Virus record (IMG/VR): IMGVR_UViG_3300042330_000854
Location: 1 to 64,000 of that record
DNA: 64,000 nt
Strand: one strand, 5' to 3'
Origin: a virus
In this document: positions 1 to 64,000 of the stretch, in pieces
How the letters are laid out: the number at the start of each line of letters is the position of its first letter
Position numbering within the stretch: position 1 is the stretch's first letter
Notes under the pieces: model-generated
Database searches by the model: none
What the model saw: only the letters and a program-made list of their open reading frames with translations
Told to the model about the DNA's origin: nothing
Position numbers and translations under genes: made by a program

Positions 1-166
1 TAGTTGGATATAAACGCCGTAAAAGCTCTTCTAAGGCATCATAATCACTATCTGACATGATTTCTTGTCCTGAATCGTAATAATGCTTTCTAGCCTCTCT
101 AACGAGGTTTGAAAGGGTGTTTTCAGTGGGTATTTCTGTTCCATTAAGATAATTTTTATAATTCAT
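1..166 (-). CDS. ligA: NAD-dependent DNA ligase, N-terminal part (runs off window)
   Basis: Manual translation MNYKNYLNGTEIPTENTLSNLVREARKHYYDSGQEIMSDSDYDALEELLRRLYP matches the domain Ia YY..isD.eYD.L motif. Confidence 0.8.
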   Translation of the reverse strand, partial: MNYKNYLNGTEIPTENTLSNLVREARKHYYDSGQEIMSDSDYDALEELLRRLYPT

Positions 167-188
167 TTTTAAATCCTTTTAACAATTT

Positions 189-458
189 TTAGTAATCGTT
201 TATAATTTTAATTTGATCGGTTACAAGCAATTCTGATAAGCAATTATCACAAATTTCAGTATTATTTTTAAATTTTACAATTGAATTTTTAATAGGTACA
301 AAAGATATCATATCAAATATAGAATTGTATCCACAACTACCTAAAACAATTTCTTTTTTATTATTTTCCCAAACAGAACATGAGCAACCTTCATCATCTT
401 TATAATTATTCCAACTAATAAATTCATCATTACAATAATCACAATTAAAATTAAACAT
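189..458 (-). CDS. Cys-rich putative Zn-binding protein, paralogue 1 of 5
   Basis: N-terminal CxxC and C-terminal ICDxCxxELxVTDQI. Confidence 0.7.
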   Translation of the reverse strand: MFNFNCDYCNDEFISWNNYKDDEGCSCSVWENNKKEIVLGSCGYNSIFDMISFVPIKNSIVKFKNNTEICDNCLSELLVTDQIKIINDY

Positions 459-759
459 TATCAGATTTCTTTATTTGATCTGTAACAATTAATTCACCAA
501 TACATTCATCACAAATTTTTGAACCAACAACAAAATTAACTTTAGTTTCAGGAGTAATCCAATAGATTTTATAATCATGTTCTAATATAGAAGATTTTAA
601 GTTTGCATTTGTAAATTTACTTAACATATTTGTTAATATAAATAAAGCGCGATCATTTCCGCGATAGCAAAGTTTGCCACCATAATATAAATCCGCAAAT
701 TCAGCACCAATTAAGTTATTACAATAATTACAATAATTACAATGATGTTTATTTTGCAA
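451..759 (-). CDS. Cys-rich putative Zn-binding protein, paralogue 2
   Basis: CNYC ... ICDECIGELIVTDQI. Confidence 0.7.
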   Translation of the reverse strand: MQNKHHCNYCNYCNNLIGAEFADLYYGGKLCYRGNDRALFILTNMLSKFTNANLKSSILEHDYKIYWITPETKVNFVVGSKICDECIGELIVTDQIKKSDNV

Positions 760-1015
760 ATTTATTTCTCCAAATGTGATCAGTTATAATTAATTCACAT
801 AAACAATCGTCACAAATTCTGGTATTTGGTGTAAATTTAATTTGTGATAATTTATTTTGCCATTTCATGCTTTTATCATAAAAAATGCTATAATAATTAG
901 GATGGAAATATATTTGTTTATGTATTTGCTCTATACCAACATAATTACCATAATGATAAAAGTCATCTTTTACATCAGTTGTTGTATTGCAATATTGACA
1001 ATAAAATTTTTTCAT
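749..1015 (-). CDS. Cys-rich putative Zn-binding protein, paralogue 3
   Basis: CQYC ... ICDDCLCELIITDHI. Confidence 0.7.
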   Translation of the reverse strand: MKKFYCQYCNTTTDVKDDFYHYGNYVGIEQIHKQIYFHPNYYSIFYDKSMKWQNKLSQIKFTPNTRICDDCLCELIITDHIWRNKFAK

Positions 1016-1306
1016 TTATGTTATCTGAATAATTTGATCAGTTACAATTAATTCATCAATACAATTATCACAAATAATATCTTCATCTTTAAAAATATTC
1101 AAATGACTGTTTATAGAAAATTTACTCATATCATATTTTGAACCATAACCGCCAATAATTATTAAGTTATCATAATCATATTTTACTTTATAACCATCCA
1201 TATATGAAGGATGTTGAACTTCGCAAGCACATCCATTAGCTTGAAAACTGTCTTCAAAATAACTTTCAAAATCGGTTTTACACAGTGAGCAATTAAAATA
1301 ATTCAT
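1016..1306 (-). CDS. Cys-rich putative Zn-binding protein, paralogue 4
   Basis: CSLC ... GCAC ... ICDNCIDELIVTDQI. Confidence 0.7.
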   Translation of the reverse strand: MNYFNCSLCKTDFESYFEDSFQANGCACEVQHPSYMDGYKVKYDYDNLIIIGGYGSKYDMSKFSINSHLNIFKDEDIICDNCIDELIVTDQIIQIT

Positions 1307-1653
1307 TAAAATTCTTTCCTAATTTGATCGGTTACTATTAACTCACTCATACAATTATCACAAATTAAACCATTATTAAAAATAACGCAAGAATTATCAT
1401 TAATAGAAAAAGGATGCAGGCCAAAAACTGATCCAAAATCAGATAAAATTAGATTTACATCTTTGTAATATGCACAAGCACAATTGTCAGCGGAACCAAC
1501 ATTATTTATGGAATCACCATATTCATCTTTACAAAATTGACAACTAATTAACATTGTAAATTTCTTCCCAATTTGCGGTTTTAAAATATTTGTTCCAAAA
1601 ATTAAAAATTTCATTTTCCTGTTCATAGATGTAATCAGGAAATTTACCATCAA
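1306..1653 (-). CDS. Cys-rich putative Zn-binding protein, paralogue 5 (true start probably MLISC, about 1554)
   Basis: CQFC ... NCAC ... ICDNCMSELIVTDQI. Confidence 0.65.
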   Translation of the reverse strand: MMVNFLITSMNRKMKFLIFGTNILKPQIGKKFTMLISCQFCKDEYGDSINNVGSADNCACAYYKDVNLILSDFGSVFGLHPFSINDNSCVIFNNGLICDNCMSELIVTDQIRKEF

Positions 1654-2149
1654 TCAAATAACTGTCAACAATAATCTTGATAGTTTGTAGAATTTTTTCA
1701 AACAAACTACCATCAAGAATATTTTTACCTGAACAAATTTTATGAAGTTGTTGACGAATTTCCAATTTAACGGGAATTGGAGCATCAGCAATTGCATTAT
1801 TAATATTTCTGCAAGCAGGAACCAAATTGAAACGAGAATTAATATCAGCCCGTTCAACATCGCTCATTTTAACCATATTGGAGTTACAATAAATGTGTTC
1901 CTTGGTTGCAATATTAGGAAACAATTTATAATAAAAATTTTGATACTTCATTTTTTCACCAGTGATACGAACGAGCACAACTGGTAATCCTGTGTACCAG
2001 CAGCGCGTGGTATTTTTCTTCAAAATAAAAGCATTTACGCCTTTCCAAGTCAATTCAGCGGGAACAGTGTAATTTTCGCTCATTGTTTTTGCTCCAAGTT
2101 GATTAACAACTAAGAACAGTATAGAAAATTTTCTATTTATTGTCAACAA
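1544..2149 (-). CDS. HNH-like nuclease domain protein (true start probably MSENY at 2083)
   Basis: CWYTG ... ATKEH ... NLVPACRNINN resembles a degenerate HNH motif; SD-like GGAG before MSENY. Confidence 0.5.
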   Translation of the reverse strand: MLTINRKFSILFLVVNQLGAKTMSENYTVPAELTWKGVNAFILKKNTTRCWYTGLPVVLVRITGEKMKYQNFYYKLFPNIATKEHIYCNSNMVKMSDVERADINSRFNLVPACRNINNAIADAPIPVKLEIRQQLHKICSGKNILDGSLFEKILQTIKIIVDSYLIDGKFPDYIYEQENEIFNFWNKYFKTANWEEIYNVN

Positions 2150-2485
2150 TTAATTTTGTAAAAACCATAAAACTCTTTCAGTTTCACTTAACCCAATTGC
2201 GTCAAAATATAAATCTGGATTTGGATGGTCTTTTAGCCATTGAGAAACATTATTATAATAATAAACATTATTTAAATAAAACCCACCTATTTTGTATTTG
2301 TTAATTCTAGCTGGCCCAATTAAACGATGATCAATTTGCCCTTTTAAACACCATCTTTTTTCACCAGTAGATAAATTTTCAAAAGCTGGTGTTTGTTCAT
2401 CTGGTGAAGAAATATGGTTCCAAGGAATTCTATTTTTATTATCGGTTGTGAATTTTTGCCCATCAATATAATATAAATATTTCAT
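2150..2485 (-). CDS. HRxxGPA-family dispersed paralogue
   Basis: YYIDGxKFTT...ISSPDE.TPAFE...HRLIGPA...HPNPDLYFD...LWFLQN. Confidence 0.8.
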   Translation of the reverse strand: MKYLYYIDGQKFTTDNKNRIPWNHISSPDEQTPAFENLSTGEKRWCLKGQIDHRLIGPARINKYKIGGFYLNNVYYYNNVSQWLKDHPNPDLYFDAIGLSETERVLWFLQN

Positions 2486-2486
2486 T

Positions 2487-2714
2487 TTAAAAAGAAAATA
2501 ATTTCTTTATTTTTTGATTAATGTTATTAATTTTAACTCTTAATGATGGAAAATATTTGTCTAAAGCCCAAATAAAAACAAATAAAATCCAAAATAAAGA
2601 TAAGAAAATATCACTTAAAATATCTTGTAATGAATTTGACGAATTACATAATTTTCTCATATAAAATAAAAAACCTACTATGCCTAGTAGGTAAATTAAA
2701 GATAATATCCACAT
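2487..2714 (-). CDS. small membrane protein
   Basis: Two hydrophobic segments. Confidence 0.6.
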   Translation of the reverse strand: MWILSLIYLLGIVGFLFYMRKLCNSSNSLQDILSDIFLSLFWILFVFIWALDKYFPSLRVKINNINQKIKKLFSF

Positions 2715-2727
2715 ATTGTTTTTACTC

Positions 2728-3360
2728 CTAATTTTTTAACATGTTAAGCGTTATGTTAGTTTTTAATTTTTCAATTTCTTCTTCACTGTTTGGTATTCTT
2801 AATAAATTTTTTGAATCTACTGTTTTTGATTCATTTTCTTCAGTAAAAATTTTAATTCTTGAATTTCTAAATTCACTAACATAAGCAAAACAATTACCAG
2901 GGATGTAAAGAACAATATCACCAATATTTAAAGGATTGTTTTTGGTATCAGTTGAATTTTTTAGTTTCTTTTCTTCAATAAATTCTTTGTGTTTTTCAAA
3001 ACATTCAAGTAATTTATCACTTTGAGATTTTTCATAGTTATAAACTCTGATAAATTTTATATCTTGAACGTTTTTGGTATCAATATAAACTAATGTGTTA
3101 TTAAATCCAGGAAATTGTTTTTCAAAATCTGTAAAATAAACAGAAGGTTTAAAATAAAATTTACCAAAAATAATATTATTATTTTCATCATAACACTCAA
3201 TTGTATAATTTTTATTCTTTCTTAAATAATTATAATATGAATTGCTATATGCTGCATAATTAACATCAGCATAAGGATTAAATAATCCTTCTAAAACAAC
3301 CGGATAAGTATCATCGTATTTTCTTTTAATTTTTAAAACTTTAAAATCTGTATAATTCAT
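2728..3360 (-). CDS. hypothetical protein with C-terminal SH3/KOW-like segment
   Basis: 210 aa ORF; PLNIGDIVLY motif. Confidence 0.55.
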   Translation of the reverse strand: MNYTDFKVLKIKRKYDDTYPVVLEGLFNPYADVNYAAYSNSYYNYLRKNKNYTIECYDENNNIIFGKFYFKPSVYFTDFEKQFPGFNNTLVYIDTKNVQDIKFIRVYNYEKSQSDKLLECFEKHKEFIEEKKLKNSTDTKNNPLNIGDIVLYIPGNCFAYVSEFRNSRIKIFTEENESKTVDSKNLLRIPNSEEEIEKLKTNITLNMLKN

Positions 3361-3380
3361 TTTATTTCCTATTTTTAAAG

Positions 3381-3451
3381 ACTGCTCAGTTGGAATTGAA
3401 CCAACATAACTGATTTTGCAGACCAGGGCATAACCATTCTGCCATGAGCAG
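3381..3451 (-). tRNA. tRNA-Cys(GCA)
   Basis: Cloverleaf; CTGGT-ctGCAaa-ATCAG anticodon arm; GTTCAATTC T-loop. Confidence 0.9.
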
Positions 3452-4116
3452 AAAAAAAGAAAATCATAAACAATTTCCTTTAACCTATCATATCAAATAC
3501 GCGATAGTTTATGATTTCCAGAAAAGGAGATAAACCAGAAATTGATAGGTAAACAAGACGGTTTCAGGTCACACCGACAACCATTTTAAGCTTTACTAAC
3601 AATCCAAACAAAAACTACAACGCCAACAATTAAAGGTAAGAAAATATCAATCATTTGAAATCTTTGCTACATAAGCAACTTCATCTTGGCTGTCACGATA
3701 TTGATCAGATGCAGAAAGTGCTTCTTGATGATTATCAAAAACTTGTTCAATACGGCGTTCAACCGGAGTTTCATCGGTGGTAAACGTCAAAACATAAAGA
3801 CCGTACATGTTTTTTCTCCTCATTGCGTTTCAATAAAAGTAATTTATCAATTTTCTGTTTGTTTGTCAACCTTAATTTTTAAGCAAATATAAACAAATTT
3901 CAGTTTCATTTAATTTTTTAAATTTATTTGCTAAAACTAATTGATTAAAATTTATAAAAAAATGTACAAAATTTATATTGGAATAATCATAAAAAACATT
4001 ATCCATAACATTCCATTTATTGGTAATCATATTTACTAGCTGAACATAATCATCTCTTTTAACGCTATTACCAAAACTATCAAAAAATTCTTCTCGCATA
4101 TCATTCCTAATGTAAA

Positions 4117-4614
4117 TTATTGATTTTCTTGTTTAAACTTACTTAAAATATTTTCAACAAATTGATCTACTGAAATATTTTGCAATTCGGCAACTTTGGT
4201 TAAGGTATTAATTTCTTCTTCGGTTAAATCTAACTTAATTAAAATTTTTGGATTATAAGGTTGATCGTTGAAAATACAACTTATTTTTTCAAGAATATCT
4301 TCTTCATGCTCTAAATCATAAATTTTATTTTCAAAAATACTTTCTGAAAAATCATATTCTCTTTTAAGATATTCATCTTTTACTTTTTGAATAAAATCAG
4401 GATTAATCCAACGATATTCAACTTCTCTATTTAAATCTGATAATTGAATTTCATTGACAATAAAATTTTCAGTATCATAAGTTACTGAAACTTCACAATC
4501 TTGTGTTTTTTTAAATTCTAAATTCCAAGAATTTAAACCATAACATTCCCAATAAAATTTACTGCCATCAACAATTTTGCCTTTTGTTGCTGTTAAAACT
4601 TCCATTAAATTCAT
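4117..4614 (-). CDS. conserved jumbo-phage hypothetical protein with C-terminal RHH-like segment
   Basis: ITxGSxFxWxCYG-like N-terminus; AELQNISVDQFVENIL C-terminus. Confidence 0.6.
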   Translation of the reverse strand: MNLMEVLTATKGKIVDGSKFYWECYGLNSWNLEFKKTQDCEVSVTYDTENFIVNEIQLSDLNREVEYRWINPDFIQKVKDEYLKREYDFSESIFENKIYDLEHEEDILEKISCIFNDQPYNPKILIKLDLTEEEINTLTKVAELQNISVDQFVENILSKFKQENQ

Positions 4615-4664
4615 TCTTTTTACTCCATTTTTCTTATGCTAACTTGATTGGTAATTTTAGTCAA

Positions 4665-5282
4665 TTAATAATCTTGTAAATCGATAAACTCTAATTGATA
4701 ATAAATTTTATCACGCTGTTTTTTAATTTCATTTAAAATTTCTTCTGCTTGACGAACTTTTTCATTTTCTAATTTTACAATTTCTAAAATTTTCAAATTA
4801 TCTTCAGTATTGCCAACAAATTTATTACTTTCAAGATAACCTGTGCGATAAAAAATACCAGGAGTATTAACTAATTCAAAAATTGTATAATTTCCCCAAC
4901 CACGTCCACCTTTTGAAATAATTCTAACTAAACTTTTATATTCAATTTCAGTTTTTTCGTTTGAGATTGGCACCAAAGCACTATTAATAAGGGCAAAAAA
5001 TAAATTGTCATTTGTCAATCTTAATTGTTCAAGATCATAATTAAATTTTTCTTGAACATCAAATAAAATTAATTCAGAAATATTAAATTTAACAAAAACA
5101 GCGTGTGCGATTTCTTTTGTTAAATCTGCACCCATAGCTAAAAATTTATTAAAATACTCTTTATCTAAATTAAATTGTTTTAAAAATAAATTTAATTTAT
5201 CTTCATCAAAAGTTAGACTTTCCCCAAATTTATTTTTTAATAATTGACTTGGATGTTCTAAAAATTTTACTTCTTTTTTCAT
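4665..5282 (-). CDS. hypothetical protein, possible HigA-like HTH N-terminus
   Basis: HPSQLLK...LTKEIAHAVFVKFN resembles HigA-type HTH. Confidence 0.4.
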   Translation of the reverse strand: MKKEVKFLEHPSQLLKNKFGESLTFDEDKLNLFLKQFNLDKEYFNKFLAMGADLTKEIAHAVFVKFNISELILFDVQEKFNYDLEQLRLTNDNLFFALINSALVPISNEKTEIEYKSLVRIISKGGRGWGNYTIFELVNTPGIFYRTGYLESNKFVGNTEDNLKILEIVKLENEKVRQAEEILNEIKKQRDKIYYQLEFIDLQDY

Positions 5283-5351
5283 TAAAAAATCTCCTTATTT
5301 TTAATGATATATTTTATAAGAACTTTCTTTTTATGTCAATAGAAAATTTTT

Positions 5352-5996
5352 TTAATCCCATAAATTTCGATAATATTTTCCAAACAGTTTTAAACCATTA
5401 TTAATTCGTTCTTCGTGTTTTTTATAACCATCTTCATCAAATTTATAATTGGTTTCATCAAATACAATTTGTTTATTATTACTATTTTCGATTTCTTTCA
5501 ATTCCCATTTTAAATCGCCTTTGGTAAATTGCTCCATGCTATCATCTTTTACAAGTTGTTCAAACGCCCAAATTATTTCATCTAAAACATAATGCCATCT
5601 TTTTTCGGCATTATTATCCCAACTACCACAATTTTTTTCTTCATCGGTTAATTCTGGTGCATTAGTTGAACGCAAATGTTCAGGAACATGTTCGTCTTCG
5701 ACAAAAGCAAAACCATTTAGATTGTTTCTTAATTGGATTAAAACAGGTAATATAATTAATGCTAATGTATCATCAGCGCTCCAATGATCATAACGATGAA
5801 TTTTAATTTTTACTTTACGTTCTTTATCATTAAAGAAATCTAAAATTTTTTGTAAAAATGTATTAGATAAAAAATCTGCAATTTTATCTCTGCGATCTTC
5901 TGATACTTTAAAATATTTTAAAAATTCAACTAATTTATAAAATGAATAATGATTTCTATATGGCCCAATATAAACTTTCATGTTTTTTCCTAACAA
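5352..5996 (-). CDS. conserved phage hypothetical protein
   Basis: YDHWSADDTLALIILPVL...RWHYVLDEIIWAF...NGLKLFGKYYRNLWD. Confidence 0.75.
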   Translation of the reverse strand: MLGKNMKVYIGPYRNHYSFYKLVEFLKYFKVSEDRRDKIADFLSNTFLQKILDFFNDKERKVKIKIHRYDHWSADDTLALIILPVLIQLRNNLNGFAFVEDEHVPEHLRSTNAPELTDEEKNCGSWDNNAEKRWHYVLDEIIWAFEQLVKDDSMEQFTKGDLKWELKEIENSNNKQIVFDETNYKFDEDGYKKHEERINNGLKLFGKYYRNLWD

Positions 5997-6667
5997 ATAA
6001 TTTTTAATTTAACATACTTGAGTTTAAAAATCAAGATGTTTATTCTTTATTAGTAACTTTATCAACACCAACGCCCCATTTTGCATTACGAATGGCTTCT
6101 AAAATCTCAGCAGGTATTTCTTTTGTAATGAAACCTTCTTGATAAGGACTTTTTGTACGTTTTGTATTTTTTGCTTTTTTCATTATTAATTCCTTATAAA
6201 ACTTCCTTTTGACAAATGTAATCCTTGTAATAAATCAAAAGTAACTCTAGTATTTAATTCTATTACAATTTTTTGAAAATTTTCTTCGGTTGTATTAAAA
6301 AATAATTTTAAATTAGTTATATGACCAATCATCGGTTCTTTTAAAAATTTCAACATATATCCACTTGCATTTTGTTTTGGTGGATATATAAAAAGAGTTG
6401 AATAATGATTGATAATTATGTTTTGTTCTTTTAAAATATCAGATAATCTAATAAGATTGTGATTTTTATTTAAAATGTCGTTAATTATCGGTCTTATATT
6501 ATTGATATTGTATCTATCTTTCTTTTCAAAATAATAAAGACTATAGTTGTTATTTTGATCAAAATAACAACTATTATTGATTAATTCGCCATTATTTTTA
6601 ATGTAAATTTGCATCCTTAATTAAACAACCACGCCAGTATCTTAAATTTATGTCAACAGAAAATTTT

Positions 6668-7318
6668 CTATATTTTAGTTAAAACAAACCTTATATCAGC
6701 TTTGCCATATCTAGCCCAAACTGTTTTATCAAAACTATCTTCTGCTTTACCATGAATTAAAATTTTATTCTTTTCAATAATTTTTAATTGATTAATATCA
6801 ATTATATCAACATTTACTTGATTTGAATCCGATAGTTTAGCCCATAATCTTCTAGCACCAAAATATTGAAGTTTATCACTTAATATTGTATAATTATAAT
6901 TGTTTACTAACCATTTATAAAAATAAGTTGCTAATCCTGCTGCTTGATTTTCTTTATTAATATAAATAGCCATTACTTGATGTAAATTTTTATAAGATAA
7001 TAAATTTCCTATTTCAGAATGATTGTTTAATGTTGCTTGCAGCAATGAAGAAAAAACTTCTTTTTTCTTATTAGTTTTACTATCTGGGCAATCAATTGTA
7101 ATAAATTTTCCAACTAACCATGTTTCGTTTTTATTTTCAGATAATTTAGCAATAATTAATAACTGATCTTGAAATTCAAATTGTTCAATAATATCCCAAT
7201 TTGTTTCAAAAACATCTTTAGTTATTTCTTTTTTAAATAATTCACCATAACCACTCCAATTACCAAACGCAGCATCAGGATTTTCTTTTAATATGTCTTG
7301 TAATTGTTTTAATCTCAT
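6668..7318 (-). CDS. GNAT-like protein with MRL..L..E leader, paralogue 1
   Basis: QAAGLATYFY acetyl-CoA-motif-like segment; ILSDxxQYxGARRLWAKL. Confidence 0.6.
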   Translation of the reverse strand: MRLKQLQDILKENPDAAFGNWSGYGELFKKEITKDVFETNWDIIEQFEFQDQLLIIAKLSENKNETWLVGKFITIDCPDSKTNKKKEVFSSLLQATLNNHSEIGNLLSYKNLHQVMAIYINKENQAAGLATYFYKWLVNNYNYTILSDKLQYFGARRLWAKLSDSNQVNVDIIDINQLKIIEKNKILIHGKAEDSFDKTVWARYGKADIRFVLTKI

Positions 7319-7321
7319 TTT

Positions 7322-7972
7322 TTAATCCTTTATTTTTGTCAAAACAAATCTTATGTTTTCTTTGCTATCGTCTTCCGACCAATATTTTTTATCATATTCG
7401 TTTGGATTACTGAAATTAATATCAATTGATTTTTCAAGAATTTTTACATCTTTTGTGTCAATTATGTCAACTTGTAAATTAACATTTTTTGATAATTTTT
7501 TCCATAACATTCTACCACCATTATATTGTACTCGATCACTTAAAATATTAATACCTAAACGATTAACAAACCAATCATACATTTTAGTTGTTAAACCTAA
7601 ACCTTGATAATCTTTTGCAACTTCTACGCCTCTAACAGAGTATAAATCTTCATAACCTAATTTATTACCTAAATCTTGATGATCTTGGAAGTTTATTTGA
7701 AATACTGTTTTAAAAACATCTTTAGAAACGATACCGTTTTTGGTTTGTTCTTGTATTTCATCATAGTATCCAGTAACCCAAATAGTATCATCGTTTAATT
7801 GAGCAATTAAAAATTCTTGTCCGTTTATATTAATAGGTTCTGCAACTGTCCATAATAAATCAAAAACAGATTTTGAAATATTTTTCTGAAAATCATCTTT
7901 AAATCCTTGCCAATCTCCTAAACTGGCAACTGGATTTTCATTAATTTTTTGTAATAATTCTTTTAATCTCAT
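7322..7972 (-). CDS. GNAT-like protein with MRL..L..E leader, paralogue 2
   Basis: VAKDYQGLGLTTKMY (Q/RxxGxG/A motif); ILSDRVQYNGGRMLW. Confidence 0.65.
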   Translation of the reverse strand: MRLKELLQKINENPVASLGDWQGFKDDFQKNISKSVFDLLWTVAEPININGQEFLIAQLNDDTIWVTGYYDEIQEQTKNGIVSKDVFKTVFQINFQDHQDLGNKLGYEDLYSVRGVEVAKDYQGLGLTTKMYDWFVNRLGINILSDRVQYNGGRMLWKKLSKNVNLQVDIIDTKDVKILEKSIDINFSNPNEYDKKYWSEDDSKENIRFVLTKIKD

Positions 7973-7974
7973 TT

Positions 7975-8163
7975 TTAACCATTTTGAATATCAATAATTT
8001 TATTCATATCATTTTCATCAACAAAAATTCTAATTCTATCTAAACGCAAATCAGCAGTTGCAAAATCTGTGTTTCTTAATATATGAATATTTTCTCTTTT
8101 AAATCCTTTAGAAATATAATATTCAATTTCTTCTTCAATTGTACGATAGTTTTTATTATTCAT
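7975..8163 (-). CDS. peptidase inhibitor I78/potato-inhibitor-I-like protein
   Basis: ATADLRLDRIRIFVDEN...IIDIQNG. Confidence 0.7.
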   Translation of the reverse strand: MNNKNYRTIEEEIEYYISKGFKRENIHILRNTDFATADLRLDRIRIFVDENDMNKIIDIQNG

Positions 8164-10124
8164 TTTAATTTATAAACTCAACTTCATAATTAAATTTTTT
8201 TAAATGCTGTTGAAAAAATTCTTCAGTATATTCAATATTTTCAGGAATATCTAAATTTGGTATTTTAAGATATTCAATAATTTTATCAAAAATATCTTCA
8301 TCAAAATAATTAATACTATCATAACAATAAGCAGAAGGTTTTAAATTTAAAATTTCTTTATCATTAAGATAAACAATAGCACCATCAGCATAACTTATTC
8401 CGCAAGTTTCACAATCATGATAATCTTCACAAAATTCTATTTTTATAATATTCATAATAACTCCTATATTAATGTTGTAATTCTAATAAAATTATTTGAG
8501 TATTATCGTTTACTTTAATAGCTTCTCTTATATTTGGATGGTTAATAAAAATACTTTCACCATTATAAAAGTAATAAAAAGATTGCCCAATATATTTTAT
8601 TTTATAATACGTATTTTGATAATAAATCCAATCATTTTCTTTAAATTTCATAATAGAAATCCTAAGAAAAAACCTATAATTAATAATACAGGAAACCATA
8701 CAAACGCAGTTAACGCATGTATGGTTAAAAATGTTCCATTATTTCTACCAAAATATAAAGTGCTTCCACCAATTAATACAGAAAATAAAATACTTACAAT
8801 CGCATTAATTGGATAAAATATAAACAACAAAAATATTAAAGCAATTGGTAAAAATAATAATTGCATATTAAAATAAATCTTTGTCTGATTTATAAATTAC
8901 TGTATTAGGCGTAATTACAAAATATTCATCTGGATTTCCTTCGATATTTAATTTAAAAACCAATTTTCCAGTTTTTAAATGTTTAGAAATAATTTCTGCC
9001 TCATCGTGAAATCCACCATAATATCGAGTATAATTTTGATAACCTTCAAAATAACCATCCATATTACATGCTAATTTTAATTCATTGTTAATTAATTTAA
9101 AATAATCTTCATTATTATACTTTTGTGCATCTTCAAATAAATCATTAAAATCAGAATTATTTTTTAATTCGTTATTTAATGATACTATATCTAATGTCAA
9201 ATCTTCTTGTTTTAAAATTTTTAAAGTAATATAAAGTCCCATAGTTTATTATCCTTTCTTATAATTGGTTTATTCAAACGATTTAATAATTTATTATTCC
9301 AGTACCAGTTTGTAATGATTTAATATCATCAACAATTGTTGGTGATGCTTCAAAAATGTTTTTACTTTTTTCGGTTCCAAAATGATATTCTAACATATCT
9401 CGTAGAATATTATAATAGCCACGATGAAGATAATAAAAATTAGAATTTTCTAACACGCACATTAATTTAATATAAGCGTCAAATAATTTTTCATCCAAAT
9501 CAAAATGTTTATTAAAAATTATTTTTAAATTTTCGATAATTTTACTAACTTCAATATTTTCTAATTGATTTTCATAAAATTTTAATTTATCACGATGTTC
9601 TTTTATTTTTTCTAAAATCTCTGTTTTAGTTAAATCGCACATTATTACTCTTTCTTTAATTGTATTAAAGTTAATATCATATTAAAATATTTTTGTAATT
9701 CCTCGATGTTCTCATTGTCACTGCCAAAGAAAACACTATATTCTAAAATACCAACCGGACCATCTAAAGGAATATCTTTTAATTTTTTACTGAGTTCTTT
9801 ATCACGAATTACATTATAACTGTATTGAAATTTTATTAATTTGCTTTCTTGATTAAATAATTCAATATCGAAATTATAATCATACGTTAAAATTTCTATG
9901 ATAAATGGCATAATCCCACCATTTAATTCTTCATTAAACAAAAACTCTTCTTTTTGTAATTGAAGAGTTTTATTTAAATAATATCTCATTGAAATTTACT
10001 GAATAAAAATTCTTTAAATTTACGCGAAAAATTACTTAGTTTTTCGCCAGCAATATAAAAACCAGCAATAACGCCAAAAACAAAACCAATTAATGTAAAC
10101 ATATTCTTTCTCCATAATGTTTAG

Positions 10125-10197
10125 AGGTTCCAGAAGAACTCGAATCTTCATTTTAACTTTCGTAGAGTTACGTCCTATCCAGTTGGACGATGGAACC
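10125..10197 (-). tRNA. tRNA-Arg(ACG)
   Basis: GGTTCCA/TGGAACC acceptor; TAACT-ctACGaa-AGTTA; TTCGAGT T-loop. Confidence 0.9.
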
Positions 10198-12075
10198 AAA
10201 AAAAGGTAAAGCCTTAGTTTTTTCGTAGTTTATTAAACATACTCGGATGAAAATTCTTGATTATCTTCTTTATCATAAAAGTCCTAAATTAAATTTAGGA
10301 GAGGCAGGCTCTTTCATCATCAAATGTCCTACTTTTATAGTTTATAATACAATATTATTTAAGCGTTGTCAACTAAAATAATTCAATTTCCGTAAAATCT
10401 AATGCAATGCCTATAGCGGAATAATCATCAATATTAATTTCTTCAGGTTTAGGTAAATTGTAAAAATCTCTATTTCTGTTATTATGAATAACTTTATGTG
10501 GAGAATCTTCATTCCAACCCATCATATGTCGCCAAGCTCTAACTCTTTTTAAATGTTGTAATTTTAATTGTGGCTCAATATCATAAATTAAATGATAAGC
10601 GTAATCACCTGTATCATCAAATATGTTATATGATATATGAAAATAATAATATTTTCCATTAGTTCGTAACCAACCTGTTAAGGGCTGGTCATACCAATCT
10701 GATATATGAATATGATCGATTTTATGTTTCATTATTTTTGTTTTAAACATGTTTTTATAATTTTAACAATTCAATTACTACTTCTGTTTCATTTAATATT
10801 TTAAACTTATATTTGCTATTTTTAAACTGCAAATATCTCCAATTATTAGAAGGCTCTAAATGATAACTATTACTATAACATTTACAAATTAATACTTTTT
10901 CTTTATTAAAATACCATTGATGGAATATTTCACTTCCATATTTAAACGCTGCTTGATTTTTTAAAATTTCTCTATTTATATCTTTAATTTTGAATAAATT
11001 TTGTTGTGACATTTCCAATGATGTTTTTAAGTTTATTAAATCAAGCTTAGATATATTCAATATTAAATTATTATGACCATAAAATATATCAAAATTTTCT
11101 AAATTATCATAATAAATCAATAAATCAGTATGAATTTGTTGAACACGGTCTGTAAAAATATATATATTTGGTAATGTATTAATAAGATTTTTATTTGTGT
11201 TATAAATATTATAATTTTTATGATAGAAACGTAATCTACTTTTAAAATAATTAAAATTTTTATCAATTAAATTATGATTTTTATCAATTTCTAATAATTC
11301 TTTATGAATTTTTTCTAAATTTTGATTACAATCTTCATTTAACTCAATATAAAAAAAATTTTGACCATTTACATCACATTTAAAAACATTTATTAAATGG
11401 TCAGAATTTGTAATTACTTTTATATTATTAAAATTTAACATCAATTAAATTACCTTTTTAACATTATTTTTTATTAATAGCATCATTTACAAGATGAAAA
11501 ACATCTTTATTACTAATAAAATCATCAATTGGGATAAATGCGCGTTCCTTAGAACGATCATAGCCACCATAATTCCATGTTGTTTCAACCAAATAAGTAA
11601 TATCAATTTCTGTAGAATCAGGTACAAATTCTAAAATACCACTATTTTGTTCAACCAAATCTTGAATACGAGATAATAACCATTGATTATATCGATTTAA
11701 ATTTTCTTTTTCTTCTTCAGTTAAAGATGATAAATCTAATTGTCCCTGATCATTAATTAATTTTTTCATAATATTTCTCCTTTATACGAAATTGATTAAC
11801 ATAAAATTTATTTATAATCATCACTATGTCTTGAATCATAAATTTGTAAATTTAAATGTAATCCAAAAACACCAATACATAATGAAATACCGCTATGATC
11901 CATAGATTTTGGCGTTATAGTTAATTCGATTTGAAATAAACTACTTAAACTATAATATAGTTGACATTCAAAAAATTTATATTTTGATAATTTTTTAGTA
12001 ATACAAAATATATTTTTGAAATAATTAAAAAAAGGTTGATAAATGTGAATATTAATCATTTTATCTTTAAAAGAA

Positions 12076-12098
12076 TTAAGGGAGAATTTCTCCCTTAA
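12076..12098. terminator. GGGAG..CTCCC hairpin terminator
   Basis: ttaagggaga-att-tctcccttaa overlapping the stop of the DUF2828 gene. Confidence 0.6.
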
Positions 12099-13477
12099 TA
12101 ATCATACCGATCTTGCACAATAGTTTTTAACATAACTTTTTCAGGAGATAAATCACCACCAAGTAAGGATTTTAAAATTGTTGGACTAAAACCAGAAACC
12201 AATGCAGTTCCACTACTATGAATGGTAACAGGAACATTACCAACACGACCACTTAAATTCCAAAATACAATTTGTGGTAATTTATAACCAGATTGAGCAT
12301 ATTTTTCTTTAACCATTTCATACATGGATAAATCTTTTGAATCTTCTGAACAAGCATCAAATTCCATATCGGAAAGAATAAGAATTTTTGTTGGCATTTG
12401 ATCTTCTTTGACCGAAGATTTTTTAGCAGAATTAAGAACAAGGTCAAATACTTTTTGAATATTAGTATTATAACCCCAATCAGATTTACTCATTGATTGA
12501 TAACGTTGTGATAAATCTCCAACTAATTTTACAAAATTTGGACGTTCACTAAAAGTAATAAATTGGTCTTTAAAAACACCAACATTGCGTTCTGAAATAT
12601 AAAGCCCAAGTGAAATAGCGGCATCCATTGCTGTAACTTGCCCAGAAATTGGTTGATCCATGCTTCCACTTACATCAACTACGGGAAGAATACGTTCATT
12701 TGAACCTTCCATATAATTTGGTAATGCGTTCCATTGTGCAACGCTTACAACTTTATCGCCATTATTCAATGAACGAATAACATCATAAGGATAAACAGCA
12801 CCAGCATTAACTTTAGCTTCACCTTTGGTTAAAGCAGTTTTATAGCTTTCATAACGATCAGCATCATGCTTTTTAAAGGCTTTCTGATAACGACCAGCAG
12901 CAACCGAAGGAACATGGTTGTATTCAATTTTATCCCATTCTTTAGCACACATTTGTTGTTCAACGGTTGCAGAAAGATTAACCAATAATTTACGATAATC
13001 TTTTGGAGTTAAACGAAGATAAGCACGAAGTTTATTTGCATCATCGCCTTTTCGTGGTGCCCATTTAGCTGCCAAGCCATTTTTATCGCGCAAAGAATTT
13101 GCGTAAAGCTTTAAAGCATTGCGTTCAATTTCAGTATTGAATGCAACAAAAATATCATCAAATCTTCCCAATTCAGGAAGACGATTTAAAACTTTAACAG
13201 CTAATTCTTTGTTTTGTTCAACAAGAACTTTAAAAAGTTTACGGAAAGTTTCGCGTTCACCAGCACCATTGCGAACATCGCGTGCCCAAAGCAAATTACG
13301 AATTGCTAAATCTTGATTTTCAGCTAATGCTTGGATAAATAACGCGGAAATATCTTTCTTACGACTTGCGCCGATTTGAAAAAATAAATCAACATTGTTG
13401 TTTAATGATGAAAAATTTGTAACAGCACCATTTTCAGTTAATGCAGTTGTATTGATCGCTTGAAATAAAGAAGTCAT
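12095..13477 (-). CDS. DUF2828 / TROVE(Ro60)-like protein with C-terminal vWA domain
   Basis: TENGAVTNFSSLNNNVDLFF, ARDVRNGAGER, AAKWAPR, vWA MIDAS VDVSGSM, ILSDMEFD, IVFWNL, LVSGFSP. Confidence 0.85.
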   Translation of the reverse strand: MTSLFQAINTTALTENGAVTNFSSLNNNVDLFFQIGASRKKDISALFIQALAENQDLAIRNLLWARDVRNGAGERETFRKLFKVLVEQNKELAVKVLNRLPELGRFDDIFVAFNTEIERNALKLYANSLRDKNGLAAKWAPRKGDDANKLRAYLRLTPKDYRKLLVNLSATVEQQMCAKEWDKIEYNHVPSVAAGRYQKAFKKHDADRYESYKTALTKGEAKVNAGAVYPYDVIRSLNNGDKVVSVAQWNALPNYMEGSNERILPVVDVSGSMDQPISGQVTAMDAAISLGLYISERNVGVFKDQFITFSERPNFVKLVGDLSQRYQSMSKSDWGYNTNIQKVFDLVLNSAKKSSVKEDQMPTKILILSDMEFDACSEDSKDLSMYEMVKEKYAQSGYKLPQIVFWNLSGRVGNVPVTIHSSGTALVSGFSPTILKSLLGGDLSPEKVMLKTIVQDRYDY

Positions 13478-13491
13478 TGGTTTTTTCCTTT

Positions 13492-13530
13492 CAGATTAAA
13501 ATTAAAATTTATTTGCTGTAATTAATCTTT
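13492..13530 (-). promoter_or_regulatory. CAGCAAA stem-loop in the DUF2828 leader (putative autoregulatory site)
   Basis: AAAGATTA-ATTACAGCAAA...TAATCTG directly abutting the SD AAAGGA; same motif as the free-standing copies at 34.4-34.8 kb and 44.5 kb. Confidence 0.65.
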
Positions 13531-13534
13531 GTAA

Positions 13535-13792
13535 TTAAGCTACGCGCCAAACGCGCAAACTTTTGCCTTGTTCAATTGTACGAATTGTAAATTTTTGAGT
13601 AGATAAATGTTTGGTTAAATAATTTCTAACTTTTGTTTGAGTAGTTGTAAAGCGTTCATTTGATTGACGATTAACTAAAATAGAATCACCAATTTCCATT
13701 TCGGAAAATGATCGAAAACGTTTTTTTAATTTTACTGTTTTAATATTTTCACGGCGCGGTAACGGAATACCTGATTGAATTTCATAAGTCAT
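13535..13792 (-). CDS. small IP.P / MEIGDS / RVWR family protein
   Basis: IQSGIPLP...MEIGDSIL...LRVWRVA; paralogues at 43356 and 43877. Confidence 0.7.
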   Translation of the reverse strand: MTYEIQSGIPLPRRENIKTVKLKKRFRSFSEMEIGDSILVNRQSNERFTTTQTKVRNYLTKHLSTQKFTIRTIEQGKSLRVWRVA

Positions 13793-13864
13793 TTTATATC
13801 CTTGATTAAATGTAAATTGTTTATACTAAAAATTAGTATGTAGTTCAATAACTAAATTTTTAAA

Positions 13865-14275
13865 TTATTTGTTTAAATCTTGATATCTAGGGAAATTATT
13901 ATGTCGCATAAACGAAACGATTTCACGTACATTTTTATACCGCATATCTTCAATATAAACTGATGGTGATAAATTAGAATTTGTTTTCATAAAAGCGATT
14001 AATTTTTTCATATAACCGTTTTTTCTATGAGATTCTTTTGTATAATAACTCCAAACATAAGAACTAGAATAATAATCATAAGAAATTAAAATAAAAGAAA
14101 TTGGTATTTTGTTATAAAATAACATAGCAGAATGATAATCTGTAATATATTTTCGTTTAATATCTTTAATAGTCAAACAAATTCCAGATTGGTCTTCTTC
14201 ATTAAAATGTAAACGATGTTTTTTAGCAATATTTATTAAATTTGTTTTATTTTTTGTATACTTCATAGAAATCAT
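13865..14275 (-). CDS. GNAT-like acetyltransferase
   Basis: YTKESHRKNGYMKKLI motif A-like. Confidence 0.5.
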   Translation of the reverse strand: MISMKYTKNKTNLINIAKKHRLHFNEEDQSGICLTIKDIKRKYITDYHSAMLFYNKIPISFILISYDYYSSSYVWSYYTKESHRKNGYMKKLIAFMKTNSNLSPSVYIEDMRYKNVREIVSFMRHNNFPRYQDLNK

Positions 14276-14350
14276 TTATAGCTCCATAATAAATTAAGAG
14301 GATAATATTATCCTCTTAATTTACCGGATAATTTCTTTTAGTCAAGAGAA

Positions 14351-14641
14351 TTATCGCAAGTATGAAAAACCATAAGGACCAGCATTGATCCAAGTTTCTT
14401 TATTAAACAAATTACCACGAGAATGTTTAGCAGGCGCTTTCCAACTAGCGCTTTTTAGAAAATCACCGTTGGTTTTATCAATAAAACCATAAGCGCTGCG
14501 ATTACCATAAGAAATGCGAACAATACGAATGTATTTTGAACCAAATTCAAGTTCAAAACCAACTTGATTATTATCTTTATTTTGTTCTTGAACATAATCA
14601 AGAAAATTTTTCAGTTCAATAGAAAGATCAGTTGTGCTCAT
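14351..14641 (-). CDS. conserved phage early protein
   Basis: GSKYIRIV...SAYGFID...GDFLKSASWKAPAKHSRGNL. Confidence 0.75.
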   Translation of the reverse strand: MSTTDLSIELKNFLDYVQEQNKDNNQVGFELEFGSKYIRIVRISYGNRSAYGFIDKTNGDFLKSASWKAPAKHSRGNLFNKETWINAGPYGFSYLR

Positions 14642-14762
14642 TTCGTATCTCCTTAATGCGTTTCAATAAAGATAACATAACTTAAAAAGTATTTTTTGTC
14701 AATGATTAATCTTGTAATAAAATAGCCAATTGATTTGGAATAAAATCATATTCATTCTACAA

Positions 14763-15536
14763 TTATATAGCAGATATAGTTTCCGTCTTTACAATCTTCC
14801 AATTAGGATTGTTTGTTTTTAATATTTCAAAAACACCTTTAAAATGACCTAAACCATATGTAATTATCACATTATCATATTGATTAATTTTTTCAATTAA
14901 AATCTTATTTCTATCATTTACCAAAATTGATTTAATACTATTTTCGTTAATATCATCTTTATAAACTTTAGTAATTTTTACTAGTATTCTGAAAAATACT
15001 CTTAATACATGTTTATTAATTTTAGAAATTAAAGCAAAAGCTTCAATTAAATTAATACCATTTAATTTATTATTAGGCAAAGCAAGCTGTTCAATTTTTT
15101 TAAGAATTAAATCTCCATCCATATCAGCATTAACATTAATACCTGGAATATTGATATATGGAATATTGTTTTGCATTTGCAAACCAGTCAATAATGCAAT
15201 TTTTTTATAAATCTCATGTAACCCGCCAGGATAAGTAAGATTTAGTTTTTCAGCGATAACAGTTGAAAAATATAACTTTTCTTCATCTGATTTAGTTTTT
15301 TCTGGATTGTCTCTATTAGCCCCTTCATACAAATAAACATATTGGGAAGTAGTTTTATACTTAACTAATAGACTATAAATTGTGTTATAATAAGACGGTT
15401 TGGCGATATGAATCATACCAATAAAAACAATGTTTTTGTTGCCATCGGTTAAATGATAAATTGGCATTGTTGCTGGATGAAACAAACTAACCCCAACAAT
15501 AATTGATACAACAAGAACAAACATAGTTAAAAACAT
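14763..15536 (-). CDS. membrane-anchored TraB/GumN-like protein
   Basis: N-terminal TM; FIGMIHIA..YY, YLYEG, NADM, DRN, YGLGH. Confidence 0.5.
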   Translation of the reverse strand: MFLTMFVLVVSIIVGVSLFHPATMPIYHLTDGNKNIVFIGMIHIAKPSYYNTIYSLLVKYKTTSQYVYLYEGANRDNPEKTKSDEEKLYFSTVIAEKLNLTYPGGLHEIYKKIALLTGLQMQNNIPYINIPGINVNADMDGDLILKKIEQLALPNNKLNGINLIEAFALISKINKHVLRVFFRILVKITKVYKDDINENSIKSILVNDRNKILIEKINQYDNVIITYGLGHFKGVFEILKTNNPNWKIVKTETISAI

Positions 15537-16080
15537 TTATATTACCTTTCTATATTTTTTAATATAAGAAATATTGCCGCGAACATTTTTACATATCATA
15601 TATTCTTGTTATACTTTAATAATAAGAAGTTAATATGTAAAATATTTTTTGTCAATGATTAATCTTGTTGTAAAATCGCTAAAGTTCGGGCGGTTTCCAA
15701 ACTATCAGTTGAGCTATAAAATAATAAAACTGTTAAATCATAACGAGTTTTCATTTCATCCAACTCTTCATAACTTTTTTTGTATTGTTCAGCTAAAATA
15801 GTTGATAAAAATTTATCAACTATTTTATGTTGTAATATTTTATTTTTATAAAAATCAATATTAGTTAATTGAATTAAATTATTTTCTAATTCTACTATAT
15901 CATTTCTAAGTGCTTTAAGATATTGTTTAATCATATGTTTCATGTCGTCATTAGTACATGGAATAATATCAAAAGTATATGGATCGGATTTATTTAAAGA
16001 AATCCCATAATAGCGATTATGTATTTTACCTTTATTCAATTCATAAATTAATTTATATTTTTCTTGCATATTTTATTTCC

Positions 16081-16542
16081 TTAATCATAATTATTTTTCA
16101 TTTTACAATCATTAGAACTTTCAACCCTAGTTTTAAATGGTCCTGAATTTGGATATTGTTCTAATGTTTTTAAACTTGGGCATAATGTAGAAGTCCATCG
16201 TGAACCTAAATTAACTGACCACCAACCAGCAGCATAAATTTTATTTTTACCTACAAGATAAACTGGATAAGTAGCAGATTCTTGTTCTGAATATTTTTCA
16301 TGTTTTACAGGATAACCTTTAATTTCATAGATTATTTCTTCTACACGATTTAATGCATTCTCAACTGAAAATTTATTATTTTCACTTAATGAAATGATAG
16401 CATCTTCCCAAGTATCAAATTGTTTTTTTTCAAAATATGTTAGAGAAAAAATTTTATTATTTTCTTCAATTAATAAAGATAAACAAGCACCATCTCTTTG
16501 ATAAATTTTTGTTGTAGATGTTAATTCAATTATTTTATCCAT
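16081..16542 (-). CDS. conserved jumbo-phage protein
   Basis: YAAGWW...W..TLCP.LKTLEQYP.SGPFKT. Confidence 0.65.
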   Translation of the reverse strand: MDKIIELTSTTKIYQRDGACLSLLIEENNKIFSLTYFEKKQFDTWEDAIISLSENNKFSVENALNRVEEIIYEIKGYPVKHEKYSEQESATYPVYLVGKNKIYAAGWWSVNLGSRWTSTLCPSLKTLEQYPNSGPFKTRVESSNDCKMKNNYD

Positions 16543-16554
16543 TTTAACTCCATT

Positions 16555-16857
16555 TTAACTCCATTTTAAAAGCATTTCAACTTGGAAGGTATTATCTTGA
16601 TTTGGATGTTCTTTAAACCAATCATTTATATTTGCATATTTTTTATCATTTAAACAAAACCATTTATCATCTGTAAAAATTATTGCGGGTCCAGTTAAGC
16701 GATGCCATTTTCTTTCTTTTTTCATCCAAATTTTATTTCCTGTACCTAAATTTTCAAAAGCAGGAATATCATCATTTGGTGATGAAATAATAGCGTAAGG
16801 AATATCTCGATAATTATCAGTTATATATTTTTTACCATCAATATAATAAACAAACAT
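16555..16857 (-). CDS. HRxxGPA-family dispersed paralogue
   Basis: WHRLTGPA...HPNQDNTFQVEMLLKWS. Confidence 0.8.
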   Translation of the reverse strand: MFVYYIDGKKYITDNYRDIPYAIISSPNDDIPAFENLGTGNKIWMKKERKWHRLTGPAIIFTDDKWFCLNDKKYANINDWFKEHPNQDNTFQVEMLLKWS

Positions 16858-17855
16858 TAATTTAATTTCCTATTTAAAAAATCTAAATAACTTTCTTTAT
16901 AATCTAAAACTCGTTGCAATTGATATTTGGCACAAAAACGAATAAAATCAAAACCAATATTTTTATTATGTGGTTTGTTTAATTGAACGTCAATTTCTTC
17001 ATTTATAATTGTTGTAATTTCATTTGGTAAACAATTTAAATCAATTAATTCAACATTTCTTTTATACAATTCAGCAACAGTTGATTGATTTTTATTATGA
17101 TCAACAACCGTTTGTGTCATAAAATTAACCCATGAAAAACTTTTATCATGTCGATTATTAAAACATTCTAAAATTTTCTTTTCTCTTGCGCCAGGATAAG
17201 CAGCAGGAATATTATCGCCAGCATCGCCGCGAACACATTTTAAAAATAATGCTTTTTCTGCCCAATTGTGTTCTGGAATAAAATTTTTATTAAGATTGAG
17301 AATTTTTAATTTTCCTTGAGAATTAATTTTAAATTCTCTAATATCGCCATCTTTATCAATGATACCATTTAATTGAATGTGAATATCACGAATTCCATCA
17401 TACACACTTACGTTATGTTTTACTAATTGAACAAAATCAGAATCAGAACTTACAATAATATGTTCATCTTCTGGAAATCGATTAATCCAAGTTGCGATAA
17501 TATCATCAGCTTCACAACTGAGTTTTTTTAATACAACACAATTAGCGGATTTTGATAAAAATTGAATAAAATCATCAAAAGCTAATAAAGCTTCTTTTAA
17601 ATCTTCTTGTACATCGATTGGTTGATTTAATGCTGCAATTTTTCTATGGGCTTTATAAGATGGGAAAATCTTTTTTCGCCAACTTGAGGAATCCATAATA
17701 AAAACAATATTTGCTGGATAGAATTTTTTATAAAGCATCCTAGCACTGTTAAAAATCATATGTAAAGCTAATGCAGATTTAGCATAACTATCGCCTCTTG
17801 CCGTATGACGGCAACGATGAAATAAATTACTTGTATCAATTAATAAATGTTTCAT
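16857..17855 (-). CDS. rnh: T4-type RNase H / 5'-3' exonuclease (FEN family)
   Basis: LIDTSN, SWRK..PSYKAHR, EADDII, SSDSDFVQL, GDAGDNIP. Confidence 0.9.
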   Translation of the reverse strand: MKHLLIDTSNLFHRCRHTARGDSYAKSALALHMIFNSARMLYKKFYPANIVFIMDSSSWRKKIFPSYKAHRKIAALNQPIDVQEDLKEALLAFDDFIQFLSKSANCVVLKKLSCEADDIIATWINRFPEDEHIIVSSDSDFVQLVKHNVSVYDGIRDIHIQLNGIIDKDGDIREFKINSQGKLKILNLNKNFIPEHNWAEKALFLKCVRGDAGDNIPAAYPGAREKKILECFNNRHDKSFSWVNFMTQTVVDHNKNQSTVAELYKRNVELIDLNCLPNEITTIINEEIDVQLNKPHNKNIGFDFIRFCAKYQLQRVLDYKESYLDFLNRKLN

Positions 17856-17910
17856 TTGTTAAATTCCAATATTTCTTTTAAAATACTTGAAATTTAAACA
17901 ATAAGCAAAT

Positions 17911-17938
17911 AAAAAGAGGAAAATTAATTTTCCTCTTT
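17911..17938. terminator. hairpin terminator
   Basis: aaagaggaaaatt-aattttcctcttt. Confidence 0.6.
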
Positions 17939-18242
17939 ATGTGTATTTTAAAAGCATTTCTACTTGGAAGGCATTTGTTTGATTTGGATGGTCTTTCAAC
18001 CAATCATGAATGTTGTCATATTCTTTATCGTTTAACCAAAAACGATAAAATTCATCATTATCAATATAAGCTGGTCCCATTAATCTATGCCAAATAAAAC
18101 CTTTTTCACACCAAACTTTTTCTTTTTCTGCTTGATTTTCTAAAGCAGGTGTTTCTTCATCAGGTGAAGAAAAATCATCCCAAGGAATATCGTCATAATT
18201 CTCAGTTGTAAATTTTTGACCATCGATGTAATAAATATACAT
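17937..18242 (-). CDS. HRxxGPA-family dispersed paralogue
   Basis: WHRLMGPA...HPNQTNAFQVEMLLKYT. Confidence 0.8.
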   Translation of the reverse strand: MYIYYIDGQKFTTENYDDIPWDDFSSPDEETPALENQAEKEKVWCEKGFIWHRLMGPAYIDNDEFYRFWLNDKEYDNIHDWLKDHPNQTNAFQVEMLLKYT

Positions 18243-18260
18243 AAATGTTTTCTTTAATTT

Positions 18261-18288
18261 AAAAAGAAGGGAATATTCCCTTCTTTTT
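18261..18288. terminator. hairpin terminator
   Basis: aaaaagaaggga-atat-tcccttcttttt. Confidence 0.65.
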
Positions 18289-18685
18289 ATGGCTTATTGA
18301 AAAACTTAGTAACTGTTACTTTTTTTGGATAAACTTCTGTCCAGTCATCATCCCAAGTAGTGCCATCATAACTTGCATAATAACCTGTAATTTGAGCATA
18401 ACGAATGGTATTATCATCAACTTTTAATGAAAATACTTTTTCAGAATGTTCGCCACCACCTTCAGAATCACCCACTTCATGTTCTAAAGTAATTTCAAAA
18501 TTTTCATTTTCGACAAATCCATTTGGAATTTCTTCTTCAGTTAATGAATAAACAAAATCGGAAATTCCACTAGAATAAGAATCTTCATATTCATCTTCCG
18601 GTTGTGCGCTATTCATAAAATTATGTAATTTTTTCATTACTTGTTGAATTGGTAATGTTGTAAATTCTTCTTTTGTAATTGACAT
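18287..18685 (-). CDS. acidic phage hypothetical protein (tandem paralogue of 18689)
   Basis: MSITKEEF start; GxEGGGE...GYYASYDGTTWD...EVYPK. Confidence 0.7.
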   Translation of the reverse strand: MSITKEEFTTLPIQQVMKKLHNFMNSAQPEDEYEDSYSSGISDFVYSLTEEEIPNGFVENENFEITLEHEVGDSEGGGEHSEKVFSLKVDDNTIRYAQITGYYASYDGTTWDDDWTEVYPKKVTVTKFFNKP

Positions 18686-18688
18686 GTT

Positions 18689-19099
18689 TTAAATCCCTTC
18701 ATAAATAATAGTGTTTTTCATTGTTGGCTTAACTTCCAACCAAGTTTCCCATTCAATTGCATCATTGTTTTCATAACCTTTGATTTGTAAAATACGAATG
18801 TCGTTATCGCATTTAAATTCAATAATTGCTTCTTGTGGTGAATGTTGATCATATGAAAATTCATGTTTAATAATGTTAATTTTAAATGTGGAGCCAGAGA
18901 CAAAATTAGTTTCTTTTCCATTAATTTCAGGATAATCAGTGTTATCTTCTTCTAAAAAACAATTTACCAATTCTTCTATTTTATCATCTGAATAGTATGA
19001 TTCATCTCGGTCATCCCAATCACCAAAAATATAATAATGCAATTTATTGAAAATTTCTTTAATTGTCAACGTATTAAATTCTTCTTTTGTAATTGACAT
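18689..19099 (-). CDS. acidic phage hypothetical protein (tandem paralogue of 18287)
   Basis: MSITKEEF start; IEWETWLEVKP. Confidence 0.65.
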   Translation of the reverse strand: MSITKEEFNTLTIKEIFNKLHYYIFGDWDDRDESYYSDDKIEELVNCFLEEDNTDYPEINGKETNFVSGSTFKINIIKHEFSYDQHSPQEAIIEFKCDNDIRILQIKGYENNDAIEWETWLEVKPTMKNTIIYEGI

Positions 19100-19636
19100 G
19101 TTTTTTCCTTTGCAAAAATGTTTAATTTTAATAGTTTAAGGTACTATTAAACCTTTTCTAATATTTTTTCAATAAAAATTTCAATTGGAATATCTTGAAG
19201 ATATGATAAAGCCCCAATAGACATTGTTGTTATAAATATTGAGAATAATAATACAATAAAAAATGATATGATAATTTTCATGATTGTAAAACCAATAAAG
19301 TTGATTCGGTATTATTAATTTTAATTAACTCATCCAATGATATTTCAACAATCATCATATGATTGTCTTCATCGTTTTCCCAATAAACTTTATAATCTCG
19401 ATAAATTTCTTTTAATACATTTAAGTATGTTTCGGAACTTACTTTAAAATGATATAAATTGTCTTTTTCGGAATAATTGTAAAAATACATTCCTAATTCT
19501 TTTAAACTAGAAGATACAATTGATTTTTTCTCAAAATTACTTTGGTCTTCTGGGATCATAATAAATTTCATAAAATTTTTCCTTTAAACATAAATAGTAT
19601 ATTAGACTATTTTTTGCATTTGTCAAGAGGATAATT

Positions 19637-20461
19637 ATGCGTTTAAAAACTTTATTAGAAAAAATTGAAATGAATGAAATGCCTATTCAGAATTTTCAAT
19701 CTATTGGCAATCCTTTAGATAAAGGTGGAAGCTTTGATAAAACAGATCGAGCTATTTTGTCAAGTGAAAAAGGCATTGAAAAAATTAAAAGAATTTTTTC
19801 AAATTCAGAATTTTATTGGAATTTATATTTTATTAACAGTGGGCGTTTACGCAGCAAAGGCGAAATGGGTGTTTATTCATTTAATGATTTTCAAAAATTT
19901 ATGGATAATGAAAATGTTGATGTTAGCGAATTAAAAGAAACTGATCCAAGCGCAATTAATGTAGTTTTTGTTTCTAATAGTGCAGCAAATAAAAATCAAT
20001 TATCGGCTTGGATTTTAGCTCACAGAATTGGTCATGCAATAAGACGTAATAATCCTTATTGGGATCAATTAATGAAAGATACACAACGCGAACTTTCTTA
20101 TGCAGTTAGAAGTGTTTATACAAATCAATATGATACCTTAGCTAATTATCGCTGGGATTGGTATGATAGTAATACTTATACCAAATCACCACAATTACAA
20201 ATGCTTTGCAGTTTAGGTAAATTTAAATCTGCACGTGAAAAGAAAATTAGAAATTGTTATGAAGCAAATTATGAATTTTTTGCCCAATATGTGATTAATA
20301 ATCAAATTAAAATGAACCCAATGCCTGAAGTTTTTAGCAGAGTTAGATCAGAATATGATTTAGATGACCGTCAAGATTATGCTGATAATTTAGCAAGTAT
20401 GTTTGAAGCTAATTTTCATAATGTTTGTTCATTTGCTAAAGGCAAATGGTTAATTATGTAG
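19637..20461 (+). CDS. putative virion/head-packaged protein with HxxxH motif
   Basis: MRLKTLLE..EMNE leader; WILAHRIGHA; late-promoter-like CATAAATA upstream. Confidence 0.55.
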   Translation: MRLKTLLEKIEMNEMPIQNFQSIGNPLDKGGSFDKTDRAILSSEKGIEKIKRIFSNSEFYWNLYFINSGRLRSKGEMGVYSFNDFQKFMDNENVDVSELKETDPSAINVVFVSNSAANKNQLSAWILAHRIGHAIRRNNPYWDQLMKDTQRELSYAVRSVYTNQYDTLANYRWDWYDSNTYTKSPQLQMLCSLGKFKSAREKKIRNCYEANYEFFAQYVINNQIKMNPMPEVFSRVRSEYDLDDRQDYADNLASMFEANFHNVCSFAKGKWLIM

Positions 20462-20480
20462 TTTATGTAAAGGAAATTTA

Positions 20481-22253
20481 ATGTTCAATTGGTTTAAAAA
20501 GCGTTTACTTTATTGGTTATTAGATGTTAAACAAATAAAAATAGGAGAATTATTTGAAAGCTCTAATCCACAATCACAAAAAACATATAATGAAGAAAAC
20601 CTTCTTTTTATTAATGAAGGTAAAACTGATTATTGGATAATAACACCCAATGGTCCAGAAAGAATAAAAAGAACTTTAAAAACAATTCCATTAAAAATTA
20701 TAGAATTAAAAACTGAAAATAATTCAATACGTTGTTCGGAAGATCATTTGCTTAAAATAGATAATATTTTTAAAAAAGCAAAAGAATATAAAATTAATGA
20801 TAAAATTACAACAATCAATGGTAATGAAAAAATAATTTCAATAAAACATTATGGTTATGATAATTGTTATGATTTAGAAATTGATAGTAAAGAACACGAA
20901 TATTATTCTGATAATTTTATTTCTCATAATTCTACTTGCATGGTTAGTTACATTCTTTGGTATAGTCAATTTCATAGAAATAAAACTATTTTAATTTCAG
21001 GTAATAAATTTTCTGCTGCCATTGAAAATATGGATCGTATTAGAGATAGTTATGAAGCATTGGATATGTGGATTAAACGAGGAGTTACTGAATACAACAA
21101 AGCAACAATAAGATTTGATAATGGTACAAAAATAATTGCATCAGCTACCACACCCAATGCTGGTCGTGGTCGCTCAGTTAATTTATTATTTTTAGATGAG
21201 TTGGCGTTCGTTAATGAGCGGTTTGCTCGTGAATATTGGAGTGCTATTCAACCAACATTAGGACAAACCAAAGGTAAATGTATTATTGCAAGTACGCCAA
21301 GAGCCGATACTGATCTTTTTTATGAACTTTGGGAAGGCGCAAATGATCTTTTTGATGAAAATGGCGAACCAAACCCAAGAGGTATTGGAAGAAATGGGTT
21401 TAAGCCACTTTTTTATCCTTGGTATGTTCATCCAGAACGCGGGCCTGAATGGGAAAAAGAATGGCGGGCTAAATTAGGCAAAAATTTCTTAGCAGAAATG
21501 GAATGTTTATTCGTATCAGATGAAGAAACTTTAGTTGATTCTATGGTTTTAAAAGATATAAAACCAAAAAATCCATTATTTGATATGGGCACAAGTCGTT
21601 GGTGGAAAGAACCTGAACCTAATAAAGTTTATATTTGTTCGTTAGACCCTTGTGTCGGAACTGGTAGAGATTATTCTGTAATTCAAATTTTTTCATTAAA
21701 TCCCTTTGAACAAATTGCAGAATGGAGAAATAATACTACTGATTTAAAAGGTCAATGTAGAATGTTGATTAATATGATGGGATATATTTGGGATAATTTA
21801 ATTGAAAACCCAAATCAAAGAGGTGATCCTGAATTATATTGGACCTTTGAAAATAATTCTATTGGTACTGCAATTGTTGAAGTGGTAAAAGATAATGGAG
21901 AAGAAGCATTTCCTGGTCAATTAATAAATGTAACATCAAGTGGTTCAGTAAAATATGGCTATTTTACGGGAAAACATAATAAATTAAAAAATTGTATTAA
22001 AATGAAATCATTGATTGAAACTAAAAAAATGACAATTAATAGCAGTTATTTATTAAATGAATTGAAAAATTATTTATCATCTGGTGGAAGTTATGCTGCT
22101 AAACCCGGTTATCATGATGATGCTGTAAGTGCTGTATTATTAATTATTGGGATATTAAATAAAGTTATGAATTGGAGTGAACAGGAAATTGAAGATTTAA
22201 AAGAAACCTTAGATGATAATTATGAAGAGGATGTTCCTGCTGTAATATTTTAA
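20481..22253 (+). CDS. terL: terminase large subunit C-terminal part fused to a split-intein C-fragment
   Basis: aa 1-150 carry intein blocks B (CSEDH), F (CYDLEI) and G (SHN|S); then gp17-like ATPase (GRGRSVNLLFLDELAF, IIASTP) and RNase H-like nuclease (LDPCVG.GRDYS, ENN, HDDAV); no Walker A. Confidence 0.9.
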   Translation: MFNWFKKRLLYWLLDVKQIKIGELFESSNPQSQKTYNEENLLFINEGKTDYWIITPNGPERIKRTLKTIPLKIIELKTENNSIRCSEDHLLKIDNIFKKAKEYKINDKITTINGNEKIISIKHYGYDNCYDLEIDSKEHEYYSDNFISHNSTCMVSYILWYSQFHRNKTILISGNKFSAAIENMDRIRDSYEALDMWIKRGVTEYNKATIRFDNGTKIIASATTPNAGRGRSVNLLFLDELAFVNERFAREYWSAIQPTLGQTKGKCIIASTPRADTDLFYELWEGANDLFDENGEPNPRGIGRNGFKPLFYPWYVHPERGPEWEKEWRAKLGKNFLAEMECLFVSDEETLVDSMVLKDIKPKNPLFDMGTSRWWKEPEPNKVYICSLDPCVGTGRDYSVIQIFSLNPFEQIAEWRNNTTDLKGQCRMLINMMGYIWDNLIENPNQRGDPELYWTFENNSIGTAIVEVVKDNGEEAFPGQLINVTSSGSVKYGYFTGKHNKLKNCIKMKSLIETKKMTINSSYLLNELKNYLSSGGSYAAKPGYHDDAVSAVLLIIGILNKVMNWSEQEIEDLKETLDDNYEEDVPAVIF

Positions 22254-22615
22254 TTTAAAAATATTATGTAATGCTATTATAAACATTCATTGATTTAATA
22301 TATAATGTATTTTCAACATAATTTTTATTTTTAACCAAATCTTTAATATATTGTTTTGCAGCTAATTCATTTGAAAAAGCATTCAAAAGATTAGTTGTAT
22401 CATAAAAACAATAAACAATATAAACTCTATTCACTTCATTATTCCTTTATTTGATATTTGATAGGTTTAGTATAATAAAAATAAAAATTTATGTCAAGTG
22501 TTTTTATAAGTTTCTCAATTTCCAAAGGGCTTTTTGCGTTTTATTCATATTTTGTACAGTTTTGTTGATACCGATTATAAGATTTATGAAGATGATGTTC
22601 CTGTTGTAATAATTT

Positions 22616-22649
22616 AAAAGAGGGAGAATTAATTCTCCCTCTCTTTTTT
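22616..22649. terminator. bidirectional hairpin terminator between convergent genes
   Basis: aaaagagggagaat-ta-attctccctctcttttt. Confidence 0.7.
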
Positions 22650-23137
22650 AAGAATTAAGAAAATCTTTAAGAATTAAATTCTTTTTAATTTCTTGTTCTT
22701 GTTCCTTTTTTTCTCGTAAATTATTTTGTTCTTCTTCTTTTTTAATGTTTTCACGAATTTCAATATTTAAAATAGGAACAATTTTATTTAAAATATCAAA
22801 AAATATATTTTCTTCAACAAATAAATCTAGTGTATTGTATGAAGATTTAAAATAGAAAATTCCTTGGTTAGCAACGTAAAACGTATAATCAACAGAAGTA
22901 TTAATATGTTTAGTAATGCATAATTCAAAATTATTAATAGTTGTATAATAATTTTCAATAAAGCTTTTGCTATTTTTAACATAATAATACTTTAAATAGT
23001 GAATATTATCAAAAAAGAAAAGCATTTCTTTTGTAAAACGGGTATCAGTTAAATTCATAATTTTTCTCCTTTGATTGGTTGCGACGTTTCTGTTTTGATA
23101 AAACCAATATAGAAAATTTTCTGGTCTTTGTCAAGGA

Positions 23138-23479
23138 TTAATTTTGTAAAAACCATAACACTTTATCGGTTTCTGTAAAAACTCCAATTATTTGAAAATA
23201 AAGATCGGAATTTGGATGATCGTTAATCCAATCCCTGACGCTTTTATAATAGTTTTCGTTTAGATAAAAATCTTTTACATTGTTTGCGTTAGGCCAAATA
23301 ACTGCTGGTCCAGTTAATCTATGCCTTATTCTTCCTTTTAAGCACCATTCTTTATAACCATCAGATAAATCTTCAAGCGCAGGTGTTTCTTCATTGAAAG
23401 AAGAAATTTCATCCCAAGGAACATTCCTAATAAGATTGGTGATAAATTTTTCACCATCAACATAATAAACATAACTCAT
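23138..23479 (-). CDS. HRxxGPA-family dispersed paralogue
   Basis: RHRLTGPA...HPNSDLYF...ETDKVLWFLQN. Confidence 0.8.
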   Translation of the reverse strand: MSYVYYVDGEKFITNLIRNVPWDEISSFNEETPALEDLSDGYKEWCLKGRIRHRLTGPAVIWPNANNVKDFYLNENYYKSVRDWINDHPNSDLYFQIIGVFTETDKVLWFLQN

Positions 23480-24123
23480 GACTTTAATAACTCCAATGTT
23501 AATAATTTATTAAATTCTAATTTATCTTCTAAAGTTTTAAATTTAATAGTAATTATTTTTATATCACCAAAGGAACACTGATCTGATAATATATAATCAT
23601 TTTTAATGTCTTCTAAAATTGGTTTAAATTTAAAATATAAATCTTCATCTGTAAAAATCATGTAATGATAATTTTTATCTCTATTATCTTTTTTTAAATA
23701 AAAATGCAAAAATGAACTCAATTTATTTTCTTTATAAGAAGCATAAATTGAACAATTTTTAGAAAAATTGGCTAAGCTTTGTATTATTGGTATAATATTT
23801 TCTATAGATATTATTAATTCGTGCTTTGAAAAAAGAATACCATTGATTTTGTTATTTTCTGTTAAAAAACTATAAATTGGGTAAAAATAACAAAATGTTG
23901 AAGGTAATAAATATATTAACCCAATAAATCCAAATAAAAAATAAAATAAAATATAAGAAGATAAAAGGAATACTGTTGATAAAACATACATTACAGGATT
24001 TGTTTTATATAATTTTTGAAAAGGTACAATCAAATAATACCATAACTTATTTGTAATTATTTTATCGATCACGCTTTCTTCCTTTTCTTGAATATGCTCC
24101 TTTGCCGCGTTTTGCTTTAACAA
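23476..24123 (-). CDS. membrane protein
   Basis: Long hydrophobic stretch at about aa 45-87. Confidence 0.55.
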   Translation of the reverse strand: MLKQNAAKEHIQEKEESVIDKIITNKLWYYLIVPFQKLYKTNPVMYVLSTVFLLSSYILFYFLFGFIGLIYLLPSTFCYFYPIYSFLTENNKINGILFSKHELIISIENIIPIIQSLANFSKNCSIYASYKENKLSSFLHFYLKKDNRDKNYHYMIFTDEDLYFKFKPILEDIKNDYILSDQCSFGDIKIITIKFKTLEDKLEFNKLLTLELLKS

Positions 24124-24268
24124 CTTTTTGTCGAGTTGTGTGAATCATTGCAGCAACAATAGGATTGCGACGAACAACTTTCTTTTTCATAATAAAATCT
24201 CCTTTCGGTTAAAAAAGGAGATTATCATTAATTGTTTATTTTTTCAAGCTATTTTTGCTTTAATTTAT

Positions 24269-24520
24269 TTATTTTACCATTTCTAAAATATCTTCAACTT
24301 TTTGTGTTTCTTCTTTCATATCTTGTAAATTATCTTTAAATTTGGCCGCAATTGCTTTGTTAATTTCTTTTGCTTTCATACCAGTTTTATCAGCAAAATC
24401 TTTTACTAAATCTTTTAAAGATTCTTGACGATCTTTTACTTCTTGTTTAATCATAACACCTTCATCAATGATTTTTTTAAGTTGTTGTTGTTCTTCTGGG
24501 CTTAATTGTTGTACATCCAT
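24269..24520 (-). CDS. T4 DsbA-like dsDNA-binding protein
   Basis: Small helical protein LKKIIDEGV...LKDLVKD...KEINKAI. Confidence 0.55.
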   Translation of the reverse strand: MDVQQLSPEEQQQLKKIIDEGVMIKQEVKDRQESLKDLVKDFADKTGMKAKEINKAIAAKFKDNLQDMKEETQKVEDILEMVK

Positions 24521-24585
24521 TTTTTATATCCTCTGTAAATGTAAACTTACTTTAACAAATTAAATTTTAAAATGCAAAATTCTTC

Positions 24586-24614
24586 TTGACAAAATAAGGA
24601 AAATTTTCTATATT
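24586..24614 (+). promoter_or_regulatory. sigma70-like early promoter with GAAAATTTTC palindrome in the spacer
   Basis: TTGACA-17-TATATT; related copies at 30024, 51343, 57996 and on the minus strand at about 2120 and 23106. Confidence 0.75.
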
Positions 24615-24637
24615 AAAACATCAAAGGAGAAAACATC

Positions 24638-25252
24638 ATGACCAATTATTCTAAACTTCGGCTAGTGCTTGTTGAACGGCTTTCAGGTATGAATATGTTT
24701 AAAGCTGTAGAAGCTTTGAATTATGCTGAAAGTTTGCATGATGGCTTTCGCAAAGATAAAGTTACGCCAGAATTTCAACATCAATTGGAAATTGCAGCGT
24801 ATATTCTTACCTTGCATAGTTCAATTGAAAATGTAGAAACTACAATGGCTGCTGCATTTCTTCATGATACCATTGAAGATATTTCGCATGTTAATCAACA
24901 AACAATTGAAAACCTGTTTGGTAAAGAAATTGCAGAAGTAACATTTAAATTGGCTAAGAAGGGTAATGGCTTTGTAAAAACTACTGAAAGTTATTATGCT
25001 GAATTAGCCAATGATTCAATTGCTGCTATTGTAAAAGGGGCAGATCGTAGTCATAATCTCAGTACAATGCTTGGTGTTTTTTCTAATGAGAAAATCGGCC
25101 AATACATTGAAGAAACTAGGAGTTTTGTTCTACCAATGCTTAAACAAGCTAGGAAACAATTTCCCAAACAACGTATGGTTTTTGAAAACATTAAATTTGT
25201 TATTGAAAGCCATATTCGCCCTGTAGAATTTTTTCTAAATCAAAAACAATGA
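24638..25252 (+). CDS. HD-domain RelA/SpoT-type (p)ppGpp hydrolase-like protein
   Basis: H.GFRKD..TPEF.H, AAFLHDTIED, VKGADRSHNL. Confidence 0.85.
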   Translation: MTNYSKLRLVLVERLSGMNMFKAVEALNYAESLHDGFRKDKVTPEFQHQLEIAAYILTLHSSIENVETTMAAAFLHDTIEDISHVNQQTIENLFGKEIAEVTFKLAKKGNGFVKTTESYYAELANDSIAAIVKGADRSHNLSTMLGVFSNEKIGQYIEETRSFVLPMLKQARKQFPKQRMVFENIKFVIESHIRPVEFFLNQKQ

Positions 25253-25644
25253 CAAACTTTAAAAAAAGGGGGAAATATTTCCCCCTTCCTATTTTTATTA
25301 AAAATTTATTTAAAAATAGATATATTTATTATATCTATGGTAAAAAATATACAACTAATGAATATTTTAATATTCCATTTGATGTTATCTTATCTCCTGA
25401 TGAAAATACACCCGCATTTGAAGATATTTATTATTGGGAGAAAATTTGGTGTGAAAAAGGTTATTTTCATCGATTAACTGGTCCAGCATGTATTTCTCAT
25501 ACAGGCGAGGAAAATTATTGGTTAAATGGTGATCCATATGACAATGTTAATGATTGGTTAACAGCGCATCCAAATCCCGATCTTTATTTTGATACAATTG
25601 GTTTAAGTGAAACCGTTAGAGTTTTGTATTTTCTTAAAAATTAA
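25249..25644 (+). CDS. HRxxGPA-family dispersed paralogue
   Basis: FHRLTGPA...HPNPDLYFD...VLYFLKN. Confidence 0.75.
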   Translation: MTNFKKRGKYFPLPIFIKNLFKNRYIYYIYGKKYTTNEYFNIPFDVILSPDENTPAFEDIYYWEKIWCEKGYFHRLTGPACISHTGEENYWLNGDPYDNVNDWLTAHPNPDLYFDTIGLSETVRVLYFLKN

Positions 25645-25671
25645 TTAAATACTAAAAATTAGGAAATTTTT

Positions 25672-26076
25672 ATGTTGCAAAAATTATTAAATTTATTTGA
25701 AAATAAAATTTTAAAACAAACTGCTTGGATTATCGTAATTTACCAAGGAAAAATTTTATTAGGAAAAAGAAGTAAATTTTGTAATAACCCCGGACAATGG
25801 AATTTTCCAGGTGGCACAATTGATCCAAATGAAAATCCAAAACAAGCGGCACAACGTGAAACAAAAGAAGAAACTAATTTGGACGTTTTAAATTTACAAT
25901 TTTTACAAAAAATACAAAATTCATATTATTTTGTAGCTTATGTTAATGATTTATCAAGATTAAAAATAACAAAAGAAACTGAAAAATATAAATTAGTTGA
26001 TCCAAATAAATTACCTAAAAATTTACATTATTCAGTTAAATTATTTTTAACAAAAAATTCATTGGATAATTTATAA
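25672..26076 (+). CDS. NUDIX hydrolase
   Basis: Nudix box GGTIDPNENPKQAAQRETKEETNL. Confidence 0.9.
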   Translation: MLQKLLNLFENKILKQTAWIIVIYQGKILLGKRSKFCNNPGQWNFPGGTIDPNENPKQAAQRETKEETNLDVLNLQFLQKIQNSYYFVAYVNDLSRLKITKETEKYKLVDPNKLPKNLHYSVKLFLTKNSLDNL

Positions 26077-26137
26077 AATTTATTGCTTGATTTTTGTTTA
26101 ATATATTTTATAATAATCTTTTAATAAGGAGATTATT

Positions 26138-26651
26138 ATGCTTAAACATTATCAAAATATTGCATTTGATTTAGATGAAACTTTAATCAATGGTCCACAT
26201 AGTTATCAATTACAATATTTTGTAAAACATTATAATAAAGAAAAAAACCTTTCATATTGTTACATTTAGAACAAACGATGAATTTTCTACAATTTTAACT
26301 GATTTACAAAATAATAATATCGATATAAATCATTTTAATTCAATACAAACTGCGCCTAATGATATATTTGAAAATCATATTGTTTGGCTTAAATATGTTG
26401 ATATTTTTAATCGCGCAAATCCAAATAAACAAACGAGAATTAAACAAAAAAATTCTAATCATGATTATTATTTTGAAAAATATAATAATCTAATTAAATG
26501 GAAAGCTGAAATTTGTAAACAAATAAATGCAGAAATATTAATTGATGATTTAGATCGATTAACAAAAGATCATTGTGAAAAATTAAATGTTGATTTTATT
26601 ATTTCTCATAAATCTAAATTTATAAAAAACAAATATCTTTTTCAAATTTAA
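26138..26651 (+). pseudogene. HAD-superfamily phosphatase interrupted by a +1 frameshift
   Basis: Frame 1 MLKHYQNIAFDLDETL... stops early; the +1 frame after A7-CCTTT (26241-26252) continues HIVTFR...WKAEICK...ILIDD to TAA at 26651. Confidence 0.7.
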
Positions 26652-26717
26652 AAAAATTTTACATTTGACAATTTTTCAATTATATGAAAAAATCATCTTT
26701 TAATAAAGGATTATTTT

Positions 26718-27038
26718 ATGAAACATGTTATTGGTTATGTTATTGGTTATATTATTTGTTTAACTATTATTTTTATTATGATGGCAATTAGTCCCATTTT
26801 ATATAAATGGTTTGTATTTGTATTTTATGGAATTAGTATTCTTGGCTTAACGATTATGATTTTTCAAAAAATGGATAATAAAAAACATGTAGATGTTGTT
26901 AATGTATTTCCAATTTTACATGTTTTTATTTTTAAATATTTGGGTTTTTCAATTGAAATACAAATCGTTCATGCAATTTTTGTAATTGTTTATTATCTAT
27001 TACTTGGAATAAAAACATACAAATATAATAAAAAATAA
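26718..27038 (+). CDS. multi-pass membrane protein
   Basis: Four hydrophobic segments; SD AAGGA. Confidence 0.65.
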   Translation: MKHVIGYVIGYIICLTIIFIMMAISPILYKWFVFVFYGISILGLTIMIFQKMDNKKHVDVVNVFPILHVFIFKYLGFSIEIQIVHAIFVIVYYLLLGIKTYKYNKK

Positions 27039-27040
27039 TA

Positions 27041-28474
27041 TTATTTTTTAGAAACTATCTTTATTAATAATTGTATATATTTTTCTAATTTTAAATTCTC
27101 TTCAAATTCAAACCATCTAGATAATCGTTCATTAACTAATTCTAAATCATCTAAAGATATTGGATAAAATTTTTCTTTAAAATTTAAAGCAATCTTTTTT
27201 AAATTTTCCGCTGTTGGATTGTTATACGCAAAATAATTCTTTATTACTATAAGTGCATGTATTATATCAGAATTAAAATTTAATGATTTTTCATCATCAT
27301 CTAAATCTATTAATTTACTTAATTTTTTACCATATTCATTTGCATAAGCATTTGGATCACTGGCTATTGTTAATGCTTGTGCAATTCTTCCCATAACCAT
27401 TTTAATTTTATCTAAATCTTTATGATAATCAACATTTCCTGGCGCTCGTATTTCTAAATATCCTAATTCTTTGAATTTATTAAAATTTACAGTTTGATAC
27501 TTATCATTTAATTGTCTTATTAAAGCATCATTTAAATTTGCATTGAATAAAGTTGTTGTATTATCTTGGCGAAATTTCTTTATTTTATTAGTTAAAGTTT
27601 CTGCATAATTTTTATCATTAAATGTTAAACGATTGAAAATTTTTGCAACATAAACATCATTGAAAAATAATAAAAATTTTAATAAATCAATTTTATTTTG
27701 TTCTTCACCTTTCCAAGTACCAACATTAATATGTAATCCAGTTGAACTATTGGTTTCTAATTCTTGATTATTATGAATAAAATCAAAAACATTTTCTAAA
27801 GCAGCAATTGCATTATCGTATTTTAACACAGGAGTAACAATTTCTGCACCTGTTGGTCTTATAGAACTGTCACTAACAACATTCCAATTTCTATAAACAG
27901 GTAAATCTTCTTGAAATAATTCTCTTATTATTTCAACCGCATTATTAGTGATTTCTTCAGATTCGGCAACTCTTTGTTCATCTAACCATTCAATATAATA
28001 ATCATTTTCATTGTCCATATAATATTCATCTTTTTTAAATAAATCTACAATATCAATTTCATTACAATCAACATATTCAAATAATTCTTTTAAAGAATTA
28101 CAATTATATAAATCATATCTATCAATTTCATTATCATCTTCATCGTATTTTACTATTTCAGAAAATGTAGTTTTATCATATTCCCAATCGTTTTTTAATG
28201 AACAATTTTTTAAAATGTTCTTTAATTTAGTGCGATCACCATTAATAAATTTATTAAAATAAGATTTAACAATGTCTTTTATTTGTTTAGGTCTAATATT
28301 TACATACCAATAATCACTGGCCTCGTCATAAGTTTCAAAATCAAAATAATTATCATTGATTTCATCAGTATAAGCAATTTCAAACTCAAACCCCCAAGTA
28401 AAATTATTTGATAATTTACTTAATGTTTTATTTGCCATATTAGCATTTCGTTCTTGTAATTGTTGTAATCTCAT
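27041..28474 (-). CDS. putative amidoligase (COOH-NH2 ligase) family protein 1
   Basis: TWGFEFE, DSSI, GAEIVTPVL, STGLHINVG, KYQTVNF, YLEIRAPG. Confidence 0.8.
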   Translation of the reverse strand: MRLQQLQERNANMANKTLSKLSNNFTWGFEFEIAYTDEINDNYFDFETYDEASDYWYVNIRPKQIKDIVKSYFNKFINGDRTKLKNILKNCSLKNDWEYDKTTFSEIVKYDEDDNEIDRYDLYNCNSLKELFEYVDCNEIDIVDLFKKDEYYMDNENDYYIEWLDEQRVAESEEITNNAVEIIRELFQEDLPVYRNWNVVSDSSIRPTGAEIVTPVLKYDNAIAALENVFDFIHNNQELETNSSTGLHINVGTWKGEEQNKIDLLKFLLFFNDVYVAKIFNRLTFNDKNYAETLTNKIKKFRQDNTTTLFNANLNDALIRQLNDKYQTVNFNKFKELGYLEIRAPGNVDYHKDLDKIKMVMGRIAQALTIASDPNAYANEYGKKLSKLIDLDDDEKSLNFNSDIIHALIVIKNYFAYNNPTAENLKKIALNFKEKFYPISLDDLELVNERLSRWFEFEENLKLEKYIQLLIKIVSKK

Positions 28475-28541
28475 ATACTTATTTATTAAAAATATTCTAT
28501 TGACAAAAAAACTTATAATAATACAATAAAATCAAAAGGAG

Positions 28542-29114
28542 ATGAAAATGATTGAAGAATTAGAAAATATCTTAAAAAACAATCTTTATTTTTTAAGAGG
28601 ATCAAGAATTTATCAAACCAATCATGAAAACTCTGATTGGGATTTTTGTGTTATTGGAGATTTAAACGATAATCAAAAAATTAAAATAAACTCTTTGCTA
28701 AATTGTAATTTTGAATTTTTTACCAAAGAAGAATTTCAAAATGAAATTTACAATCATGAAATTTCAGCACTAGAATGCTTATGGACAAAAGAAAACAATT
28801 TTCTTTTCAATCTTGATTTAAAAATTTTGAGAAAATCAATCGCCCAAAAAGCAAGCAATTCTTATGTTAAAGCAAAAAAGAAACTAATCGATAATGAAAT
28901 CGAAATAGCACAAAAATCTCTTTTTCATAGCTTTCGTATTTTAGATTTTGGAACGCAAATTGCAACTAATGGTAAAATACAAAATTATTCTTCTATGAAT
29001 TTTATCTTAAATGAAATTAAAAATTTAGAACCAAATTGGAATTTATGGGAAGAAAAATTTAAAAAATTACATAATCAATTTCATAGTGAATTTAAAACAA
29101 AGGCGCCAAAATGA
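28542..29114 (+). CDS. DNA pol beta-superfamily nucleotidyltransferase
   Basis: LRGSRIYQT...SDWDF; KSLFHSFRILDFG. Confidence 0.8.
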   Translation: MKMIEELENILKNNLYFLRGSRIYQTNHENSDWDFCVIGDLNDNQKIKINSLLNCNFEFFTKEEFQNEIYNHEISALECLWTKENNFLFNLDLKILRKSIAQKASNSYVKAKKKLIDNEIEIAQKSLFHSFRILDFGTQIATNGKIQNYSSMNFILNEIKNLEPNWNLWEEKFKKLHNQFHSEFKTKAPK

Positions 29115-29488
29115 ATAAATTTATACAAAAAATAAAATCAATTTTTATTAGACAAAAAAAGTATGTTTATTTTATTGATGGTAAAAAATTTACAACTAAC
29201 AATTATGATGATATTCCATTATATGATATTTCGTCACCAGACGAAAATACACCCGCTTATGAAAATTTATCAAATGGATTTAAAGTTTGGTGTAAAAAAG
29301 GTTTTTTTCGGCAACGATTAACCGGGCCTGCTATTATTTGGTCTCATGGAAGAGAAGAATTTTATTTAAATGATAGCTATTATGAAAATATTCATGCTTG
29401 GTTAAAAGATCATCCAAATCCCGATCTTTATTTTGATGCTTTAGGAATGACGGAAACCGATAAAATTCTTTGGTTTTTACAAAATTAG
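29111..29488 (+). CDS. HRxxGPA-family dispersed paralogue
   Basis: RLTGPA...HPNPDLYFDALG.TETDKILWFLQN. Confidence 0.8.
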   Translation: MNKFIQKIKSIFIRQKKYVYFIDGKKFTTNNYDDIPLYDISSPDENTPAYENLSNGFKVWCKKGFFRQRLTGPAIIWSHGREEFYLNDSYYENIHAWLKDHPNPDLYFDALGMTETDKILWFLQN

Positions 29489-29603
29489 TTTTAAGGCGAT
29501 TTAACGCCCATTAAATCAATTAACTAACCCAATTACCTAAATCAAGTTAAAACCCCTGTAACCTATCTTAAAACTCGATTAAACACCTATTTGAAAGAAA
29601 GAA

Positions 29604-29915
29604 ATGAAATATATTTATTATGTTGATGGTGAAAAATTTACTTCTGATAATTTAGATGAAATTCCTCATTATGATATATCCTCACCAAATGAAAATACGC
29701 CTGGTTTTGAGAACTTAGAAATAGGTAGAAAAATTTGGTGTAAAAAGAAATGGATTATTCATAGATTATCAGGACCAGCTATTATCGATAAAGATGGTAA
29801 TGAAAGATTTTATCTAAATGGAGAATTTTATATTGATAATGTTATTCTTTGGCTTAAACATCATCCAAATCAAGACAATACCTTTCAGATTGAAATGTTG
29901 TTAAAATACACATAA
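29604..29915 (+). CDS. HRxxGPA-family dispersed paralogue
   Basis: HRLSGPA...HPNQDNTFQIEMLLKYT. Confidence 0.8.
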   Translation: MKYIYYVDGEKFTSDNLDEIPHYDISSPNENTPGFENLEIGRKIWCKKKWIIHRLSGPAIIDKDGNERFYLNGEFYIDNVILWLKHHPNQDNTFQIEMLLKYT

Positions 29916-30365
29916 TTTTTCTTTTTTAATAAATTTTCTATTCATGAAGAGCCGCAGAAAATATAGAGATTTTGAATGTGTTCGTACAACTGCAACGTAA
30001 CAAAAATTAAATTTAAAAAATGCTTGACAAAGAACAGAAAATTTTCTATATTATATTCATCAAAACAAATAGGAGATTATTATGCAAAAGAAAATTCAAC
30101 TTACAAAAGAAGAACTTGAATCTTTTATAAATTATCCTCAAAGTTTTGAAAATTTTTTTCAAAGAATCTTTATTGTTGATGTTATTCGAGAACATGATGA
30201 ATGTGAAAACAATGAAGGTGTTTTAGTTATTTTTGATAATGATGATTATCGTTATGAAATTGAATTTACTTATAATAATATTGGTGATTATGTTTTTAAA
30301 AATATTTTTGATTTTATTGAAATTGTAGATGTTTCAGTATTAATTGATAAAAACTCCTAAATAAA

Positions 30366-30785
30366 AAATCTCTTGACAAGCTATCAACCATTTTATATAT
30401 TGGGTCTATCGAAACGAAAACAGGAGTAATTTAAAATGTTGATTAATGCAAAAGATGCTCGTGAACAATTTAATAACTATGGTATCGTTGAAAAATTTAA
30501 CGATCAAATTCAAAAAACTATTGAAAAAGGGCAAACTACTTTTGAATTTTCTGGACGTTATTTTGGTGACACACAGGAACATAATACAACATGTCGCATT
30601 CGTAATTTTATTAACGAATTAAAGGCCAATGGTTATAAATGTGAACGTAAACGTGAAAATGGGTTGGTAGTTGGTATTATCGTAAGTTTTTAAGATTTTT
30701 TCATTAATAAATCTCTTGACAAGCTATCAACGCTTTTATATATTGGGTTTATCAAAACGAAAACAGGAGTAATTAAAAATGTTGA
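30366..30785 (+). repeat. duplicated promoter+RBS module (about 30366-30440 and 30709-30785)
   Basis: aaatctcTTGACAagctatcaac..ttttaTATATTgggt.tatc.aaacgaaaacAGGAGtaat...ATGttgatta occurs twice. Confidence 0.85.
30436..30693 (+). CDS. small early protein, tandem paralogue A
   Basis: MLI.AK.A.EQ...EL...GY...IIVSF. Confidence 0.7.
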   Translation: MLINAKDAREQFNNYGIVEKFNDQIQKTIEKGQTTFEFSGRYFGDTQEHNTTCRIRNFINELKANGYKCERKRENGLVVGIIVSF

Positions 30786-31024
30786 TTAGTGCAAAAATTG
30801 CCAGTGAACAAATTGAAAAATTATCTCGTGAAGAGCGTTTTAATAATAAAGTTGAACATGCTATTAAAATGGGTGAACGTGAATTTTCTTTTGATACAAG
30901 ATTTACTAAAGAAAATAGAGATAAATATAATCTTTTTTGTGATGAACTTGAAACTGCTGGTTATTTTATTAATTCTGTTCCAAACTTTGAAAGTAATAAA
31001 CTTTTAATTATTGTAAGTTTTTAA
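30779..31024 (+). CDS. small early protein, tandem paralogue B
   Basis: Same motifs as 30436. Confidence 0.7.
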   Translation: MLISAKIASEQIEKLSREERFNNKVEHAIKMGEREFSFDTRFTKENRDKYNLFCDELETAGYFINSVPNFESNKLLIIVSF

Positions 31025-31197
31025 AATTACCCAATAAAAAGTTCTTGACAAAAAATACTAAATAGATTACAGTCTTTTAATAAATTAAAGAAAATAATCT
31101 ATTTTGTTAAATACTAAACAGTTATTTTTCTAATTTTTAACAAAATAGATGTTGACAACAAAAACAAGATAAAGTATCGTAAGAATATAACAAATAT

Positions 31198-31341
31198 GCG
31201 GGCATGGGGGAACTTGGCAGACCCGACGTTCTCATTTCCAAGAAATAGGCAAGTATTATTTTAATACTTTCAGTGCAATTCTGATAGGAAAAACAAAAAA
31301 CGTTTCCAATAGGAGTGCGAGTTCAAGTCTCGCTGCCCGTA
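31198..31341 (+). tRNA. tRNA-Leu(CAA) interrupted by a 61-nt insert in the anticodon loop (about 31233-31293)
   Basis: GCGGGCA/TGCCCGT acceptor, ACGTT/AACGT anticodon stem, long variable arm, GTTCAAGTC; removing the insert restores ctCAAaa. Confidence 0.8.
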
Positions 31342-31491
31342 CAATAAATTATAAGAGCAATCTTATAATTTAGTTCTTTTAAATTGTTAAACTAAAGTAA
31401 TTTAGTACCTTAGACATAATTTAGCAACTGCTTGATTATGCATAGAACAGGTTCTAAGGTGACAATTAACTTTCTATGGTTAATTGATAAT

Positions 31492-31578
31492 GGGGAGATT
31501 TTTCTGACCCTGACTGTAAATCAGGTGGCGTTAAATATCAGAATGGATGCCGAAGAGGTTCGATTCCTCGTTTCCCCA
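31492..31578 (+). tRNA. D-armless 8/4 tRNA-Tyr(GTA)-like RNA
   Basis: CCTGA-ctGTAaa-TCAGG; GAGG-ttcgatt-CCTC; TTCTGA can pair with TCAGAA in the variable-arm loop. Confidence 0.7.
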
Positions 31579-31668
31579 CAATAAAAAAAGATTAAGTTAT
31601 TAACAAAAAAATTGTTGACAAACAAATCAAGATAAAGTAACGTAAGAATGTAAACGAGATAAGAAACT

Positions 31669-31770
31669 TTGATAGTAACCAGTTGGTAGAAGTGCTTTAC
31701 GGTAAAACATATCAAGTAGGAAATGACTTGAGTGCGTAAAGAAGCGGTGGTTCGATCCCATCCTATCAAA
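31669..31770 (+). ncRNA. tRNA-like RNA with the anticodon loop replaced by an extended arm
   Basis: TTGATAG/CTATCAA acceptor, AGTTGGTAGA D-loop, CTTTACG/CGTAAAG stem enclosing a TCAAGT/ACTTGA hairpin, GGTTCGATCC. Confidence 0.65.
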
Positions 31771-31954
31771 ATTTCTTAAATTGTTACTTGACTAAGTAAA
31801 TTAAATATAGTAAGTTTTATCATCAAATAACAAGGAGAAATAAAAATGGACATTTTTGGTTTTTACATGACACTTTGGCCCTTTTTTATTGAACTTAATT
31901 CAATGGGTCAAACGTATATTGACTTTTATCGTCAATTGCATTAATTTTAAACTT

Positions 31955-32039
31955 GGCCTCTGTCCCTCTCACGGTCTTCTAAACCGTCGTCATTAAAATG
32001 GAGGATGGATGACAATGGGTTCGATGCCCTCAGAGGTCG
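31955..32039 (+). tRNA. D-armless 8/4 tRNA-Arg(TCT)-like RNA
   Basis: GGCCTCTG/CAGAGGTC; ACGGT-ctTCTaa-ACCGT; CCTCT can pair with GGAGG in the variable-arm loop. Confidence 0.7.
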
Positions 32040-32330
32040 CGTTAATATAGTAAAATTATAAAGAATAGATTTAAATCTATTCTCACAATTCGGGGATAAA
32101 AACAGCAGCCTCTTTTTGTAGTAACGATTTCCCTGAATTTTAATTTTGACAATTAAAGAAAATTATGATAAATTATACTTTATAGTATAATTCTTATGCT
32201 CTGGTAGTTTAATGGTTTAAAACTTTTACTACTATCATATCTTTGGACCTGTAATTCAACAGTAGAAATAATAAATATATAAATAAAATATTTCTTGTTA
32301 ATTTAAAAGTAAAATTGACAAACATATATT

Positions 32331-32401
32331 GCTTCCATGTTGTAATAGTAGCAAAAATTCCTCATAAGAATTTAGATTTGGGGCAGAACCAAATGGAAGT
32401 A
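32331..32401 (+). tRNA. tRNA-Met/Ile2(CAT)
   Basis: AATTC-ctCATaa-GAATT; T-loop GGCAGAA. Confidence 0.75.
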
Positions 32402-32856
32402 CACGTTATACATAAACAAAAAAGATTTATACAAGTCTCTTTTTCATACCTCTTCTAAATCCATCTGGTATTGGATCAGTTTTTAAAATACGTATATTAA
32501 TAATTTCATCAGTAATATACCAATATTTTGAATTAGTTTCAGATATTTTTTGTTTGGTTAATAATCCAAAATTAGATTATTAAATTTAATTAGTAAAAAA
32601 GTTCTTGACAAAGAATATAAGTTGTAGTAATTTAATATATAAAAAATATACCTTATCCGGTAATAAGTTTTAAAGATAATTTTGATATTTTATAATCTTT
32701 AAAAGTAGTTACATCAATGCGGTTTTAGTTAATAGTAAAAAAAACTAACAACTGCATTCGGCAAATACATTTGTATTTCGCGGTATTAAAAAATATCAAG
32801 TTTTTTATATACCTAAAATTCTTTTGACAAAAGAATATAAGTTGTAGTAAATTAAG

Positions 32857-32927
32857 ATAAGAATTAAAACCTGAGGTCAGGCAACTTGGCAAAGTTGAAT
32901 TAGGTTCGAGTCCTCTTTAATTCTTAT
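32857..32927 (+). ncRNA. compact tRNA-like RNA with AGGT D-tetraloop (GGC anticodon-like)
   Basis: ATAAGAATTAA/TTAATTCTTAT; CCTG-aggt-CAGG; CAACT-tggcaa-AGTTG; AGG-ttcgagt-CCT. Confidence 0.6.
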
Positions 32928-32930
32928 TAT

Positions 32931-33001
32931 GCGGGATTAGCATAAAATTAATGTGCTTGGCTTCCACCCAAGATAAATCGGAGAGTTACCGATATTCCGC
33001 T
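32931..33001 (+). tRNA. tRNA-Gly(TCC)
   Basis: GCGGGAT/ATTCCGC, U73; CTTGG-ctTCCac-CCAAG; T-loop AGAGTTA. Confidence 0.85.
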
Positions 33002-33062
33002 CTTTAAAATAATAGTTGGTTTGATGATTTATCCTAATTTAAAATCATCGTTTATTTGGTGT

Positions 33063-33158
33063 GACGATTAACCACTTTGCAAAAAAGTTCATCTGCTGAA
33101 GAATAAGATAATGATCTTGGTAGTGCTTGATTAGTAGCAATTATCAAAAATAATCGTC
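33063..33158 (+). ncRNA. four-way-junction ncRNA, copy 1 (homologue at 39848)
   Basis: GACGATTA/TAATCGTC closing stem; shared ATGATCTTRGTRGYG.T.GATTAGTAGCAAT core. Confidence 0.55.
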
Positions 33159-33259
33159 CTCTGGTGGGGTGTATATTTATTAAAAATATTTATTTTTGTT
33201 GTCTTACATTGTGTTTTATGTAAAATTTGATAAATATATTTATGAAATTATCCGATTGG

Positions 33260-33627
33260 GTAAGAAAAGAAACCAATGATCAATTTTTTTAATTGGGATT
33301 TGGTAGAGGATTATTCCATGACAACTCGCAAAGTTTAAGTGCGCCGTTAATCCCATTAAAGAAATTTCTTTAATAAAGACAAGTAATAAAAATATATATT
33401 ACTTGTAACGGTGTATAGCAATATCCCTGGTTGATTAGAACCAAAATCTAATCACCATTATGGTTAGTAAATAAACCACTCGTAAGAGTTTTTCGTAAGA
33501 AAAATAAGATTATGACGAATTTTCAACTCGTTAGTAACAATAATCCTAAAAAATATTTACTGGCGGATGGTAGAGTTTACTCTACGATCTAGGTTGCTTA
33601 GAACCTTAATCTAAGCACTTTTCTTAC
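33260..33627 (+). ncRNA. large (~370 nt) structured ncRNA candidate
   Basis: Terminal helix GTAAGAAAAG/CTTTTCTTAC, internal GGATTATT/AATAATCC, many GNRA-capped hairpins; no ORF of 60 aa or more. Confidence 0.55.
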
Positions 33628-33714
33628 AGAAGATTATGAAAAATTGTAAAAAAACATATCCTCTGTAAAAAAATAGTTCTTGACAAAAAGAACTATAATT
33701 AATAATATATTTTT

Positions 33715-33800
33715 ATGCTTGGAGAGTAGAATACAGGGAAACTGGCCTTGGTGTTCCAAGGAACGCAAATCACAATTGGTTCAAATCCAATCACAAGCAT
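33715..33800 (+). ncRNA. T-arm-bearing tRNA-like RNA, copy 1 (homologue at 47739)
   Basis: TGCTTG-GAGAGTAGAATAC...ATTGG-ttcaaat-CCAAT-CACAAGCA. Confidence 0.6.
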
Positions 33801-33807
33801 AATTTAT

Positions 33808-33890
33808 GGACACAGTGATATCAGTGGTCAATATCAACGTACTTTTAATACGTCGCGTAAGCTTTCTTGGTTCAATTCCAAGTGTGTCCT
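33808..33890 (+). tRNA. tRNA-Lys(TTT) with long variable arm
   Basis: GGACACA/TGTGTCC; ACGTA-ctTTTaa-TACGT. Confidence 0.8.
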
Positions 33891-33941
33891 CTACAAAAAA
33901 TACTTGACAATAAATAAATATAATAGTAAAGTAAGTTTTAT

Positions 33942-34015
33942 TGCGGAGTAGAGAAAAAGACATCTCGCAGGCTTCATGCGCCTGAAATAGTTGGAGCGTT
34001 ACCAACCTCTCGCAT
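33942..34015 (+). tRNA. tRNA-Met(CAT)
   Basis: CAGGC-ttCATgc-GCCTG; T-loop AGCGTTA. Confidence 0.7.
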
Positions 34016-34021
34016 CTTTAA

Positions 34022-34111
34022 TGGCGCGTACTCTAATGGTAAGAGACAAGATTGTTAATCTTGCGTATTCCGATTTTCGGTATGTTGGTTCGATCCCAAC
34101 CGTGCTAGCCA
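34022..34111 (+). tRNA. tRNA-Asn(GTT) with long variable arm and encoded CCA
   Basis: CAAGA-ttGTTaa-TCTTG; GTTCGATC; ends GCCA. Confidence 0.85.
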
Positions 34112-34155
34112 ATATGTTAAAATAAAGTATATTCAATTACGATATATTTTAAATT

Positions 34156-34230
34156 ATCCTTGTGGTGTAGAAGTTAACATGTCAGTCTCCAAAACTGAAG
34201 TCCAGATTGCAAAATTCTGCAAGGATGCCA
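34156..34230 (+). tRNA. tRNA-Trp(CCA)
   Basis: TCAGT-ctCCAaa-ACTGA; ends GCCA; T-loop TGCAAAA. Confidence 0.85.
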
Positions 34231-34426
34231 TAAAAATTATTAATATAATTCAATATAGGAGATTAATATGACTGATAATACAAATGATTACAAAGATGAC
34301 ATTTCAGAAGAATATATTAATTTTTTAGAAAATAAATCATCCTATTTAGATGATGAAGAATGGGAATTAGTAGATTCAATGTAATTTAGTTATTGACATA
34401 ATTCAATAATTGAGTTATAATAATTT

Positions 34427-34782
34427 AAAGATTAGTTTCAGCAAAAATAATTATTTTTTTTTGATAAAAAACAAACACTAATCTGAAATATTTTAAAGTT
34501 TAAAGAATAGGTTCTGCAAAATTTCAAATTAGCAAAATCAGATTAATCCTCTGATACCGAGGTTTTATATTTCCTCATTAATATAAAATGTAAAAAACTA
34601 TTCTGTACTAATTTTCTTTTTAGTTGTTTAAAGAATGATTTCAGCAAAATTTAGCTTGGAAATGCAAAAAACATCATTCTGATTTATTTCCTTATATTAT
34701 ACTTTCTTATTTTATAGTTTAAAGGATGAGTTCCGCAAATTTTAAAATTTCAATTTTTGGTTTGAAAAACAAAATCATCCTG
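34427..34782 (+). ncRNA. array of four CxGCAAA stem-loop RNAs (34427-34485, 34502-34605, 34630-34681, 34721-34782)
   Basis: Each has tttAAAG-stem-TT.C.GCAAA-inner hairpin-stem-CTG with covarying stems; starts just after TTGACA-17-TATAAT (34393-34421). Confidence 0.7.
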
Positions 34783-34839
34783 ATTATCTCTTTATAGTTT
34801 AATAGTTTAAAATACTAGAGGGAACATTTTTAGTTTTAT

Positions 34840-34912
34840 TCCAGAATCTTCTAACTGATAAGAAACAAGAATTTGAGTCTTGGCAATGTAGGTTTAAATC
34901 CTACTTCTGGAT
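34840..34912 (+). tRNA. tRNA-Gln(TTG)
   Basis: TCCAGAA/TTCTGGA; CAAGA-atTTGag-TCTTG; T-loop TTTAAAT. Confidence 0.75.
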
Positions 34913-34964
34913 CACATAAAAAATAGTTGACATGTACCTAAATCCATAGTAAATTATTTTTATT

Positions 34965-35038
34965 GCCGTTTAAGCTAACTTTAGTAGAAGCGCTTGCATG
35001 AAGAGCAAGAGGACTTGGCGCGAAACCAAGAAGCGGCA
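34965..35038 (+). tRNA. tRNA-Phe(GAA)
   Basis: GCCGTTT/AAGCGGC; CTTGC-atGAAga-GCAAG; T-loop CGCGAAA. Confidence 0.8.
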
Positions 35039-35040
35039 CT

Positions 35041-35330
35041 TTAATCACAGCACAAATTAATATTTTGGGCAAATATTTATAAAATATTATATTAATTTGT
35101 TAAAACGCTCTTATTATCTAGGGCAATGTAGATGTAACAATGATGGTTAAAATCTTCTACCTGTGATTAAAACTCTTGACAAGAATGAAAATCAATGATA
35201 AATTATAATCATTAATTACTACAAAATTCAATGTTTTCGATTTTAGCTTAAATATTGAATTGTTAATAGCGTGAAGCAAAACGCAATGCAGATGTAACAA
35301 AGCAAACAAAATCTTCTGCTAGTAATTGAT
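35041..35330 (+). ncRNA. two homologous multi-stem ncRNAs (35041-35170, 35211-35330)
   Basis: Covarying terminal helices and shared TGTTAA.A.GC..GCAATGYAGATGTAACAA...AAATCTTCTRC. Confidence 0.6.
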
Positions 35331-35450
35331 AATTCAAATCAGATAGTGATTTGAAAGTTTATGGTGATAGTTTTCACGCGATAAACAAATATGCGGGCAT
35401 GGCGAAATAGCAGCCGCGACAAGTAAAAAATATATTTAAAATTATATTTT

Positions 35451-35592
35451 GCTCACGTATCCCAATCGGAAGAGGAAAACGACTCAATCCTGAGAAAAAG
35501 ACAAGTATTATTTAATACTTTCGGTGCAATTCCGATAAGGAAAAAAACAGAAAATCGTTTAGTTGTCGGTTCGAATCCGACCGTGAGTACCA
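35451..35592 (+). tRNA. tRNA (Phe GAA, or short-arm Leu CAA) interrupted by a 65-nt insert (about 35485-35549)
   Basis: GCTCACG/CGTGAGT-ACCA, AACGA/TCGTT anticodon stem, GTTCGAATC; insert homologous to that in the 31198 tRNA. Confidence 0.8.
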
Positions 35593-35604
35593 TTAGAGGA
35601 AAAA

Positions 35605-36087
35605 ATGACAAATAATAATGAAAAAACAATAGTTTCATCAAAAGTTTATAAAGATAAAAAATCTAAAAGATTAATACAACATATAAGATATTCAGATGGA
35701 ACAAGAAAAACACGTTCTTATCCAAGAACAATTATGGAAGAATATTTAGGAAGACCATTATTAGACGACGAAACAGTAGATCATATTGATGGTAATGTAG
35801 AAAATAATGATATTAGTAATTTACAATTATTGTCACGAGAAGAAAATGCCCGTAAAGGCGCTTTGGGAAATAAACATACATTAGGTCGTAAACAATCTGA
35901 AGAACATAAACGAAATGGTGCTAAAAACGGCCAAGCAAAATTAACAAATGAACAAGTAATTTATTATAGAAAATCTTATGAAGATAAATCTCTTACTAAA
36001 AATCAAATAATAGAATTAACAAACATGAGTAGGCCCGCTATTGAAAATATTTTAAATTACAAATCATATGTAAATACTAAAAACTAA
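35605..36087 (+). CDS. free-standing HNH homing endonuclease
   Basis: RTIMEEYLGRPLLDDETVDHIDGNVENNDISNLQLLSREEN; NUMOD3-like KQSEEHKR; AKLTNEQV. Confidence 0.85.
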   Translation: MTNNNEKTIVSSKVYKDKKSKRLIQHIRYSDGTRKTRSYPRTIMEEYLGRPLLDDETVDHIDGNVENNDISNLQLLSREENARKGALGNKHTLGRKQSEEHKRNGAKNGQAKLTNEQVIYYRKSYEDKSLTKNQIIELTNMSRPAIENILNYKSYVNTKN

Positions 36088-36223
36088 TTTAACCTAGGGC
36101 CAATGAAAGATTAATAATCTAAGGTTAAACATGCATTATGATAAATAATGTTGATCTGTGATCACGTAAGATGGTTTGGTGCGTAATGTAAATTACAAAG
36201 ATAATCTTTTCGGAGATTATTTT

Positions 36224-36295
36224 CGGGGTATAGCTCAGAAGTAGAGTGTTCGCTTTGGAAGCGAAAGGCCGAAATTGCAAAATTTTCTACCCCGA
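36224..36295 (+). tRNA. tRNA-Pro(TGG)
   Basis: CGGGGTA/TACCCCG; TTCGC-ttTGGaa-GCGAA; T-loop TGCAAAA. Confidence 0.85.
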
Positions 36296-36406
36296 CTTTA
36301 GCAGTATCATGATTTCATGATAAAGAAATTAACCAACTTTTAGCAACGTCCTTTGGTCCCATCTGGTAAGTGCTAATCTCTTTAAGAGTCTGCTAATAAT
36401 TTTTTA

Positions 36407-36471
36407 TTCCTACGAGCAAACATAGTGACTGCAATCGGCTGTTAACCGATTATTACGTGGAACGTAGGAAG
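36407..36471 (+). pseudogene. T-armless tRNA-Asn(GTT)
   Basis: TCCTACG/CGTAGGA acceptor, D arm and ATCGG-ctGTTaa-CCGAT intact; only 12 nt where the variable loop and T arm should be. Confidence 0.6.
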
Positions 36472-37178
36472 CTTTTATAAAGATTTAAAATGTATAATTA
36501 AAGGAATAATTTAATGCAACTAGAAAAATGTTTACCGATTAAACAAAGAGATTGGAAAAATTGGCGGGCAAAAAATGAAAAACTTAATGCTGATATTGTT
36601 TTAAAAATTGGTATGAAAGTTCGTGATTGTTTTGGAACTGTTGGGATTATTCAACGTATTGAGGAAGGTTACGATATAGAAGAACATGGCACTATAGAAG
36701 TTTTTCGTTTAGATACAACTGACTATGGCCTTAATAATTGTGAACATTTTTGTTTTTATGATTGGCAAAAACATTTAAGAATTTTAGATATGAATGAATA
36801 ATATTTGTTATTCTAACTTAAATACTCAATTAATAAAACTTCTAGGAAAATTAAATGCTCGTATATTATCATAATACTAATCATGCTAGTTTATCTAGCC
36901 TAGTGCTATTAAGTATTCATAAAATAATACAAAAATATAGAGATAACCTTGATCATACGTATATTATTCTTAACAATAATACTTTTGAATTTATAACAAT
37001 AAATTGCCCAAGTGTATTTGGACTTACAAATTTATTAAAAGATCGAATATTTGTTCAAATAAAAATAAATTCTAATATAGAAGACAATGTTATAGAAATA
37101 CATTATGGAGAACATGTATTATTTGACACAATAACTATTCAATAATTTTATAGTTGTCAATTTTATAAAGGTTTTATT

Positions 37179-37544
37179 ATGTATTATTATAAATTAAACG
37201 ATGAAATAAAAAGTTGTAAAAAATATTCTGAAATACCATTTGAACAATTAATTGTTGAAAATGAATCAACTCATTGGAAAGTAACTGCGGATGATGGTAC
37301 TTTTTATTATAATAAAAATAAAATTCATAGAAAAAATTTACCAGCAAGAATAGATGATTTATTTGTTTGTTATTATGAAAATAACCAACCACATAAAGAA
37401 GATGGTCCTGCATTAATTTTTAATAACGGTTATTATTCTTTTTGGTTATATGGAAAAAACTATCTTAATGTAAAAGATTGGTTGACCTATCATCCAAATC
37501 AAGATAAAGTATTTGAAGTTGAAATGTTATTGCGTTATAGTTAA
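37179..37544 (+). CDS. divergent HRxxGPA-family paralogue
   Basis: IHRKNLPA, PHKEDGPA, HPNQDKVFEVEMLLRYS. Confidence 0.75.
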   Translation: MYYYKLNDEIKSCKKYSEIPFEQLIVENESTHWKVTADDGTFYYNKNKIHRKNLPARIDDLFVCYYENNQPHKEDGPALIFNNGYYSFWLYGKNYLNVKDWLTYHPNQDKVFEVEMLLRYS

Positions 37545-38102
37545 AATTCATAGAAAGGAATTAAAAATGTCATCAGATGAAATTAAAACAGTATTATTAA
37601 GTTATGCTCGTGCATTTAAAGATCATACTGAAAAGCAAATTAAACGAATTTCTAAGAAGAAAGTTGATCAAAATGTAATTCGTATTTTTAAATCAACTAT
37701 TACTGATGAAAAATGGCTAGTTATTTCATATGATGGCGACGATGAAGATTATTCTATGTTTCCTTTTGCTGAAACCGCAAACGAGTGGACAGCATATGTT
37801 CAACATTCACAAGACAATATTGATTCAGACGAAGAAGCTGTAGTAATTATGTTTGCACCTAATTGGTGGAAAGTAAAAGAAAGATATTTTTATGATCAAC
37901 ATTTAGAATTTGTTTTTGGTGATATTTTAAAAGCATTTATTCAAGATGAATATGAAGAAATACAAGAAAATACTTTTATATCCAATATTGGGAATTTAGA
38001 AGAAACTATTGCTGATTTAAAAAATCGCGGATTTAATGTTGAAATGTTTGATGAAAATACATTGCCTTAAAAATTTTCAAAATAAAAAAAGGATAATTAA
38101 TA

Positions 38103-38327
38103 ATGAATATTAAAGAAATGGTATCAGATAATAAAAAAGTTACATTTGAATATTTTCGTGATAATGAATTATGGTATAAAACAGAAAACGATTTCTTATT
38201 TCCTGTTCCAACTGATGATGTTGGTAATGCTGTTTTTATGAAAGAAGATAAAGCTTTATTGTTTATGCGATGGATTCGTAAACATATTCAAAAATTAGAA
38301 GATGCAAGAAAAAATCAAAATTTATGA
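38103..38327 (+). CDS. conserved phage hypothetical protein
   Basis: LWYKTENDFLFPVP.DD.GNA.F..EDKALLFMRWIRK. Confidence 0.75.
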   Translation: MNIKEMVSDNKKVTFEYFRDNELWYKTENDFLFPVPTDDVGNAVFMKEDKALLFMRWIRKHIQKLEDARKNQNL

Positions 38328-39001
38328 TTAATTTATCATTAAATTCTTTTTCTAATATTGATATAGATCAATTATTAAAATTAATTAAAAATTATGCAGT
38401 TGATAATTTAGAGTTATCAACTGCACTTTCTTTAAAACATATTGATGGGTTTGAAAGATTTGCTTCTGTTGATTTTATTAATTTGTTTAATAAAAAATTA
38501 AAAGAAAATAATATAAAAACCTCAATACACGTATTTGGTGAATTAGCTAAACAATTAGGAAACGACAGAATAAATAATATTCCAAAAATCAATTGGGAGC
38601 TATTAGAACGAGTACAATTGAATAGATTTTCAGTTGATATTAATATTGCTTTAGAAAATCTTGAAAATTTAGGCTTTAATGGGCGGTTGATTTTACCAGC
38701 CAATAAAAAAGATTTGGTTATATCTGAATTGCCAATTGACGATAGAATTGATTGGTTATATGATTGTTCTCATGGTAAAGGAATTGAAATAAACTCATAT
38801 CCAATTGATCCTTTGATTAATCGACAAGGTAAAATTGGATTTGCTGGTGGAATTAATAAAAATAATATTTTAAAAATAAATAATAAAATTTTAACATTAG
38901 GTTTTAAAAATTATTATTTGGATATTGAAAGTGGCATACGTGAAAATGATCGAATATCATTTGAAAAAATAAAAAATATATTAGAAATAATAAACAAATA
39001 A
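38324..39001 (+). CDS. TrpF/PRAI-like TIM-barrel protein
   Basis: RVQLN, LYDCSHGKG, GFAGGINKNNI, LDIESGIR. Confidence 0.7.
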   Translation: MINLSLNSFSNIDIDQLLKLIKNYAVDNLELSTALSLKHIDGFERFASVDFINLFNKKLKENNIKTSIHVFGELAKQLGNDRINNIPKINWELLERVQLNRFSVDINIALENLENLGFNGRLILPANKKDLVISELPIDDRIDWLYDCSHGKGIEINSYPIDPLINRQGKIGFAGGINKNNILKINNKILTLGFKNYYLDIESGIRENDRISFEKIKNILEIINK

Positions 39002-39501
39002 TTGTTGACATAAATTTTTATTATGTTATCCTTTTTTAAACAAAGGAGAAAAAATATGCTAGAAAATGTTTATTTAGAATTTAATGATAATTTTAGCGGT
39101 TATCATGAACCTGATTATAAGAAAAATAATGAATTATTAACTAAATTAGAAAATTATAAGTTAATTAATAATTTTAATTTATTTTCTAATTTAGTTAATT
39201 TACTTCCAAATTGTATTATATTTGTTTGGTCTGAAACACCTTCTGATGATTTTGATTTATTTGATGTACAATTTGACGAAGATGAATGGGAAACTTATGA
39301 AGATTATTTATTGGCGTGTAGCAACAATAAATATGCTTCTATTTTGTTTTATGTTAACCCAAATTGTTTTATGACATTTTGTGGCAGTAATGCTGATATT
39401 GCTTTCTCATTACTATTAAAACAATTGAAAAAAATTAATGAAATTAGATTTATTGACTAATTAATTGTTGACATGATTAAGAAATTTTGGTATAAATAAT
39501 T

Positions 39502-39606
39502 TAAGTTAATTAGAAGTGGGCTTCCGTAGCGACGGCTATAGATTTTTGTTCGATTCAAAATTAAATCATGGATGATTAACGTGGTTCGATTCCACAATTA
39601 ACTTAA
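39502..39606 (+). ncRNA. tRNA-like RNA with two T-loop hairpins
   Basis: TAAGTTAATT/AATTAACTTA closing stem; TTTG-ttcgatt-CAAA and GTGG-ttcgatt-CCAC; follows a TTGACA..TATAAA promoter. Confidence 0.55.
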
Positions 39607-39701
39607 TTTGGTCCTGTAGTTTACTCTTATCAGGACTACTTTGTTAAATAAAATGTTATGATTTGTCACATATTTTTAATATGCAAAAAGACAAATCCTT
39701 T

Positions 39702-39773
39702 GGGCCTAAAGTGTTGTTGGGGGCATAACAGATTTGCATTCTGTAGGGCGGGTTTCGAATACCCGTGGGTCCA
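39702..39773 (+). tRNA. tRNA-Ala(TGC)
   Basis: G3:U70; ACAGA-ttTGCat-TCTGT; TTCGAAT. Confidence 0.85.
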
Positions 39774-39847
39774 CTATCGTAATATGGCGAGGGTTACAAT
39801 AAAATCGTTGACAAACGTTATCATTTATAGTAAAAAAGAATAAGGAC

Positions 39848-39988
39848 TGCCCATCGTTCTCCTAGCAATAGGTTTGGTAAATACCGAATAAAATTATGAT
39901 CTTAGTGGCGTTAGATTAGTAGCAATAATTAAAATAGAAGAGAGGCATGTATGGTGAGCTATTGGAAGAGATAGACTAGGTGATGGCA
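39848..39988 (+). ncRNA. four-way-junction ncRNA, copy 2
   Basis: Homologous core to 33063; CCTA-gcaa-TAGG hairpin; follows a TTGACA promoter. Confidence 0.55.
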
Positions 39989-40041
39989 TTACCAAATAAT
40001 TATGCTAAAAGTTTTGATAGTTTCTTTAAAAAACTATCTAT

Positions 40042-40114
40042 GGTAGTTGTGGCAGAAAAGTTATGCGACAGATTGTGAGTCTGTAATAAGCGAGAGCGTT
40101 ACTCGTCAACTACC
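40042..40114 (+). tRNA. tRNA-His(GTG)
   Basis: G-1:C73; ACAGA-ttGTGag-TCTGT; T-loop AGCGTTA. Confidence 0.85.
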
Positions 40115-40865
40115 CGAAATTTATTGGGGATTTATCAATGCTAATTTGGTCTAATGAAAGCCGTGAACTTTTTAAAAATGTTGTAATTGAAAATAATATT
40201 GGTACTTTATCTTTACCAAGCGAAAACCCATTCAATATTGAATGGTCTAACCAATGTAAAATATTAGATAATAATCAAAGTACACCAGCTAATGAATATA
40301 AACAATATAATTTACAATTAAATAATGGTAAAATAGCTACTGGTGTTTTTATAAAACAAATTGAATTTTTTGGTGATAAAGATAAGAAAATTTTTACATT
40401 TGTAATTGATACTATTTCTTAATAAAAATATATTATAGAAAGAAAAACAATGTTTCCATTATTTTTATTACTATTAAATTTTATATTGTTTAGTGGAATA
40501 ATTTATATGATGATTAAAATAGGTTTTTGGTTGTCTGTTTTTTGTATTTTACTTAGTTCTATAGTATGGATACCAGTTATTGTACTTCTTTACATGCATC
40601 GCAAATAATCTAAATGTTAAGTGATATTAAATTTTCACATCAATTAGAACAAAGTTTACATTTTATTGTTGAAAATTTAGAAGATAAATCTTCAAATAAT
40701 ATTATGATAAATTTTAATATTTTCTTTAAATTGTTAATTAATTGTAAAGATGTAAAAAATGTGTATTTGAATTTTATTGATAATATTTTTGTTATAAATT
40801 ATACATATAATAAACAAAATTTTTGTATTAACTTTTTCTATAAAACAACTTAAAAAGGAAATAAA

Positions 40866-41600
40866 ATGAGTTTAGCTTTATTTGATACAGAGGGGTTGCG
40901 TTTTCGACGCCAAACTGAATTACGATTACGTGAACAAATTAAAAATGAATTAGTAGAAAATATTCAACAAATTTTATTAGATATGAATCAAATGTGGCGT
41001 TTTGAAGAAGTTGAAACGCCATTAATTATGCCTAAAGAATTAATGAATGCAAGTTATGATCTTGATGATATTTTTGTTTTACAAAATAAAATAGCCAATA
41101 AAGATTATGCTTTACGTGCAGAAACAACATTAGGTTCTTATTTAATGGCTGTTGAATTACTTAAAACAACTTCAATTCGTGCTCCTTTGTGTGTTTATAC
41201 ACATGGGCCAAGTTTTCGAGTTGAAAATTCAGATGGGGCAACTGCTGCTAAATTACGGTTTAATCAATTTTATCAATTGGAATTTCAATTAATTTATGGT
41301 GCTGATACCAAAGCGCCGATTATTGAAACAATGATTGAAAAATTACCTACGGTAGTAAATAAAATTCTTAATAAATCTGTTAGAACAATTGAAAGTGATC
41401 GTTTGCCTTCTTATTCGATAGAAACAATTGATATTGAAGTTGAATGGTATTCTGAAACAGCAAAAAAGATGGAATTTAAAGAAATTGCCAGTATGAGTTT
41501 ACGCAAAGATTTTCCTTTAATTCCAGGCCATAAACCGTATCGTGTTTTTGAAATTGCTTTTGGAACTGATCGATTATTGGCTATGAAAAATGGCATTTGA
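40866..41600 (+). CDS. stand-alone class II aminoacyl-tRNA synthetase catalytic domain (GlyRS-like)
   Basis: EVETPLIMP (motif 1), LRAETT, SFRVE...LRFNQFYQLEFQ (motif 2), RLPSYS.ETIDIE, EIAFGTDRL (motif 3); no anticodon-binding domain. Confidence 0.8.
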   Translation: MSLALFDTEGLRFRRQTELRLREQIKNELVENIQQILLDMNQMWRFEEVETPLIMPKELMNASYDLDDIFVLQNKIANKDYALRAETTLGSYLMAVELLKTTSIRAPLCVYTHGPSFRVENSDGATAAKLRFNQFYQLEFQLIYGADTKAPIIETMIEKLPTVVNKILNKSVRTIESDRLPSYSIETIDIEVEWYSETAKKMEFKEIASMSLRKDFPLIPGHKPYRVFEIAFGTDRLLAMKNGI

Positions 41601-41936
41601 TTTACATGAATTGAATCAATTAAAATTTGATTTAAAAAATCTAAATGTAAATATTAAAATATGTTCTCCTGATAATAAATTGGGAGAACATTTTATTGAT
41701 TTTTATATTGATGATAAAAGAATTTTAACTATTGTTTATAAATTAAAATTTGGTTTCGGATTTTTTAGTGAAGATGCAATAATGTTTGAAGGCCCAAGTG
41801 AAATTTTAAATTATGAAAATGCATTAATAAAAATTCGAGAATTTTTAGCTGATAAAAATTTGTTAAATAAATCTACATAGTTTCAGAGTTAGAAAAAGGG
41901 AATCGCTCTTCCCAAAAACATTTTCAGAATACAGGA

Positions 41937-42312
41937 CTGAGGAAATGAGTTAGAAACAAACGAACGGTTACGATTAACCGGAATAGAAAAAATTCTATTC
42001 ACTAATCCGTCTATCGAGTAGAATTGGTAGGCGAAAAGATTCTAGCAATGTTTGTTCATTAACAACTAGAAGTTATCATAATTTTAATACATGAGAATTA
42101 TGATAATCCCGTTTTGAGAAATTTAAAATCAATTTCTGAAGATTTATCACGAGTAGGTACAGCAAAACCGCCTGCGCTTTATTTTATAATGTAGTGAGTC
42201 ATGTATGAAATTTACGCCGATGCTTTTATACGTAAGGTGCAAAATTTGATCTTCCCTATGTCATTATTATTTTATTAGTTTTGGCATGGGGAAGAATGAA
42301 ATATGTCCTCAG
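41937..42312 (+). ncRNA. large (~375 nt) structured ncRNA candidate
   Basis: CTGAGGA/TCCTCAG closing helix with at least 8 internal hairpins; ORF-free and GC-enriched. Confidence 0.5.
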
Positions 42313-42472
42313 CAATTGCCGTATGGGCTTTAGAAATAAAGAAAAAAATCAAGTAAAAAACAAAAAAAATAAAATTTTTCTTCTAATAAGATTTATAGCA
42401 GAAATTCTTTTTTTATTGAAAATTTTTTTACATGATATTATATTAACTTTTTAATGAAAGAAAAAATAAAAA

Positions 42473-42676
42473 ATGACAAAACCTTATACTTGTGAAATCA
42501 CTCAACAAACTTTTGAAAATGTTGAAGCCGCTAATTTTTATTTTACTCAACAAAATAAAATGGTTTCTATTCTTCCAGTTGGTTCAATAGTAACTATGGA
42601 ATTTAGACCTAATCGAGTTAGAATTTATCATGATTTAGAAGATAAAAATATCATCATAGATATTACTTTTGGTTAA
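42473..42676 (+). CDS. peptidase inhibitor I78/potato-inhibitor-I-like protein
   Basis: ILPVGSIVTMEFRPNRVRIYHD...IIDITFG. Confidence 0.8.
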   Translation: MTKPYTCEITQQTFENVEAANFYFTQQNKMVSILPVGSIVTMEFRPNRVRIYHDLEDKNIIIDITFG

Positions 42677-42731
42677 AATTAATTGATAAAAACATGTTGA
42701 CAAGCTAATAAAAACATAGTAAGTTATATAC

Positions 42732-42831
42732 ATAAGCATGGGATATGAAAAGAAGGTTCGAGTCCTTCGCCGCAACGTTGACAACAACGGGGTGGATGTT
42801 GTTCGCCGGAAAGAAGCTTTTCTGTGCTTAT
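42732..42831 (+). ncRNA. circularly permuted tRNA-like RNA (YrlA-like)
   Basis: TAAGCATGG/CTGTGCTTA closing stem, then T arm GAAGG-ttcgagt-CCTTC, closed hairpin CGTTG-acaa-CAACG and D-like TTC-gccggaaa-GAA. Confidence 0.55.
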
Positions 42832-42833
42832 AT

Positions 42834-42906
42834 CACGCATTCGAATAATCAGTTAATTCAACAGACTTTCAATCTGTAAACGAGAGGGCAGAACTCTCAT
42901 GCGTGA
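42834..42906 (+). tRNA. tRNA-Glu(TTC)
   Basis: CACGCAT/ATGCGTG; ACAGA-ctTTCaa-TCTGT; T-loop GGCAGAA. Confidence 0.85.
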
Positions 42907-43355
42907 CTTTTTAAAATATAGGAATAAAATATGGAAAATGTATTAATTCTTCTGTTATTACCAATTATTGTAATATTAATTGGGTTAATTTTATTTGTTT
43001 ATATTTACTTACCATTATCTATTCCATTTTTACTACCAAGTTTAACTGTAATTATAATTTCTATTCTAATTTTTATTGTTATACATTATATTGGAAAAAT
43101 AATTTAAAAATTAAATAAAATGCTTTAATTAATGTAGTTGTGATAGATAAATAATGTACAAATTTATGCCGATTTAATAAGAGAAAATAATATGAATAAT
43201 AATTTTAATTTAGAACATGTTGGAAGTTCTTTTGAAGATTGGCTTGAATACGAAGGATTTGCTGAAGAAGTTTATGCAAGTGCTTTAAAAGAATTACAAT
43301 TTGAACAAATTGAAAAAACATTAAAGAAATTACAAAAATAATTAGAAAGTTTTTT

Positions 43356-43892
43356 ATGATATTTAAAATAGAAAAAAATGTTAATTTAAATAATAGTTTT
43401 ATTCCAAGAAAATACGAAGAACTATATAAAATTGTAGATGGTATGAAAATAGGAGATAATATAAAGTTATCTTCTACAATGTTTAATAAAAATAATTTGA
43501 GAAAATATCAAATTACAATTCAAAATTGTCTTAAAAATAAATATCCAGAAAAAAAGTTTATAACTTCTATTATCAACGACGATATTTATTTATGGTATGC
43601 TAATAAAGAAAACACCAACGACATTAAAAAATTAATTCATCAGGTTAAAAAACAAATTTATTTAAATAAAAAAAATTCTAATTGGTTTATTGTTAATGAT
43701 ATTTTAATAGAAAAAGATATACTTATTGATGATATTGAACATAAAATATTACAAATCGGCGATAGTTTTATGGTTGACACTGAATTAAAAAGACAATGTT
43801 GTCTTGATAAGTTAAGACGTATGTACCCATCATATAAATTTAAAAGTAAAAAAATAACAATTAATGAGTATAGAATTTGGAGAATATCATGA
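43356..43892 (+). CDS. tandem two-domain IEK / IGDS / RIWR family protein
   Basis: Two repeats of IEK....MKIGD/LQIGDSF...YP..KF...IW. Confidence 0.65.
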   Translation: MIFKIEKNVNLNNSFIPRKYEELYKIVDGMKIGDNIKLSSTMFNKNNLRKYQITIQNCLKNKYPEKKFITSIINDDIYLWYANKENTNDIKKLIHQVKKQIYLNKKNSNWFIVNDILIEKDILIDDIEHKILQIGDSFMVDTELKRQCCLDKLRRMYPSYKFKSKKITINEYRIWRIS

Positions 43893-44179
43893 AAATTGAT
43901 AAAAATATTCCATTACTAAATAACAATCAAAATACACCTAGTAAATATATTTTACCAGAAATGGAAATCGGTGATAGTATTTTGTTTACTGTTCCAGAAA
44001 ATGAAAGGTTTAATGCGTTTAAACAAAGAACTATTGCTGGATTAAAACATCATAATCCAGACTATGTTTTGTCTTTAAGAAATGAAGGTAAAAATAGTTT
44101 CAGAGTTTGGCGCGTAGCAGAAAAACCTAAAAATGTATTTGTTGTTATTAATAAAGAAATGATAGAAAAAATTAATTAA
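43877..44179 (+). CDS. IP.P / MEIGDS / RVWR family protein (start probably 43889)
   Basis: MKIDKNIPL...MEIGDSILF...FRVWRVA. Confidence 0.7.
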   Translation: MENIMKIDKNIPLLNNNQNTPSKYILPEMEIGDSILFTVPENERFNAFKQRTIAGLKHHNPDYVLSLRNEGKNSFRVWRVAEKPKNVFVVINKEMIEKIN

Positions 44180-44329
44180 ATGTTTGAAACAAAAATGCGA
44201 TTATAAAGATTTATACTGAATTAAATCATTATTTATAATTCCCATTGTTTCACTTATTTTATGCTATATTCAGACATTATTTAGTTTAAGGTTGTAAGAT
44301 AATGGGTATATAAGTCAGCAACCTTTTTA

Positions 44330-44401
44330 CGCGGGATAGTGAAGTGGTTATCACACAGGATTCATGCTCCTGTATCCTAGGTTCAAATCCTAGTTCCGCT
44401 A
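44330..44401 (+). tRNA. tRNA-Met(CAT), initiator-like
   Basis: C1:U72 mismatch; CAGGA-ttCATgc-TCCTG; GTTCAAATC. Confidence 0.85.
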
Positions 44402-44501
44402 CAATTAAATTTTATAATACCATAAGTCTGTTTAAGTGATTATGACGATTAACAAATAGTTAATTCATCTATGTACAAAATCCTTTTCAGCAGGTTATTT
44501 T

Positions 44502-44553
44502 AAAGAATGATTTCCGCAAAATTTAGCTTGGATATGCAAAAAACATCATTCTG
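44502..44553 (+). ncRNA. CxGCAAA stem-loop RNA (near-identical to the 34630 copy)
   Basis: AGAATGAT-TTCCGCAAA...GCTTGGATATGC...ATCATTCTG. Confidence 0.7.
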
Positions 44554-46308
44554 TTTTAAACATTTTATATGAAGGAAAAAATAATGCACAAATATACAAA
44601 TTTAATTATTAAAAAAACATACGACGAAACAACAAATACTTATACTGAAGTACCATTTACTGTCGTTGAAGATCAAAACGATGTTTGGACTTTACTAAAT
44701 TATTTTGCTAGAGATAATAATGATCCAAAAATTACATTTATAATTAAACCTATTACTGTTTCTGATGTTCCAAAATAATTTAATCTTTTAAATCAGGATT
44801 CATTATTAACATGATTTTATTAGCTATTTCTAATGAAATAGCATCTTTTTCTTTTTGTTTAATTTGTTGAAACGCTTGAATTTCCCATTTCATTAACCCT
44901 AAATTATCAAAATTATCATAAGAATTTATATTTTCTAAAATTTCTTTTATTTTGAAATTAGTTTGTGATTTTTTAAGTAAAATTTTATATTGATTGTTTT
45001 CTGTGTATCTCATCGATTATTTAAAGGTTATAAAATGAATTTATTAAAAAATTCTAAATTTAAAAAATTAATTAATAATTCTAATATTTATTGGATTGAT
45101 TTGCCGATTATTGATGGGAATTTAGATTATACATACTCAGTTTTAAACTCAGAAGATTTTCTAAAAAAATTTGAAAATGGTTATTATAAATATACCTATT
45201 TTACAAATGATGGTAGAGATTATAATGAAATACAAACCGATTTACCATCACTTAGAACTAAATTACAACAATTTTTTATTGATGATAATTATCATTTAAT
45301 TTATGTTGAATTAAACAATACTGATTATTTATTATATATATTAGGAAAATAAAATGAACTTTGAAGATTTTAAAAAATTAGTTAAAGAAATTAAAAATGA
45401 TGATGAAGATTATTTTTATATTGAAAAAAATATATTTGATAAAGATGCTAATTTTTATTCATTTGATGATTGCTTAACTTATGAAGGCAATTATATGGGC
45501 GATAGTTGGGATTATCCAGACAGTTCAAAATACCCAACAGAAATTAAAAAAATTGATTTATTTTTAGAAAAATATGTTCAAAATATTTCTTTTATTCAAT
45601 ATAAAAAACTAACAAACAAATATCGACATATTAGTCATGAAACTCGTGATATTTATTCTAATACAGTTTATAAGATAACATATATTTCAATAAAAGAATT
45701 TTATGATTTTCTTCTTGAAAATAAATTAATTTAGGTTGCTAAGATTATAATTGTTTAGTATATTATAATCTTAATAAAGGAGATATTAAATGAAAATTTA
45801 TTTTGATGTAAAATATAATGATAATGTAATTGCCACAAAAGATAAATTTATTTTTCTGCATGAAAAATTAAAGCATAAAATTCTTTATTCCAAAGAATCT
45901 ATTTTGCGTTTAGTTGAGAAAACCAATGAATAAATTATCAATAAAAGAATTAGAATTTTTATATAATATTTTAAATATTGAATATCATAATATGGTTAAT
46001 CAAAACAAAGATGATTTTGATGATAGATTTTATAATATTTGTATGGAAAAAATTTTACAATATCATGACAATAATAAAACATGTTTGAAATTATTAAAAG
46101 AAAAACATCAACAAATCAATTATTTTAATTCCAATATTAGAGTTATAAATCATAATTTTAACTTTAATAATTTTAATTCAATTGATGAAAATGAACTAAA
46201 TTACATCGTTATTTTAGAGCATAAAATATTAATTGTTGATTTACTATTGATTAATCCAGGATGTTATGATAAAATGAACATGAACCAAATTGTTGATATT
46301 TTACAAAA

Positions 46309-46665
46309 TTGAAAATAATATTATTAATTGGGCTGCCTGGAAGTGGCCAATCAACATATGGAAAAAGTTTAATCAAAGAAAATGTTTATTTCTTTGATGA
46401 AGATTTATTTAAAATTAATAATATTCCTGAAAATACAAAACTTTTAATTTTTGCCCATCCGTTGTTTTGTATAAAAGAAAAATTAAATCAATTTAAAGAA
46501 AAAATATTTTGTGAAATTGAAGAAGTTTATTTTGAAAACAATCCAGAACAATGTTTAAAAAATACAAAAAATAGAGATGGTAAACCATGTTATTCGAGCA
46601 TAAATTATTTGACTAAACAATATGTTATACCAAATAATGCTTATATTAAAAAATGTTATGAATAA
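46309..46665 (+). CDS. P-loop kinase-like protein (PNK/AAA_33-like) with degenerate Walker A
   Basis: IILLIGLPGSGQST (K replaced by Q); PEQCLKNTKNRD. Confidence 0.6.
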   Translation: MKIILLIGLPGSGQSTYGKSLIKENVYFFDEDLFKINNIPENTKLLIFAHPLFCIKEKLNQFKEKIFCEIEEVYFENNPEQCLKNTKNRDGKPCYSSINYLTKQYVIPNNAYIKKCYE

Positions 46666-46675
46666 AATATTAAAT

Positions 46676-46762
46676 GGATAGTTAGTAGAGTGGTCGATTG
46701 CGCTACATTGGAAATGTAGAGAACCTGTAAAGGTTCCAGGGGTTCAAATCCTCTACTATCCG
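46676..46762 (+). tRNA. tRNA-Ser(GGA)
   Basis: CTACA-ttGGAaa-TGTAG; long variable arm; G73. Confidence 0.9.
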
Positions 46763-46811
46763 CAAAATTATTGTTGACATGTAAATAAAATAATAGTATA
46801 GTAAAATTATT

Positions 46812-47640
46812 GGTGTGTTGGCCGAGAGTATTATAGTTATTAAATTAATAGAGAGATTATAAATGTTTATATGTGAGTTTGGTTGTGGCAAGATTGCTAT
46901 TCATCAGTTTAAATCTAGTCATAAATGGTGTTGTTCAACAAACGTGAATACTTGTGTCGGTCATAGAGAAAAAATATCTAAATCAAAAAAGGGTATAAAT
47001 CCTTTTCTTGGAAGAGAACACCCAAGAGGCATGAAAGGGAAAATTCATATATTCAAGGGAAAAACTTATGAAGAAATTTTTGGAGATAGGGCTTCTATTA
47101 TTAAATCTAAAATTTCTAATAGTTTAAAAGGAAATACTAATTGGTCAAATGTCGATGAAATAATTAAAATTTTACATGCAGAACGTGCTCGTGAACGTAT
47201 ATTGAAACGATATGAAGCTGGGTGGCAACCTAAAGCTGGACGCTGCACCAAATATACATATGAGAGTAAGATAGCAGGAAAAATATTAGTAGATGGTACT
47301 TGGGAATTAGAAGTAGCAAAATGGTTAGATAGCAAATGTTTAAATTGGAAACGAAACACGAAAAGATTTCCTTATACTAATATAGAAGAAAAAATAAGTC
47401 ATTATACACCTGATTTTTGGATTGAAGAATGGGATTCATATTTAGAAATTAAGGGATACGAAACAGATTTAGATCGTTGTAAATGGGCGCAATTTAAAGA
47501 AAATTTAATAGTATGGTATAAAAAAGATATAGACAAAATTATTAAAGATAATAAACTTTTATCTAGCTACATATGCATATAGTTTTAGACGTTGAAGGTA
47601 GTAACCCTGTCTTCCAAAAGTTCAAATCTTTTACACACCG
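46812..47640 (+). pseudogene. tRNA split in the D-loop by an endonuclease gene (5' part about 46812-46829, 3' part about 47584-47640)
   Basis: GGTGTGT...ACACACC acceptor pairs across the insertion; AAAAG-ttcaaat-CTTTT T arm; anticodon arm imperfect (GTA or AGT). Confidence 0.65.
46863..47582 (+). CDS. PD-(D/E)XK-type homing endonuclease with Cys-rich/NUMOD3-like N-terminus
   Basis: CEFGCG...WCCS..C; HREKISKSKKG; GTWELEVAKWLD; YTPDFWIEEWDSYLEIKGY. Confidence 0.8.
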   Translation: MFICEFGCGKIAIHQFKSSHKWCCSTNVNTCVGHREKISKSKKGINPFLGREHPRGMKGKIHIFKGKTYEEIFGDRASIIKSKISNSLKGNTNWSNVDEIIKILHAERARERILKRYEAGWQPKAGRCTKYTYESKIAGKILVDGTWELEVAKWLDSKCLNWKRNTKRFPYTNIEEKISHYTPDFWIEEWDSYLEIKGYETDLDRCKWAQFKENLIVWYKKDIDKIIKDNKLLSSYICI

Positions 47641-47644
47641 CTTT

Positions 47645-47731
47645 GGATAATTAACTTACAGGGCTGTAAGCGCTGCCTCGAAAGCAGATGGAACGATAAT
47701 ATCGTTTGGGGATCGAGACCTCAGTTATCCG
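47645..47731 (+). tRNA. tRNA-Ser(CGA)
   Basis: GGATAAT/GTTATCC G73; CTGC-ctCGAaa-GCAG; long variable arm. Confidence 0.85.
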
Positions 47732-47738
47732 CAATTAG

Positions 47739-47823
47739 TTTTGTTTGGAGAGTAGAATACCGTAAACTTGCGACATAGTGTCTGTTAAAGAGATAATTGG
47801 TTCAAATCCAATCACAAACAAAA
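47739..47823 (+). ncRNA. T-arm-bearing tRNA-like RNA, copy 2
   Basis: TGTTTG-GAGAGTAGAATAC...ATTGG-ttcaaat-CCAAT-CACAAACA. Confidence 0.6.
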
Positions 47824-47958
47824 TTAATAACATTTCTATAAAATATTTGAACTATAATCAGAAATTAGCATAACTGATTATATCAAATTATTAGTTGACT
47901 TTTGTTGATTCTTGGTCAAAGTCCTTTTAATTTGTGAAATATTTTTATAGAGCTAATT

Positions 47959-48030
47959 TCCGCTATAACTCAATGAGAGAGTAGCAGTTTTGTAAACTGA
48001 AAGCTGGGAGTTCAAATCTCTCTAGCGGCG
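47959..48030 (+). tRNA. tRNA-Thr(TGT)
   Basis: CAGT-ttTGTaa-ACTG; GTTCAAATC. Confidence 0.8.
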
Positions 48031-48034
48031 CTTT

Positions 48035-48703
48035 TTGTGGAGGCTTAACATGAGATTAGAAGATTTAAAGCGTATATTAAAAGAAAGTCCAGCGGCGGCA
48101 TATGGTAATATGTTAGCTAGTCCAAGTTATTTTTATACTGAAATTAGCGCTCAATTTTTTCGTGAAAATTGGAATATTGTTGGTGAAATTACTATAAATA
48201 ATGATATATTAACAATAGGTCATATGAAAAATAATGATTTAGATGTTTATGTTGCCGGGTATTTTGACGAAAAAATAGAAGACTTTGGAAGTTATAAAGA
48301 AACTAAAGAAATATTTTTTGTTTTATTACAAGCATATTTAAAAAAAGATAATTATGTTGAACAACATTTTCCTTATAAAAATGTTTATTCTATGGCAGCA
48401 ATTAAAGTTAGCTCCGATGCACAAACTCAAGGAATTGCATCAGGATTTTATACTTGGTTATTAAACCAAGGAATTATTTTACGCTCAGATCAATTACAAT
48501 ATAATGGTGCTAGAAGATTATGGGCGAAATTATCAAAATACGATCATTTGGTTGTTGATGTTTTAGATATTAAAAATAATAAAATCGTAGCTAAAAATGA
48601 ACAATTATATCATGGTTTTAAAGAAGACGATTTTGATAAACGTTACTGGTCGAGAAACGATGATAAAAAAGATATTGTTTTTATTTTAACAAAAGTAGTT
48701 TAA
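48035..48703 (+). CDS. GNAT-like protein with MRL..L..E leader, paralogue 3 (start probably MRLEDL, about 48050)
   Basis: AQTQGIASGFY; LRSDQLQYNGARRLWAKLS. Confidence 0.65.
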   Translation: MWRLNMRLEDLKRILKESPAAAYGNMLASPSYFYTEISAQFFRENWNIVGEITINNDILTIGHMKNNDLDVYVAGYFDEKIEDFGSYKETKEIFFVLLQAYLKKDNYVEQHFPYKNVYSMAAIKVSSDAQTQGIASGFYTWLLNQGIILRSDQLQYNGARRLWAKLSKYDHLVVDVLDIKNNKIVAKNEQLYHGFKEDDFDKRYWSRNDDKKDIVFILTKVV

Positions 48704-49212
48704 AAAATGAATAATTTAGAATTATGTTTTAATCAATTTGTTGATTTGATTGATTATTGTTTTAATAACGATAAAACTTTATTAAAACAAAAAATTGATA
48801 ATTATACAAAAAATTATAAAAATTTAGGATTTGAACATCAAGGCGAATTAAGTTTGTTAATCAACGATTATTATAAATTTGACAAATAAATTAATTATGG
48901 TAATATCGTATTATCAACAATAGGAGATTATCATGACCATTGAAAATATGTTTAATGAAATTTATCGTTTTGTTCGCAAAGACGAAAATTTTATTCCTCG
49001 TAATTATCAAACTATTGGTGGTGGTTGGACGGTTGATACTTGGAAATTGAATGATGTAACGGTTCAATTGATGGATGAAGGTTATACAATTGTTATTTTT
49101 AATGATAATGTGCATGTTCATCAAACTTGTACTAATCCTTTGGTTTTTACCAAAGGCGATGAAGAAAATATTAAAAATATTTATATTGAACTGTTTCAAG
49201 AATAAGTTATTA

Positions 49213-49281
49213 TGGCAAAAGATCAGGTGATCAAACAGTTTTCATACGACTGTTAGCGTGGTTCGATTCCACGTTTTGCTA
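49213..49281 (+). ncRNA. compact tRNA-like RNA with AGGT D-tetraloop (CAT anticodon-like)
   Basis: TGGCAAAA/TTTTGCTA; GATC-aggt-GATC; AACAGTT-ttCATac-GACTGTT; CGTGG-ttcgatt-CCACG. Confidence 0.6.
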
Positions 49282-49537
49282 CTATTGTTTAAAGGATAAA
49301 ATATGTCAACATTAGTAATTTTTAGTAGAGATTGGGCCGACGAATTCCAATGCGAAGAATTTATCATTACTGAATTATCAAAAGATGATGCAGAAAAACT
49401 AATTTTCAATAAACTTGAAAAATCATATGAATATTATTTTGGAACCAATGAAGGTTTTGAAACAAATGATTTAAGTATTCAAGATTTTGAAATTAAAGAA
49501 ATTTCTGATCAAGAAAAAGAAACCTTAACCAAATTAA

Positions 49538-50239
49538 TTGGTGAGCGATTTGGTACAGGTATTCTTTATACTATGTTTAATGATGAAGAAGAGTATGAAG
49601 AAGAAGATGAGGATGAAAATGAATATTAATAAAAATGAAGTGCAATTTATAATGGCATTAGCTAGAATTTTAGAACATGAAGAAATTGATACGGTTGATG
49701 AAATTTCTGATGATACGATACAACAATTATTAGAAGATTATAATATTTCTGAAAAAAAATTTACACAAATAAAAAAATTAATGACGGAAGACGTTGATAA
49801 TGATGAAGAAAAAACATTCATTGTTAACTACAAAGACACTTTTATTACAATTAAAGAATATTCAGTTACTCGAATATATTTACACAACTTAGCTAATAGC
49901 ATTAGTGATTTTAAAGAAAATACCCCAATTAAAATTTTAGATTCTAAAACTAATGAATTGCTTGAAGAATATTTTTATAATTTAGATAAAACAAGATATA
50001 TTTGGAAAAAATATAAAAATAATAAATTATTTTCTGAACAATATTACTTTATAAAAGAATGGTATGATAGTTTAGATCGTAATGATGGTCCTGCGGAAAT
50101 TATTTATACAAATAAAAAAAATATATATAAATTTTATTGTCAAGATGCAGAATATTCATTAAAACAATGGTTAAATGTACATGAAAACCAAGATGAGAAT
50201 TTCAAAAAAGAAATGTTAGAAAAATATAAGGGAGAATAA
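49538..50239 (+). CDS. hypothetical protein with C-terminal HRxxGPA-family module (start probably about 49619)
   Basis: LDRNDGPA...WLNVHENQDENFKKEMLEKY. Confidence 0.6.
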   Translation: MVSDLVQVFFILCLMMKKSMKKKMRMKMNINKNEVQFIMALARILEHEEIDTVDEISDDTIQQLLEDYNISEKKFTQIKKLMTEDVDNDEEKTFIVNYKDTFITIKEYSVTRIYLHNLANSISDFKENTPIKILDSKTNELLEEYFYNLDKTRYIWKKYKNNKLFSEQYYFIKEWYDSLDRNDGPAEIIYTNKKNIYKFYCQDAEYSLKQWLNVHENQDENFKKEMLEKYKGE

Positions 50240-50245
50240 TCTCCC

Positions 50246-50986
50246 TTATTTTATTGCCTTATTTAATTTTTCCATCATTGTTTCATCAAATTTAAATGAA
50301 CAAATAATATAGCGTTTATTTGGTTCTGGCGCATCTGTCATTTGGATATGAGAAAAATCACTTAAATTTAATTTTTCTGTTTCAACAATATACTTAAATT
50401 CAGACTCTTGAATAAACATATAATCAGCACGCCCAAGTAAAATTTGTTTTACTCTTGCAGTGTTTTCTTCAGTTGATTCAACCATTTTTGTATTATTTGT
50501 TTTTAATAAATTATCCAAATAATTACCATAAGATAATTCTACTTTACGAGCAAATCGCAAATTTTCATCTTTTGTTAAATCAGCAAAAGTTTTATGTGCT
50601 TTTATTTTTTCATTTGAGTTACTCAATAACACCCCAATTGGGTTATCAGTTAAAACAGGTTCGGAAAACTTACCAATTTTTTCACGCTCTGCACGTTTAA
50701 AATAATTCAATGCACAAACTGGTTCGACATTTTCTTCTAAAGCAATTAATTGGCGAGCTAATGGTAATTCTACAAATACAGGTTTAAATCCAGCTTTAAT
50801 AAAAGCATCAGAAGATGCTTGACCAACCGAACCTGTAATTCCTGTTTCAGTTTTCATAATTAATGGCGCACGTTGAGAATAAACAACTTTTATTTCTTGT
50901 GCAAACACGGGAAAAGCAAATAATAAAGTAAGTAAAAATGTGGTTAATAATTTCATGTTTTTGTTCCTTAAAAAAGTATTTATCAA
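50246..50986 (-). CDS. ABC-transporter substrate-binding protein, family 3 (polar amino-acid type); start probably MKLLT at 50956
   Basis: Signal peptide MKLLTTFLLTLLFAFPVFA; RAPL, LPLARQL, KRAERE...FSEP, ILLGRADY. Confidence 0.8.
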   Translation of the reverse strand: MINTFLRNKNMKLLTTFLLTLLFAFPVFAQEIKVVYSQRAPLIMKTETGITGSVGQASSDAFIKAGFKPVFVELPLARQLIALEENVEPVCALNYFKRAEREKIGKFSEPVLTDNPIGVLLSNSNEKIKAHKTFADLTKDENLRFARKVELSYGNYLDNLLKTNNTKMVESTEENTARVKQILLGRADYMFIQESEFKYIVETEKLNLSDFSHIQMTDAPEPNKRYIICSFKFDETMMEKLNKAIK

Positions 50987-51339
50987 TTTTAGAAAGAGTT
51001 AAAATGAGATTTATTTATTATATTGATGGTGAAAAATTTACAACTAACAATTATGATGAAGTTCCGATTTATGAAATTTCATTTTTAGATGAAAATACAC
51101 CTGCTTTAGAGGATTTAAAAACTGGTCATAAACGTTGGTGTTTTAAAGGAAGAATTTTACATCGATTAACTGGTCCTGCACATATTGCAGATAATGGAGT
51201 AGAAGATTTTTGGTTAAATGGAATTTATTACCGAAGAATAAAAGAATGGATTAAGGTTCATCCAAATCCTGATCTTTATTTTGATGCAATCGGGATAAAA
51301 ACAGAAACCGATAAAGTTATTTGGTACTTACAAAATTAA
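50938..51339 (+). CDS. HRxxGPA-family dispersed paralogue (start probably MRFIY, about 51004)
   Basis: LHRLTGPA...HPNPDLYFDAIG.KTETDKVIWYLQN. Confidence 0.8.
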   Translation: MWLIISCFCSLKKYLSILERVKMRFIYYIDGEKFTTNNYDEVPIYEISFLDENTPALEDLKTGHKRWCFKGRILHRLTGPAHIADNGVEDFWLNGIYYRRIKEWIKVHPNPDLYFDAIGIKTETDKVIWYLQN

Positions 51340-51591
51340 TCCTTGACAAAAAACAGAATATTTTCTATATTAAATTTATCAACTAATTAACGGAGAATGA
51401 TATGTCCTATTTTACTGAAGAAAATATGGTTGGCCTCTCTAAAGAAGACCTTGAAATTCTAAATAAAACTTTTTCTAAAGAACTGAAAAAATATTATGAA
51501 GAGCATCGTGAAGTTGATACCGTGATTATTGATTCAATTGCTACAAAAGTTTTTGATGATTTTTGTGAAAAGTATGATGCAATTTGTCAAT

Positions 51592-51625
51592 AAAAAAGGG
51601 GGGAGAAACAATTCTCCCCCTTTTT
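51592..51625. terminator. bidirectional terminator
   Basis: aaaaaaggggggagaa-acaa-ttctcccccttttt between convergent genes. Confidence 0.75.
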
Positions 51626-51642
51626 GTTTAATTAATTAACGA

Positions 51643-52062
51643 TTAAACTAATGAATCATTAATTGTTACGCTTACATTGTTGCCAGTTGTTACATCTGGT
51701 GCTAATTTGTAAACAAAACCGTTTTGGCCGTCTAAGCTTTTAGCTAAACCAGGAGTTGCAGTTGACCATGAAGCTTTATGTTCTACAATAAATTTCACAA
51801 CATAAACTGTATTGCCTGTTGACGCAGCAGGAAGATCAGTATCACCAGCGGCATAAAGCGCAGTTTCAACATCACCTAATACTACTGGTTGACCACGAAG
51901 AGAAACAGTACGCATTAAGGCATCAAATGCTAATTGTGTTGTTGCACCAAACGCAGCAGGAGTAATATTTACAAGTGTACGAACAGTGTAATAATCAACA
52001 TTACCTGTTAAGTTTTGTCCTGGGATTGCTTTACCAGCATATTTTAAACCATTATCAATCAT
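51643..52062 (-). CDS. putative virion structural protein
   Basis: Ala/Gly/Thr-rich composition, strong SD GAGGA, TAAATA late-like motif upstream. Confidence 0.55.
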   Translation of the reverse strand: MIDNGLKYAGKAIPGQNLTGNVDYYTVRTLVNITPAAFGATTQLAFDALMRTVSLRGQPVVLGDVETALYAAGDTDLPAASTGNTVYVVKFIVEHKASWSTATPGLAKSLDGQNGFVYKLAPDVTTGNNVSVTINDSLV

Positions 52063-52105
52063 TTTATATATCCTCTATTTTTAGGAATAATTTATTCCAT
52101 TATAT

Positions 52106-53539
52106 TTATTTAATGTTTTTCTTAAATTTTGGTCTTTTATATATTGAATTTTCTGGATAAGGATTTGTATTACTTCCAAATGGAATAGCAGATGATGCTA
52201 CACTTGATGCGGTAGTTGATTCTTTTATTATTATATTATTTTTTTCAATAAAATTTAAAATTTCATCTTTAATTTTCTTTATTTGTGGATTCTCATCAAA
52301 ATATTTTGATTGATTTATTGCTGTAAAACCAACCAAATCATTTTTATTTTTTATAATAAATTTTTTAAAATCAAAGATGAAATTTTTATCTAATTTAGAA
52401 TAATCTAATTCATTTTTAATGTTTAATAAAATATAATATAAATTTGTTATTTTATTAATATATGGATTATTTTTCATTTCATTAATTATATTGGTAAATG
52501 AAACAACTTCTTCATTATTTTCTTTATCAATATATTTTGATATTTTTTTCAAATATTCACTACGATAAGCATTTGGATCAATGGCAACTGTTAATGCTCT
52601 TTGAACTCGTTCCATTAATTTTAAAACAACATCTAATTTTTCTTCGTAACCTATGCCACCAGGGGCGCGGATTTCTAAATAACCCAAATCTTTAAATTTT
52701 CTAAAATTTACAGCTTGATATTTTTTTCCCATATTATCTAAAACCCATTGATTAGTAAATGAATTATCTTTTGTTATTTCATCGTTTTTATTTTGTCCAT
52801 TTAAATAACCATCCAAATCAGAAATTTTATTTGAAATTATTTTTGCATAACCATTACTTTCTCTATTAAATAATTTTACAACAAAAACATCATCAAAAAA
52901 TACTAAAAATTTTAATAAATCAATTTTATCAAATTCAAATGTTCCAACATTTAAATGTAAACCTGTTGTTGAATTAGTTGATAAATTATCATCATCTTGA
53001 ATCATAAAAAATATTTGTTCTAATGCAACTTTGGCTTCATTATAATTTAAAACAGGTGTGACAATTTCTCTGCCTTGTGGATTAATACTATCATCGGTAA
53101 CAATTTGCCATTCATTTTGTTTTGGAAGTTCTAATTCTTCTAATTTATTTGTAAAATAAGTTTGTAAATTATGTTTGTTTTTGAATAAACTTAATTGTTC
53201 ATAAAATAAATCATCAATTATTTCTTTTAAGTTATAATATTCATTAACATCATAAAAACCCCAATTAAGCATATTATGCTCGCCATTATCCCAGGGAATC
53301 ATATAACTTATACTTTTACTAATTAATGGCGTATCGGAATATTCAGCATACATTTTTTTAAATTTATCTTTTTGACCACGAATATAAATGTCATAAAAAT
53401 GTTCATATAAATCATCATCATCATCTACTTCATCTAAATCACAAGCTATTTCAAATTCAAACCCCCAAGTTAAATCTAAACTTGATTGATTTTTTCTGTT
53501 TTGTGCCATATTTCTTTCTTGTAATTGTATTAAACGCAT
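52106..53539 (-). CDS. putative amidoligase family protein 2
   Basis: TWGFEFE, DDSI, GREIVTPVL, TTGLHLNVG, KYQAVNF, YLEIRAPGG. Confidence 0.8.
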   Translation of the reverse strand: MRLIQLQERNMAQNRKNQSSLDLTWGFEFEIACDLDEVDDDDDLYEHFYDIYIRGQKDKFKKMYAEYSDTPLISKSISYMIPWDNGEHNMLNWGFYDVNEYYNLKEIIDDLFYEQLSLFKNKHNLQTYFTNKLEELELPKQNEWQIVTDDSINPQGREIVTPVLNYNEAKVALEQIFFMIQDDDNLSTNSTTGLHLNVGTFEFDKIDLLKFLVFFDDVFVVKLFNRESNGYAKIISNKISDLDGYLNGQNKNDEITKDNSFTNQWVLDNMGKKYQAVNFRKFKDLGYLEIRAPGGIGYEEKLDVVLKLMERVQRALTVAIDPNAYRSEYLKKISKYIDKENNEEVVSFTNIINEMKNNPYINKITNLYYILLNIKNELDYSKLDKNFIFDFKKFIIKNKNDLVGFTAINQSKYFDENPQIKKIKDEILNFIEKNNIIIKESTTASSVASSAIPFGSNTNPYPENSIYKRPKFKKNIK

Positions 53540-55271
53540 TAACGGTTCCTCCTCAAATAAGTTGCACCAATTGCAGCTAACAATGCTTGTGTTTCTGGAT
53601 TTTTATGATTTTTCAGCCATGTTTCTAAATTACCACTGCGACGAATGTTCTTTTTTAAATAATCAACTTCTGTTTGATCGATCCCCATATTTTTTAATAA
53701 ACGATAAATTTCATTACTATCCATATTTTTAGGTTGGGGATTTACATGTTTATCTCTAAAATTATCAGTTGAGTTTTGGCGAGTATTTTGTTTTGATGAA
53801 TTATCACTTAATTCATCTTTTGCTGCAACTTTAGCGGCTCCTGTTTCAAAAGCTTTTTTAGCAATTTGTAATAATAACTTTCTTAAATTATTATCAGAAA
53901 TTTGATGTTGTTCAAACAAAACACTTTCGCGTAAATTTGATGTAATATATTTTAAAATTTTTTCTTGATCAGCATTAGTTCCAAGTTTTTTTAAAGCCTT
54001 ATGAACCCAAGAATTAGCTTGGCGACGATCCATATCATAATGTTTTAATAAAAAATCAGCAGAAGCTTTTGCATCATACGTAAAAGATTGTCCAGTATCA
54101 GTTGTATCAACGCCCAAATAATCTAAAATATCATTTATTTTTTTCTCATCATGCGAAAGTTTATTATAAATTTCTTCGGCTATTTTTAATGCATTAAATT
54201 CCATTATTTTTTACCTTTTAACATAAGTTCTTGTAATTCGCGCGCAATTAACATTTTTTGTTTGTCAGTGTAATTTTGTTTTTTTAAATGCTCTAATGTA
54301 GAATAATTTCTTTCTTGTGGACCTTTATCTGGTTGTTTTACTTGATTATCTGTAAATTTAGGTTCTGTTTTTTTAATTTCTTCTGAAGGTTTATTTTCTG
54401 AATTATCAGGTTTATTTTCTAATTCATTATCGTCATTAGTTTTTGTGTTATTTTCTTTTTCAGATGAATTATTTTTAATTGCATTTATAACAAATTTTTT
54501 ATCAAACCCAATTTCATTAACTAAAAAATTAGCTAAAGTTTGATAATCTTTATATCCGCCAGTTTGACCTAAATATTTTTTATATTTGTCGTACATTGTA
54601 GTTGCTAACATTTGAGCATCTAATTTACCTTCTGCATTTTTACTACCTAATTTACTCATGGCACTTAAGCCACGAGTTTTTAAATTTGTCATTAATGCAT
54701 CCCAAAACCCTTCGTTTAGCATTTTTTCTTTCCTTTTATTAATTTAGCTTCATCTATTTTTACCTGTTGTAATTTTCTTACAACTTTATCAACATCATTT
54801 TGATCGATTGCGCGAATTAATCTTCCTAAAATATCTTGACTATCTTCGCTATTATAATTTTCTTGTATGTAGGTTTTTAAGTTTTGATAAGCAGCAATCA
54901 AATTAATTGATTTTTGTTCAATAAAAACATCTTTATCGCAAAAATTTTGTCTGCGATCTAATTCTGCTAAAATACTCTCAAATTTATTCGCCATTTTTTA
55001 AATCCTGTAAAGCATTATCAATAATTTCATTTAATAAAACAACAGCTTTAATAAAACCTTGTTGTTCTTCTAATGTCATAGTTTCGTCGTAAAATGAATT
55101 CATTTTATCTTTTATCATCTCTAATTTTTCATACTCAGGATTTATTTTTGTTTCAATGGGTTTTTCATGTTCATGATGCACAAACAAATAATCATCCCAA
55201 TCTTCGTAAAATAATTCCTCAATTATTTGATTTACATTTATATCAGTCATATTTATTATTTAAAATATTTT

Positions 55272-56594
55272 TTATGTTCTTGCTAATTTAATCTTATCCA
55301 AGATACTAGATGATTGATTATTTTGTAATATTGGTTGATTATTAGAATTTTGATTGTTTGGATCAGTAATAGTTTCATCTACATTTAAAATTCTCATTGT
55401 ATTTGGATCATAACCAAAAGTTAAACGATCACCTGTGCAACCACTACTGCGAACTTTTAAAAATTCTAATTGCATTTTACCATTAATTTTCATAACTTGA
55501 GTAGCATGAATACCAAATAAATTATCAGCAGTATTCACTTTGCTCATACCACCTGCGATATCACTATGAGAAAAACTATCACCTTGTTTTTCAACACTTC
55601 CACGATTAAATTGACTTGCTGTAACTAATGGAATATCTAATTCACCTGCTAAAGCACGTAACTCTTCACAAACAAATTTATCTTTAATAAACAAATTGCC
55701 ACTATCAATTTTTTTATCATTTGGATACATTAAGTCCAAATAATCAACTACTAAAACATCTGGTCGAACATTATTTTGTATTTCAAATTCTTTTACTAAA
55801 CTTCTTAATGTATTAGTTGTTGTTCCTGCTTCTGGCATTTTAACAACTTGAATTCTACCAGCTTGTTTACCTTGTAATGCAACTTTTAATGCAACTGAAT
55901 TTAAATTTTTGAAAATTTCTTTTGTTGGAGTTTCTGTAAACATTGTATCTAAACGTAAAGCAATTAATTCTTCAGATAATTCCAAACTAATATAAATTAC
56001 ATTCAATCCATTTAATGCCCAATTTAAAGTTAGGTTTTGTAACCATAAACTTTTACCTACACCTGAGTTAGCTGCAAAGATGTTTAAAGAGCCTTTAGAG
56101 AAGCCACCATAGAGTTTAGTGTCTAAGGCGTCATAATATGTAGGAACCATGTTATCGCGCTGTAACATGCCTTCAAGGCGGTTTAAAGGGCTATCCCAAT
56201 AATTAATACCCATAGTTCGTTGTAAGGAAATTGAAATTGCTTCTTTTATTCTTTTTTCAATTTCAGAATATTTTTCTTCATCTAATAAATCAACGCTATC
56301 AAGAATAACTTCTTTCATTGCTTGATAACGAGAAAATTTTTCAATATTATCCAAATACCATTCTCGATTTAATACACCTGAATTAGTTGGAATCTGGGTA
56401 TTAGTTTCAGCATAAATTTGTTCTCTTGAAGGTAATGATTTATATTGTTCAGTATAAGTTAAAATATATTTTAATGAATTTTTTACTTGTTGATCCCAAT
56501 GTTTAAAATTTAAAATACTTTGACTTCTTAGAAATAATTCTGGATCATCTAACATATAAGATAAAAATATTTTTTGTGTTTCTAAATTAGCCAT
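55272..56594 (-). CDS. replicative DNA helicase (T4 gp41/DnaB-like)
   Basis: AANSGVGKS Walker A, ISLELSE, VVDYLDLM, TASQFNR. Confidence 0.92.
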   Translation of the reverse strand: MANLETQKIFLSYMLDDPELFLRSQSILNFKHWDQQVKNSLKYILTYTEQYKSLPSREQIYAETNTQIPTNSGVLNREWYLDNIEKFSRYQAMKEVILDSVDLLDEEKYSEIEKRIKEAISISLQRTMGINYWDSPLNRLEGMLQRDNMVPTYYDALDTKLYGGFSKGSLNIFAANSGVGKSLWLQNLTLNWALNGLNVIYISLELSEELIALRLDTMFTETPTKEIFKNLNSVALKVALQGKQAGRIQVVKMPEAGTTTNTLRSLVKEFEIQNNVRPDVLVVDYLDLMYPNDKKIDSGNLFIKDKFVCEELRALAGELDIPLVTASQFNRGSVEKQGDSFSHSDIAGGMSKVNTADNLFGIHATQVMKINGKMQLEFLKVRSSGCTGDRLTFGYDPNTMRILNVDETITDPNNQNSNNQPILQNNQSSSILDKIKLART

Positions 56595-57585
56595 CTTTTT
56601 TCTCCAAATATTTTATTATGTTTTTTATTGTTACTTTGTTCATTGTTGCATGTTGTAATAAAGAATAAACTGTATATATTCTTCCCATTGTTGTTGCTGC
56701 TTGATTTGCGTCTTTTATATTATCTTCCCAATAACAATTTTGTTTTGGATTTAAACCCGGATAACTTATACCAAAATTATATTTTAATGCTTGCTCACAT
56801 AATGGAATTCCTGATTTTTCTGCATCGGGAACAATAATAATTCTCTTATTTGAATTTTTTAATTGTTCAATTTGGTTTTCATTCATTTGATTACCCATTA
56901 TTGCAACACCATTAATACTCATTGCATCAAACACGCCTTCAGTTACAAAAATTGTTTTTATTGGGGATTTAAGTATATCTTGATTGAATAAATTCTTATC
57001 TTCATAATTTGCAAAATATTTTGGTGTTTTGTTTAAAACTGTTCTACCAATCCAACCAACAGTATCCATATCTTTTATTATAGGGATGATTAATAAATCA
57101 GGATAAGTTTTGCTCCAATAAAGTTTTGTATTGTCCCAATCGGGGATTCTATTTAACCAACTTTCTACTACTTTTTCTGATTCTAAAACTTCATTTTGAA
57201 TACAATTGAAAATTGATACTGAATCTTCTGGTAATTTAAAAATTTTATTTGATTGCTTTTCTTGATTGAATATGCTAGTTTGAGGTAATAAAGTTTTTAA
57301 ATTGAGAAATTTTATTTCTTGATCTGAAATACCCAAAGCACTCATAAATTGTTTTAATTTTGTTCCTAAACGACTTCCAGGTTCATAACCTGTTACAAAA
57401 CCACAATTAAAACAATGTATGCGTAAAGAACCAGCTTGATGTTTAATTCCACAACGAAATCTTTTATCTGGTTTCTTTTGTCCACCTAAAGTAGTACAAA
57501 CCGGACAACAAATATTATAACCATAAGATTTTCTTTGTTTTGCTATTGGTAAATGTTGTTCAATTGTTTGATATAATGAAGTCAT
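56587..57585 (-). CDS. DNA primase (T4 gp61-like)
   Basis: CPVC...HCFNC Zn ribbon; GRT...PKY; TOPRIM VTEGVFDA, VPDAE, KDAN. Confidence 0.9.
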   Translation of the reverse strand: MTSLYQTIEQHLPIAKQRKSYGYNICCPVCTTLGGQKKPDKRFRCGIKHQAGSLRIHCFNCGFVTGYEPGSRLGTKLKQFMSALGISDQEIKFLNLKTLLPQTSIFNQEKQSNKIFKLPEDSVSIFNCIQNEVLESEKVVESWLNRIPDWDNTKLYWSKTYPDLLIIPIIKDMDTVGWIGRTVLNKTPKYFANYEDKNLFNQDILKSPIKTIFVTEGVFDAMSINGVAIMGNQMNENQIEQLKNSNKRIIIVPDAEKSGIPLCEQALKYNFGISYPGLNPKQNCYWEDNIKDANQAATTMGRIYTVYSLLQHATMNKVTIKNIIKYLEKKDG

Positions 57586-57651
57586 AAAAATAATATATAT
57601 AAAAATTTAAATTAAACCAATATGAATTTTAAAAATATTTGAGAGGTAAAA

Positions 57652-57981
57652 ATGACATACGTTTACTATGTTGATGGTGAAAAATTTACAACCGATAATT
57701 ATGATGATATTCCTTGGGATGATATTTCTTCACCCAATGAAAATACACCAGCGTTTGAAGATTTATCAACAGGTGAAAAAATTTGGTGTGAAAAAGGGTA
57801 TCGTTGGCATCGATTAACTGGACCGGCGTACTTTGATAATGATAGATTTTGTTTTTGGCTAAATGATAAAGAATATGAAAATATTGAAGAATGGATAAAA
57901 GATCATCCAAATCCCGATCTATACTTTGATGTATTAGGTTTAAATGAAACCGAAAGAGTTTTGTGGTTTTTACAAAATTAA
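57652..57981 (+). CDS. HRxxGPA-family dispersed paralogue
   Basis: WHRLTGPA...HPNPDLYFD...ETERVLWFLQN. Confidence 0.8.
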   Translation: MTYVYYVDGEKFTTDNYDDIPWDDISSPNENTPAFEDLSTGEKIWCEKGYRWHRLTGPAYFDNDRFCFWLNDKEYENIEEWIKDHPNPDLYFDVLGLNETERVLWFLQN

Positions 57982-58144
57982 ATTTAAAAAACTGCTTGAC
58001 AAGAATTAAAAAATTTTCTATGTTGGTTTTATCAAGTAAGAATTAATTCAAATGGACAATATTATGGGATGTTAGAAGATTTTTTGAAAGATAATCCAAA
58101 TAAAAATAGAATTTTTAAAATAATAATGAGATTGAAATATAAAA

Positions 58145-58771
58145 ATGTATAATATTACTAATGAAGAATTATCAACTGCAACATATGTAAGTTTAGATCA
58201 ATCGTATGTTTATTGGATGTTGAACAATGAATTTTTTCATAGAGAAAATGGACCAGCAGAAATTATTACTATAGAAAAAACAAATAGTAGACAATTTTTA
58301 TTTTATCTGTATGGTCAACATTATGTCACTATTGACGAAAATAATCCTATTAATGATCAAACTTTACATAATTTTAATCGTTATCTAAAAAATATTCCCA
58401 ATCAAAATAAAAAATTTCAAAAAGAAATGATTGAAAAATTTGTATATAATTTTTCAAATAACAAAATGGATATTATTTATTGGACTAAAAAAGGAAGATT
58501 TGAAACTAATGATGTAGATAATATTCCTTGGAATGAATTACACTCACCAAATGATCTTCTGCCTGCTTATGTTTATTATCCTAATAATTATAAAGAATGG
58601 CGTTCAAACGCCAAAAAACATCGATTAACTGGACCAGCAATAATTAACCCAAATGGAAAGATCATATTTTATCTTGACGGTATAAAATATGATTCTTTAG
58701 AAGAATGGCTATCAATTCATCCAAATCAAAGTGAAATTTTTAAAAAAGAAATGATTAAACGATGGAGTTAA
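58145..58771 (+). CDS. two-module HRxxGPA-family protein
   Basis: FHRENGPA...PNQNKKFQKEM and KHRLTGPA...HPNQSEIFKKEMIKRWS. Confidence 0.75.
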   Translation: MYNITNEELSTATYVSLDQSYVYWMLNNEFFHRENGPAEIITIEKTNSRQFLFYLYGQHYVTIDENNPINDQTLHNFNRYLKNIPNQNKKFQKEMIEKFVYNFSNNKMDIIYWTKKGRFETNDVDNIPWNELHSPNDLLPAYVYYPNNYKEWRSNAKKHRLTGPAIINPNGKIIFYLDGIKYDSLEEWLSIHPNQSEIFKKEMIKRWS

Positions 58772-58798
58772 ACAAAAGAGGGTAATTTCCCCTCTTTT

Positions 58799-59590
58799 TT
58801 AATATGTTAATAATTTTATTTCTGGAACAGTATTTCCATGATATTTAAATCGAACAAATTCAAAACTACCAGAAATTTCATAGCCTGTTGTTCCAGTTGA
58901 ACTTTCATTTATTACTAAATCATCATTATCATCAAATGGATTTATGTCTAAATCAAACCAATCACTGTTACCCATCGGGTCTAATGTTGCTTGCATTGTA
59001 ATTGTACCAATAAAATTATCCAATGTTATTTGAACTGATTGAACAGTTTTATCATACCATGCTTTAGCAGCCCCAGGTAATTTATCGCTCGTCCAAACAA
59101 TTGTACTCATTTCAAGCACATCGGATGAAATCCAATTAAATGTTTTGGGGAATAATGTTTTAGGTGCTGGATTTTTAATTAATTCTAACCATCCGCTTGT
59201 ATTGTTATTTTGATCAGTATAAAGATAAGTTTCAATACCATCGTTTATTAATGAAACATGATAAGAAAGATAACCTAATTCCCAATTTACAGTATCTGAA
59301 TTATCGATAATAATTGAAACTTTGCCTTCGTAATCGTTTTCAACTGTCATAGGTTTTTCAAATATAACATAATTTAATTTTGGTTGAACTATCTTAAAAA
59401 TAGGAGTTTGACCTAATAAATTAACAGACTTTCTATCTGAATTTTTAACAAAAAATGTTAATTTATTATGTTGGTTTTGCAAGAGTTGAAAATCAACTCT
59501 GTTTAAGGGAGAGTTATAAAGCATATTTGTTGTTTCTAATAAAAATAAAAACCCCACTTTTGGTTTTTGATAAATAGTTTGAATTATCAC
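58799..59590 (-). CDS. putative virion structural (baseplate/tail-associated) protein
   Basis: Beta-rich; TATAAATA late-promoter-like motif at 59595-59602 (minus strand). Confidence 0.5.
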   Translation of the reverse strand: MIIQTIYQKPKVGFLFLLETTNMLYNSPLNRVDFQLLQNQHNKLTFFVKNSDRKSVNLLGQTPIFKIVQPKLNYVIFEKPMTVENDYEGKVSIIIDNSDTVNWELGYLSYHVSLINDGIETYLYTDQNNNTSGWLELIKNPAPKTLFPKTFNWISSDVLEMSTIVWTSDKLPGAAKAWYDKTVQSVQITLDNFIGTITMQATLDPMGNSDWFDLDINPFDDNDDLVINESSTGTTGYEISGSFEFVRFKYHGNTVPEIKLLTY

Positions 59591-59612
59591 TAATTATTTA
59601 TAGGTTTTTACA

Positions 59613-59996
59613 ATGAACATAGACAAAATTTTAGAACAACATCCGTTTTTATCTTATGGAATATATGCAGAACAAGAAATCTTGGGAATTATCCAAGATT
59701 CAAGTGCTTTAATTATAAGCATTTACGATATTTCTAAAATCAAAGATGAAGAATCAAGATTAAGATTTTTAGAATTAGGAAATATATGGTGGTGGGAAAG
59801 TAATCGCTTAGACCCAATCGATATATTTGTTAAAAAACAATTTGAAGAATTTTATTATTGTTTAATTCATTTAAATCAAAAAGAATTTAATTTAATAAAA
59901 GGACATGTTGTTAGTTTAACAGATGTTTGTTATAATCGTAAAAAAAGAAAAACATACATTAGTTTATCTGGTTCAACTCATCAAAAGAAAAATTAA
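59613..59996 (+). CDS. conserved jumbo-phage protein
   Basis: HPFLS...GIIQ...IYD...FLELG..WWWESNR..PI.IF. Confidence 0.7.
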   Translation: MNIDKILEQHPFLSYGIYAEQEILGIIQDSSALIISIYDISKIKDEESRLRFLELGNIWWWESNRLDPIDIFVKKQFEEFYYCLIHLNQKEFNLIKGHVVSLTDVCYNRKKRKTYISLSGSTHQKKN

Positions 59997-60546
59997 TTTT
60001 ATATTTATTACAAAAATAATAAATTTCTTTTTTATTTTTAAAATACTCAATATGTGGAATATTAATATTTTTTATATTAAACGTATTCTTTGGTATTGTT
60101 AAATTTTCATAGATAAATTCTTTTTTAAAATAATTTAAAAAAGAATTATAAAATAGTCTTCTTTTAAAAAAACTTCTAAATCTTTGTTCAGGAATAATAA
60201 GAGAGTTTAAATCAGGTTTTATTATTTTGTTATTAACTGTATTTGCCCATTGATTTAAAGAAAATGATATTTCTCTACTTAAAATAGAATTTAATTCGTT
60301 TTGTCTTTTAAGACCAAATACATCAAATTGTTTTAATAACAAATTTGTTTCATTATAATTTAAATTTTTACTATGTAACTTAGCAACAAATGTATTTTTT
60401 ATTTCTTTTAATTTTAACAAAATATTACTATAAGAATCATTAAAAAATTCTTCTTTATTTTCAATATTAAGATTATTTGATAATATTTCACATAATATTG
60501 ATGAACCAGAACGAGGATAAATTGTAAAAATTAATATATTTTTCAT
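59959..60546 (-). CDS. sulfotransferase-like protein
   Basis: PAPS-binding 5'PSB PRSGSS; LKRQNELNSILS. Confidence 0.7.
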   Translation of the reverse strand: MKNILIFTIYPRSGSSILCEILSNNLNIENKEEFFNDSYSNILLKLKEIKNTFVAKLHSKNLNYNETNLLLKQFDVFGLKRQNELNSILSREISFSLNQWANTVNNKIIKPDLNSLIIPEQRFRSFFKRRLFYNSFLNYFKKEFIYENLTIPKNTFNIKNINIPHIEYFKNKKEIYYFCNKYKINFSFDELNQIN

Positions 60547-60547
60547 A

Positions 60548-60853
60548 TTAGCTGTATTTTAAAAGCATTTCAACTTGGAATGTATTGTCTTGATTAGGGT
60601 GGTCTTTTAACCAAGAATGAATATTATTAAAATAATACCCAGATAACCAAAATTGTACTCTGTCGTCAGTATAAATAACCGCTGGGCCAGTTAATCGATG
60701 ATAAATTCTTCCTTTTTTACACCAAAATTTAAATCTTGATTCTTTTTCATAAGCAGGTGTACTTTCATCAGGTGATGATATTTGATAAATAATAATTTCA
60801 CTGGGATAATTTGTTGTAAATTTTTCACCATCAATATAATAAATATATTTCAT
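60548..60853 (-). CDS. HRxxGPA-family dispersed paralogue
   Basis: YHRLTGPA...HPNQDNTFQVEMLLKYS. Confidence 0.8.
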   Translation of the reverse strand: MKYIYYIDGEKFTTNYPSEIIIYQISSPDESTPAYEKESRFKFWCKKGRIYHRLTGPAVIYTDDRVQFWLSGYYFNNIHSWLKDHPNQDNTFQVEMLLKYS

Positions 60854-61259
60854 TGTTTAAGAGCCAACAAAACAGGCATTGTATCATCTTTAAAATAAAA
60901 TCTATAAATTGTTTTAACTGTAACATAAGCATGAGGGTCTTTATCTAAATCTAAAGCTTTATCGATTTTGAATCCCCATTTATTACAATCTTTAACATCA
61001 TCAATGATAAAAATTTCACTATCATAATAATAAGGAGATATAAAATCTTTATCAAAATTTTTAAATCTTCCATCGTTTAAATTTAGTTCATTTAGGTTTA
61101 ATGAAATAATGGTAATATCATTGATGGTTTTATTAGTAATTTCTTTTTCTTTAATTTTATATTTTAATATTGATTTATCAACATAACGGTCAATATACAT
61201 TGTATGTTCAAATTTTTTAAAATCTAATAATCCAAAACTTCCAAATGTAAAATACTTGC

Positions 61260-61838
61260 TCATTGTTGTTCCTTTAATGTTGAAAGTTGTATTATAATTG
61301 CAGCAGCATATGCAAACGCATGTGATTTTTTAAATCCAACATATCCTTCTTCTACTTCCCAAATTTTATTTGAAAATTCTTCATTAGTTAAATTACTGTT
61401 AATTAATTTTTGTCCCCAAGGTCGAATTATAGCTAAAACTAACGCTAAATCATCAATTGATTTTGGTTTAAATTCTTTTAATAAATTAGCATGTTCATGA
61501 ATATGAAATAATTGTTCTACAATTTCTGGATATTCAAACAATTCCCATTCATCGAAGGTTTCCAATAAAAGTCTTTTATTTTTATTTTTTAAATTTTCAT
61601 ACGGAACGGGATTATTAAGAATATCTAATTTCCAATAACCTCGTTGTTTGGCTTCTTGATAATCAAAAGAACATAAATTTGTTTTAAAATCAGCAGAAAT
61701 TCTTTGAACATGAATGCCAGGGCCATGTTCAATTAAAATGTCATCTTTTTTTCTACTTGCATTTACATGTGGTATTAAAGATAACAAATGCTTACGATCT
61801 AAAACATCTATGTCAATATCTGGTAAATTACAAGTCAT
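61260..61838 (-). CDS. minimal DNA polymerase III alpha (DnaE)-like protein
   Basis: PDIDID, H.PG, KLDIL, LAIIRP, FKKSHAFAYA. Confidence 0.8.
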   Translation of the reverse strand: MTCNLPDIDIDVLDRKHLLSLIPHVNASRKKDDILIEHGPGIHVQRISADFKTNLCSFDYQEAKQRGYWKLDILNNPVPYENLKNKNKRLLLETFDEWELFEYPEIVEQLFHIHEHANLLKEFKPKSIDDLALVLAIIRPWGQKLINSNLTNEEFSNKIWEVEEGYVGFKKSHAFAYAAAIIIQLSTLKEQQ

Positions 61839-62283
61839 TATCTACTACCAATTTTGGTGAGAATTTTTTTGGTGTTTTAGGCCATTGAACATGTAAAGAA
61901 ACATTAGCGTTAAAAATAACATCAGTTTCTTTTAAACGTTGAATGTTTAAACAATCAATATTTACATTTGTATGTTCTTTTAAAATACAAACATAACTTG
62001 TACAACAAAATAGAAAATCATCTAAGTGTTCTTTTGAAGTTTTATTTTTTAAAAATTCTAATGTGGAAAATACTAATATTCCAGTATGATTTTTGGGTGT
62101 TATATCAGACCATTTTTTAACATTTTGATAATTAATATTTCTTTTTGCTAAATCAATAAGAAAAAAATCATCAATATCTTTTCTGGTATGCCAAAAATCA
62201 ATTAAATTTTGTTGAACATGAAAATTTGATTTTTGATTTATTTCGTGATCTTGTAATGTAATAAAAAAACTCATTGTTTATCC

Positions 62284-62592
62284 TTAACTATATTTTAATA
62301 ACATTTCTACTTGAAAAGCATTATCTTGATTTGGATGTTCTTCTAACCAATCCTTAACATTATTATATCTTTTATTGTTTAAATCAAAATATTCTATTCC
62401 GTCACCCGCAATAACTGCTGGTCCCGTTAATCGATGACAACGCCAACCTTTTAAACACCAAAATTTAAACCCATTTGATAAATTTTCATAAGCAGGCGTA
62501 CTTTCATCTGGGGAAGAAATATCATCTAAAGGAATTTCATAATAATTATCGGTTGTATATTTTTCATCATCAACGTAATAAATAAAATTCAT
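62284..62592 (-). CDS. HRxxGPA-family dispersed paralogue
   Basis: CHRLTGPA...HPNQDNAFQVEMLLKYS. Confidence 0.8.
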   Translation of the reverse strand: MNFIYYVDDEKYTTDNYYEIPLDDISSPDESTPAYENLSNGFKFWCLKGWRCHRLTGPAVIAGDGIEYFDLNNKRYNNVKDWLEEHPNQDNAFQVEMLLKYS

Positions 62593-62836
62593 CTAAACGT
62601 CTTTCTTTGATTTTGTAAATCGTTAATCTTTCGTTCCAAATCATCCAAACGATTTAATCTTAAAATTTTCTGTTCTAAAAAAGCAATTCTTGTTTCTAAA
62701 TTTTTTATTGTTAATTCTAAATTATTAACAACAATTCCCTGAGTAACAATTAATTTTTTATTATCATCTAAAGGTTCTTTTTGCTTTACTTTTTTTCTAG
62801 GAAACTTTTTATCTAATTTTGAATATATGCCGCTCA

Positions 62837-63511
62837 TTATAAACCTTCTTCTAATAATAAATTATGAATTAAATCGAATTCAGCTTTTTTTAAATTAAAC
62901 ATTTGAAACCAATACTCAGAATCCATTGTATTTTTAATATATGCTTTTTGTTCTTCTGCCATATTAGCGATTTTTTGTAATCCATTTTCGCTACCATAAA
63001 CTACCCAAGGACTTATCATCCCTTGGTTTAATAATAAAGCTAGATAACTATCACCAATTTTATTAAAAAAATCTTTTAATTCTACTTGATTAGTATAACA
63101 CCAGTTTAAGATAAATTCAATACTTCTTTTAGCTGCGTCTAAATAATTTTCATTTCTTACAAAATGTTTTATAAAACTATTCCAAGTTTCAGGACGTTTC
63201 CATTTTGTTGTTGGTATATTTTTTTCAATGATATAATCAAAAAATTCTCGATAAGAATGCGAATAATTTTTCAATACAAAATCAGAAAATTCATAAAACA
63301 CATTGTAAAAACGATTGTTAATAAAAGTTTCAAATAATGGATTTTTTAAATTTTGATTTTTCTTCATCCAAATTGACCAAAAATCAAACGCAATTTTAGA
63401 AACTTCTAAATCTTTTTTTTCAAATCGCTCTTTTTGTAAGCAATGATGAGAATTTAATGTGGTTTCTTTTTTAAATTCTTTTTGGCAATAATTACATTTG
63501 TACACTTTCAA
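62837..63511 (-). CDS. C2H2 zinc-finger-containing conserved jumbo-phage protein
   Basis: YKCNYCQKEFKKETTLNSHHC; GMISPWV. Confidence 0.7.
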   Translation of the reverse strand: MKVYKCNYCQKEFKKETTLNSHHCLQKERFEKKDLEVSKIAFDFWSIWMKKNQNLKNPLFETFINNRFYNVFYEFSDFVLKNYSHSYREFFDYIIEKNIPTTKWKRPETWNSFIKHFVRNENYLDAAKRSIEFILNWCYTNQVELKDFFNKIGDSYLALLLNQGMISPWVVYGSENGLQKIANMAEEQKAYIKNTMDSEYWFQMFNLKKAEFDLIHNLLLEEGL

Positions 63512-63977
63512 ATTCCTTTAAAATCTTTTTAATTAAATCATCATCAATGGCATTTCTTTGTAAAAAATCTTCTAATTGATCTTTTGTTATAATTTTAATC
63601 ATCATATCAATTTCTTGATCTTTAGCATGAGGATAAACATTATACATAAAATTGTATAAATTAGAACTTGATTTATTTTTTGATATTGGATTAATCCAAT
63701 GATGGCGTTGTTTTCTACCAATACCAATTGCGCTCATTAATTTCCAAAATAATTCTGGATGTTTTGTTAATAATTGATTATCTACATTTAATAATTCATT
63801 TACGCTTGTTAGATAATATTCGCTTAAATGCCCATCTATTCCAGAAAACCATCTCATGATTTGAAATGGCGAAAATTGTTTTTTTTCTTCATCTGTTAAA
63901 TTATTATAATAATTTTTATTATTTAAATCTGCTTTTTCAAGCAATTCAAAAATATTTATTTTGTATTCTTTGCTCAT
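63492..63977 (-). CDS. clamp-loader small subunit (gp62-like)
   Basis: FSPFQIMRWFS...VNE...HPELFWKL...HHWI. Confidence 0.6.
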   Translation of the reverse strand: MSKEYKINIFELLEKADLNNKNYYNNLTDEEKKQFSPFQIMRWFSGIDGHLSEYYLTSVNELLNVDNQLLTKHPELFWKLMSAIGIGRKQRHHWINPISKNKSSSNLYNFMYNVYPHAKDQEIDMMIKIITKDQLEDFLQRNAIDDDLIKKILKEFESVQM

Positions 63978-64000
63978 AAATTTACCTCTAATCTAATTCT

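Follow-up and report, generated by a model that had tools for sequence, protein, structure and literature searches.

Two split tRNA genes and their surroundings

The window analysed here, a 64-kb stretch of DNA from an uncultured freshwater jumbo phage, carries two genes, read here as tRNA-Leu, that are interrupted in the anticodon by inserts of 61 and 65 nt. When run with its intron search (-i), ARAGORN predicts both on the plus strand as tRNA-Leu(CAA), the first at 31198-31342 with a 61-nt intron and the second at 35451-35592 with a 65-nt intron, and neither gene is called in the 64-kb window when the intron search is omitted. The Rfam tRNA model spans 35451-35589 with 39.8 bits. An initial annotation had described homologous structured inserts at the same place in two different, otherwise intact tRNA bodies; both our direct reading and ARAGORN -i agree with it, and the insert sequences that it quoted are exact.

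The 5' exon of the first gene (31198..31234, plus strand) belongs to a class II body and ends with the loop bases CTCA (positions 32-35), while its 3' exon (31296..31342, plus strand) carries AAA, the anticodon stem, a long variable arm, the T arm and the acceptor (G1.U72, A73). Among the 30 most similar bodies in the set of huge-phage tRNAs used in this analysis, 25 are tRNA-Leu. The second gene has a short variable loop; its 5' exon (35451..35486, plus strand) also ends with CTCA, and its 3' exon (35552..35592, plus strand) encodes CCA and shares G1.U72 and A73 with the first gene. Leu(CAA) is the favoured identity, and Phe(GAA), the alternative raised by the initial annotation, appears less likely, since wherever the junction of a family member can be fixed it lies at 35|36 (see below), and the body resembles short-arm tRNA-Leu genes of other huge phages, which likewise have G1.U72 and A73. 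The two split genes are the sole tRNA-Leu genes in the 108-kb record of this phage (G000), which is only about 33% complete.

A sigma-70-like promoter (TTGACA-17-TATCGT, 31152..31180, plus strand; a consensus match only) lies 17 nt upstream of the first split gene, and similar TTGACA promoters precede most RNA genes in the cluster. Upstream of the second gene, at 35385..35412 (plus strand), there is a remnant of the leader and 5' end of the tRNA-Leu gene, with 20/20 identical bases followed by a degenerate D arm, which to judge from its sequence is a recombination scar. A free-standing HNH endonuclease gene (35605..36087, plus strand; Pfam HNH_3, E 5e-10) starts 13 nt past the second split tRNA and is a candidate homing partner. 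The cluster at 30-36 kb contains many aberrant tRNA-like genes, including one whose anticodon loop has 33 nt (31668-31771), tRNAs that lack the D arm, and class II bodies whose anticodons are those for Asn, Lys and Arg. A Pol-beta nucleotidyltransferase gene, of a family common in huge phages, lies beside the tRNA cluster (28542-29114), a gene for a DUF2828/TROVE protein is found at 12095-13477, and many of the ORFs adjoining the split genes have no known family.

The inserts share a covarying three-way junction

Both inserts fold as a three-way junction consisting of a closing stem, an AT hairpin (loop of 3 nt) and a T-loop hairpin, and this is the minimum-free-energy fold of each. The 61-nt insert of copy 1 (31235..31295, plus strand, drawn in the 35|36 register) has a closing stem of 31235-39 with 31287-91, an 11-nt linker with AGG inside, the AT hairpin (31251-58 with 31262-69), the T-loop hairpin (31270-73 / TGCAATT / 31281-84) followed by TA, and a 4-nt tail, AACA. 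In the 65-nt insert of copy 2 (35487..35551, plus strand, 35|36 register), the closing stem pairs 35488-91 with 35538-41, with a linker after its 5' strand, the AT hairpin pairs 35503-10 with 35513-20, and the T-loop hairpin (35521-24 / TGCAATT / 35532-35) is again followed by TA; the tail past the closing stem, however, is 10 nt long (AAAAAACAGA). Because of repeated bases, a direct reading allows registers from 33|34 to 35|36 in copy 1 and 34|35 or 35|36 in copy 2; in copy 1, the 33|34 and 34|35 registers yield the same mature RNA as 35|36. The 7-nt loop TGCAATT fits the T-loop pattern U-N-C-R-A; it caps a stem of 4 bp, which is separated by 2 nt from the closing stem's 3' strand, and a UGCAA loop also occurs in the T arms of the tRNAs of the same phage at 34156 and 36224.

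Of the roughly 10 differences between the two inserts, those within helices are all compensatory, save for one broken end pair. Three pairs have both bases substituted and no pair has just one, and 97% of the cells are paired; in slid controls there are no such double changes and 33-53% of the cells are paired. The fold and the TCAG/TCGG compensatory change that had been proposed from the sequence are thus both borne out, and two further compensatory pairs were found in the closing stem. The inserts by themselves give weak thermodynamic z-scores (-1.2 to -1.5), and the structural support therefore comes from recurrence and covariation and not from stability. A 35-nt core common to both inserts occurs twice in the window, where shuffles gave an expectation of 0, and has no further copy anywhere in the 108-kb record; searched with a covariance model built from this core, the two copies reach 87.5 and 84.4 bits and the next best match 15.8.

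The same design splits tRNA genes of other jumbo phages

The initial annotation suggested searching other phage tRNAs for the insert. Inserts of the same design split tRNA genes in an uncultured 315-kb phage (G001; two genes, L052:19916-20038 and 20052-20190) and in two cultured jumbo phages, Agrobacterium phage Atu_ph07 (the tRNA-Asn of 323903-324023 and a further gene, here called Atu_ph07-68k, of 68159-68280) and Salicola phage SCTP-2 (a tRNA-Asn at 298728-298840). In the five copies, as in the two of the window, the closing stem is accompanied by a linker or hairpin that bears GG and, by the 3' strand, by a hairpin with a T-loop. The seven inserts, from four phages, are 45-65 nt long and share one common fold, which is the minimum-free-energy structure in all seven; only the T-loop hairpin and the A-rich tail are common to every member, and linkers and stems vary freely. 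Between the two G001 copies, four pairs have changed in both bases and no pair in just one.

This conservation bears on the possibility that both window genes are decaying pseudo-tRNAs struck by a small mobile DNA element. The recombination scar and the HNH gene flanking copy 2, the expanded A-tract of its tail, and the failure to find an intronless allele of either gene in public contigs would all agree with such an origin. Yet ARAGORN, at its default stringency, still accepts both tRNA bodies, the differences between the inserts leave the helices intact through compensatory change, and the design is conserved with intact exons in four distant phages, so that we hold decay to be very improbable.

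The tRNA-Asn of Agrobacterium phage OLIVR5 has no intron and is 92.5% identical to the Atu_ph07 exons; it reads CTGTTAA uninterrupted across the junction site, which fixes the junction of the Asn members at anticodon bases 35|36. According to Attai 2018, Atu_ph07 encodes tRNAs for all amino acids except Asn and Thr. The two split genes of this phage read as Asn(GUU) and probably Thr(UGU), and from their sequences they would stand in for the tRNAs reported missing, in the case of Thr probably.

It could still be argued that the insert is never removed. The genes would then produce non-decoding, tRNA-bodied scaffold RNAs, which might divert the host's tRNA-targeting defence nucleases as a decoy or sponge or might partner the phage Ro60/TROVE-like protein, or else a leucylated tRNA used outside translation, which is conceivable because LeuRS ignores the anticodon. 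For the window phage a non-decoding role is made possible by the aberrant tRNA-like genes that abound at 30-36 kb, and the DUF2828/TROVE protein that it encodes and the irregular tail of copy 2 point the same way. The Asn members, in contrast, have a split loop, CUGU|UAA, and exons nearly identical to those of an intronless, functional tRNA-Asn, and AsnRS needs the anticodon; moreover, the Atu_ph07 genes would replace tRNAs reported as missing, and any decoy for an anticodon nuclease would require an intact anticodon loop. Retention of the insert therefore seems unlikely to us.

The inserts lack the hallmarks of group I introns, BHB introns and small ribozymes

No Rfam family of group I introns, ribozymes or tRNAs matches the insert. 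For group I introns, Intron_gpI gave no match in the window or with the insert alone, at either gathering or E-value thresholds, and the inserts are 61 and 65 nt long with A as the last base in the 35|36 register, whereas group I introns have at least about 200 nt and a terminal G. A bulge-helix-bulge (BHB) intron, which requires two 3-nt bulges on either side of a 4-bp helix at the splice sites, was rejected by direct reading: nothing in the 3' flank, which is rich in A (AACAAAA; AAAAAACAGAAAA), is complementary to the CTCA of the 5' flank, and since this A-rich 3' tail is unable to pair with CUCA, no BHB is possible. In the Asn-type members, the best BHB-like helix that can be drawn has four layers, a G.A mismatch and one bulge. 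The exclusion of both classes by the initial annotation is therefore upheld. Models of small self-cleaving ribozymes (hammerhead, twister, pistol, hatchet, HDV and hairpin) were likewise rejected, with none found at E<=10 on the inserts alone.

The inserts are small structured RNAs with conserved helices, both junctions lie in one internal loop, and a search for EndA found no phage-encoded splicing endonuclease in G000, features which would be in keeping with a small self-cleaving or self-splicing ribozyme, as the initial annotation had also envisaged. Several observations speak against it: the Rfam ribozyme and intron models fail even at E<=10 on the insert alone, the seven members are only 45-65 nt long and share just the T-loop hairpin and the A-rich tail, and neither a guanosine-binding site nor an omega-G is evident in the two window copies. 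The candidate CUGA lies in a helix and covaries. We consider self-cleavage very improbable.

A tRNA-like geometry and the enzymes that may act on it

The four Asn-type inserts have their 3' junction 16 nt past the T-loop, just as far as A76 lies from the T-loop of a tRNA, and their 5' junction is at the 5' nucleotide of layer 12, which corresponds to the position at which RNase P cuts a tRNA. Copy 1 and Atu_ph07-68k keep to this layout with a stack of 11 layers, and they, like the Asn members, begin at the base of the stack and end 4 nt beyond it. Copy 2 departs from this rule, having its 9-10-nt tail, 9 nt of it after layer 11; if the cut were set by its distance from the T-loop, so long a tail would make the anticodon loop too large. 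The insert may be a miniature, anticodon-less mimic of a tRNA, in which a stack of 11-12 layers (closing stem and T-loop-capped hairpin) would take the place of the acceptor and T arms, the GG-bearing linker or small hairpin that of the D arm, and the short A-rich 3' tail that of N73-CCA. The acceptor-like stems are short (4-6 bp), RF00005 finds no nested tRNA in the inserts alone, and the tail is AACA and not CCA.

A PF09414 ATP-dependent RNA ligase is encoded in all four insert-bearing phages, and in Atu_ph07 its gene follows one of the split tRNAs, about 1 kb downstream and in the same orientation. Because jumbo phages commonly encode RNA ligases (PMC7824862), this co-occurrence is weak evidence. 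RtcB (PF01139) is absent from the G000 record (about 33% complete) and from those of G001 (called 100% complete), Atu_ph07 and SCTP-2, which were covered in full, and an EndA-family endonuclease (PF01974) was not found in the G000 record, with the same completeness. The initial annotation had suggested searching for RtcB or an RNA ligase, and of the two it is the ligase that accompanies the inserts.

From these sequence features we infer both that the insert is removed and which enzymes would remove it. In the reading that we prefer, although with somewhat less than even confidence, the insert is a real, non-self-splicing intron that would be excised as though it were a small tRNA. RNase P, recognising the tRNA shape, would cut the precursor at the 5' junction, a further endonuclease that recognises the tRNA shape would cut at the 3' junction, the tRNA body would hold the two halves together, and the phage ATP-dependent RNA ligase, of the type that joins 3'-OH and 5'-phosphate ends, would seal them. 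RNase P products carry 3'-OH and 5'-phosphate ends, which this class of ligase joins without end healing. RNase Z cuts after position 73 and would leave three extra bases on the 3' exon, and we know of no bacterial endonuclease that cuts after the '76-like' position of a CCA-less tail. Of the possibilities that the initial annotation had offered, namely removal by a nuclease and a ligase, self-cleavage, or a cap that might mask the anticodon from host anticodon nucleases, the first is the one we favour, given the RNA ligase and the proposed replacement, in Atu_ph07, of tRNAs reported missing.

The ill fit of RNase Z to the 3' junction also leaves room for a dedicated phage or host nuclease, not related to RNase P or RNase Z, which would read the junction loop or the T-loop hairpin, the ends being healed and sealed as in the anticodon-loop repair by Pnkp and Rnl1 of phage T4. 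The tails of the window inserts vary (4 vs 9-10 nt) at a constant distance to the anticodon stem, the Pol-beta nucleotidyltransferase gene (28542-29114) lies by the tRNA cluster, and many family-less ORFs flank the split genes, all of which would suit such an enzyme. However, no candidate nuclease was found, the searches for EndA (G000) and RtcB (four phages) being negative, and it would have to be by coincidence that the Asn members have a fixed, tRNA-like geometry; we regard this alternative as doubtful.

Discussion

We propose that the split genes described here probably represent a protein-dependent and as yet unexplained kind of tRNA splicing in bacterial viruses. The initial annotation considered the inserts a new class, but short unexplained introns in huge-phage tRNAs have been in print since 2019, and Atu_ph07 and SCTP-2 carry inserts built in the same way. 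The mechanism of these 'enigmatic' tRNA introns, reported from Lak megaphages, has not been explained (Devoto et al. 2019, Nat Microbiol, PMC6784885, Table S6). Our inserts, of 45-65 nt, are related to them. Both are short, non-group-I inserts in the anticodon loop of huge-phage tRNA genes with no Rfam match, and both have an acceptor-like stem and a T-loop hairpin (the Lak loop being TTCGAAT). The Lak inserts, in contrast, are 79-114 nt long with an extra 5' hairpin and an A/T-rich spacer, are placed by tRNAscan at 37|38 (our 35|36 being fixed for the Asn members), and include one intron that itself scored as a tRNA, whereas a full nested tRNA is absent from the inserts described here; by eye there is no sequence similarity between the two sets.

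Group I introns of bacterial, plastid and phage tRNAs, such as tRNA-Leu(UAA), tRNA-fMet and tRNA-Arg, likewise interrupt the anticodon loop, often together with homing endonucleases, but they possess a conserved P3-P9 catalytic core, and with their length and terminal G they differ from our inserts, which match no intron model. Archaeal and eukaryal introns, cut by EndA/Sen and joined by RtcB or Trl1, resemble the inserts in lacking intron catalysis and in having exons held by the tRNA, and the protein dependence is what we propose here; they differ in having a BHB and a junction at 37|38, where our inserts have no BHB, a junction that is fixed at 35|36 in the Asn members and a ligase of the 3'-OH/5'-phosphate type.

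RNase P needs no more of its substrate than an acceptor-like stem that stacks on a T stem-loop and ends in a 3' tail of 4 nt, and tRNA-like elements such as mascRNA are released by RNase P and RNase Z. Like the RNase P minihelix, our insert starts exactly at the base of the acceptor/T-like stack; unlike it, the tail is not CCA and the 11-12 layers include unpaired spacer nucleotides. To our knowledge, there is no precedent for both flanks surviving an RNase P-type release and being rejoined, as would be required here. That a tRNA-shaped intron, host RNase P with a further tRNA-end nuclease, and a phage ligase together constitute a third, as yet undescribed route of tRNA splicing in bacterial viruses is therefore an idea that we put forward tentatively, and with less assurance than the excision scheme itself. 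If it were true, the tRNA would be functional only in the infected cell, and the element would also shield its own gene from the adjacent homing endonuclease. The occurrence of the design in cultured jumbo phages makes this probably protein-dependent splicing amenable to bench tests.

In phage T4, Pnkp and Rnl1 repair the anticodon loop, and free-standing Seg endonucleases are found in the tRNA cluster. The parallel is that a phage RNA ligase would close breaks in the anticodon loop, and that homing-endonuclease genes lie among the tRNA genes; the T4 break, though, is damage by a host nuclease, whereas we propose a programmed excision. In the DNA, the element is probably propagated and maintained together with adjacent free-standing homing endonucleases, and the pairing of an intron with a neighbouring endonuclease is known as 'collaborative homing'. 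Another HNH gene is located 66 nt from Atu_ph07-68k, and a weak SegE-like GIY-YIG ORF lies near the G001 pair. The HNH proteins of the window and of Atu_ph07 are alike in the motif region only (31% over 74 aa). Homing-endonuclease genes are, in any event, frequent in phage tRNA clusters.

Results

The inserts that interrupt the two tRNA genes of this phage are most likely genuine intervening sequences without a catalytic core of their own. The window makes up the first 64 kb of a 108-kb IMG/VR virus record from lake water, with a G+C content of ~25% and a CheckV completeness of ~33%. Its 29.9-35.6 kb region has no ORF of at least 100 codons and is dense in small RNA genes, most of them preceded by a TTGACA-type promoter of their own. 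Both split genes were missed by ARAGORN in its default mode; with intron search the program called a tRNA-Leu(CAA) with a 61-nt intron at 31198-31342 (copy 1) and a tRNA-Leu(CAA) with a 65-nt intron at 35451-35592 (copy 2), and the Rfam tRNA model also spanned the second gene, at 39.8 bits. The insert sequences quoted in the initial annotation were exact on re-reading. The window contains their shared core two times where chance predicts none, and no further occurrence was found in the rest of the record; a covariance model of the core scored the two copies at 87.5 and 84.4 bits and the next best match at 15.8. Coverage of the region by contigs from four lake DNA runs was patchy; these contigs contained no joint across either insert and are uninformative either way.

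The second gene had been left between Phe(GAA) and Leu(CAA), and the Leu reading is now favoured over Phe. The Phe reading needs a junction between nucleotides 33 and 34 (33|34), whereas 35|36 is the junction fixed for the family through its Asn members; the gene body (G1.U72, A73) is closest to tRNA-Leu(UAG) genes with short variable arms from other huge phages; and an intronless tRNA-Phe(GAA) is already present at 34965-35038. On these three points Leu(CAA) is the more probable assignment and Phe the less probable one. The G1.U72 and A73 features are common to both split genes of the window, and tRNAs of other huge phages (L103:10079-10157 and L098:2020-2095) combine a short variable arm and the Leu anticodon UAG with G1.U72/A73. 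Three further genes of the window (33808-33891, 34022-34111 and 31954-32039) have class II bodies (long variable arms) with Lys UUU, Asn GUU and Arg UCU anticodons. In a tRNA-like gene at 31668-31771 the anticodon stem has 7 bp and its 33-nt loop contains a CAAGT/ACTTG hairpin; low-stringency ARAGORN called this gene as Leu(GAG) with a 26-nt intron, and its insert belongs to another type. Two protein genes share this RNA-rich part of the genome, one for a DUF2828/DUF7788 (TROVE-like) protein (12095-13477) and the other a 244-aa ORF (40866-41600) whose match to a class II aminoacyl-tRNA-synthetase core is weak and below threshold.

For both inserts a three-way junction is the computed minimum-free-energy fold. 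From 5΄ to 3΄, copy 1 consists of the first strand of a closing stem (TTTCC/GGAAA), an 11-nt linker with AGG, an 8-bp AT hairpin, an abutting 4-bp hairpin with the 7-nt loop TGCAATT, a TA spacer, the second closing-stem strand and the 4-nt tail AACA. This 7-nt loop fits the T-loop pattern U-N-C-R-A, and UGCAA loops are also found in the T arms of several tRNAs of the same phage. Copies 1 and 2 differ at about 10 positions, six of which make up three fully compensatory pairs, one in the T-like stem, where such a change had been claimed at the outset, and two more in the closing stem; no pair is changed on one side only, and slid controls for this alignment gave no compensatory pair. Covariation was counted here and in one further insert pair on pairwise alignments only, four-way MAFFT alignments being out of structural register at the closing stem. 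The inserts alone have weak thermodynamic z-scores; covariation and recurrence therefore carry the case. The compensated changes speak against the rival reading of the split genes as pseudogenes.

The initial annotation had held that neither a group I intron nor an archaeal-type bulge-helix-bulge intron fits, and both exclusions stand. Rfam returned no family at threshold for the whole window and, for the insert alone, no group I or group II intron, ribozyme or tRNA even at E<=10; no bulge-helix-bulge motif can be drawn, since CTCA finds no partner in the A-rich 3΄ flank, and neither an EndA nor an RtcB gene was found in the record. That the compact fold is itself a ribozyme is an unlikely rival explanation, against which the same Rfam result speaks; a hammerhead in particular was dropped, its CUGA being paired and covarying. 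A dispersed DNA palindrome was likewise discarded, with AAGTATT/AATACTT observed 16 and 27 times against ~35 expected from base composition.

Relatives were reached through a neighbouring gene. A Pol-beta-type nucleotidyltransferase (28542-29114) adjoins the tRNA cluster, its family being widespread in 300-500-kb phages, and as a handle it led to 80 huge-phage loci. G001, a complete and uncultured 315-kb phage, has two neighbouring tRNAs, each interrupted by 50 nt of this design; one has a class I body and the other a class II body (L052:20052-20190). Both read GTT, and this insert pair shows four compensatory pairs and no one-sided change. Queried against cultured phages, the same gene yielded three more members: the tRNA-Asn of Agrobacterium phage Atu_ph07 (323903-324023; 46-nt insert), the tRNA-Asn of Salicola phage SCTP-2 (298728-298840; 45-nt insert) and a second split gene of Atu_ph07 (68159-68280), whose insert has the UGCAA T-loop, the TA spacer and the AACAG tail in common with the window copies. 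An intronless tRNA-Asn occurs in Agrobacterium phage OLIVR5: it matches the Atu_ph07 exons at 92.5% identity and runs uninterrupted through CTGTTAA where Atu_ph07 is split, which fixes the insertion site of the Asn members at 35|36.

Direct searches were less productive. The covariance-model search proposed at the outset recovered the two window copies from which the model (R1) was built, and those only; the G001 copies scored at noise level, the model being too specific. A tRNA-model search of 23 phage records did not place the low-scoring split genes among its best 150 matches, and our own descriptor scan, which was too permissive, gave only ordinary tRNAs beyond the known copies. The insert core as an exact pattern had no match in IMG/VR, and a looser T-hairpin pattern gave one chance match, without a tRNA. 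Single-protein searches for relatives with the amidoligase and terminase found nothing, and the 4.6-kb cluster had no blastn match among cultured phages. A metagenome scan for the intronless Leu anticodon arm gave only two chance matches in a GC-rich coding gene and no intronless allele; a viral scan for intronless copy 2, with either anticodon, found nothing.

The junctions of the four Asn-type inserts lie at fixed distances within the fold. Their 3΄ junction is exactly 16 nt past the T-loop, and in a tRNA the distance from the T-loop to A76 is also 16 nt (5 + 7 + 4). Counting the steps of the helical stack formed by the closing stem and the T-loop hairpin as layers, the first nucleotide of these four inserts is the 5΄ partner of layer 12, corresponding to tRNA position 1. 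Copy 1 and the insert of the Atu_ph07 gene at 68159-68280 share this layout at 11 layers, each ending in 4 tail nucleotides (AACA and ACAG, respectively). By these distances the insert corresponds to a miniature tRNA-like helix from 'position 1' through 'position 76', and by analogy its 5΄ end would be the expected cut site of RNase P. Copy 2 departs from this layout, with 9 nt of tail past layer 11; either the gene is a weaker one, or another feature determines its 3΄ cut. A shared rule of cutting after ACA was dropped, as the 5΄ junctions come out inconsistent.

An RNA ligase of the PF09414 family (3΄-OH/5΄-phosphate type) is encoded by all four insert-carrying phages and RtcB was found in none of them, the record of the window phage being incomplete; this answers the proposal to look for either enzyme. 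In the present record the ligase (218 aa; PF09414, E 7.5e-30) lies outside the window at G000:C1:79081-79737 (L004:15081-15737), and its neighbours include no RNA-repair family, the sole Pfam match nearby being an ORF with a NUMOD3 motif. In Atu_ph07 the ligase gene (66519-67163) is ~1 kb downstream of a split tRNA, on the same strand. The ends left by RNase P are exactly those taken by this type of ligase. Jumbo phages commonly encode RNA ligases (PMC7824862), so their presence here is consistent with the model and is not strong support for it.

Discussion

To our knowledge, self-splicing group I introns are the only tRNA introns of bacteria and their viruses with a known mechanism. We think there is a reasonable likelihood, judging from the sequences, that the inserts described here are removed to give a working tRNA. 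As to how, enzymes that read the shape of tRNA may cut the insert out: RNase P, which fits the geometry, could act at the 5΄ junction, and the phage ligase could seal the tRNA halves. We put this combination of RNase P and ligase forward tentatively, as a rather doubtful proposal. The rival account, removal by a dedicated nuclease, is favoured by the longer tail of copy 2, and the tRNA-like junction distances speak against it. RNase Z was rejected as the 3΄ nuclease, since it would cut after position 73 and leave three extra bases on the 3΄ exon.

The best argument that removal yields working tRNAs comes from Atu_ph07, which was reported to be without tRNAs for Asn and Thr (Attai 2018) and has split genes in their place. 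Besides the tRNA-Asn, a third split gene of 106 nt lies on the minus strand at 335108-335213 (L119:306-414) and reads TTTG|33 nt|TAA. It is probably a Thr(UGU) gene split at 35|36 by another type of insert; in an alternative ARAGORN register it is Ser(UGA). The two split genes, Asn and probable Thr, thus probably fill in for the tRNAs reported absent, and standard phage annotation overlooks genes of this kind. The same argument speaks against the rival possibility of an unspliced scaffold or decoy RNA.

'Enigmatic' introns of 79-114 nt were described in the tRNAs of Lak megaphages (Devoto et al. 2019; PMC6784885), with T-arm-like hairpins and no Rfam match; the inserts reported here are a smaller, differently organised variant of the same kind. 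No mechanism for the Lak inserts is given in later reviews or in the literature searched, and they are still unexplained partly because Lak phages cannot be grown. A compact, clearly defined variant is now at hand in jumbo phages that can be cultured, namely Atu_ph07, whose host is Agrobacterium tumefaciens C58, and SCTP-2, whose host is Salicola. Our analyses add an Asn junction pinned by an orthologue, a geometry resembling tRNA positions 1-76 and a ligase of matching end chemistry; together with the cultured phages, they bring the mechanism within reach of simple work at the bench.

Homing-endonuclease genes lie near several of the split genes: an HNH gene 13 nt after the copy 2 gene, another 66 nt from the split gene at 68159-68280 of Atu_ph07, an annotated homing endonuclease adjoining the Thr candidate, and a weak SegE-like GIY-YIG ORF near the G001 split pair. 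A single lineage for the two HNH proteins was rejected, only the motif region being in common. At 35385-35412, 40 nt upstream of the copy 2 gene, there is a 20/20 identical duplicate of the tRNA-Leu leader and first bases (31190-31208), followed by a degenerate D arm and without a 3΄ half, a scar which suggests that the insert came to the second gene via DNA recombination.

Across the clusters of eight phage records, ARAGORN called 365 tRNA genes and marked 14 as interrupted by an insert, some of them probably in error. Other, unrelated families of short inserts occur in huge-phage tRNAs (L088 and L089 in G001; L091 and L095, L096 in two other huge-phage records, G004 and G026, respectively). 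In one, an 8-bp AT hairpin is flanked by CTYTT and GAAA; a second occurs in three tRNAs, where the insert starts with ATGGCTTCTG; and in a third the insert ends with GGTTATCT, ahead of the anticodon.

Follow-up and report, generated by a model that had tools for sequence, protein, structure and literature searches.

Two genes of a phage genome fragment probably encode elongator tRNAs, one for tyrosine (codons UAY) and one for arginine (codon AGA), on a core that is not the cloverleaf. Neither has a D hairpin; in its place stands a short linker which, by the evidence of 16 aligned sequences, pairs with the loop of a long variable arm in a helix that is conserved and covaries. The two genes share one identical 8/4 scaffold and lie 376 nt apart in the window, that is, the first 64,000 nt (64 kb) of the IMG/VR record IMGVR_UViG_3300042330_000854. 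The cloverleaf counts as a universal feature of cytosolic-type tRNAs, and an alternative core, conserved and covarying and found widely among phages, would amount to a new tRNA architecture. Such a core would account for the "missing" isotypes of phage tRNA sets, which may seem missing because standard gene finders overlook rewired genes. It would also give a natural test of what synthetases, EF-Tu, RNase P and the ribosome need of the tRNA core, and would offer a new chassis for tRNA engineering. These possibilities are directly testable in two cultured systems, phiAB441 with Acinetobacter baumannii and crAss001 with Bacteroides intestinalis.

Anatomy of the two genes

The elements of the Tyr and Arg genes are listed below.

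31492..31578, + strand, candidate rewired tRNA-Tyr(GUA) gene, 87 nt; discriminator A31578; no encoded CCA
31492..31499, + strand, Tyr acceptor 5' strand; 8 bp with 31570-31577, two of them G·U
31502..31507, + strand, 5' strand TTCTGA of the Tyr long-range helix; exact complement of TCAGAA at 31538-31543
31509..31525, + strand, Tyr anticodon arm CCTGA-CTGTAAA-TCAGG; strands 31509-31513/31521-31525, anticodon GTA at 31516-31518
31527..31551, + strand, Tyr variable hairpin; GGCGT pairs with ATGCC around the 15-nt loop TAAATA-TCAGAA-TGG, whose TCAGAA (31538-31543) is the 3' strand of the long-range helix
31555..31569, + strand, Tyr T arm GAGG-TTCGATT-CCTC; 4 bp, 31555-31558/31566-31569, T loop TTCGATT
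31955..32039, + strand, candidate rewired tRNA-Arg(UCU) gene, 85 nt; discriminator G32039; no encoded CCA
31955-31962/32031-32038, + strand, Arg acceptor; 8 bp, one of them G·U
31965..31969, + strand, 5' strand CCTCT of the Arg long-range helix; pairs with GGAGG at 32000-32004 by four Watson-Crick pairs and one G·U
31971..31987, + strand, Arg anticodon arm ACGGT-CTTCTAA-ACCGT; strands 31971-31975/31983-31987, anticodon TCT at 31978-31980
31989..32013, + strand, Arg variable hairpin; GTCAT pairs with ATGAC around the 15-nt loop TAAAAT-GGAGG-ATGG, whose GGAGG (32000-32004) is the 3' strand of the long-range helix
32016..32030, + strand, Arg T arm TGGG-TTCGATG-CCCT; 32016-32019/32027-32030, 3 bp and an outer U·U

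In the Tyr gene the position of the D arm holds 9 nt only (31500-31508). The strand TTCTGA follows the acceptor after two nucleotides (connector TT), stops one nucleotide (C) short of the anticodon stem, and falls in the alignment into the columns of the covarying Arg helix. The corresponding Arg linker consists of 8 nt, namely the connector TC, CCTCT and a C. A hairpin is impossible in 8-9 nt, and neither gene has one there. The variable hairpin is separated from the T arm by GAA in the Tyr gene and by AA in the Arg gene. Both genes have a 12-bp acceptor and T branch, a T loop, and an anticodon loop of 7 nt in which position 33 is U and position 37 a purine; the Tyr loop CTGTAAA carries U33, A37 and A38. 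The anticodon loops CUUCUAA and CUGUAAA are those of E. coli argU and tyrT. The outer pair of the T stem is U·U in the window Arg gene and G-C or A-U in the other 15 sequences of the alignment.

A sequence-only reading of this stretch had described perfect anticodon arms, 8-bp acceptors and 3-4-bp T stems in both RNAs, all of which the sequence bears out, as well as a frame TTAAA...ATGGATG, which is found in both genes. The complementarity that it saw between linker and variable-arm loop is exact for TTCTGA/TCAGAA and holds, with the G·U pair, for CCTCT/GGAGG. It was right in that a short stretch without a D hairpin replaces the D arm, while its estimate of about 7 nt gives way to linkers of 8-9 nt; the 3' end of the Tyr gene is corrected to 31578.

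Standard tools respond poorly to these genes. ARAGORN called neither of them. Against RF00005 (threshold 29 bits) the Tyr gene reached 22.1 bits and the Arg gene had no match at E<=0.1, and against the tRNA-Sec model RF01852 (threshold 47 bits) the two scored 32.3 and 25.7 bits, respectively. The covariance model R1 described below gives 75.9 bits for Tyr and 93.2 bits for Arg, values that are high by construction since both genes are in its seed. Folding by minimum free energy (MFE), restricted to nested pairs, recovered the Tyr layout, including the variable hairpin with the frame common to the Arg family, and did not recover the Arg layout. The z-scores were weak (-1.6 to -1.9), which is expected because the method is blind to pseudoknots.

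Homologues and covariation of the long-range helix

IMG/VR and the JGI metagenomes were scanned for homologues with a pattern made up of the variable-arm frame and the T loop only. The matches were filtered on the four nested stems only, and long-range pairing played no part in their selection. This yielded 11 distinct further sequences, all with a CTTCTAA/C loop (Arg UCU), from which, together with the window genes, we built R1; window Tyr and Arg are both in the seed alignment. R1 added one further locus (L058), a copy in L024 that is truncated at its 5' end, and a gene of the cultured Acinetobacter phages phiAB441 and MD-2021a, neither of which has an annotation at that place. The total thus came to 14 further Arg(UCU) homologues from unrelated phages and metagenomes, and 16 sequences were aligned including both window genes. 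The carriers have GC contents of 33-49% and include complete genomes.

The long-range helix was found to be paired in 80/80 cells across the 16 sequences, and pairing was also 100% in the first 13. In four of its five pairs both partners have changed, and a single position shows as many as four types of pair. The strand pairs of the homologues include CCTCT/AGAGG, CCCGC/GCGGG, CCACC/GGTGG, CCTCC/GGAGG, CCCAC/GTGGG, CCCTC/GAGGG, CCTAC/GTAGG and CCGGC/GCCGG, beside TTCTGA/TCAGAA in window Tyr. None of 500 shuffles (0/500) reached the observed values, and sliding the partner strand along reduced pairing to 41-48%. Since the homologues were chosen without regard to this helix and yet are paired throughout, the pairing goes beyond chance. 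The acceptor, anticodon, variable and T stems covary as well, and judged by its pairing, its compensatory changes and the shuffle and sliding tests, the long-range helix is supported as well as these classical stems. The pseudoknot that the sequence-only reading had proposed in place of the D arm, and its argument for a selected fold, are upheld by these results; the covariance-model search that it suggested found homologues, and these covary.

The 8/4 geometry is present in both window genes and in all Arg homologues; the eighth acceptor pair is G-C in 14/15 sequences, and the T stem abuts it directly. The connector between acceptor and long-range strand measures exactly two nucleotides in all members, and both window genes follow it, as R1 does, with a 5-6-nt strand pairing with the variable loop, after which comes A-U-G-G. 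CTTCTAA forms the anticodon loop in 15 of the 16 aligned members, one of them with C38, window Tyr being the exception, and this loop is constant while the acceptor stems are wholly different between copies. A CCA is encoded after the discriminator in 11/14 Arg homologues (it is absent in L109 and L058, and was not read in L114), and the discriminators of the Arg family vary among U, A, G and C. The T loop begins with UUCGA or UUCAA in all Arg-scaffold members except that of phiAB441, and in the crAss-type Tyr genes described below.

The copy in phiAB441 (L255 4000-4084, equal to PV420835.1 60358-60442) is unannotated there and is the sole tRNA-like gene of a complete 88-kb genome. Its T loop is the swapped ATCGTTA, with A54/U58 instead of T54/A58 and with U55, C56 and G57 kept, and its variable stem is weakened. 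The copy has a promoter of its own, TTGACA-17-CATTAT, and about 20 nt downstream lies an endonuclease gene. A separate observation concerns L024, where, 26 nt downstream of the Arg(UCU) gene (2160-2213, minus strand), we noted a tRNA-like RNA of ~54-60 nt in which the anticodon loop has CAT, the T arm is canonical, CCA is encoded and no more than ~3 nt stand in the place of the D arm.

No family member was present among the first 120 pattern matches listed from bacterial and archaeal genome contigs. When compared with the phage collection by blastn, the 4.5-kb array of the window and the L007 copy gave no match, and window Tyr gave chance matches of T-arm size only. A search of IMG/VR for relatives of the window phage through a neighbouring amidoligase found none. 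A conserved neighbouring protein was sought across the carrier loci, and none was common to more than three; no shared neighbour hints at a dedicated partner protein.

The neighbourhoods also bear on whether the RNAs could be tRNA-like processing or leader elements rather than adaptors, serving as RNase P punctuation or as the leader of a downstream mobile endonuclease mRNA. An endonuclease-like open reading frame does start 22-66 nt downstream in L007, L114 and phiAB441. There is no such frame after either window gene, however, no neighbour is common to all carriers, and a processing signal needs no fixed anticodon, so that we consider a role of this kind very unlikely.

DNA of a strain variant was present in metagenome contigs. 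The piece that covers the Tyr gene has 9 differences, of which 4 are listed by place: three are in the 70 nt upstream, and one, 31497 G>A, is in the gene and turns an acceptor G·U into A-U. The piece covering most of the Arg gene (to 32021) has one difference, in the unpaired connector. Neither in-gene variant disrupts a helix. The rejection of both genes by gene finders and the mismatch in the T stem of window Arg are what decaying tRNA pseudogenes with fortuitous complementarity might show. Against this, every helix has compensatory changes in 16 sequences from unrelated phages, and in the strain variant the genes have changed less than their flanks. The covariation effectively refutes decay, which we regard as scarcely credible.

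A second family in crAss-like phages

A weak R1 match was seen in the tRNA array of crAss001 (MH675552.1 4141-4235), inside an unannotated gap of 170 nt. The gene found there is a 7/5 tRNA-Tyr(GUA) in which the connector TA is followed by ACATCA, running into the anticodon stem, and TGATGT lies within a 26-nt variable loop, followed by AATGGA. Contigs of crAss-like phages in IMG/VR carry the variants ACGGCA/TGCCGT and ACGGC/GTCGT, again followed by (A)ATGGA, showing that this helix covaries too. The crAss-type Tyr genes are 7/5 with a loop of 25-26 nt, whereas window Tyr is 8/4 with a loop of 15 nt and has the UUAAA..AUGGAUG frame of the Arg type. Since this 7/5 Tyr family exists besides the Arg-type 8/4 one, the design occurs on at least two scaffolds. 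Window Tyr is 67% identical to the nearest Arg copy and 62% identical to the crAss001 Tyr gene. A dedicated pattern for other Tyr genes with the Arg-type frame gave 62 stretches in IMG/VR, none of them (0) tRNA-like.

Genomic context and codon usage

The record from which the window is taken measures 108,076 bp with 26.6% GC, and CheckV estimates it to be about 33% complete; a genome of which 108,076 bp is ~33% is probably that of a jumbo phage. It encodes a large terminase, a DnaB helicase, a primase and a 5'-3' exonuclease, and DNA of the virus occurs in lake-water metagenomes. The genetic code looks standard. Alternative codes were considered and rejected, as the lengths of open reading frames were no better with TGA or TAG read through.

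The Tyr and Arg genes belong to a loose tRNA array at ~31-49 kb, many genes of which are aberrant. RF00005 and ARAGORN together find at least 18 other tRNAs in the 108-kb fragment, covering at least 16 amino acids and including Arg(ACG), and they find no other Tyr or Arg(UCU)/AGA-reading tRNA in it. AGA is the commonest Arg codon of the fragment (41%), and Tyr makes up 5.1% of all codons. A canonical Tyr or Arg(UCU) gene could be present elsewhere in the genome, since the fragment is only ~33% of its estimated length. A scan for promoters and terminators showed no clear transcription unit for the Tyr or the Arg gene.

Codon usage is also relevant to the idea that the RNAs are charged with a non-cognate amino acid, for instance with serine by way of the long variable arm, in the manner of allo-tRNAs, so that AGA or UAY would be recoded in phage proteins. 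The combination of 8/4 and a long variable arm is the signature of allo-tRNAs (Mukai et al., PMC5389517), and a long variable arm is odd on Arg, a class I isotype. The arm, however, would be locked in the pseudoknot and not free, AGA is the main Arg codon at a normal frequency, and the lengths of open reading frames show no changed code. Window Tyr moreover carries G1-C72 and A73, the identity elements of bacterial TyrRS. Taken together, these points make non-cognate charging highly improbable.

Other unusual RNAs of the array

Several further elements of the window (all + strand) were noted in passing. At 31672-31770, between the Tyr and Arg genes, lies a third odd tRNA-like RNA, called by no finder. 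Its acceptor TTGATAG/CTATCAA has 7 bp, and its canonical T arm has 5 bp and the loop TTCGATC; AGTTGGTAGA resembles a D loop, but no clear D stem goes with it, and a 7-bp stem CTTTACG/CGTAAAG surrounds a 33-nt insert with its own hairpin. An 8/4 tRNA-like RNA at 39504-39599 (AGTTAATT/AATTAACT, T arm GTGG-TTCGATT-CCAC) scores only 14.9 bits with R1. The RNA has the frame in a shortened form, TTAAATC-ATGGATG, and contains a further hairpin, TTTTG-TTCGATT-CAAAA, that resembles a T arm; it may be related to the rewired scaffold, either as a degenerate form or as a different one.

Two tRNAs at 31198-31342 and 35451-35592, called Leu-CAA by ARAGORN when introns are allowed, have homologous anticodon-loop inserts of ~61-69 nt, a length well below that of group I or II introns. 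At 34427-34782, downstream of a TTGACA-17-TATAAT promoter, four small stem-loop RNAs stand in tandem; their terminal stems covary, and they have a TTC-GCAAA strand in common. A 32-codon open reading frame with a strong AAGGAG ribosome-binding site, coding for a hydrophobic peptide, occupies 31847-31945 directly upstream of the Arg gene. The T loops of many cloverleaf tRNAs at 32931-36295 lack TTC, those of Trp and Pro, for example, being TTGCAAAAT, whereas GGTTCGAT is retained in the two rewired tRNAs of the same phage.

Proposed architecture and function

In the fold that we propose, the 8-bp acceptor would stack on the 4-bp T stem to give the usual 12-bp acceptor branch, and the two connector nucleotides would stand as U8 and N9 of a normal tRNA. 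The next 5-6 nt would open no D hairpin and would be continuous with the 5' strand of the anticodon stem. Since their partner strand comes after the anticodon arm, inside the loop of the 5-bp variable hairpin, the result would be an H-type pseudoknot. Its helix presumably stacks on the anticodon stem. Two forms of the junction are seen, either no spacer with a 6-bp anticodon stem or one mismatched layer with a 5-bp stem, and anticodon stem, mismatch layer and helix would add up to a constant 11 layers. The normal anticodon/D stack has 10 layers (5 + 1 + 4). A stack of 11 layers would thus place the long-range helix where the D stem normally is, with the connectivity of its strands swapped: the linker would occupy the place of D-stem strand 22-26, and the loop strand, running away from the anticodon, that of strand 10-13. 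The invariant A-U-G-G after the loop strand could supply the G18/G19 that contact the T loop. Taken as a whole, the D/anticodon domain would be circularly permuted, with the 5-bp variable stem closing it. Such a pseudoknot should, we reason, be sterically feasible with 2-3 nt before the T stem. The RNAs would be L-shaped, charged by TyrRS and ArgRS, and used by the ribosome.

It is most likely that the Tyr and Arg genes are working decoders. Several observations on the sequences argue for real decoding: the canonical anticodon loops are fixed though the acceptor stems of the copies are unrelated, the 12-bp acceptor branch is present, and CCA is encoded in most of the homologues. Moreover, phiAB441 has no other tRNA-like gene and the window fragment no other reader of Tyr or AGA codons, the frequencies of both in the fragment imply a need for such readers, and the strain variants leave the helices intact. 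Counting against decoding are the weakened T stem of window Arg with its U·U, the lack of an encoded CCA in the window genes, and the varying discriminators of the Arg family. The D-loop A20 is an identity element for E. coli ArgRS. It has no obvious counterpart in the rewired Arg gene, and this too counts against decoding.

The RNAs might instead act outside translation, as tRNA mimics whose perfect Tyr or Arg(UCU) anticodon arm soaks up host anticodon nucleases or other tRNA-targeting defences. Their anticodon loops are exact and invariant, as a decoy would require. Phage tRNAs are known to counter tRNA-cleaving defences, as T5 tRNA-Tyr does with the PtuAB of retron Eco7 (PMC11555353). That phiAB441 keeps this gene as its only tRNA-like one would also fit. 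A decoy, however, needs no covarying 8-bp acceptor, 12-bp branch, canonical T loop or CCA, all of which are conserved. The phage tRNAs of the T5/retron Eco7 study are, furthermore, reportedly working tRNAs rather than inert decoys. We therefore think it distinctly unlikely that the RNAs serve as decoys, and favour decoding by both genes.

What the phages gain from rewiring can be suggested only with low confidence; one candidate is evasion of defence nucleases or other host enzymes that act by recognising a normal tRNA body. A fuller proposal holds that the permuted D/anticodon domain still gives an L-shaped adaptor accepted by synthetases, EF-Tu and the ribosome, and that phages keep a portable Tyr/Arg scaffold in order to escape host enzymes recognising the tRNA body, for example the anticodon nucleases of defence systems. 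In this complete form it is speculative and rather unlikely to hold.

Comparison with known RNAs

The architecture is not described in the literature that we searched, and we rate the rewired core as a putative new architectural variant of tRNA. With canonical tRNA-Arg(UCU) and class II tRNA-Tyr(GUA) the window genes share the 12-bp branch, the T loop, the 7-nt anticodon loops and the discriminator, and in addition the CCA, present in most homologues, and, for Tyr, the long variable arm. They differ in that they have no D hairpin and that one strand of the D stem comes after the anticodon arm, giving a predicted pseudoknot; they are 8/4 instead of 7/5, and a long variable hairpin is found on Arg, a class I isotype.

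The window genes match the tRNA-Sec model (RF01852) in part, and are set apart from tRNA-Sec by the anticodons GUA and UCU in place of UCA and by the lack of a 6-bp D stem. The (8/4) allo-tRNAs and tRNA-Sec-like RNAs of Mukai et al. (PMC5389517) resemble the window RNAs in their 8/4 count, their long variable arm and their presence in phages; that paper makes no mention of a pseudoknot and refers to the D arm once, in passing. A comparison with allo-tRNAs, also suggested at the outset, therefore holds for the 8/4 count and the long variable arm and fails for the D arm, which allo-tRNAs and tRNA-Sec keep. The anticodons of the window are those of Tyr and Arg, and where the long variable arm of allo-tRNAs is free, the variable loop is here engaged in a covarying long-range helix.

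The D-armless tRNAs of metazoan mitochondria share with the window RNAs the absence of a D hairpin and a short connector between acceptor and anticodon arm (PMC7609411). The mitochondrial connector is flexible and forms no pairs, and the RNA is reduced in length and works with specialised factors. In the window RNAs, by contrast, the connector is part of a conserved 5-6-bp helix, the variable arm is enlarged, and the RNA, at 85-87 nt, is longer than normal and encoded in a phage genome.

What the first reader, a model, noticed from the sequence alone, without database searches (positions are those of the whole stretch)
32331..42906. Systematically recoded tRNA elbow with D-loop/T-loop compensation
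Seen: at least eight tRNAs lack T54-Psi55-C56 and also lack D-loop GG. Met 32331 and Glu 42834 (GGCAGAA), Met 33942 and His 40042 (AGCGTTA), Trp 34156 and Pro 36224 (TGCAAAA) and Phe 34965 (CGCGAAA) all have G55-C56 with D-loop AG. Gly 32931 has G55-A56 with D-loop AT. Gln 34840 has U55-U56 with D-loop GA. The 19-56 Watson-Crick pair is kept and G18-Psi55 becomes A18-G55. Inference: selection to keep the L-shape while escaping elbow-reading host factors such as TrmA/TruB, tRNA-targeting toxins or T-loop nucleases.
Basis: partly seen in the sequence, partly recalled or inferred. Interest (0 to 1): 0.75.

Follow-up and report, generated by a model that had tools for sequence, protein, structure and literature searches.

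The report
Phage tRNAs with a rewired elbow
Eight of the 19 cloverleaf tRNA genes in this lake-water giant-phage fragment replace the near-universal G18-U55 corner contact with a matched A18-G55, so they look like working tRNAs that lack the classic T-psi-C site and that gene finders partly miss.

Summary
The window is the first 64 kb of a 108-kb uncultured myophage record (25% GC, lake water). It carries 19 cloverleaf tRNA genes. Eight have A18-G19 in the D loop with G55 in the T loop. Seven of these have C56; in Gly the pair is U19-A56. Gln keeps G18/U55 but has A19-U56. Nine are canonical.

In 580 non-identical phage tRNAs that I collected without regard to the elbow, A18 and G55 occur only together (7-nt D loops: 127 G18/U55, 6 A18/G55, no mixed forms; p = 1.4e-10). 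Two homologous families show the double switch on unchanged stems: tRNA-Phe here versus Pseudomonas phages, and tRNA-Met in two Aeromonas phages.

The rewired loops follow a published rule for non-tRNA T-loops: G at position 2 with an intercalating adenosine. That gives the design a structural precedent.

Compensation is supported. Escape from elbow-reading host factors is plausible, because the Cash nuclease needs U54 and U55, but it is untested here. It is also weakened by the nine canonical tRNAs in the same array.

This scan has noted the same A18/G55 design in at least seven other phage windows. I found no paper describing it.

The parts
32331..32402 (+). tRNA-Met(CAU), rewired. D loop AATAGTA (A18 G19), T loop GGCAGAA (G54 G55 C56 A57 G58).
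   Evidence: Cloverleaf with 21/21 pairs. Found by ARAGORN only in -mt mode. Missed by Rfam. Promoter-like TTGACA-17-TAAATT lies 157 nt upstream.
32931..33002 (+). tRNA-Gly(UCC), rewired. D loop AAAATTA (A18 U19), T loop AGAGTTA (A54 G55 A56 G57 U58).
   Evidence: Rfam 42.8 bits. Has G1-C72, C2-G71, G3-C70 and U73, as in E. coli Gly identity. Promoter-like site 78 nt upstream.
33942..34016 (+). tRNA(CAU), Met or Ile2, rewired. D loop AAAAGACA, T loop AGCGTTA. The acceptor stem has a one-base bulge.
   Evidence: Promoter-like TTGACA-17-TAAAGT ends 10 nt before the gene. Possibly impaired.
34156..34230 (+). tRNA-Trp(CCA), rewired. D loop AGAAGTTA, T loop TGCAAAA, with a U53.U61 mismatch. CCA is encoded.
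   Evidence: Rfam 46.9 bits. Has A1-U72 and G73.
34840..34913 (+). tRNA-Gln(UUG). Keeps G18/U55, but the 19-56 pair is A-U (D loop AACTGATA, T loop TTTAAAT).
   Evidence: Rfam 45.9 bits.
34965..35039 (+). tRNA-Phe(GAA), rewired. D loop ACTTTAGTAG, T loop CGCGAAA (C54 G55 C56 G57 A58).
   Evidence: Rfam 40.4 bits. Homologous to the GG/U55 tRNA-Phe of Pseudomonas phages. Promoter-like site ends 10 nt upstream.
36224..36296 (+). tRNA-Pro(UGG), rewired. D loop AGAAGTA, T loop TGCAAAA, with a U53.U61 mismatch.
   Evidence: Rfam 55.0 bits, with A aligned to G18 and G aligned to U55. Has C1-G72 and A73.
40042..40115 (+). tRNA-His(GUG), rewired. D loop AAAAGTT(A), T loop AGCGTTA. G-1 is encoded opposite C73.
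42834..42907 (+). tRNA-Glu(UUC), rewired. D loop AATCAGTTA, T loop GGCAGAA.
   Evidence: Rfam 47.3 bits. The nearest sampled homologue has D loop AATCGGTCA and T loop TTCGAAT. Promoter-like site 109 nt upstream.
33808..33891 (+). tRNA-Lys(UUU), canonical elbow (GG / TTCAATT). Internal comparator.
34022..34111 (+). tRNA-Asn(GUU), canonical elbow, with a 20-nt variable arm. Internal comparator.
39702..39774 (+). tRNA-Ala(UGC), canonical elbow.
44330..44402 (+). tRNA-Met(CAU), canonical elbow, with a C1xU72 mismatch (initiator-like).
46676..46763 (+). tRNA-Ser(GGA), canonical elbow.
47959..48031 (+). tRNA-Thr(UGU). T loop is canonical, but the D loop AATGAGA gives G18 A19 opposite C56, the one 19-56 mismatch in the window.
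10124..10197 (-). tRNA-Arg(ACG), canonical elbow.
3380..3451 (-). tRNA-Cys(GCA), canonical elbow.

Best explanation
These are most likely working elongator tRNAs whose elbow uses a second, internally consistent design.

**What is shown**
- The tRNA-specific T-loop (U54-U55-C56-R57-A58, with G18 inserted between 57 and 58 and touching U55) is replaced by N54-G55-C56-R57-N58 with A18.
- Base 19 still pairs with base 56.

**What is inferred about the fold**
- This is the rule that non-tRNA T-loops follow: G at loop position 2, contacted on its sugar edge by an intercalating adenosine. The flat outer face and the L shape should therefore be preserved.

**What is inferred about function**
- The genes are transcribed from phage sigma-70-like promoters.
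- They are trimmed and given CCA by host enzymes, since most lack an encoded CCA.
- They are charged by host synthetases, since class-specific identity marks are intact.
- They read the phage's dominant A-ending codons.

**Consequence**
- It follows directly from the sequence that psi55 cannot form, and that T54 cannot form in six of the eight.
- By inference, enzymes that need the U54-U55 step, such as the cA4-activated Cash nuclease, should not act on them.
- I take evasion of, or independence from, such T-loop readers as the likeliest benefit. That step is not shown.
For: 1. **Intact genes.**
   - Stems are perfect or nearly so, and U33, purine 37 and R57 are kept in all nine. G53-C61 is kept in all but Trp and Pro, and U8 in all but Phe.
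   - Idiosyncratic identity marks are kept: His G-1:C73, Pro C1-G72/A73, Trp A1-U72/G73, Gly G1-C72, C2-G71, G3-C70 and U73.
2. **No redundancy.** Rewired and canonical tRNAs cover different amino acids; only the CAU anticodon occurs in both groups.
3. **Strict coupling.**
   - Window: 8 A18/G55, 11 G18/U55, 0 mixed (p = 1.3e-5).
   - Among 580 non-identical phage tRNAs, those with 7-nt D loops (unambiguous numbering): 127 G18/U55, 6 A18/G55, 1 G18/C55, 0 mixed (p = 1.4e-10).
   - 19:56 in the same subset: G:C 127, A:U 4, U:A 1, mismatches 2.
4. **Double switch on a constant scaffold.**
   - tRNA-Phe: the window gene (AG / CGCGAAA) versus PE09, L088 and L089 (GG / CTCGATA) and L133 (GG / ATCGTTA).
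   - tRNA-Met: Aeromonas phage LAh_6 (TGCAATA) versus phage 1233 (TTCGATT). Every stem base but one (D-stem position 22) is identical, and the other differences lie in the D, variable and T loops.
5. **Structural precedent.** FMN and cobalamin riboswitch T-loops are YGNRA, and the intercalating base is A in 99.96% of cases. It makes two hydrogen bonds to the sugar edge of the position-2 G. A GGAAG-type rRNA T-loop also exists (bioRxiv 10.1101/2022.12.26.521914). The window's UGCAA, CGCGA and GGCAG loops fall in these classes.
6. **Not mutational bias.** U55 to G55 runs against the 25% GC composition.
7. **Expression signals and codon match.**
   - TTGACA-17-TAnnnT sites lie upstream of Met, Gly, Met(33942), Phe and Glu.
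   - CAA is 96% of Gln codons, GAA 95% of Glu and CCA 56% of Pro.
8. **A nuclease that needs these bases.** Cash cuts between U54 and U55, and single U54 or U55 mutations abolish cutting (PMC13462974).
9. **Context.** The same phage record encodes a Csx16-family protein, a family tied to type III CRISPR signalling.
Against: - There is no expression, processing or charging evidence of any kind.
- Nine tRNAs in the array keep U54-U55. A broad T-loop nuclease would still stall translation, so evasion cannot be complete here.
- In a random IMG/VR sample, G55 tRNAs usually appear as 1-3 genes inside canonical arrays. That pattern fits a near-neutral design as well as an adaptive one.
- Trp and Pro have a U53.U61 mismatch, and Pro folds in silico to a GCAA-tetraloop hairpin.
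- Met 33942 has a bulged acceptor stem.
- AGCGU (A54:U58) and AGAGU loops are outside the published YGNRA class.
- The host is unknown, and so is whether it has Cash or any other T-loop nuclease.
- No three-dimensional RNA model could be made with the tools available.
Confidence: 0.55

Rival explanations
1. These are working tRNAs, but the rewired elbow is a selectively near-neutral alternative. It arises by compensated change and spreads among phages with tRNA genes and homing endonucleases, and has no role in evading host factors.
For: - Arrays are mosaics. The window has 8 of 19, and in an unbiased sample only 8 of 120 IMG/VR contigs had 1-3 G55 tRNAs among canonical ones.
- Phage tRNAs also show other elbow variants with U55 kept: A54:U58, A54:A58, G54:G58, C55 and A19:U56.
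- HNH and NUMOD endonuclease genes sit inside the array.
- Relatives at about 40% TerL identity have fully canonical arrays.
Against: - The fraction here (42%) is about twenty times the background in the IMG/VR sample (10 of 493 tRNAs, 2%).
- The LAh_6 versus 1233 pair shows about ten changes confined to three loops, with the stems identical apart from one D-stem base. That looks like directed replacement rather than drift.
- Earlier scan notes report phages in which nearly all tRNAs are rewired. I did not test these.
Confidence: 0.3
2. These are tRNA-shaped RNAs that are not used in translation. They could be decoys for tRNA-binding host factors, or partners of the phage's DUF2828/DUF7788 RNA-binding protein, acting like Y RNAs.
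For: - The phage encodes a phrog_850 'RNA-binding protein' (E = 1e-161).
- It also encodes several clearly aberrant tRNA-like RNAs.
- T-loop-like TGCAATT hairpins occur in the inserts of two tRNA-Leu genes.
Against: - Each RNA has a full anticodon arm with a different sense anticodon.
- Synthetase identity marks are kept.
- Apart from the CAU anticodon, there is no overlap with the canonical set.
- The anticodons match the dominant phage codons.
Confidence: 0.08
3. These are decaying tRNA pseudogenes in an AT-rich genome.
For: - Met 33942 has a bulged acceptor stem.
- Trp and Pro have a 53:61 mismatch.
- Three of the nine are not reported by Rfam.
Against: - Decay would break stems and would leave 18/55 and 19/56 uncorrelated. 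Instead the stems are intact and both pairs covary perfectly.
- The same loop types recur in unrelated phages.
Confidence: 0.05

Closest known systems
Canonical bacterial and phage elongator tRNA (Rfam RF00005), including the tRNA arrays of large phages
   Same: - Cloverleaf with 7/4/5/5-bp stems, U33 and a 7-nt T loop with R57; U8, A14 and G53-C61 are kept in most.
- A 19-56 Watson-Crick pair.
- Array organisation with homing endonucleases.
   Different: - G18 and U55 are replaced together by A18 and G55.
- Base 54 is free (A, U, G or C).
- Base 58 is A, U or G.
- Base 60 is A in all eight window G55 tRNAs (10 of 16 in the wider sample), instead of a pyrimidine.
- There is no T54 or psi55 target.
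YGNRA T-loop with an intercalating adenosine, in FMN and cobalamin riboswitches (env8, PDB 4FRG; bioRxiv 10.1101/2022.12.26.521914)
   Same: - G at loop position 2, and a purine at position 4.
- An adenosine donated from another loop.
- U-A or C-A closing pair (window UGCAA and CGCGA).
- A GGAAG-type rRNA loop resembles the window's GGCAG.
   Different: - Here the motif sits in a tRNA, and the donor is D-loop base 18.
- Position 3 makes a required Watson-Crick pair with base 19.
- A54:U58 loops (AGCGU, AGAGU) are outside that consensus.
- The geometry is inferred, not solved.
Phage tRNAs that escape anticodon nucleases through anticodon-loop changes (Azam et al. 2024, cited in PMC13462974; otherwise from my own knowledge, paper not read here)
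   Same: Phage-borne tRNAs that differ from host tRNAs at the very bases a defence nuclease reads.
   Different: In those cases the change is in the anticodon loop and resistance was shown experimentally. Here the change is in the elbow and resistance is only inferred.
Metazoan mitochondrial tRNAs and the eukaryotic initiator tRNA (A54:A58)
   Same: Natural tRNAs that depart from G18G19 / T-psi-C yet still function (PMC7912444, PMC4810234).
   Different: Mitochondrial tRNAs lose or shrink the elbow and co-evolved with their own ribosome and RNase P. These phage tRNAs keep full-size loops and must work with an ordinary bacterial machinery.

Membership tests
tRNA (Rfam RF00005) | Cloverleaf with acceptor, D, anticodon and T arms of standard size | tested here: met
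   Eight of the nine parse with no more than 1 mismatch in 21 pairs. Met 33942 needs a one-base acceptor bulge.
tRNA (Rfam RF00005) | Score above the curated gathering threshold (29 bits) | tested here: inconclusive
   Pro 55.0, Glu 47.3, Trp 46.9, Gln 45.9, Gly 42.8 and Phe 40.4 bits pass. Met 32331, Met 33942 and His are not reported even at E <= 10. ARAGORN calls His.
tRNA (Rfam RF00005) | Conserved G18-G19 and U54-U55-C56 | tested here: not met
   This is the finding itself. It lowers the score but does not decide whether the genes function.
tRNA (Rfam RF00005) | Aminoacylation and use on the ribosome | not testable with these tools
   No RNA run holds the stretch, and read laying could not be run.
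Generic YGNRA-type T-loop with intercalating adenosine | G at loop position 2 and a purine at position 4 | tested here: met
   All eight G55 tRNAs have G55 and R57. The same holds for all 16 sampled type-I G55 tRNAs.
Generic YGNRA-type T-loop with intercalating adenosine | [quoted passage not shown] | tested here: inconclusive
   Met in Trp and Pro (U:A) and Phe (C:A). Not met in Met and Glu (G:G, which is rRNA GGAAG-like) or in Met 33942, His and Gly (A:U).
Generic YGNRA-type T-loop with intercalating adenosine | An adenosine inserted between positions 4 and 5 that contacts the position-2 G | not testable with these tools
   A is always present at the D-loop position that G18 occupies in homologues. 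No RNA three-dimensional tool was available.
Substrates of U54/U55-dependent T-loop enzymes (TruB, TrmA, Cash nuclease) | U54 and U55 present | tested here: not met
   U55 is absent in eight tRNAs and U54 in six. Cash needs both (PMC13462974). Actual resistance was not tested.

The most novel reading that the evidence does not exclude
A18-G55 is a widespread second design of the tRNA elbow. It borrows the generic T-loop rule (G at position 2 plus an intercalating A). Phages maintain it because it makes their tRNAs invisible to host enzymes and defence nucleases that read the universal U54-U55 step. One such nuclease is the Schlafen-type Cash enzyme, which is triggered by type III CRISPR; this phage also carries a Csx16-family gene.
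Probability: 0.3. Interest if true: 0.85.

Novelty: new variant of a known kind. Interest (0 to 1): 0.68.

Why it matters
G18, U55 (psi) and T54 are textbook near-universal tRNA features.
- A natural, recurrent set of apparently functional tRNAs that swaps G18/U55 for A18/G55 would show that the elbow has at least two workable solutions.
- The second solution is the one used by riboswitch and rRNA T-loops.
- It would give a ready-made test of how much RNase P, the CCA-adding enzyme, EF-Tu and the ribosome depend on base identity at the elbow rather than on its shape.
- It could reveal a counter-defence aimed at T-loop nucleases.

There is also a practical point. Standard finders miss many of these genes. 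ARAGORN found one of the nine here. GenBank phages carry unannotated examples, and some are annotated as hypothetical proteins. Phage tRNA repertoires are therefore undercounted.

Tried and rejected
I have no strain-level variation and no read evidence.
- **The look-up of sequencing runs** listed no RNA holder. DNA holders are lake-water metagenomes.
- **Searches for close relatives** found none.
  - TerL exact-peptide scan: nothing.
  - TerL profile scan: only relatives at about 40% identity.
  - Megablast of the array against GenBank phages: no match.
  - The Glu 19-mer: 0 hits in viral contigs, and only unrelated canonical tRNA-Glu genes in metagenome contigs.
- **MAFFT alignment** of divergent tRNAs was not structural. 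I did not build a covariance model or use the count of structure pairs, and used my own cloverleaf parser instead.
- **GNRA-tetraloop reading of the G55 loops** is rejected as a general explanation. GCAG and GCGU are not GNRA, although Trp and Pro could fold that way.
- **Genome-wide scan for further NGCR hairpins** found nothing beyond the tRNAs.
- **Relaxed cloverleaf scan** of 30.5-49.5 kb found no further tRNAs.
- **PDB sequence searches** of the DUF2828 protein and the class II synthetase-like ORF gave nothing useful.
- **Pfam scans** of 20 further large ORFs found no RNA ligase, kinase-phosphatase or tRNA nuclease.
- **Literature searches** for A18 + G55 + tRNA + T-loop and related terms returned no description of this design.

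Full report
**What the window is.** It is the first 64 kb of a 108,076-bp IMG/VR virus record that CheckV rates 33% complete. GC content is about 25%, and the standard code 11 leaves normal open frames. Genes include a T4-type large terminase, a DnaB-like helicase, a primase, a tail sheath and two amidoligases. Terminase relatives at 35-48% identity sit on contigs of 200-500 kb, so this is a fragment of a very large myophage. Its DNA is held by many lake-water metagenome runs.

**The tRNA inventory.** ARAGORN at default settings reports 9 tRNAs and Rfam reports 12. A cloverleaf scan that scores only the four stems and ignores loop sequence finds high-scoring hits only at real tRNAs. A relaxed scan adds none. 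The window holds 19 cloverleaf tRNA genes: 17 on the plus strand between 31.2 and 48.0 kb (two of them tRNA-Leu genes with 61-65-nt inserts) and 2 on the minus strand. It also holds four D-armless tRNA-like RNAs.
- Eight tRNAs have G55: Met 32331, Gly 32931, CAU 33942, Trp 34156, Phe 34965, Pro 36224, His 40042 and Glu 42834.
- Gln 34840 keeps G18/U55 but has A19 with U56.
- Thr 47959 has G18-A19 opposite C56, the only 19-56 mismatch.
- Nine are canonical.

Infernal's own alignment puts A at G18 and G at U55.

**Do bases 18 and 55 covary?**
- Within the window the split is 8 A/G, 11 G/U and none mixed (p = 1.3e-5).
- For an outside sample I fetched 120 IMG/VR contigs using a 15-mer from a tRNA-Glu anticodon arm, which says nothing about the elbow. 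I added arrays from two terminase relatives and from several GenBank phages.
- This gave 580 non-identical tRNAs. Among the 134 with a 7-nt D loop, where numbering is unambiguous, the counts are 127 G18/U55, 6 A18/G55, 1 G18/C55 and none mixed (p = 1.4e-10).
- In the same subset, 19:56 is G:C 127, A:U 4, U:A 1, with two mismatches.
- Ten G55 tRNAs occurred in 8 of the 120 contigs. Each has an AG in the D loop and C56.
- The background frequency is about 2%, against 42% in this window.

**Two natural experiments.**
- The window's tRNA-Phe is 77-80% identical to an unannotated tRNA-Phe in Pseudomonas Otagovirus phages. It shares that gene's D stem, variable loop and T stem. Those genes have GG and CTCGATA, a Pakpunavirus-like contig has GG and ATCGTTA, and the window gene has AG and CGCGAAA.
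- Aeromonas phage LAh_6 has a tRNA-Met with T loop TGCAATA, and Aeromonas phage 1233 has its homologue with TTCGATT. Every stem base but one (D-stem position 22) is identical. The other differences lie in the D loop (GG becomes AG at the same columns), the variable loop and the T loop.
- The window's tRNA-Glu D loop AATCAGTTA matches AATCGGTCA in its nearest canonical homologue.

**Why the design should fold.** A large study of T-loops in FMN and cobalamin riboswitches finds the consensus YGNRA. The base that intercalates between loop positions 4 and 5 is adenosine in 99.96% of sequences, and it makes two hydrogen bonds to the sugar edge of the position-2 G. C-A closing pairs work almost as well as U-A, a GGAAG rRNA loop exists, and tRNA is the outlier with U at position 2 (bioRxiv 10.1101/2022.12.26.521914). 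The window's UGCAA, CGCGA and GGCAG loops, each with A18, fit these classes. AGCGU and AGAGU do not. The G55 class also differs from the U55 class in three ways: base 54 is free, base 60 is usually A, and base 48 is never U. The three-dimensional reading is an inference.

**Are they functional?** The stems are intact, and several specific identity marks are kept: His G-1:C73, Pro C1-G72/A73, Trp A1-U72/G73, and Gly G1-C72, C2-G71, G3-C70 and U73. Rewired and canonical genes serve different amino acids; only the CAU anticodon occurs in both groups. Promoter-like TTGACA-17-TAnnnT sites precede five of the rewired genes. The anticodons match dominant phage codons. The U-to-G change runs against the genome's AT bias. 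Weak points remain: the bulged acceptor stem of 33942, the U53.U61 mismatch in Trp and Pro, and the complete lack of RNA data.

**Why it might be selected.** Without U55, and in six tRNAs without U54, TruB and TrmA have no target. The CRISPR-associated Schlafen nuclease Cash is activated by cA4, cuts between U54 and U55, and is blocked by single mutations at either base. Its authors leave open whether phage tRNAs are targeted (PMC13462974). The phage record encodes a Csx16-family protein at 68,690-68,995 (PF09652, 96.5 bits), which hints at type III CRISPR pressure. Against a simple escape story, nine tRNAs here remain canonical, and mosaic arrays are the norm in the wider sample. I therefore hold the structural claim at moderate to high confidence and the escape motive at roughly one in three.

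**Novelty.** Searches of the paper library found no description of A18/G55 tRNAs. Earlier notes from this scan report the same design in at least seven other phage windows and in bacterial spare-tRNA arrays. I treated those notes as leads. I confirmed the recurrence independently in IMG/VR and GenBank phages, but I did not test the bacterial claim.

Noticed in passing
L094:4690-4995 (-), which is record bases 68,690-68,995, beyond the window: A 101-aa Csx16 / Cas_VVA1548 family protein (PF09652 96.5 bits; TIGR02620 78.5 bits), with no cas genes seen nearby. It is a candidate interference with type III CRISPR signalling.
   Followed up: partly
window 31198-31342 and 35451-35592 (+): Two tRNA-Leu(CAA) genes with canonical elbows carry 61-65-nt inserts after the anticodon. 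Each insert holds a T-arm-like hairpin with a G55-type loop (TCAG-TGCAATT-CTGA and TCGG-TGCAATT-CCGA).
   Followed up: partly
window 31492-31578, 31954-32039, 32856-32928 and 33715-33800 (+): Four tRNA-like RNAs with long acceptor-like stems, canonical T loops and no normal D arm. Two of them lie directly upstream of tRNA-Gly and tRNA-Lys.
   Followed up: partly
window 12095-13477 (-): A DUF2828 + DUF7788 protein (phrog_850 'RNA-binding protein', E = 1e-161). It has no sequence match in the PDB. It may belong to a Ro60/Y-RNA-like system, as another first-reader note proposes.
   Followed up: partly
window 40866-41600 (+): A stand-alone 244-aa fragment resembling a class II aminoacyl-tRNA synthetase catalytic core (weak Gly, Ser and His ligase matches, all far below cut-offs). 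It sits between tRNA-His and tRNA-Glu.
   Followed up: partly
window 34022-34111 and 33808-33891 (+): tRNA-Asn with a 20-nt variable arm and tRNA-Lys with a 12-nt variable region. Both features are unusual for these amino acids.
   Followed up: no
L087:4002-4074 (Pseudomonas phage PE09); L092:7280-7355 (Aeromonas phage LAh_6, also LAh_8, LAh_9, 4_4572): Intact tRNA genes with odd T loops are unannotated in GenBank phage records, or overlap a 'hypothetical protein' annotation.
   Followed up: yes
L084:17235, L111:4278, L127:397, L131:588(-), L144:6676, L158:2956(-): A third rare elbow variant in phage tRNAs: C55 (T loops TCCGATT, TCCAAAT and similar) together with a normal GG D loop.
   Followed up: no
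window 35605-36087 and 46863-47582 (+): HNH and NUMOD3-type homing endonuclease genes lie inside the tRNA array, as in the T4 and T5 tRNA regions.
   Followed up: no
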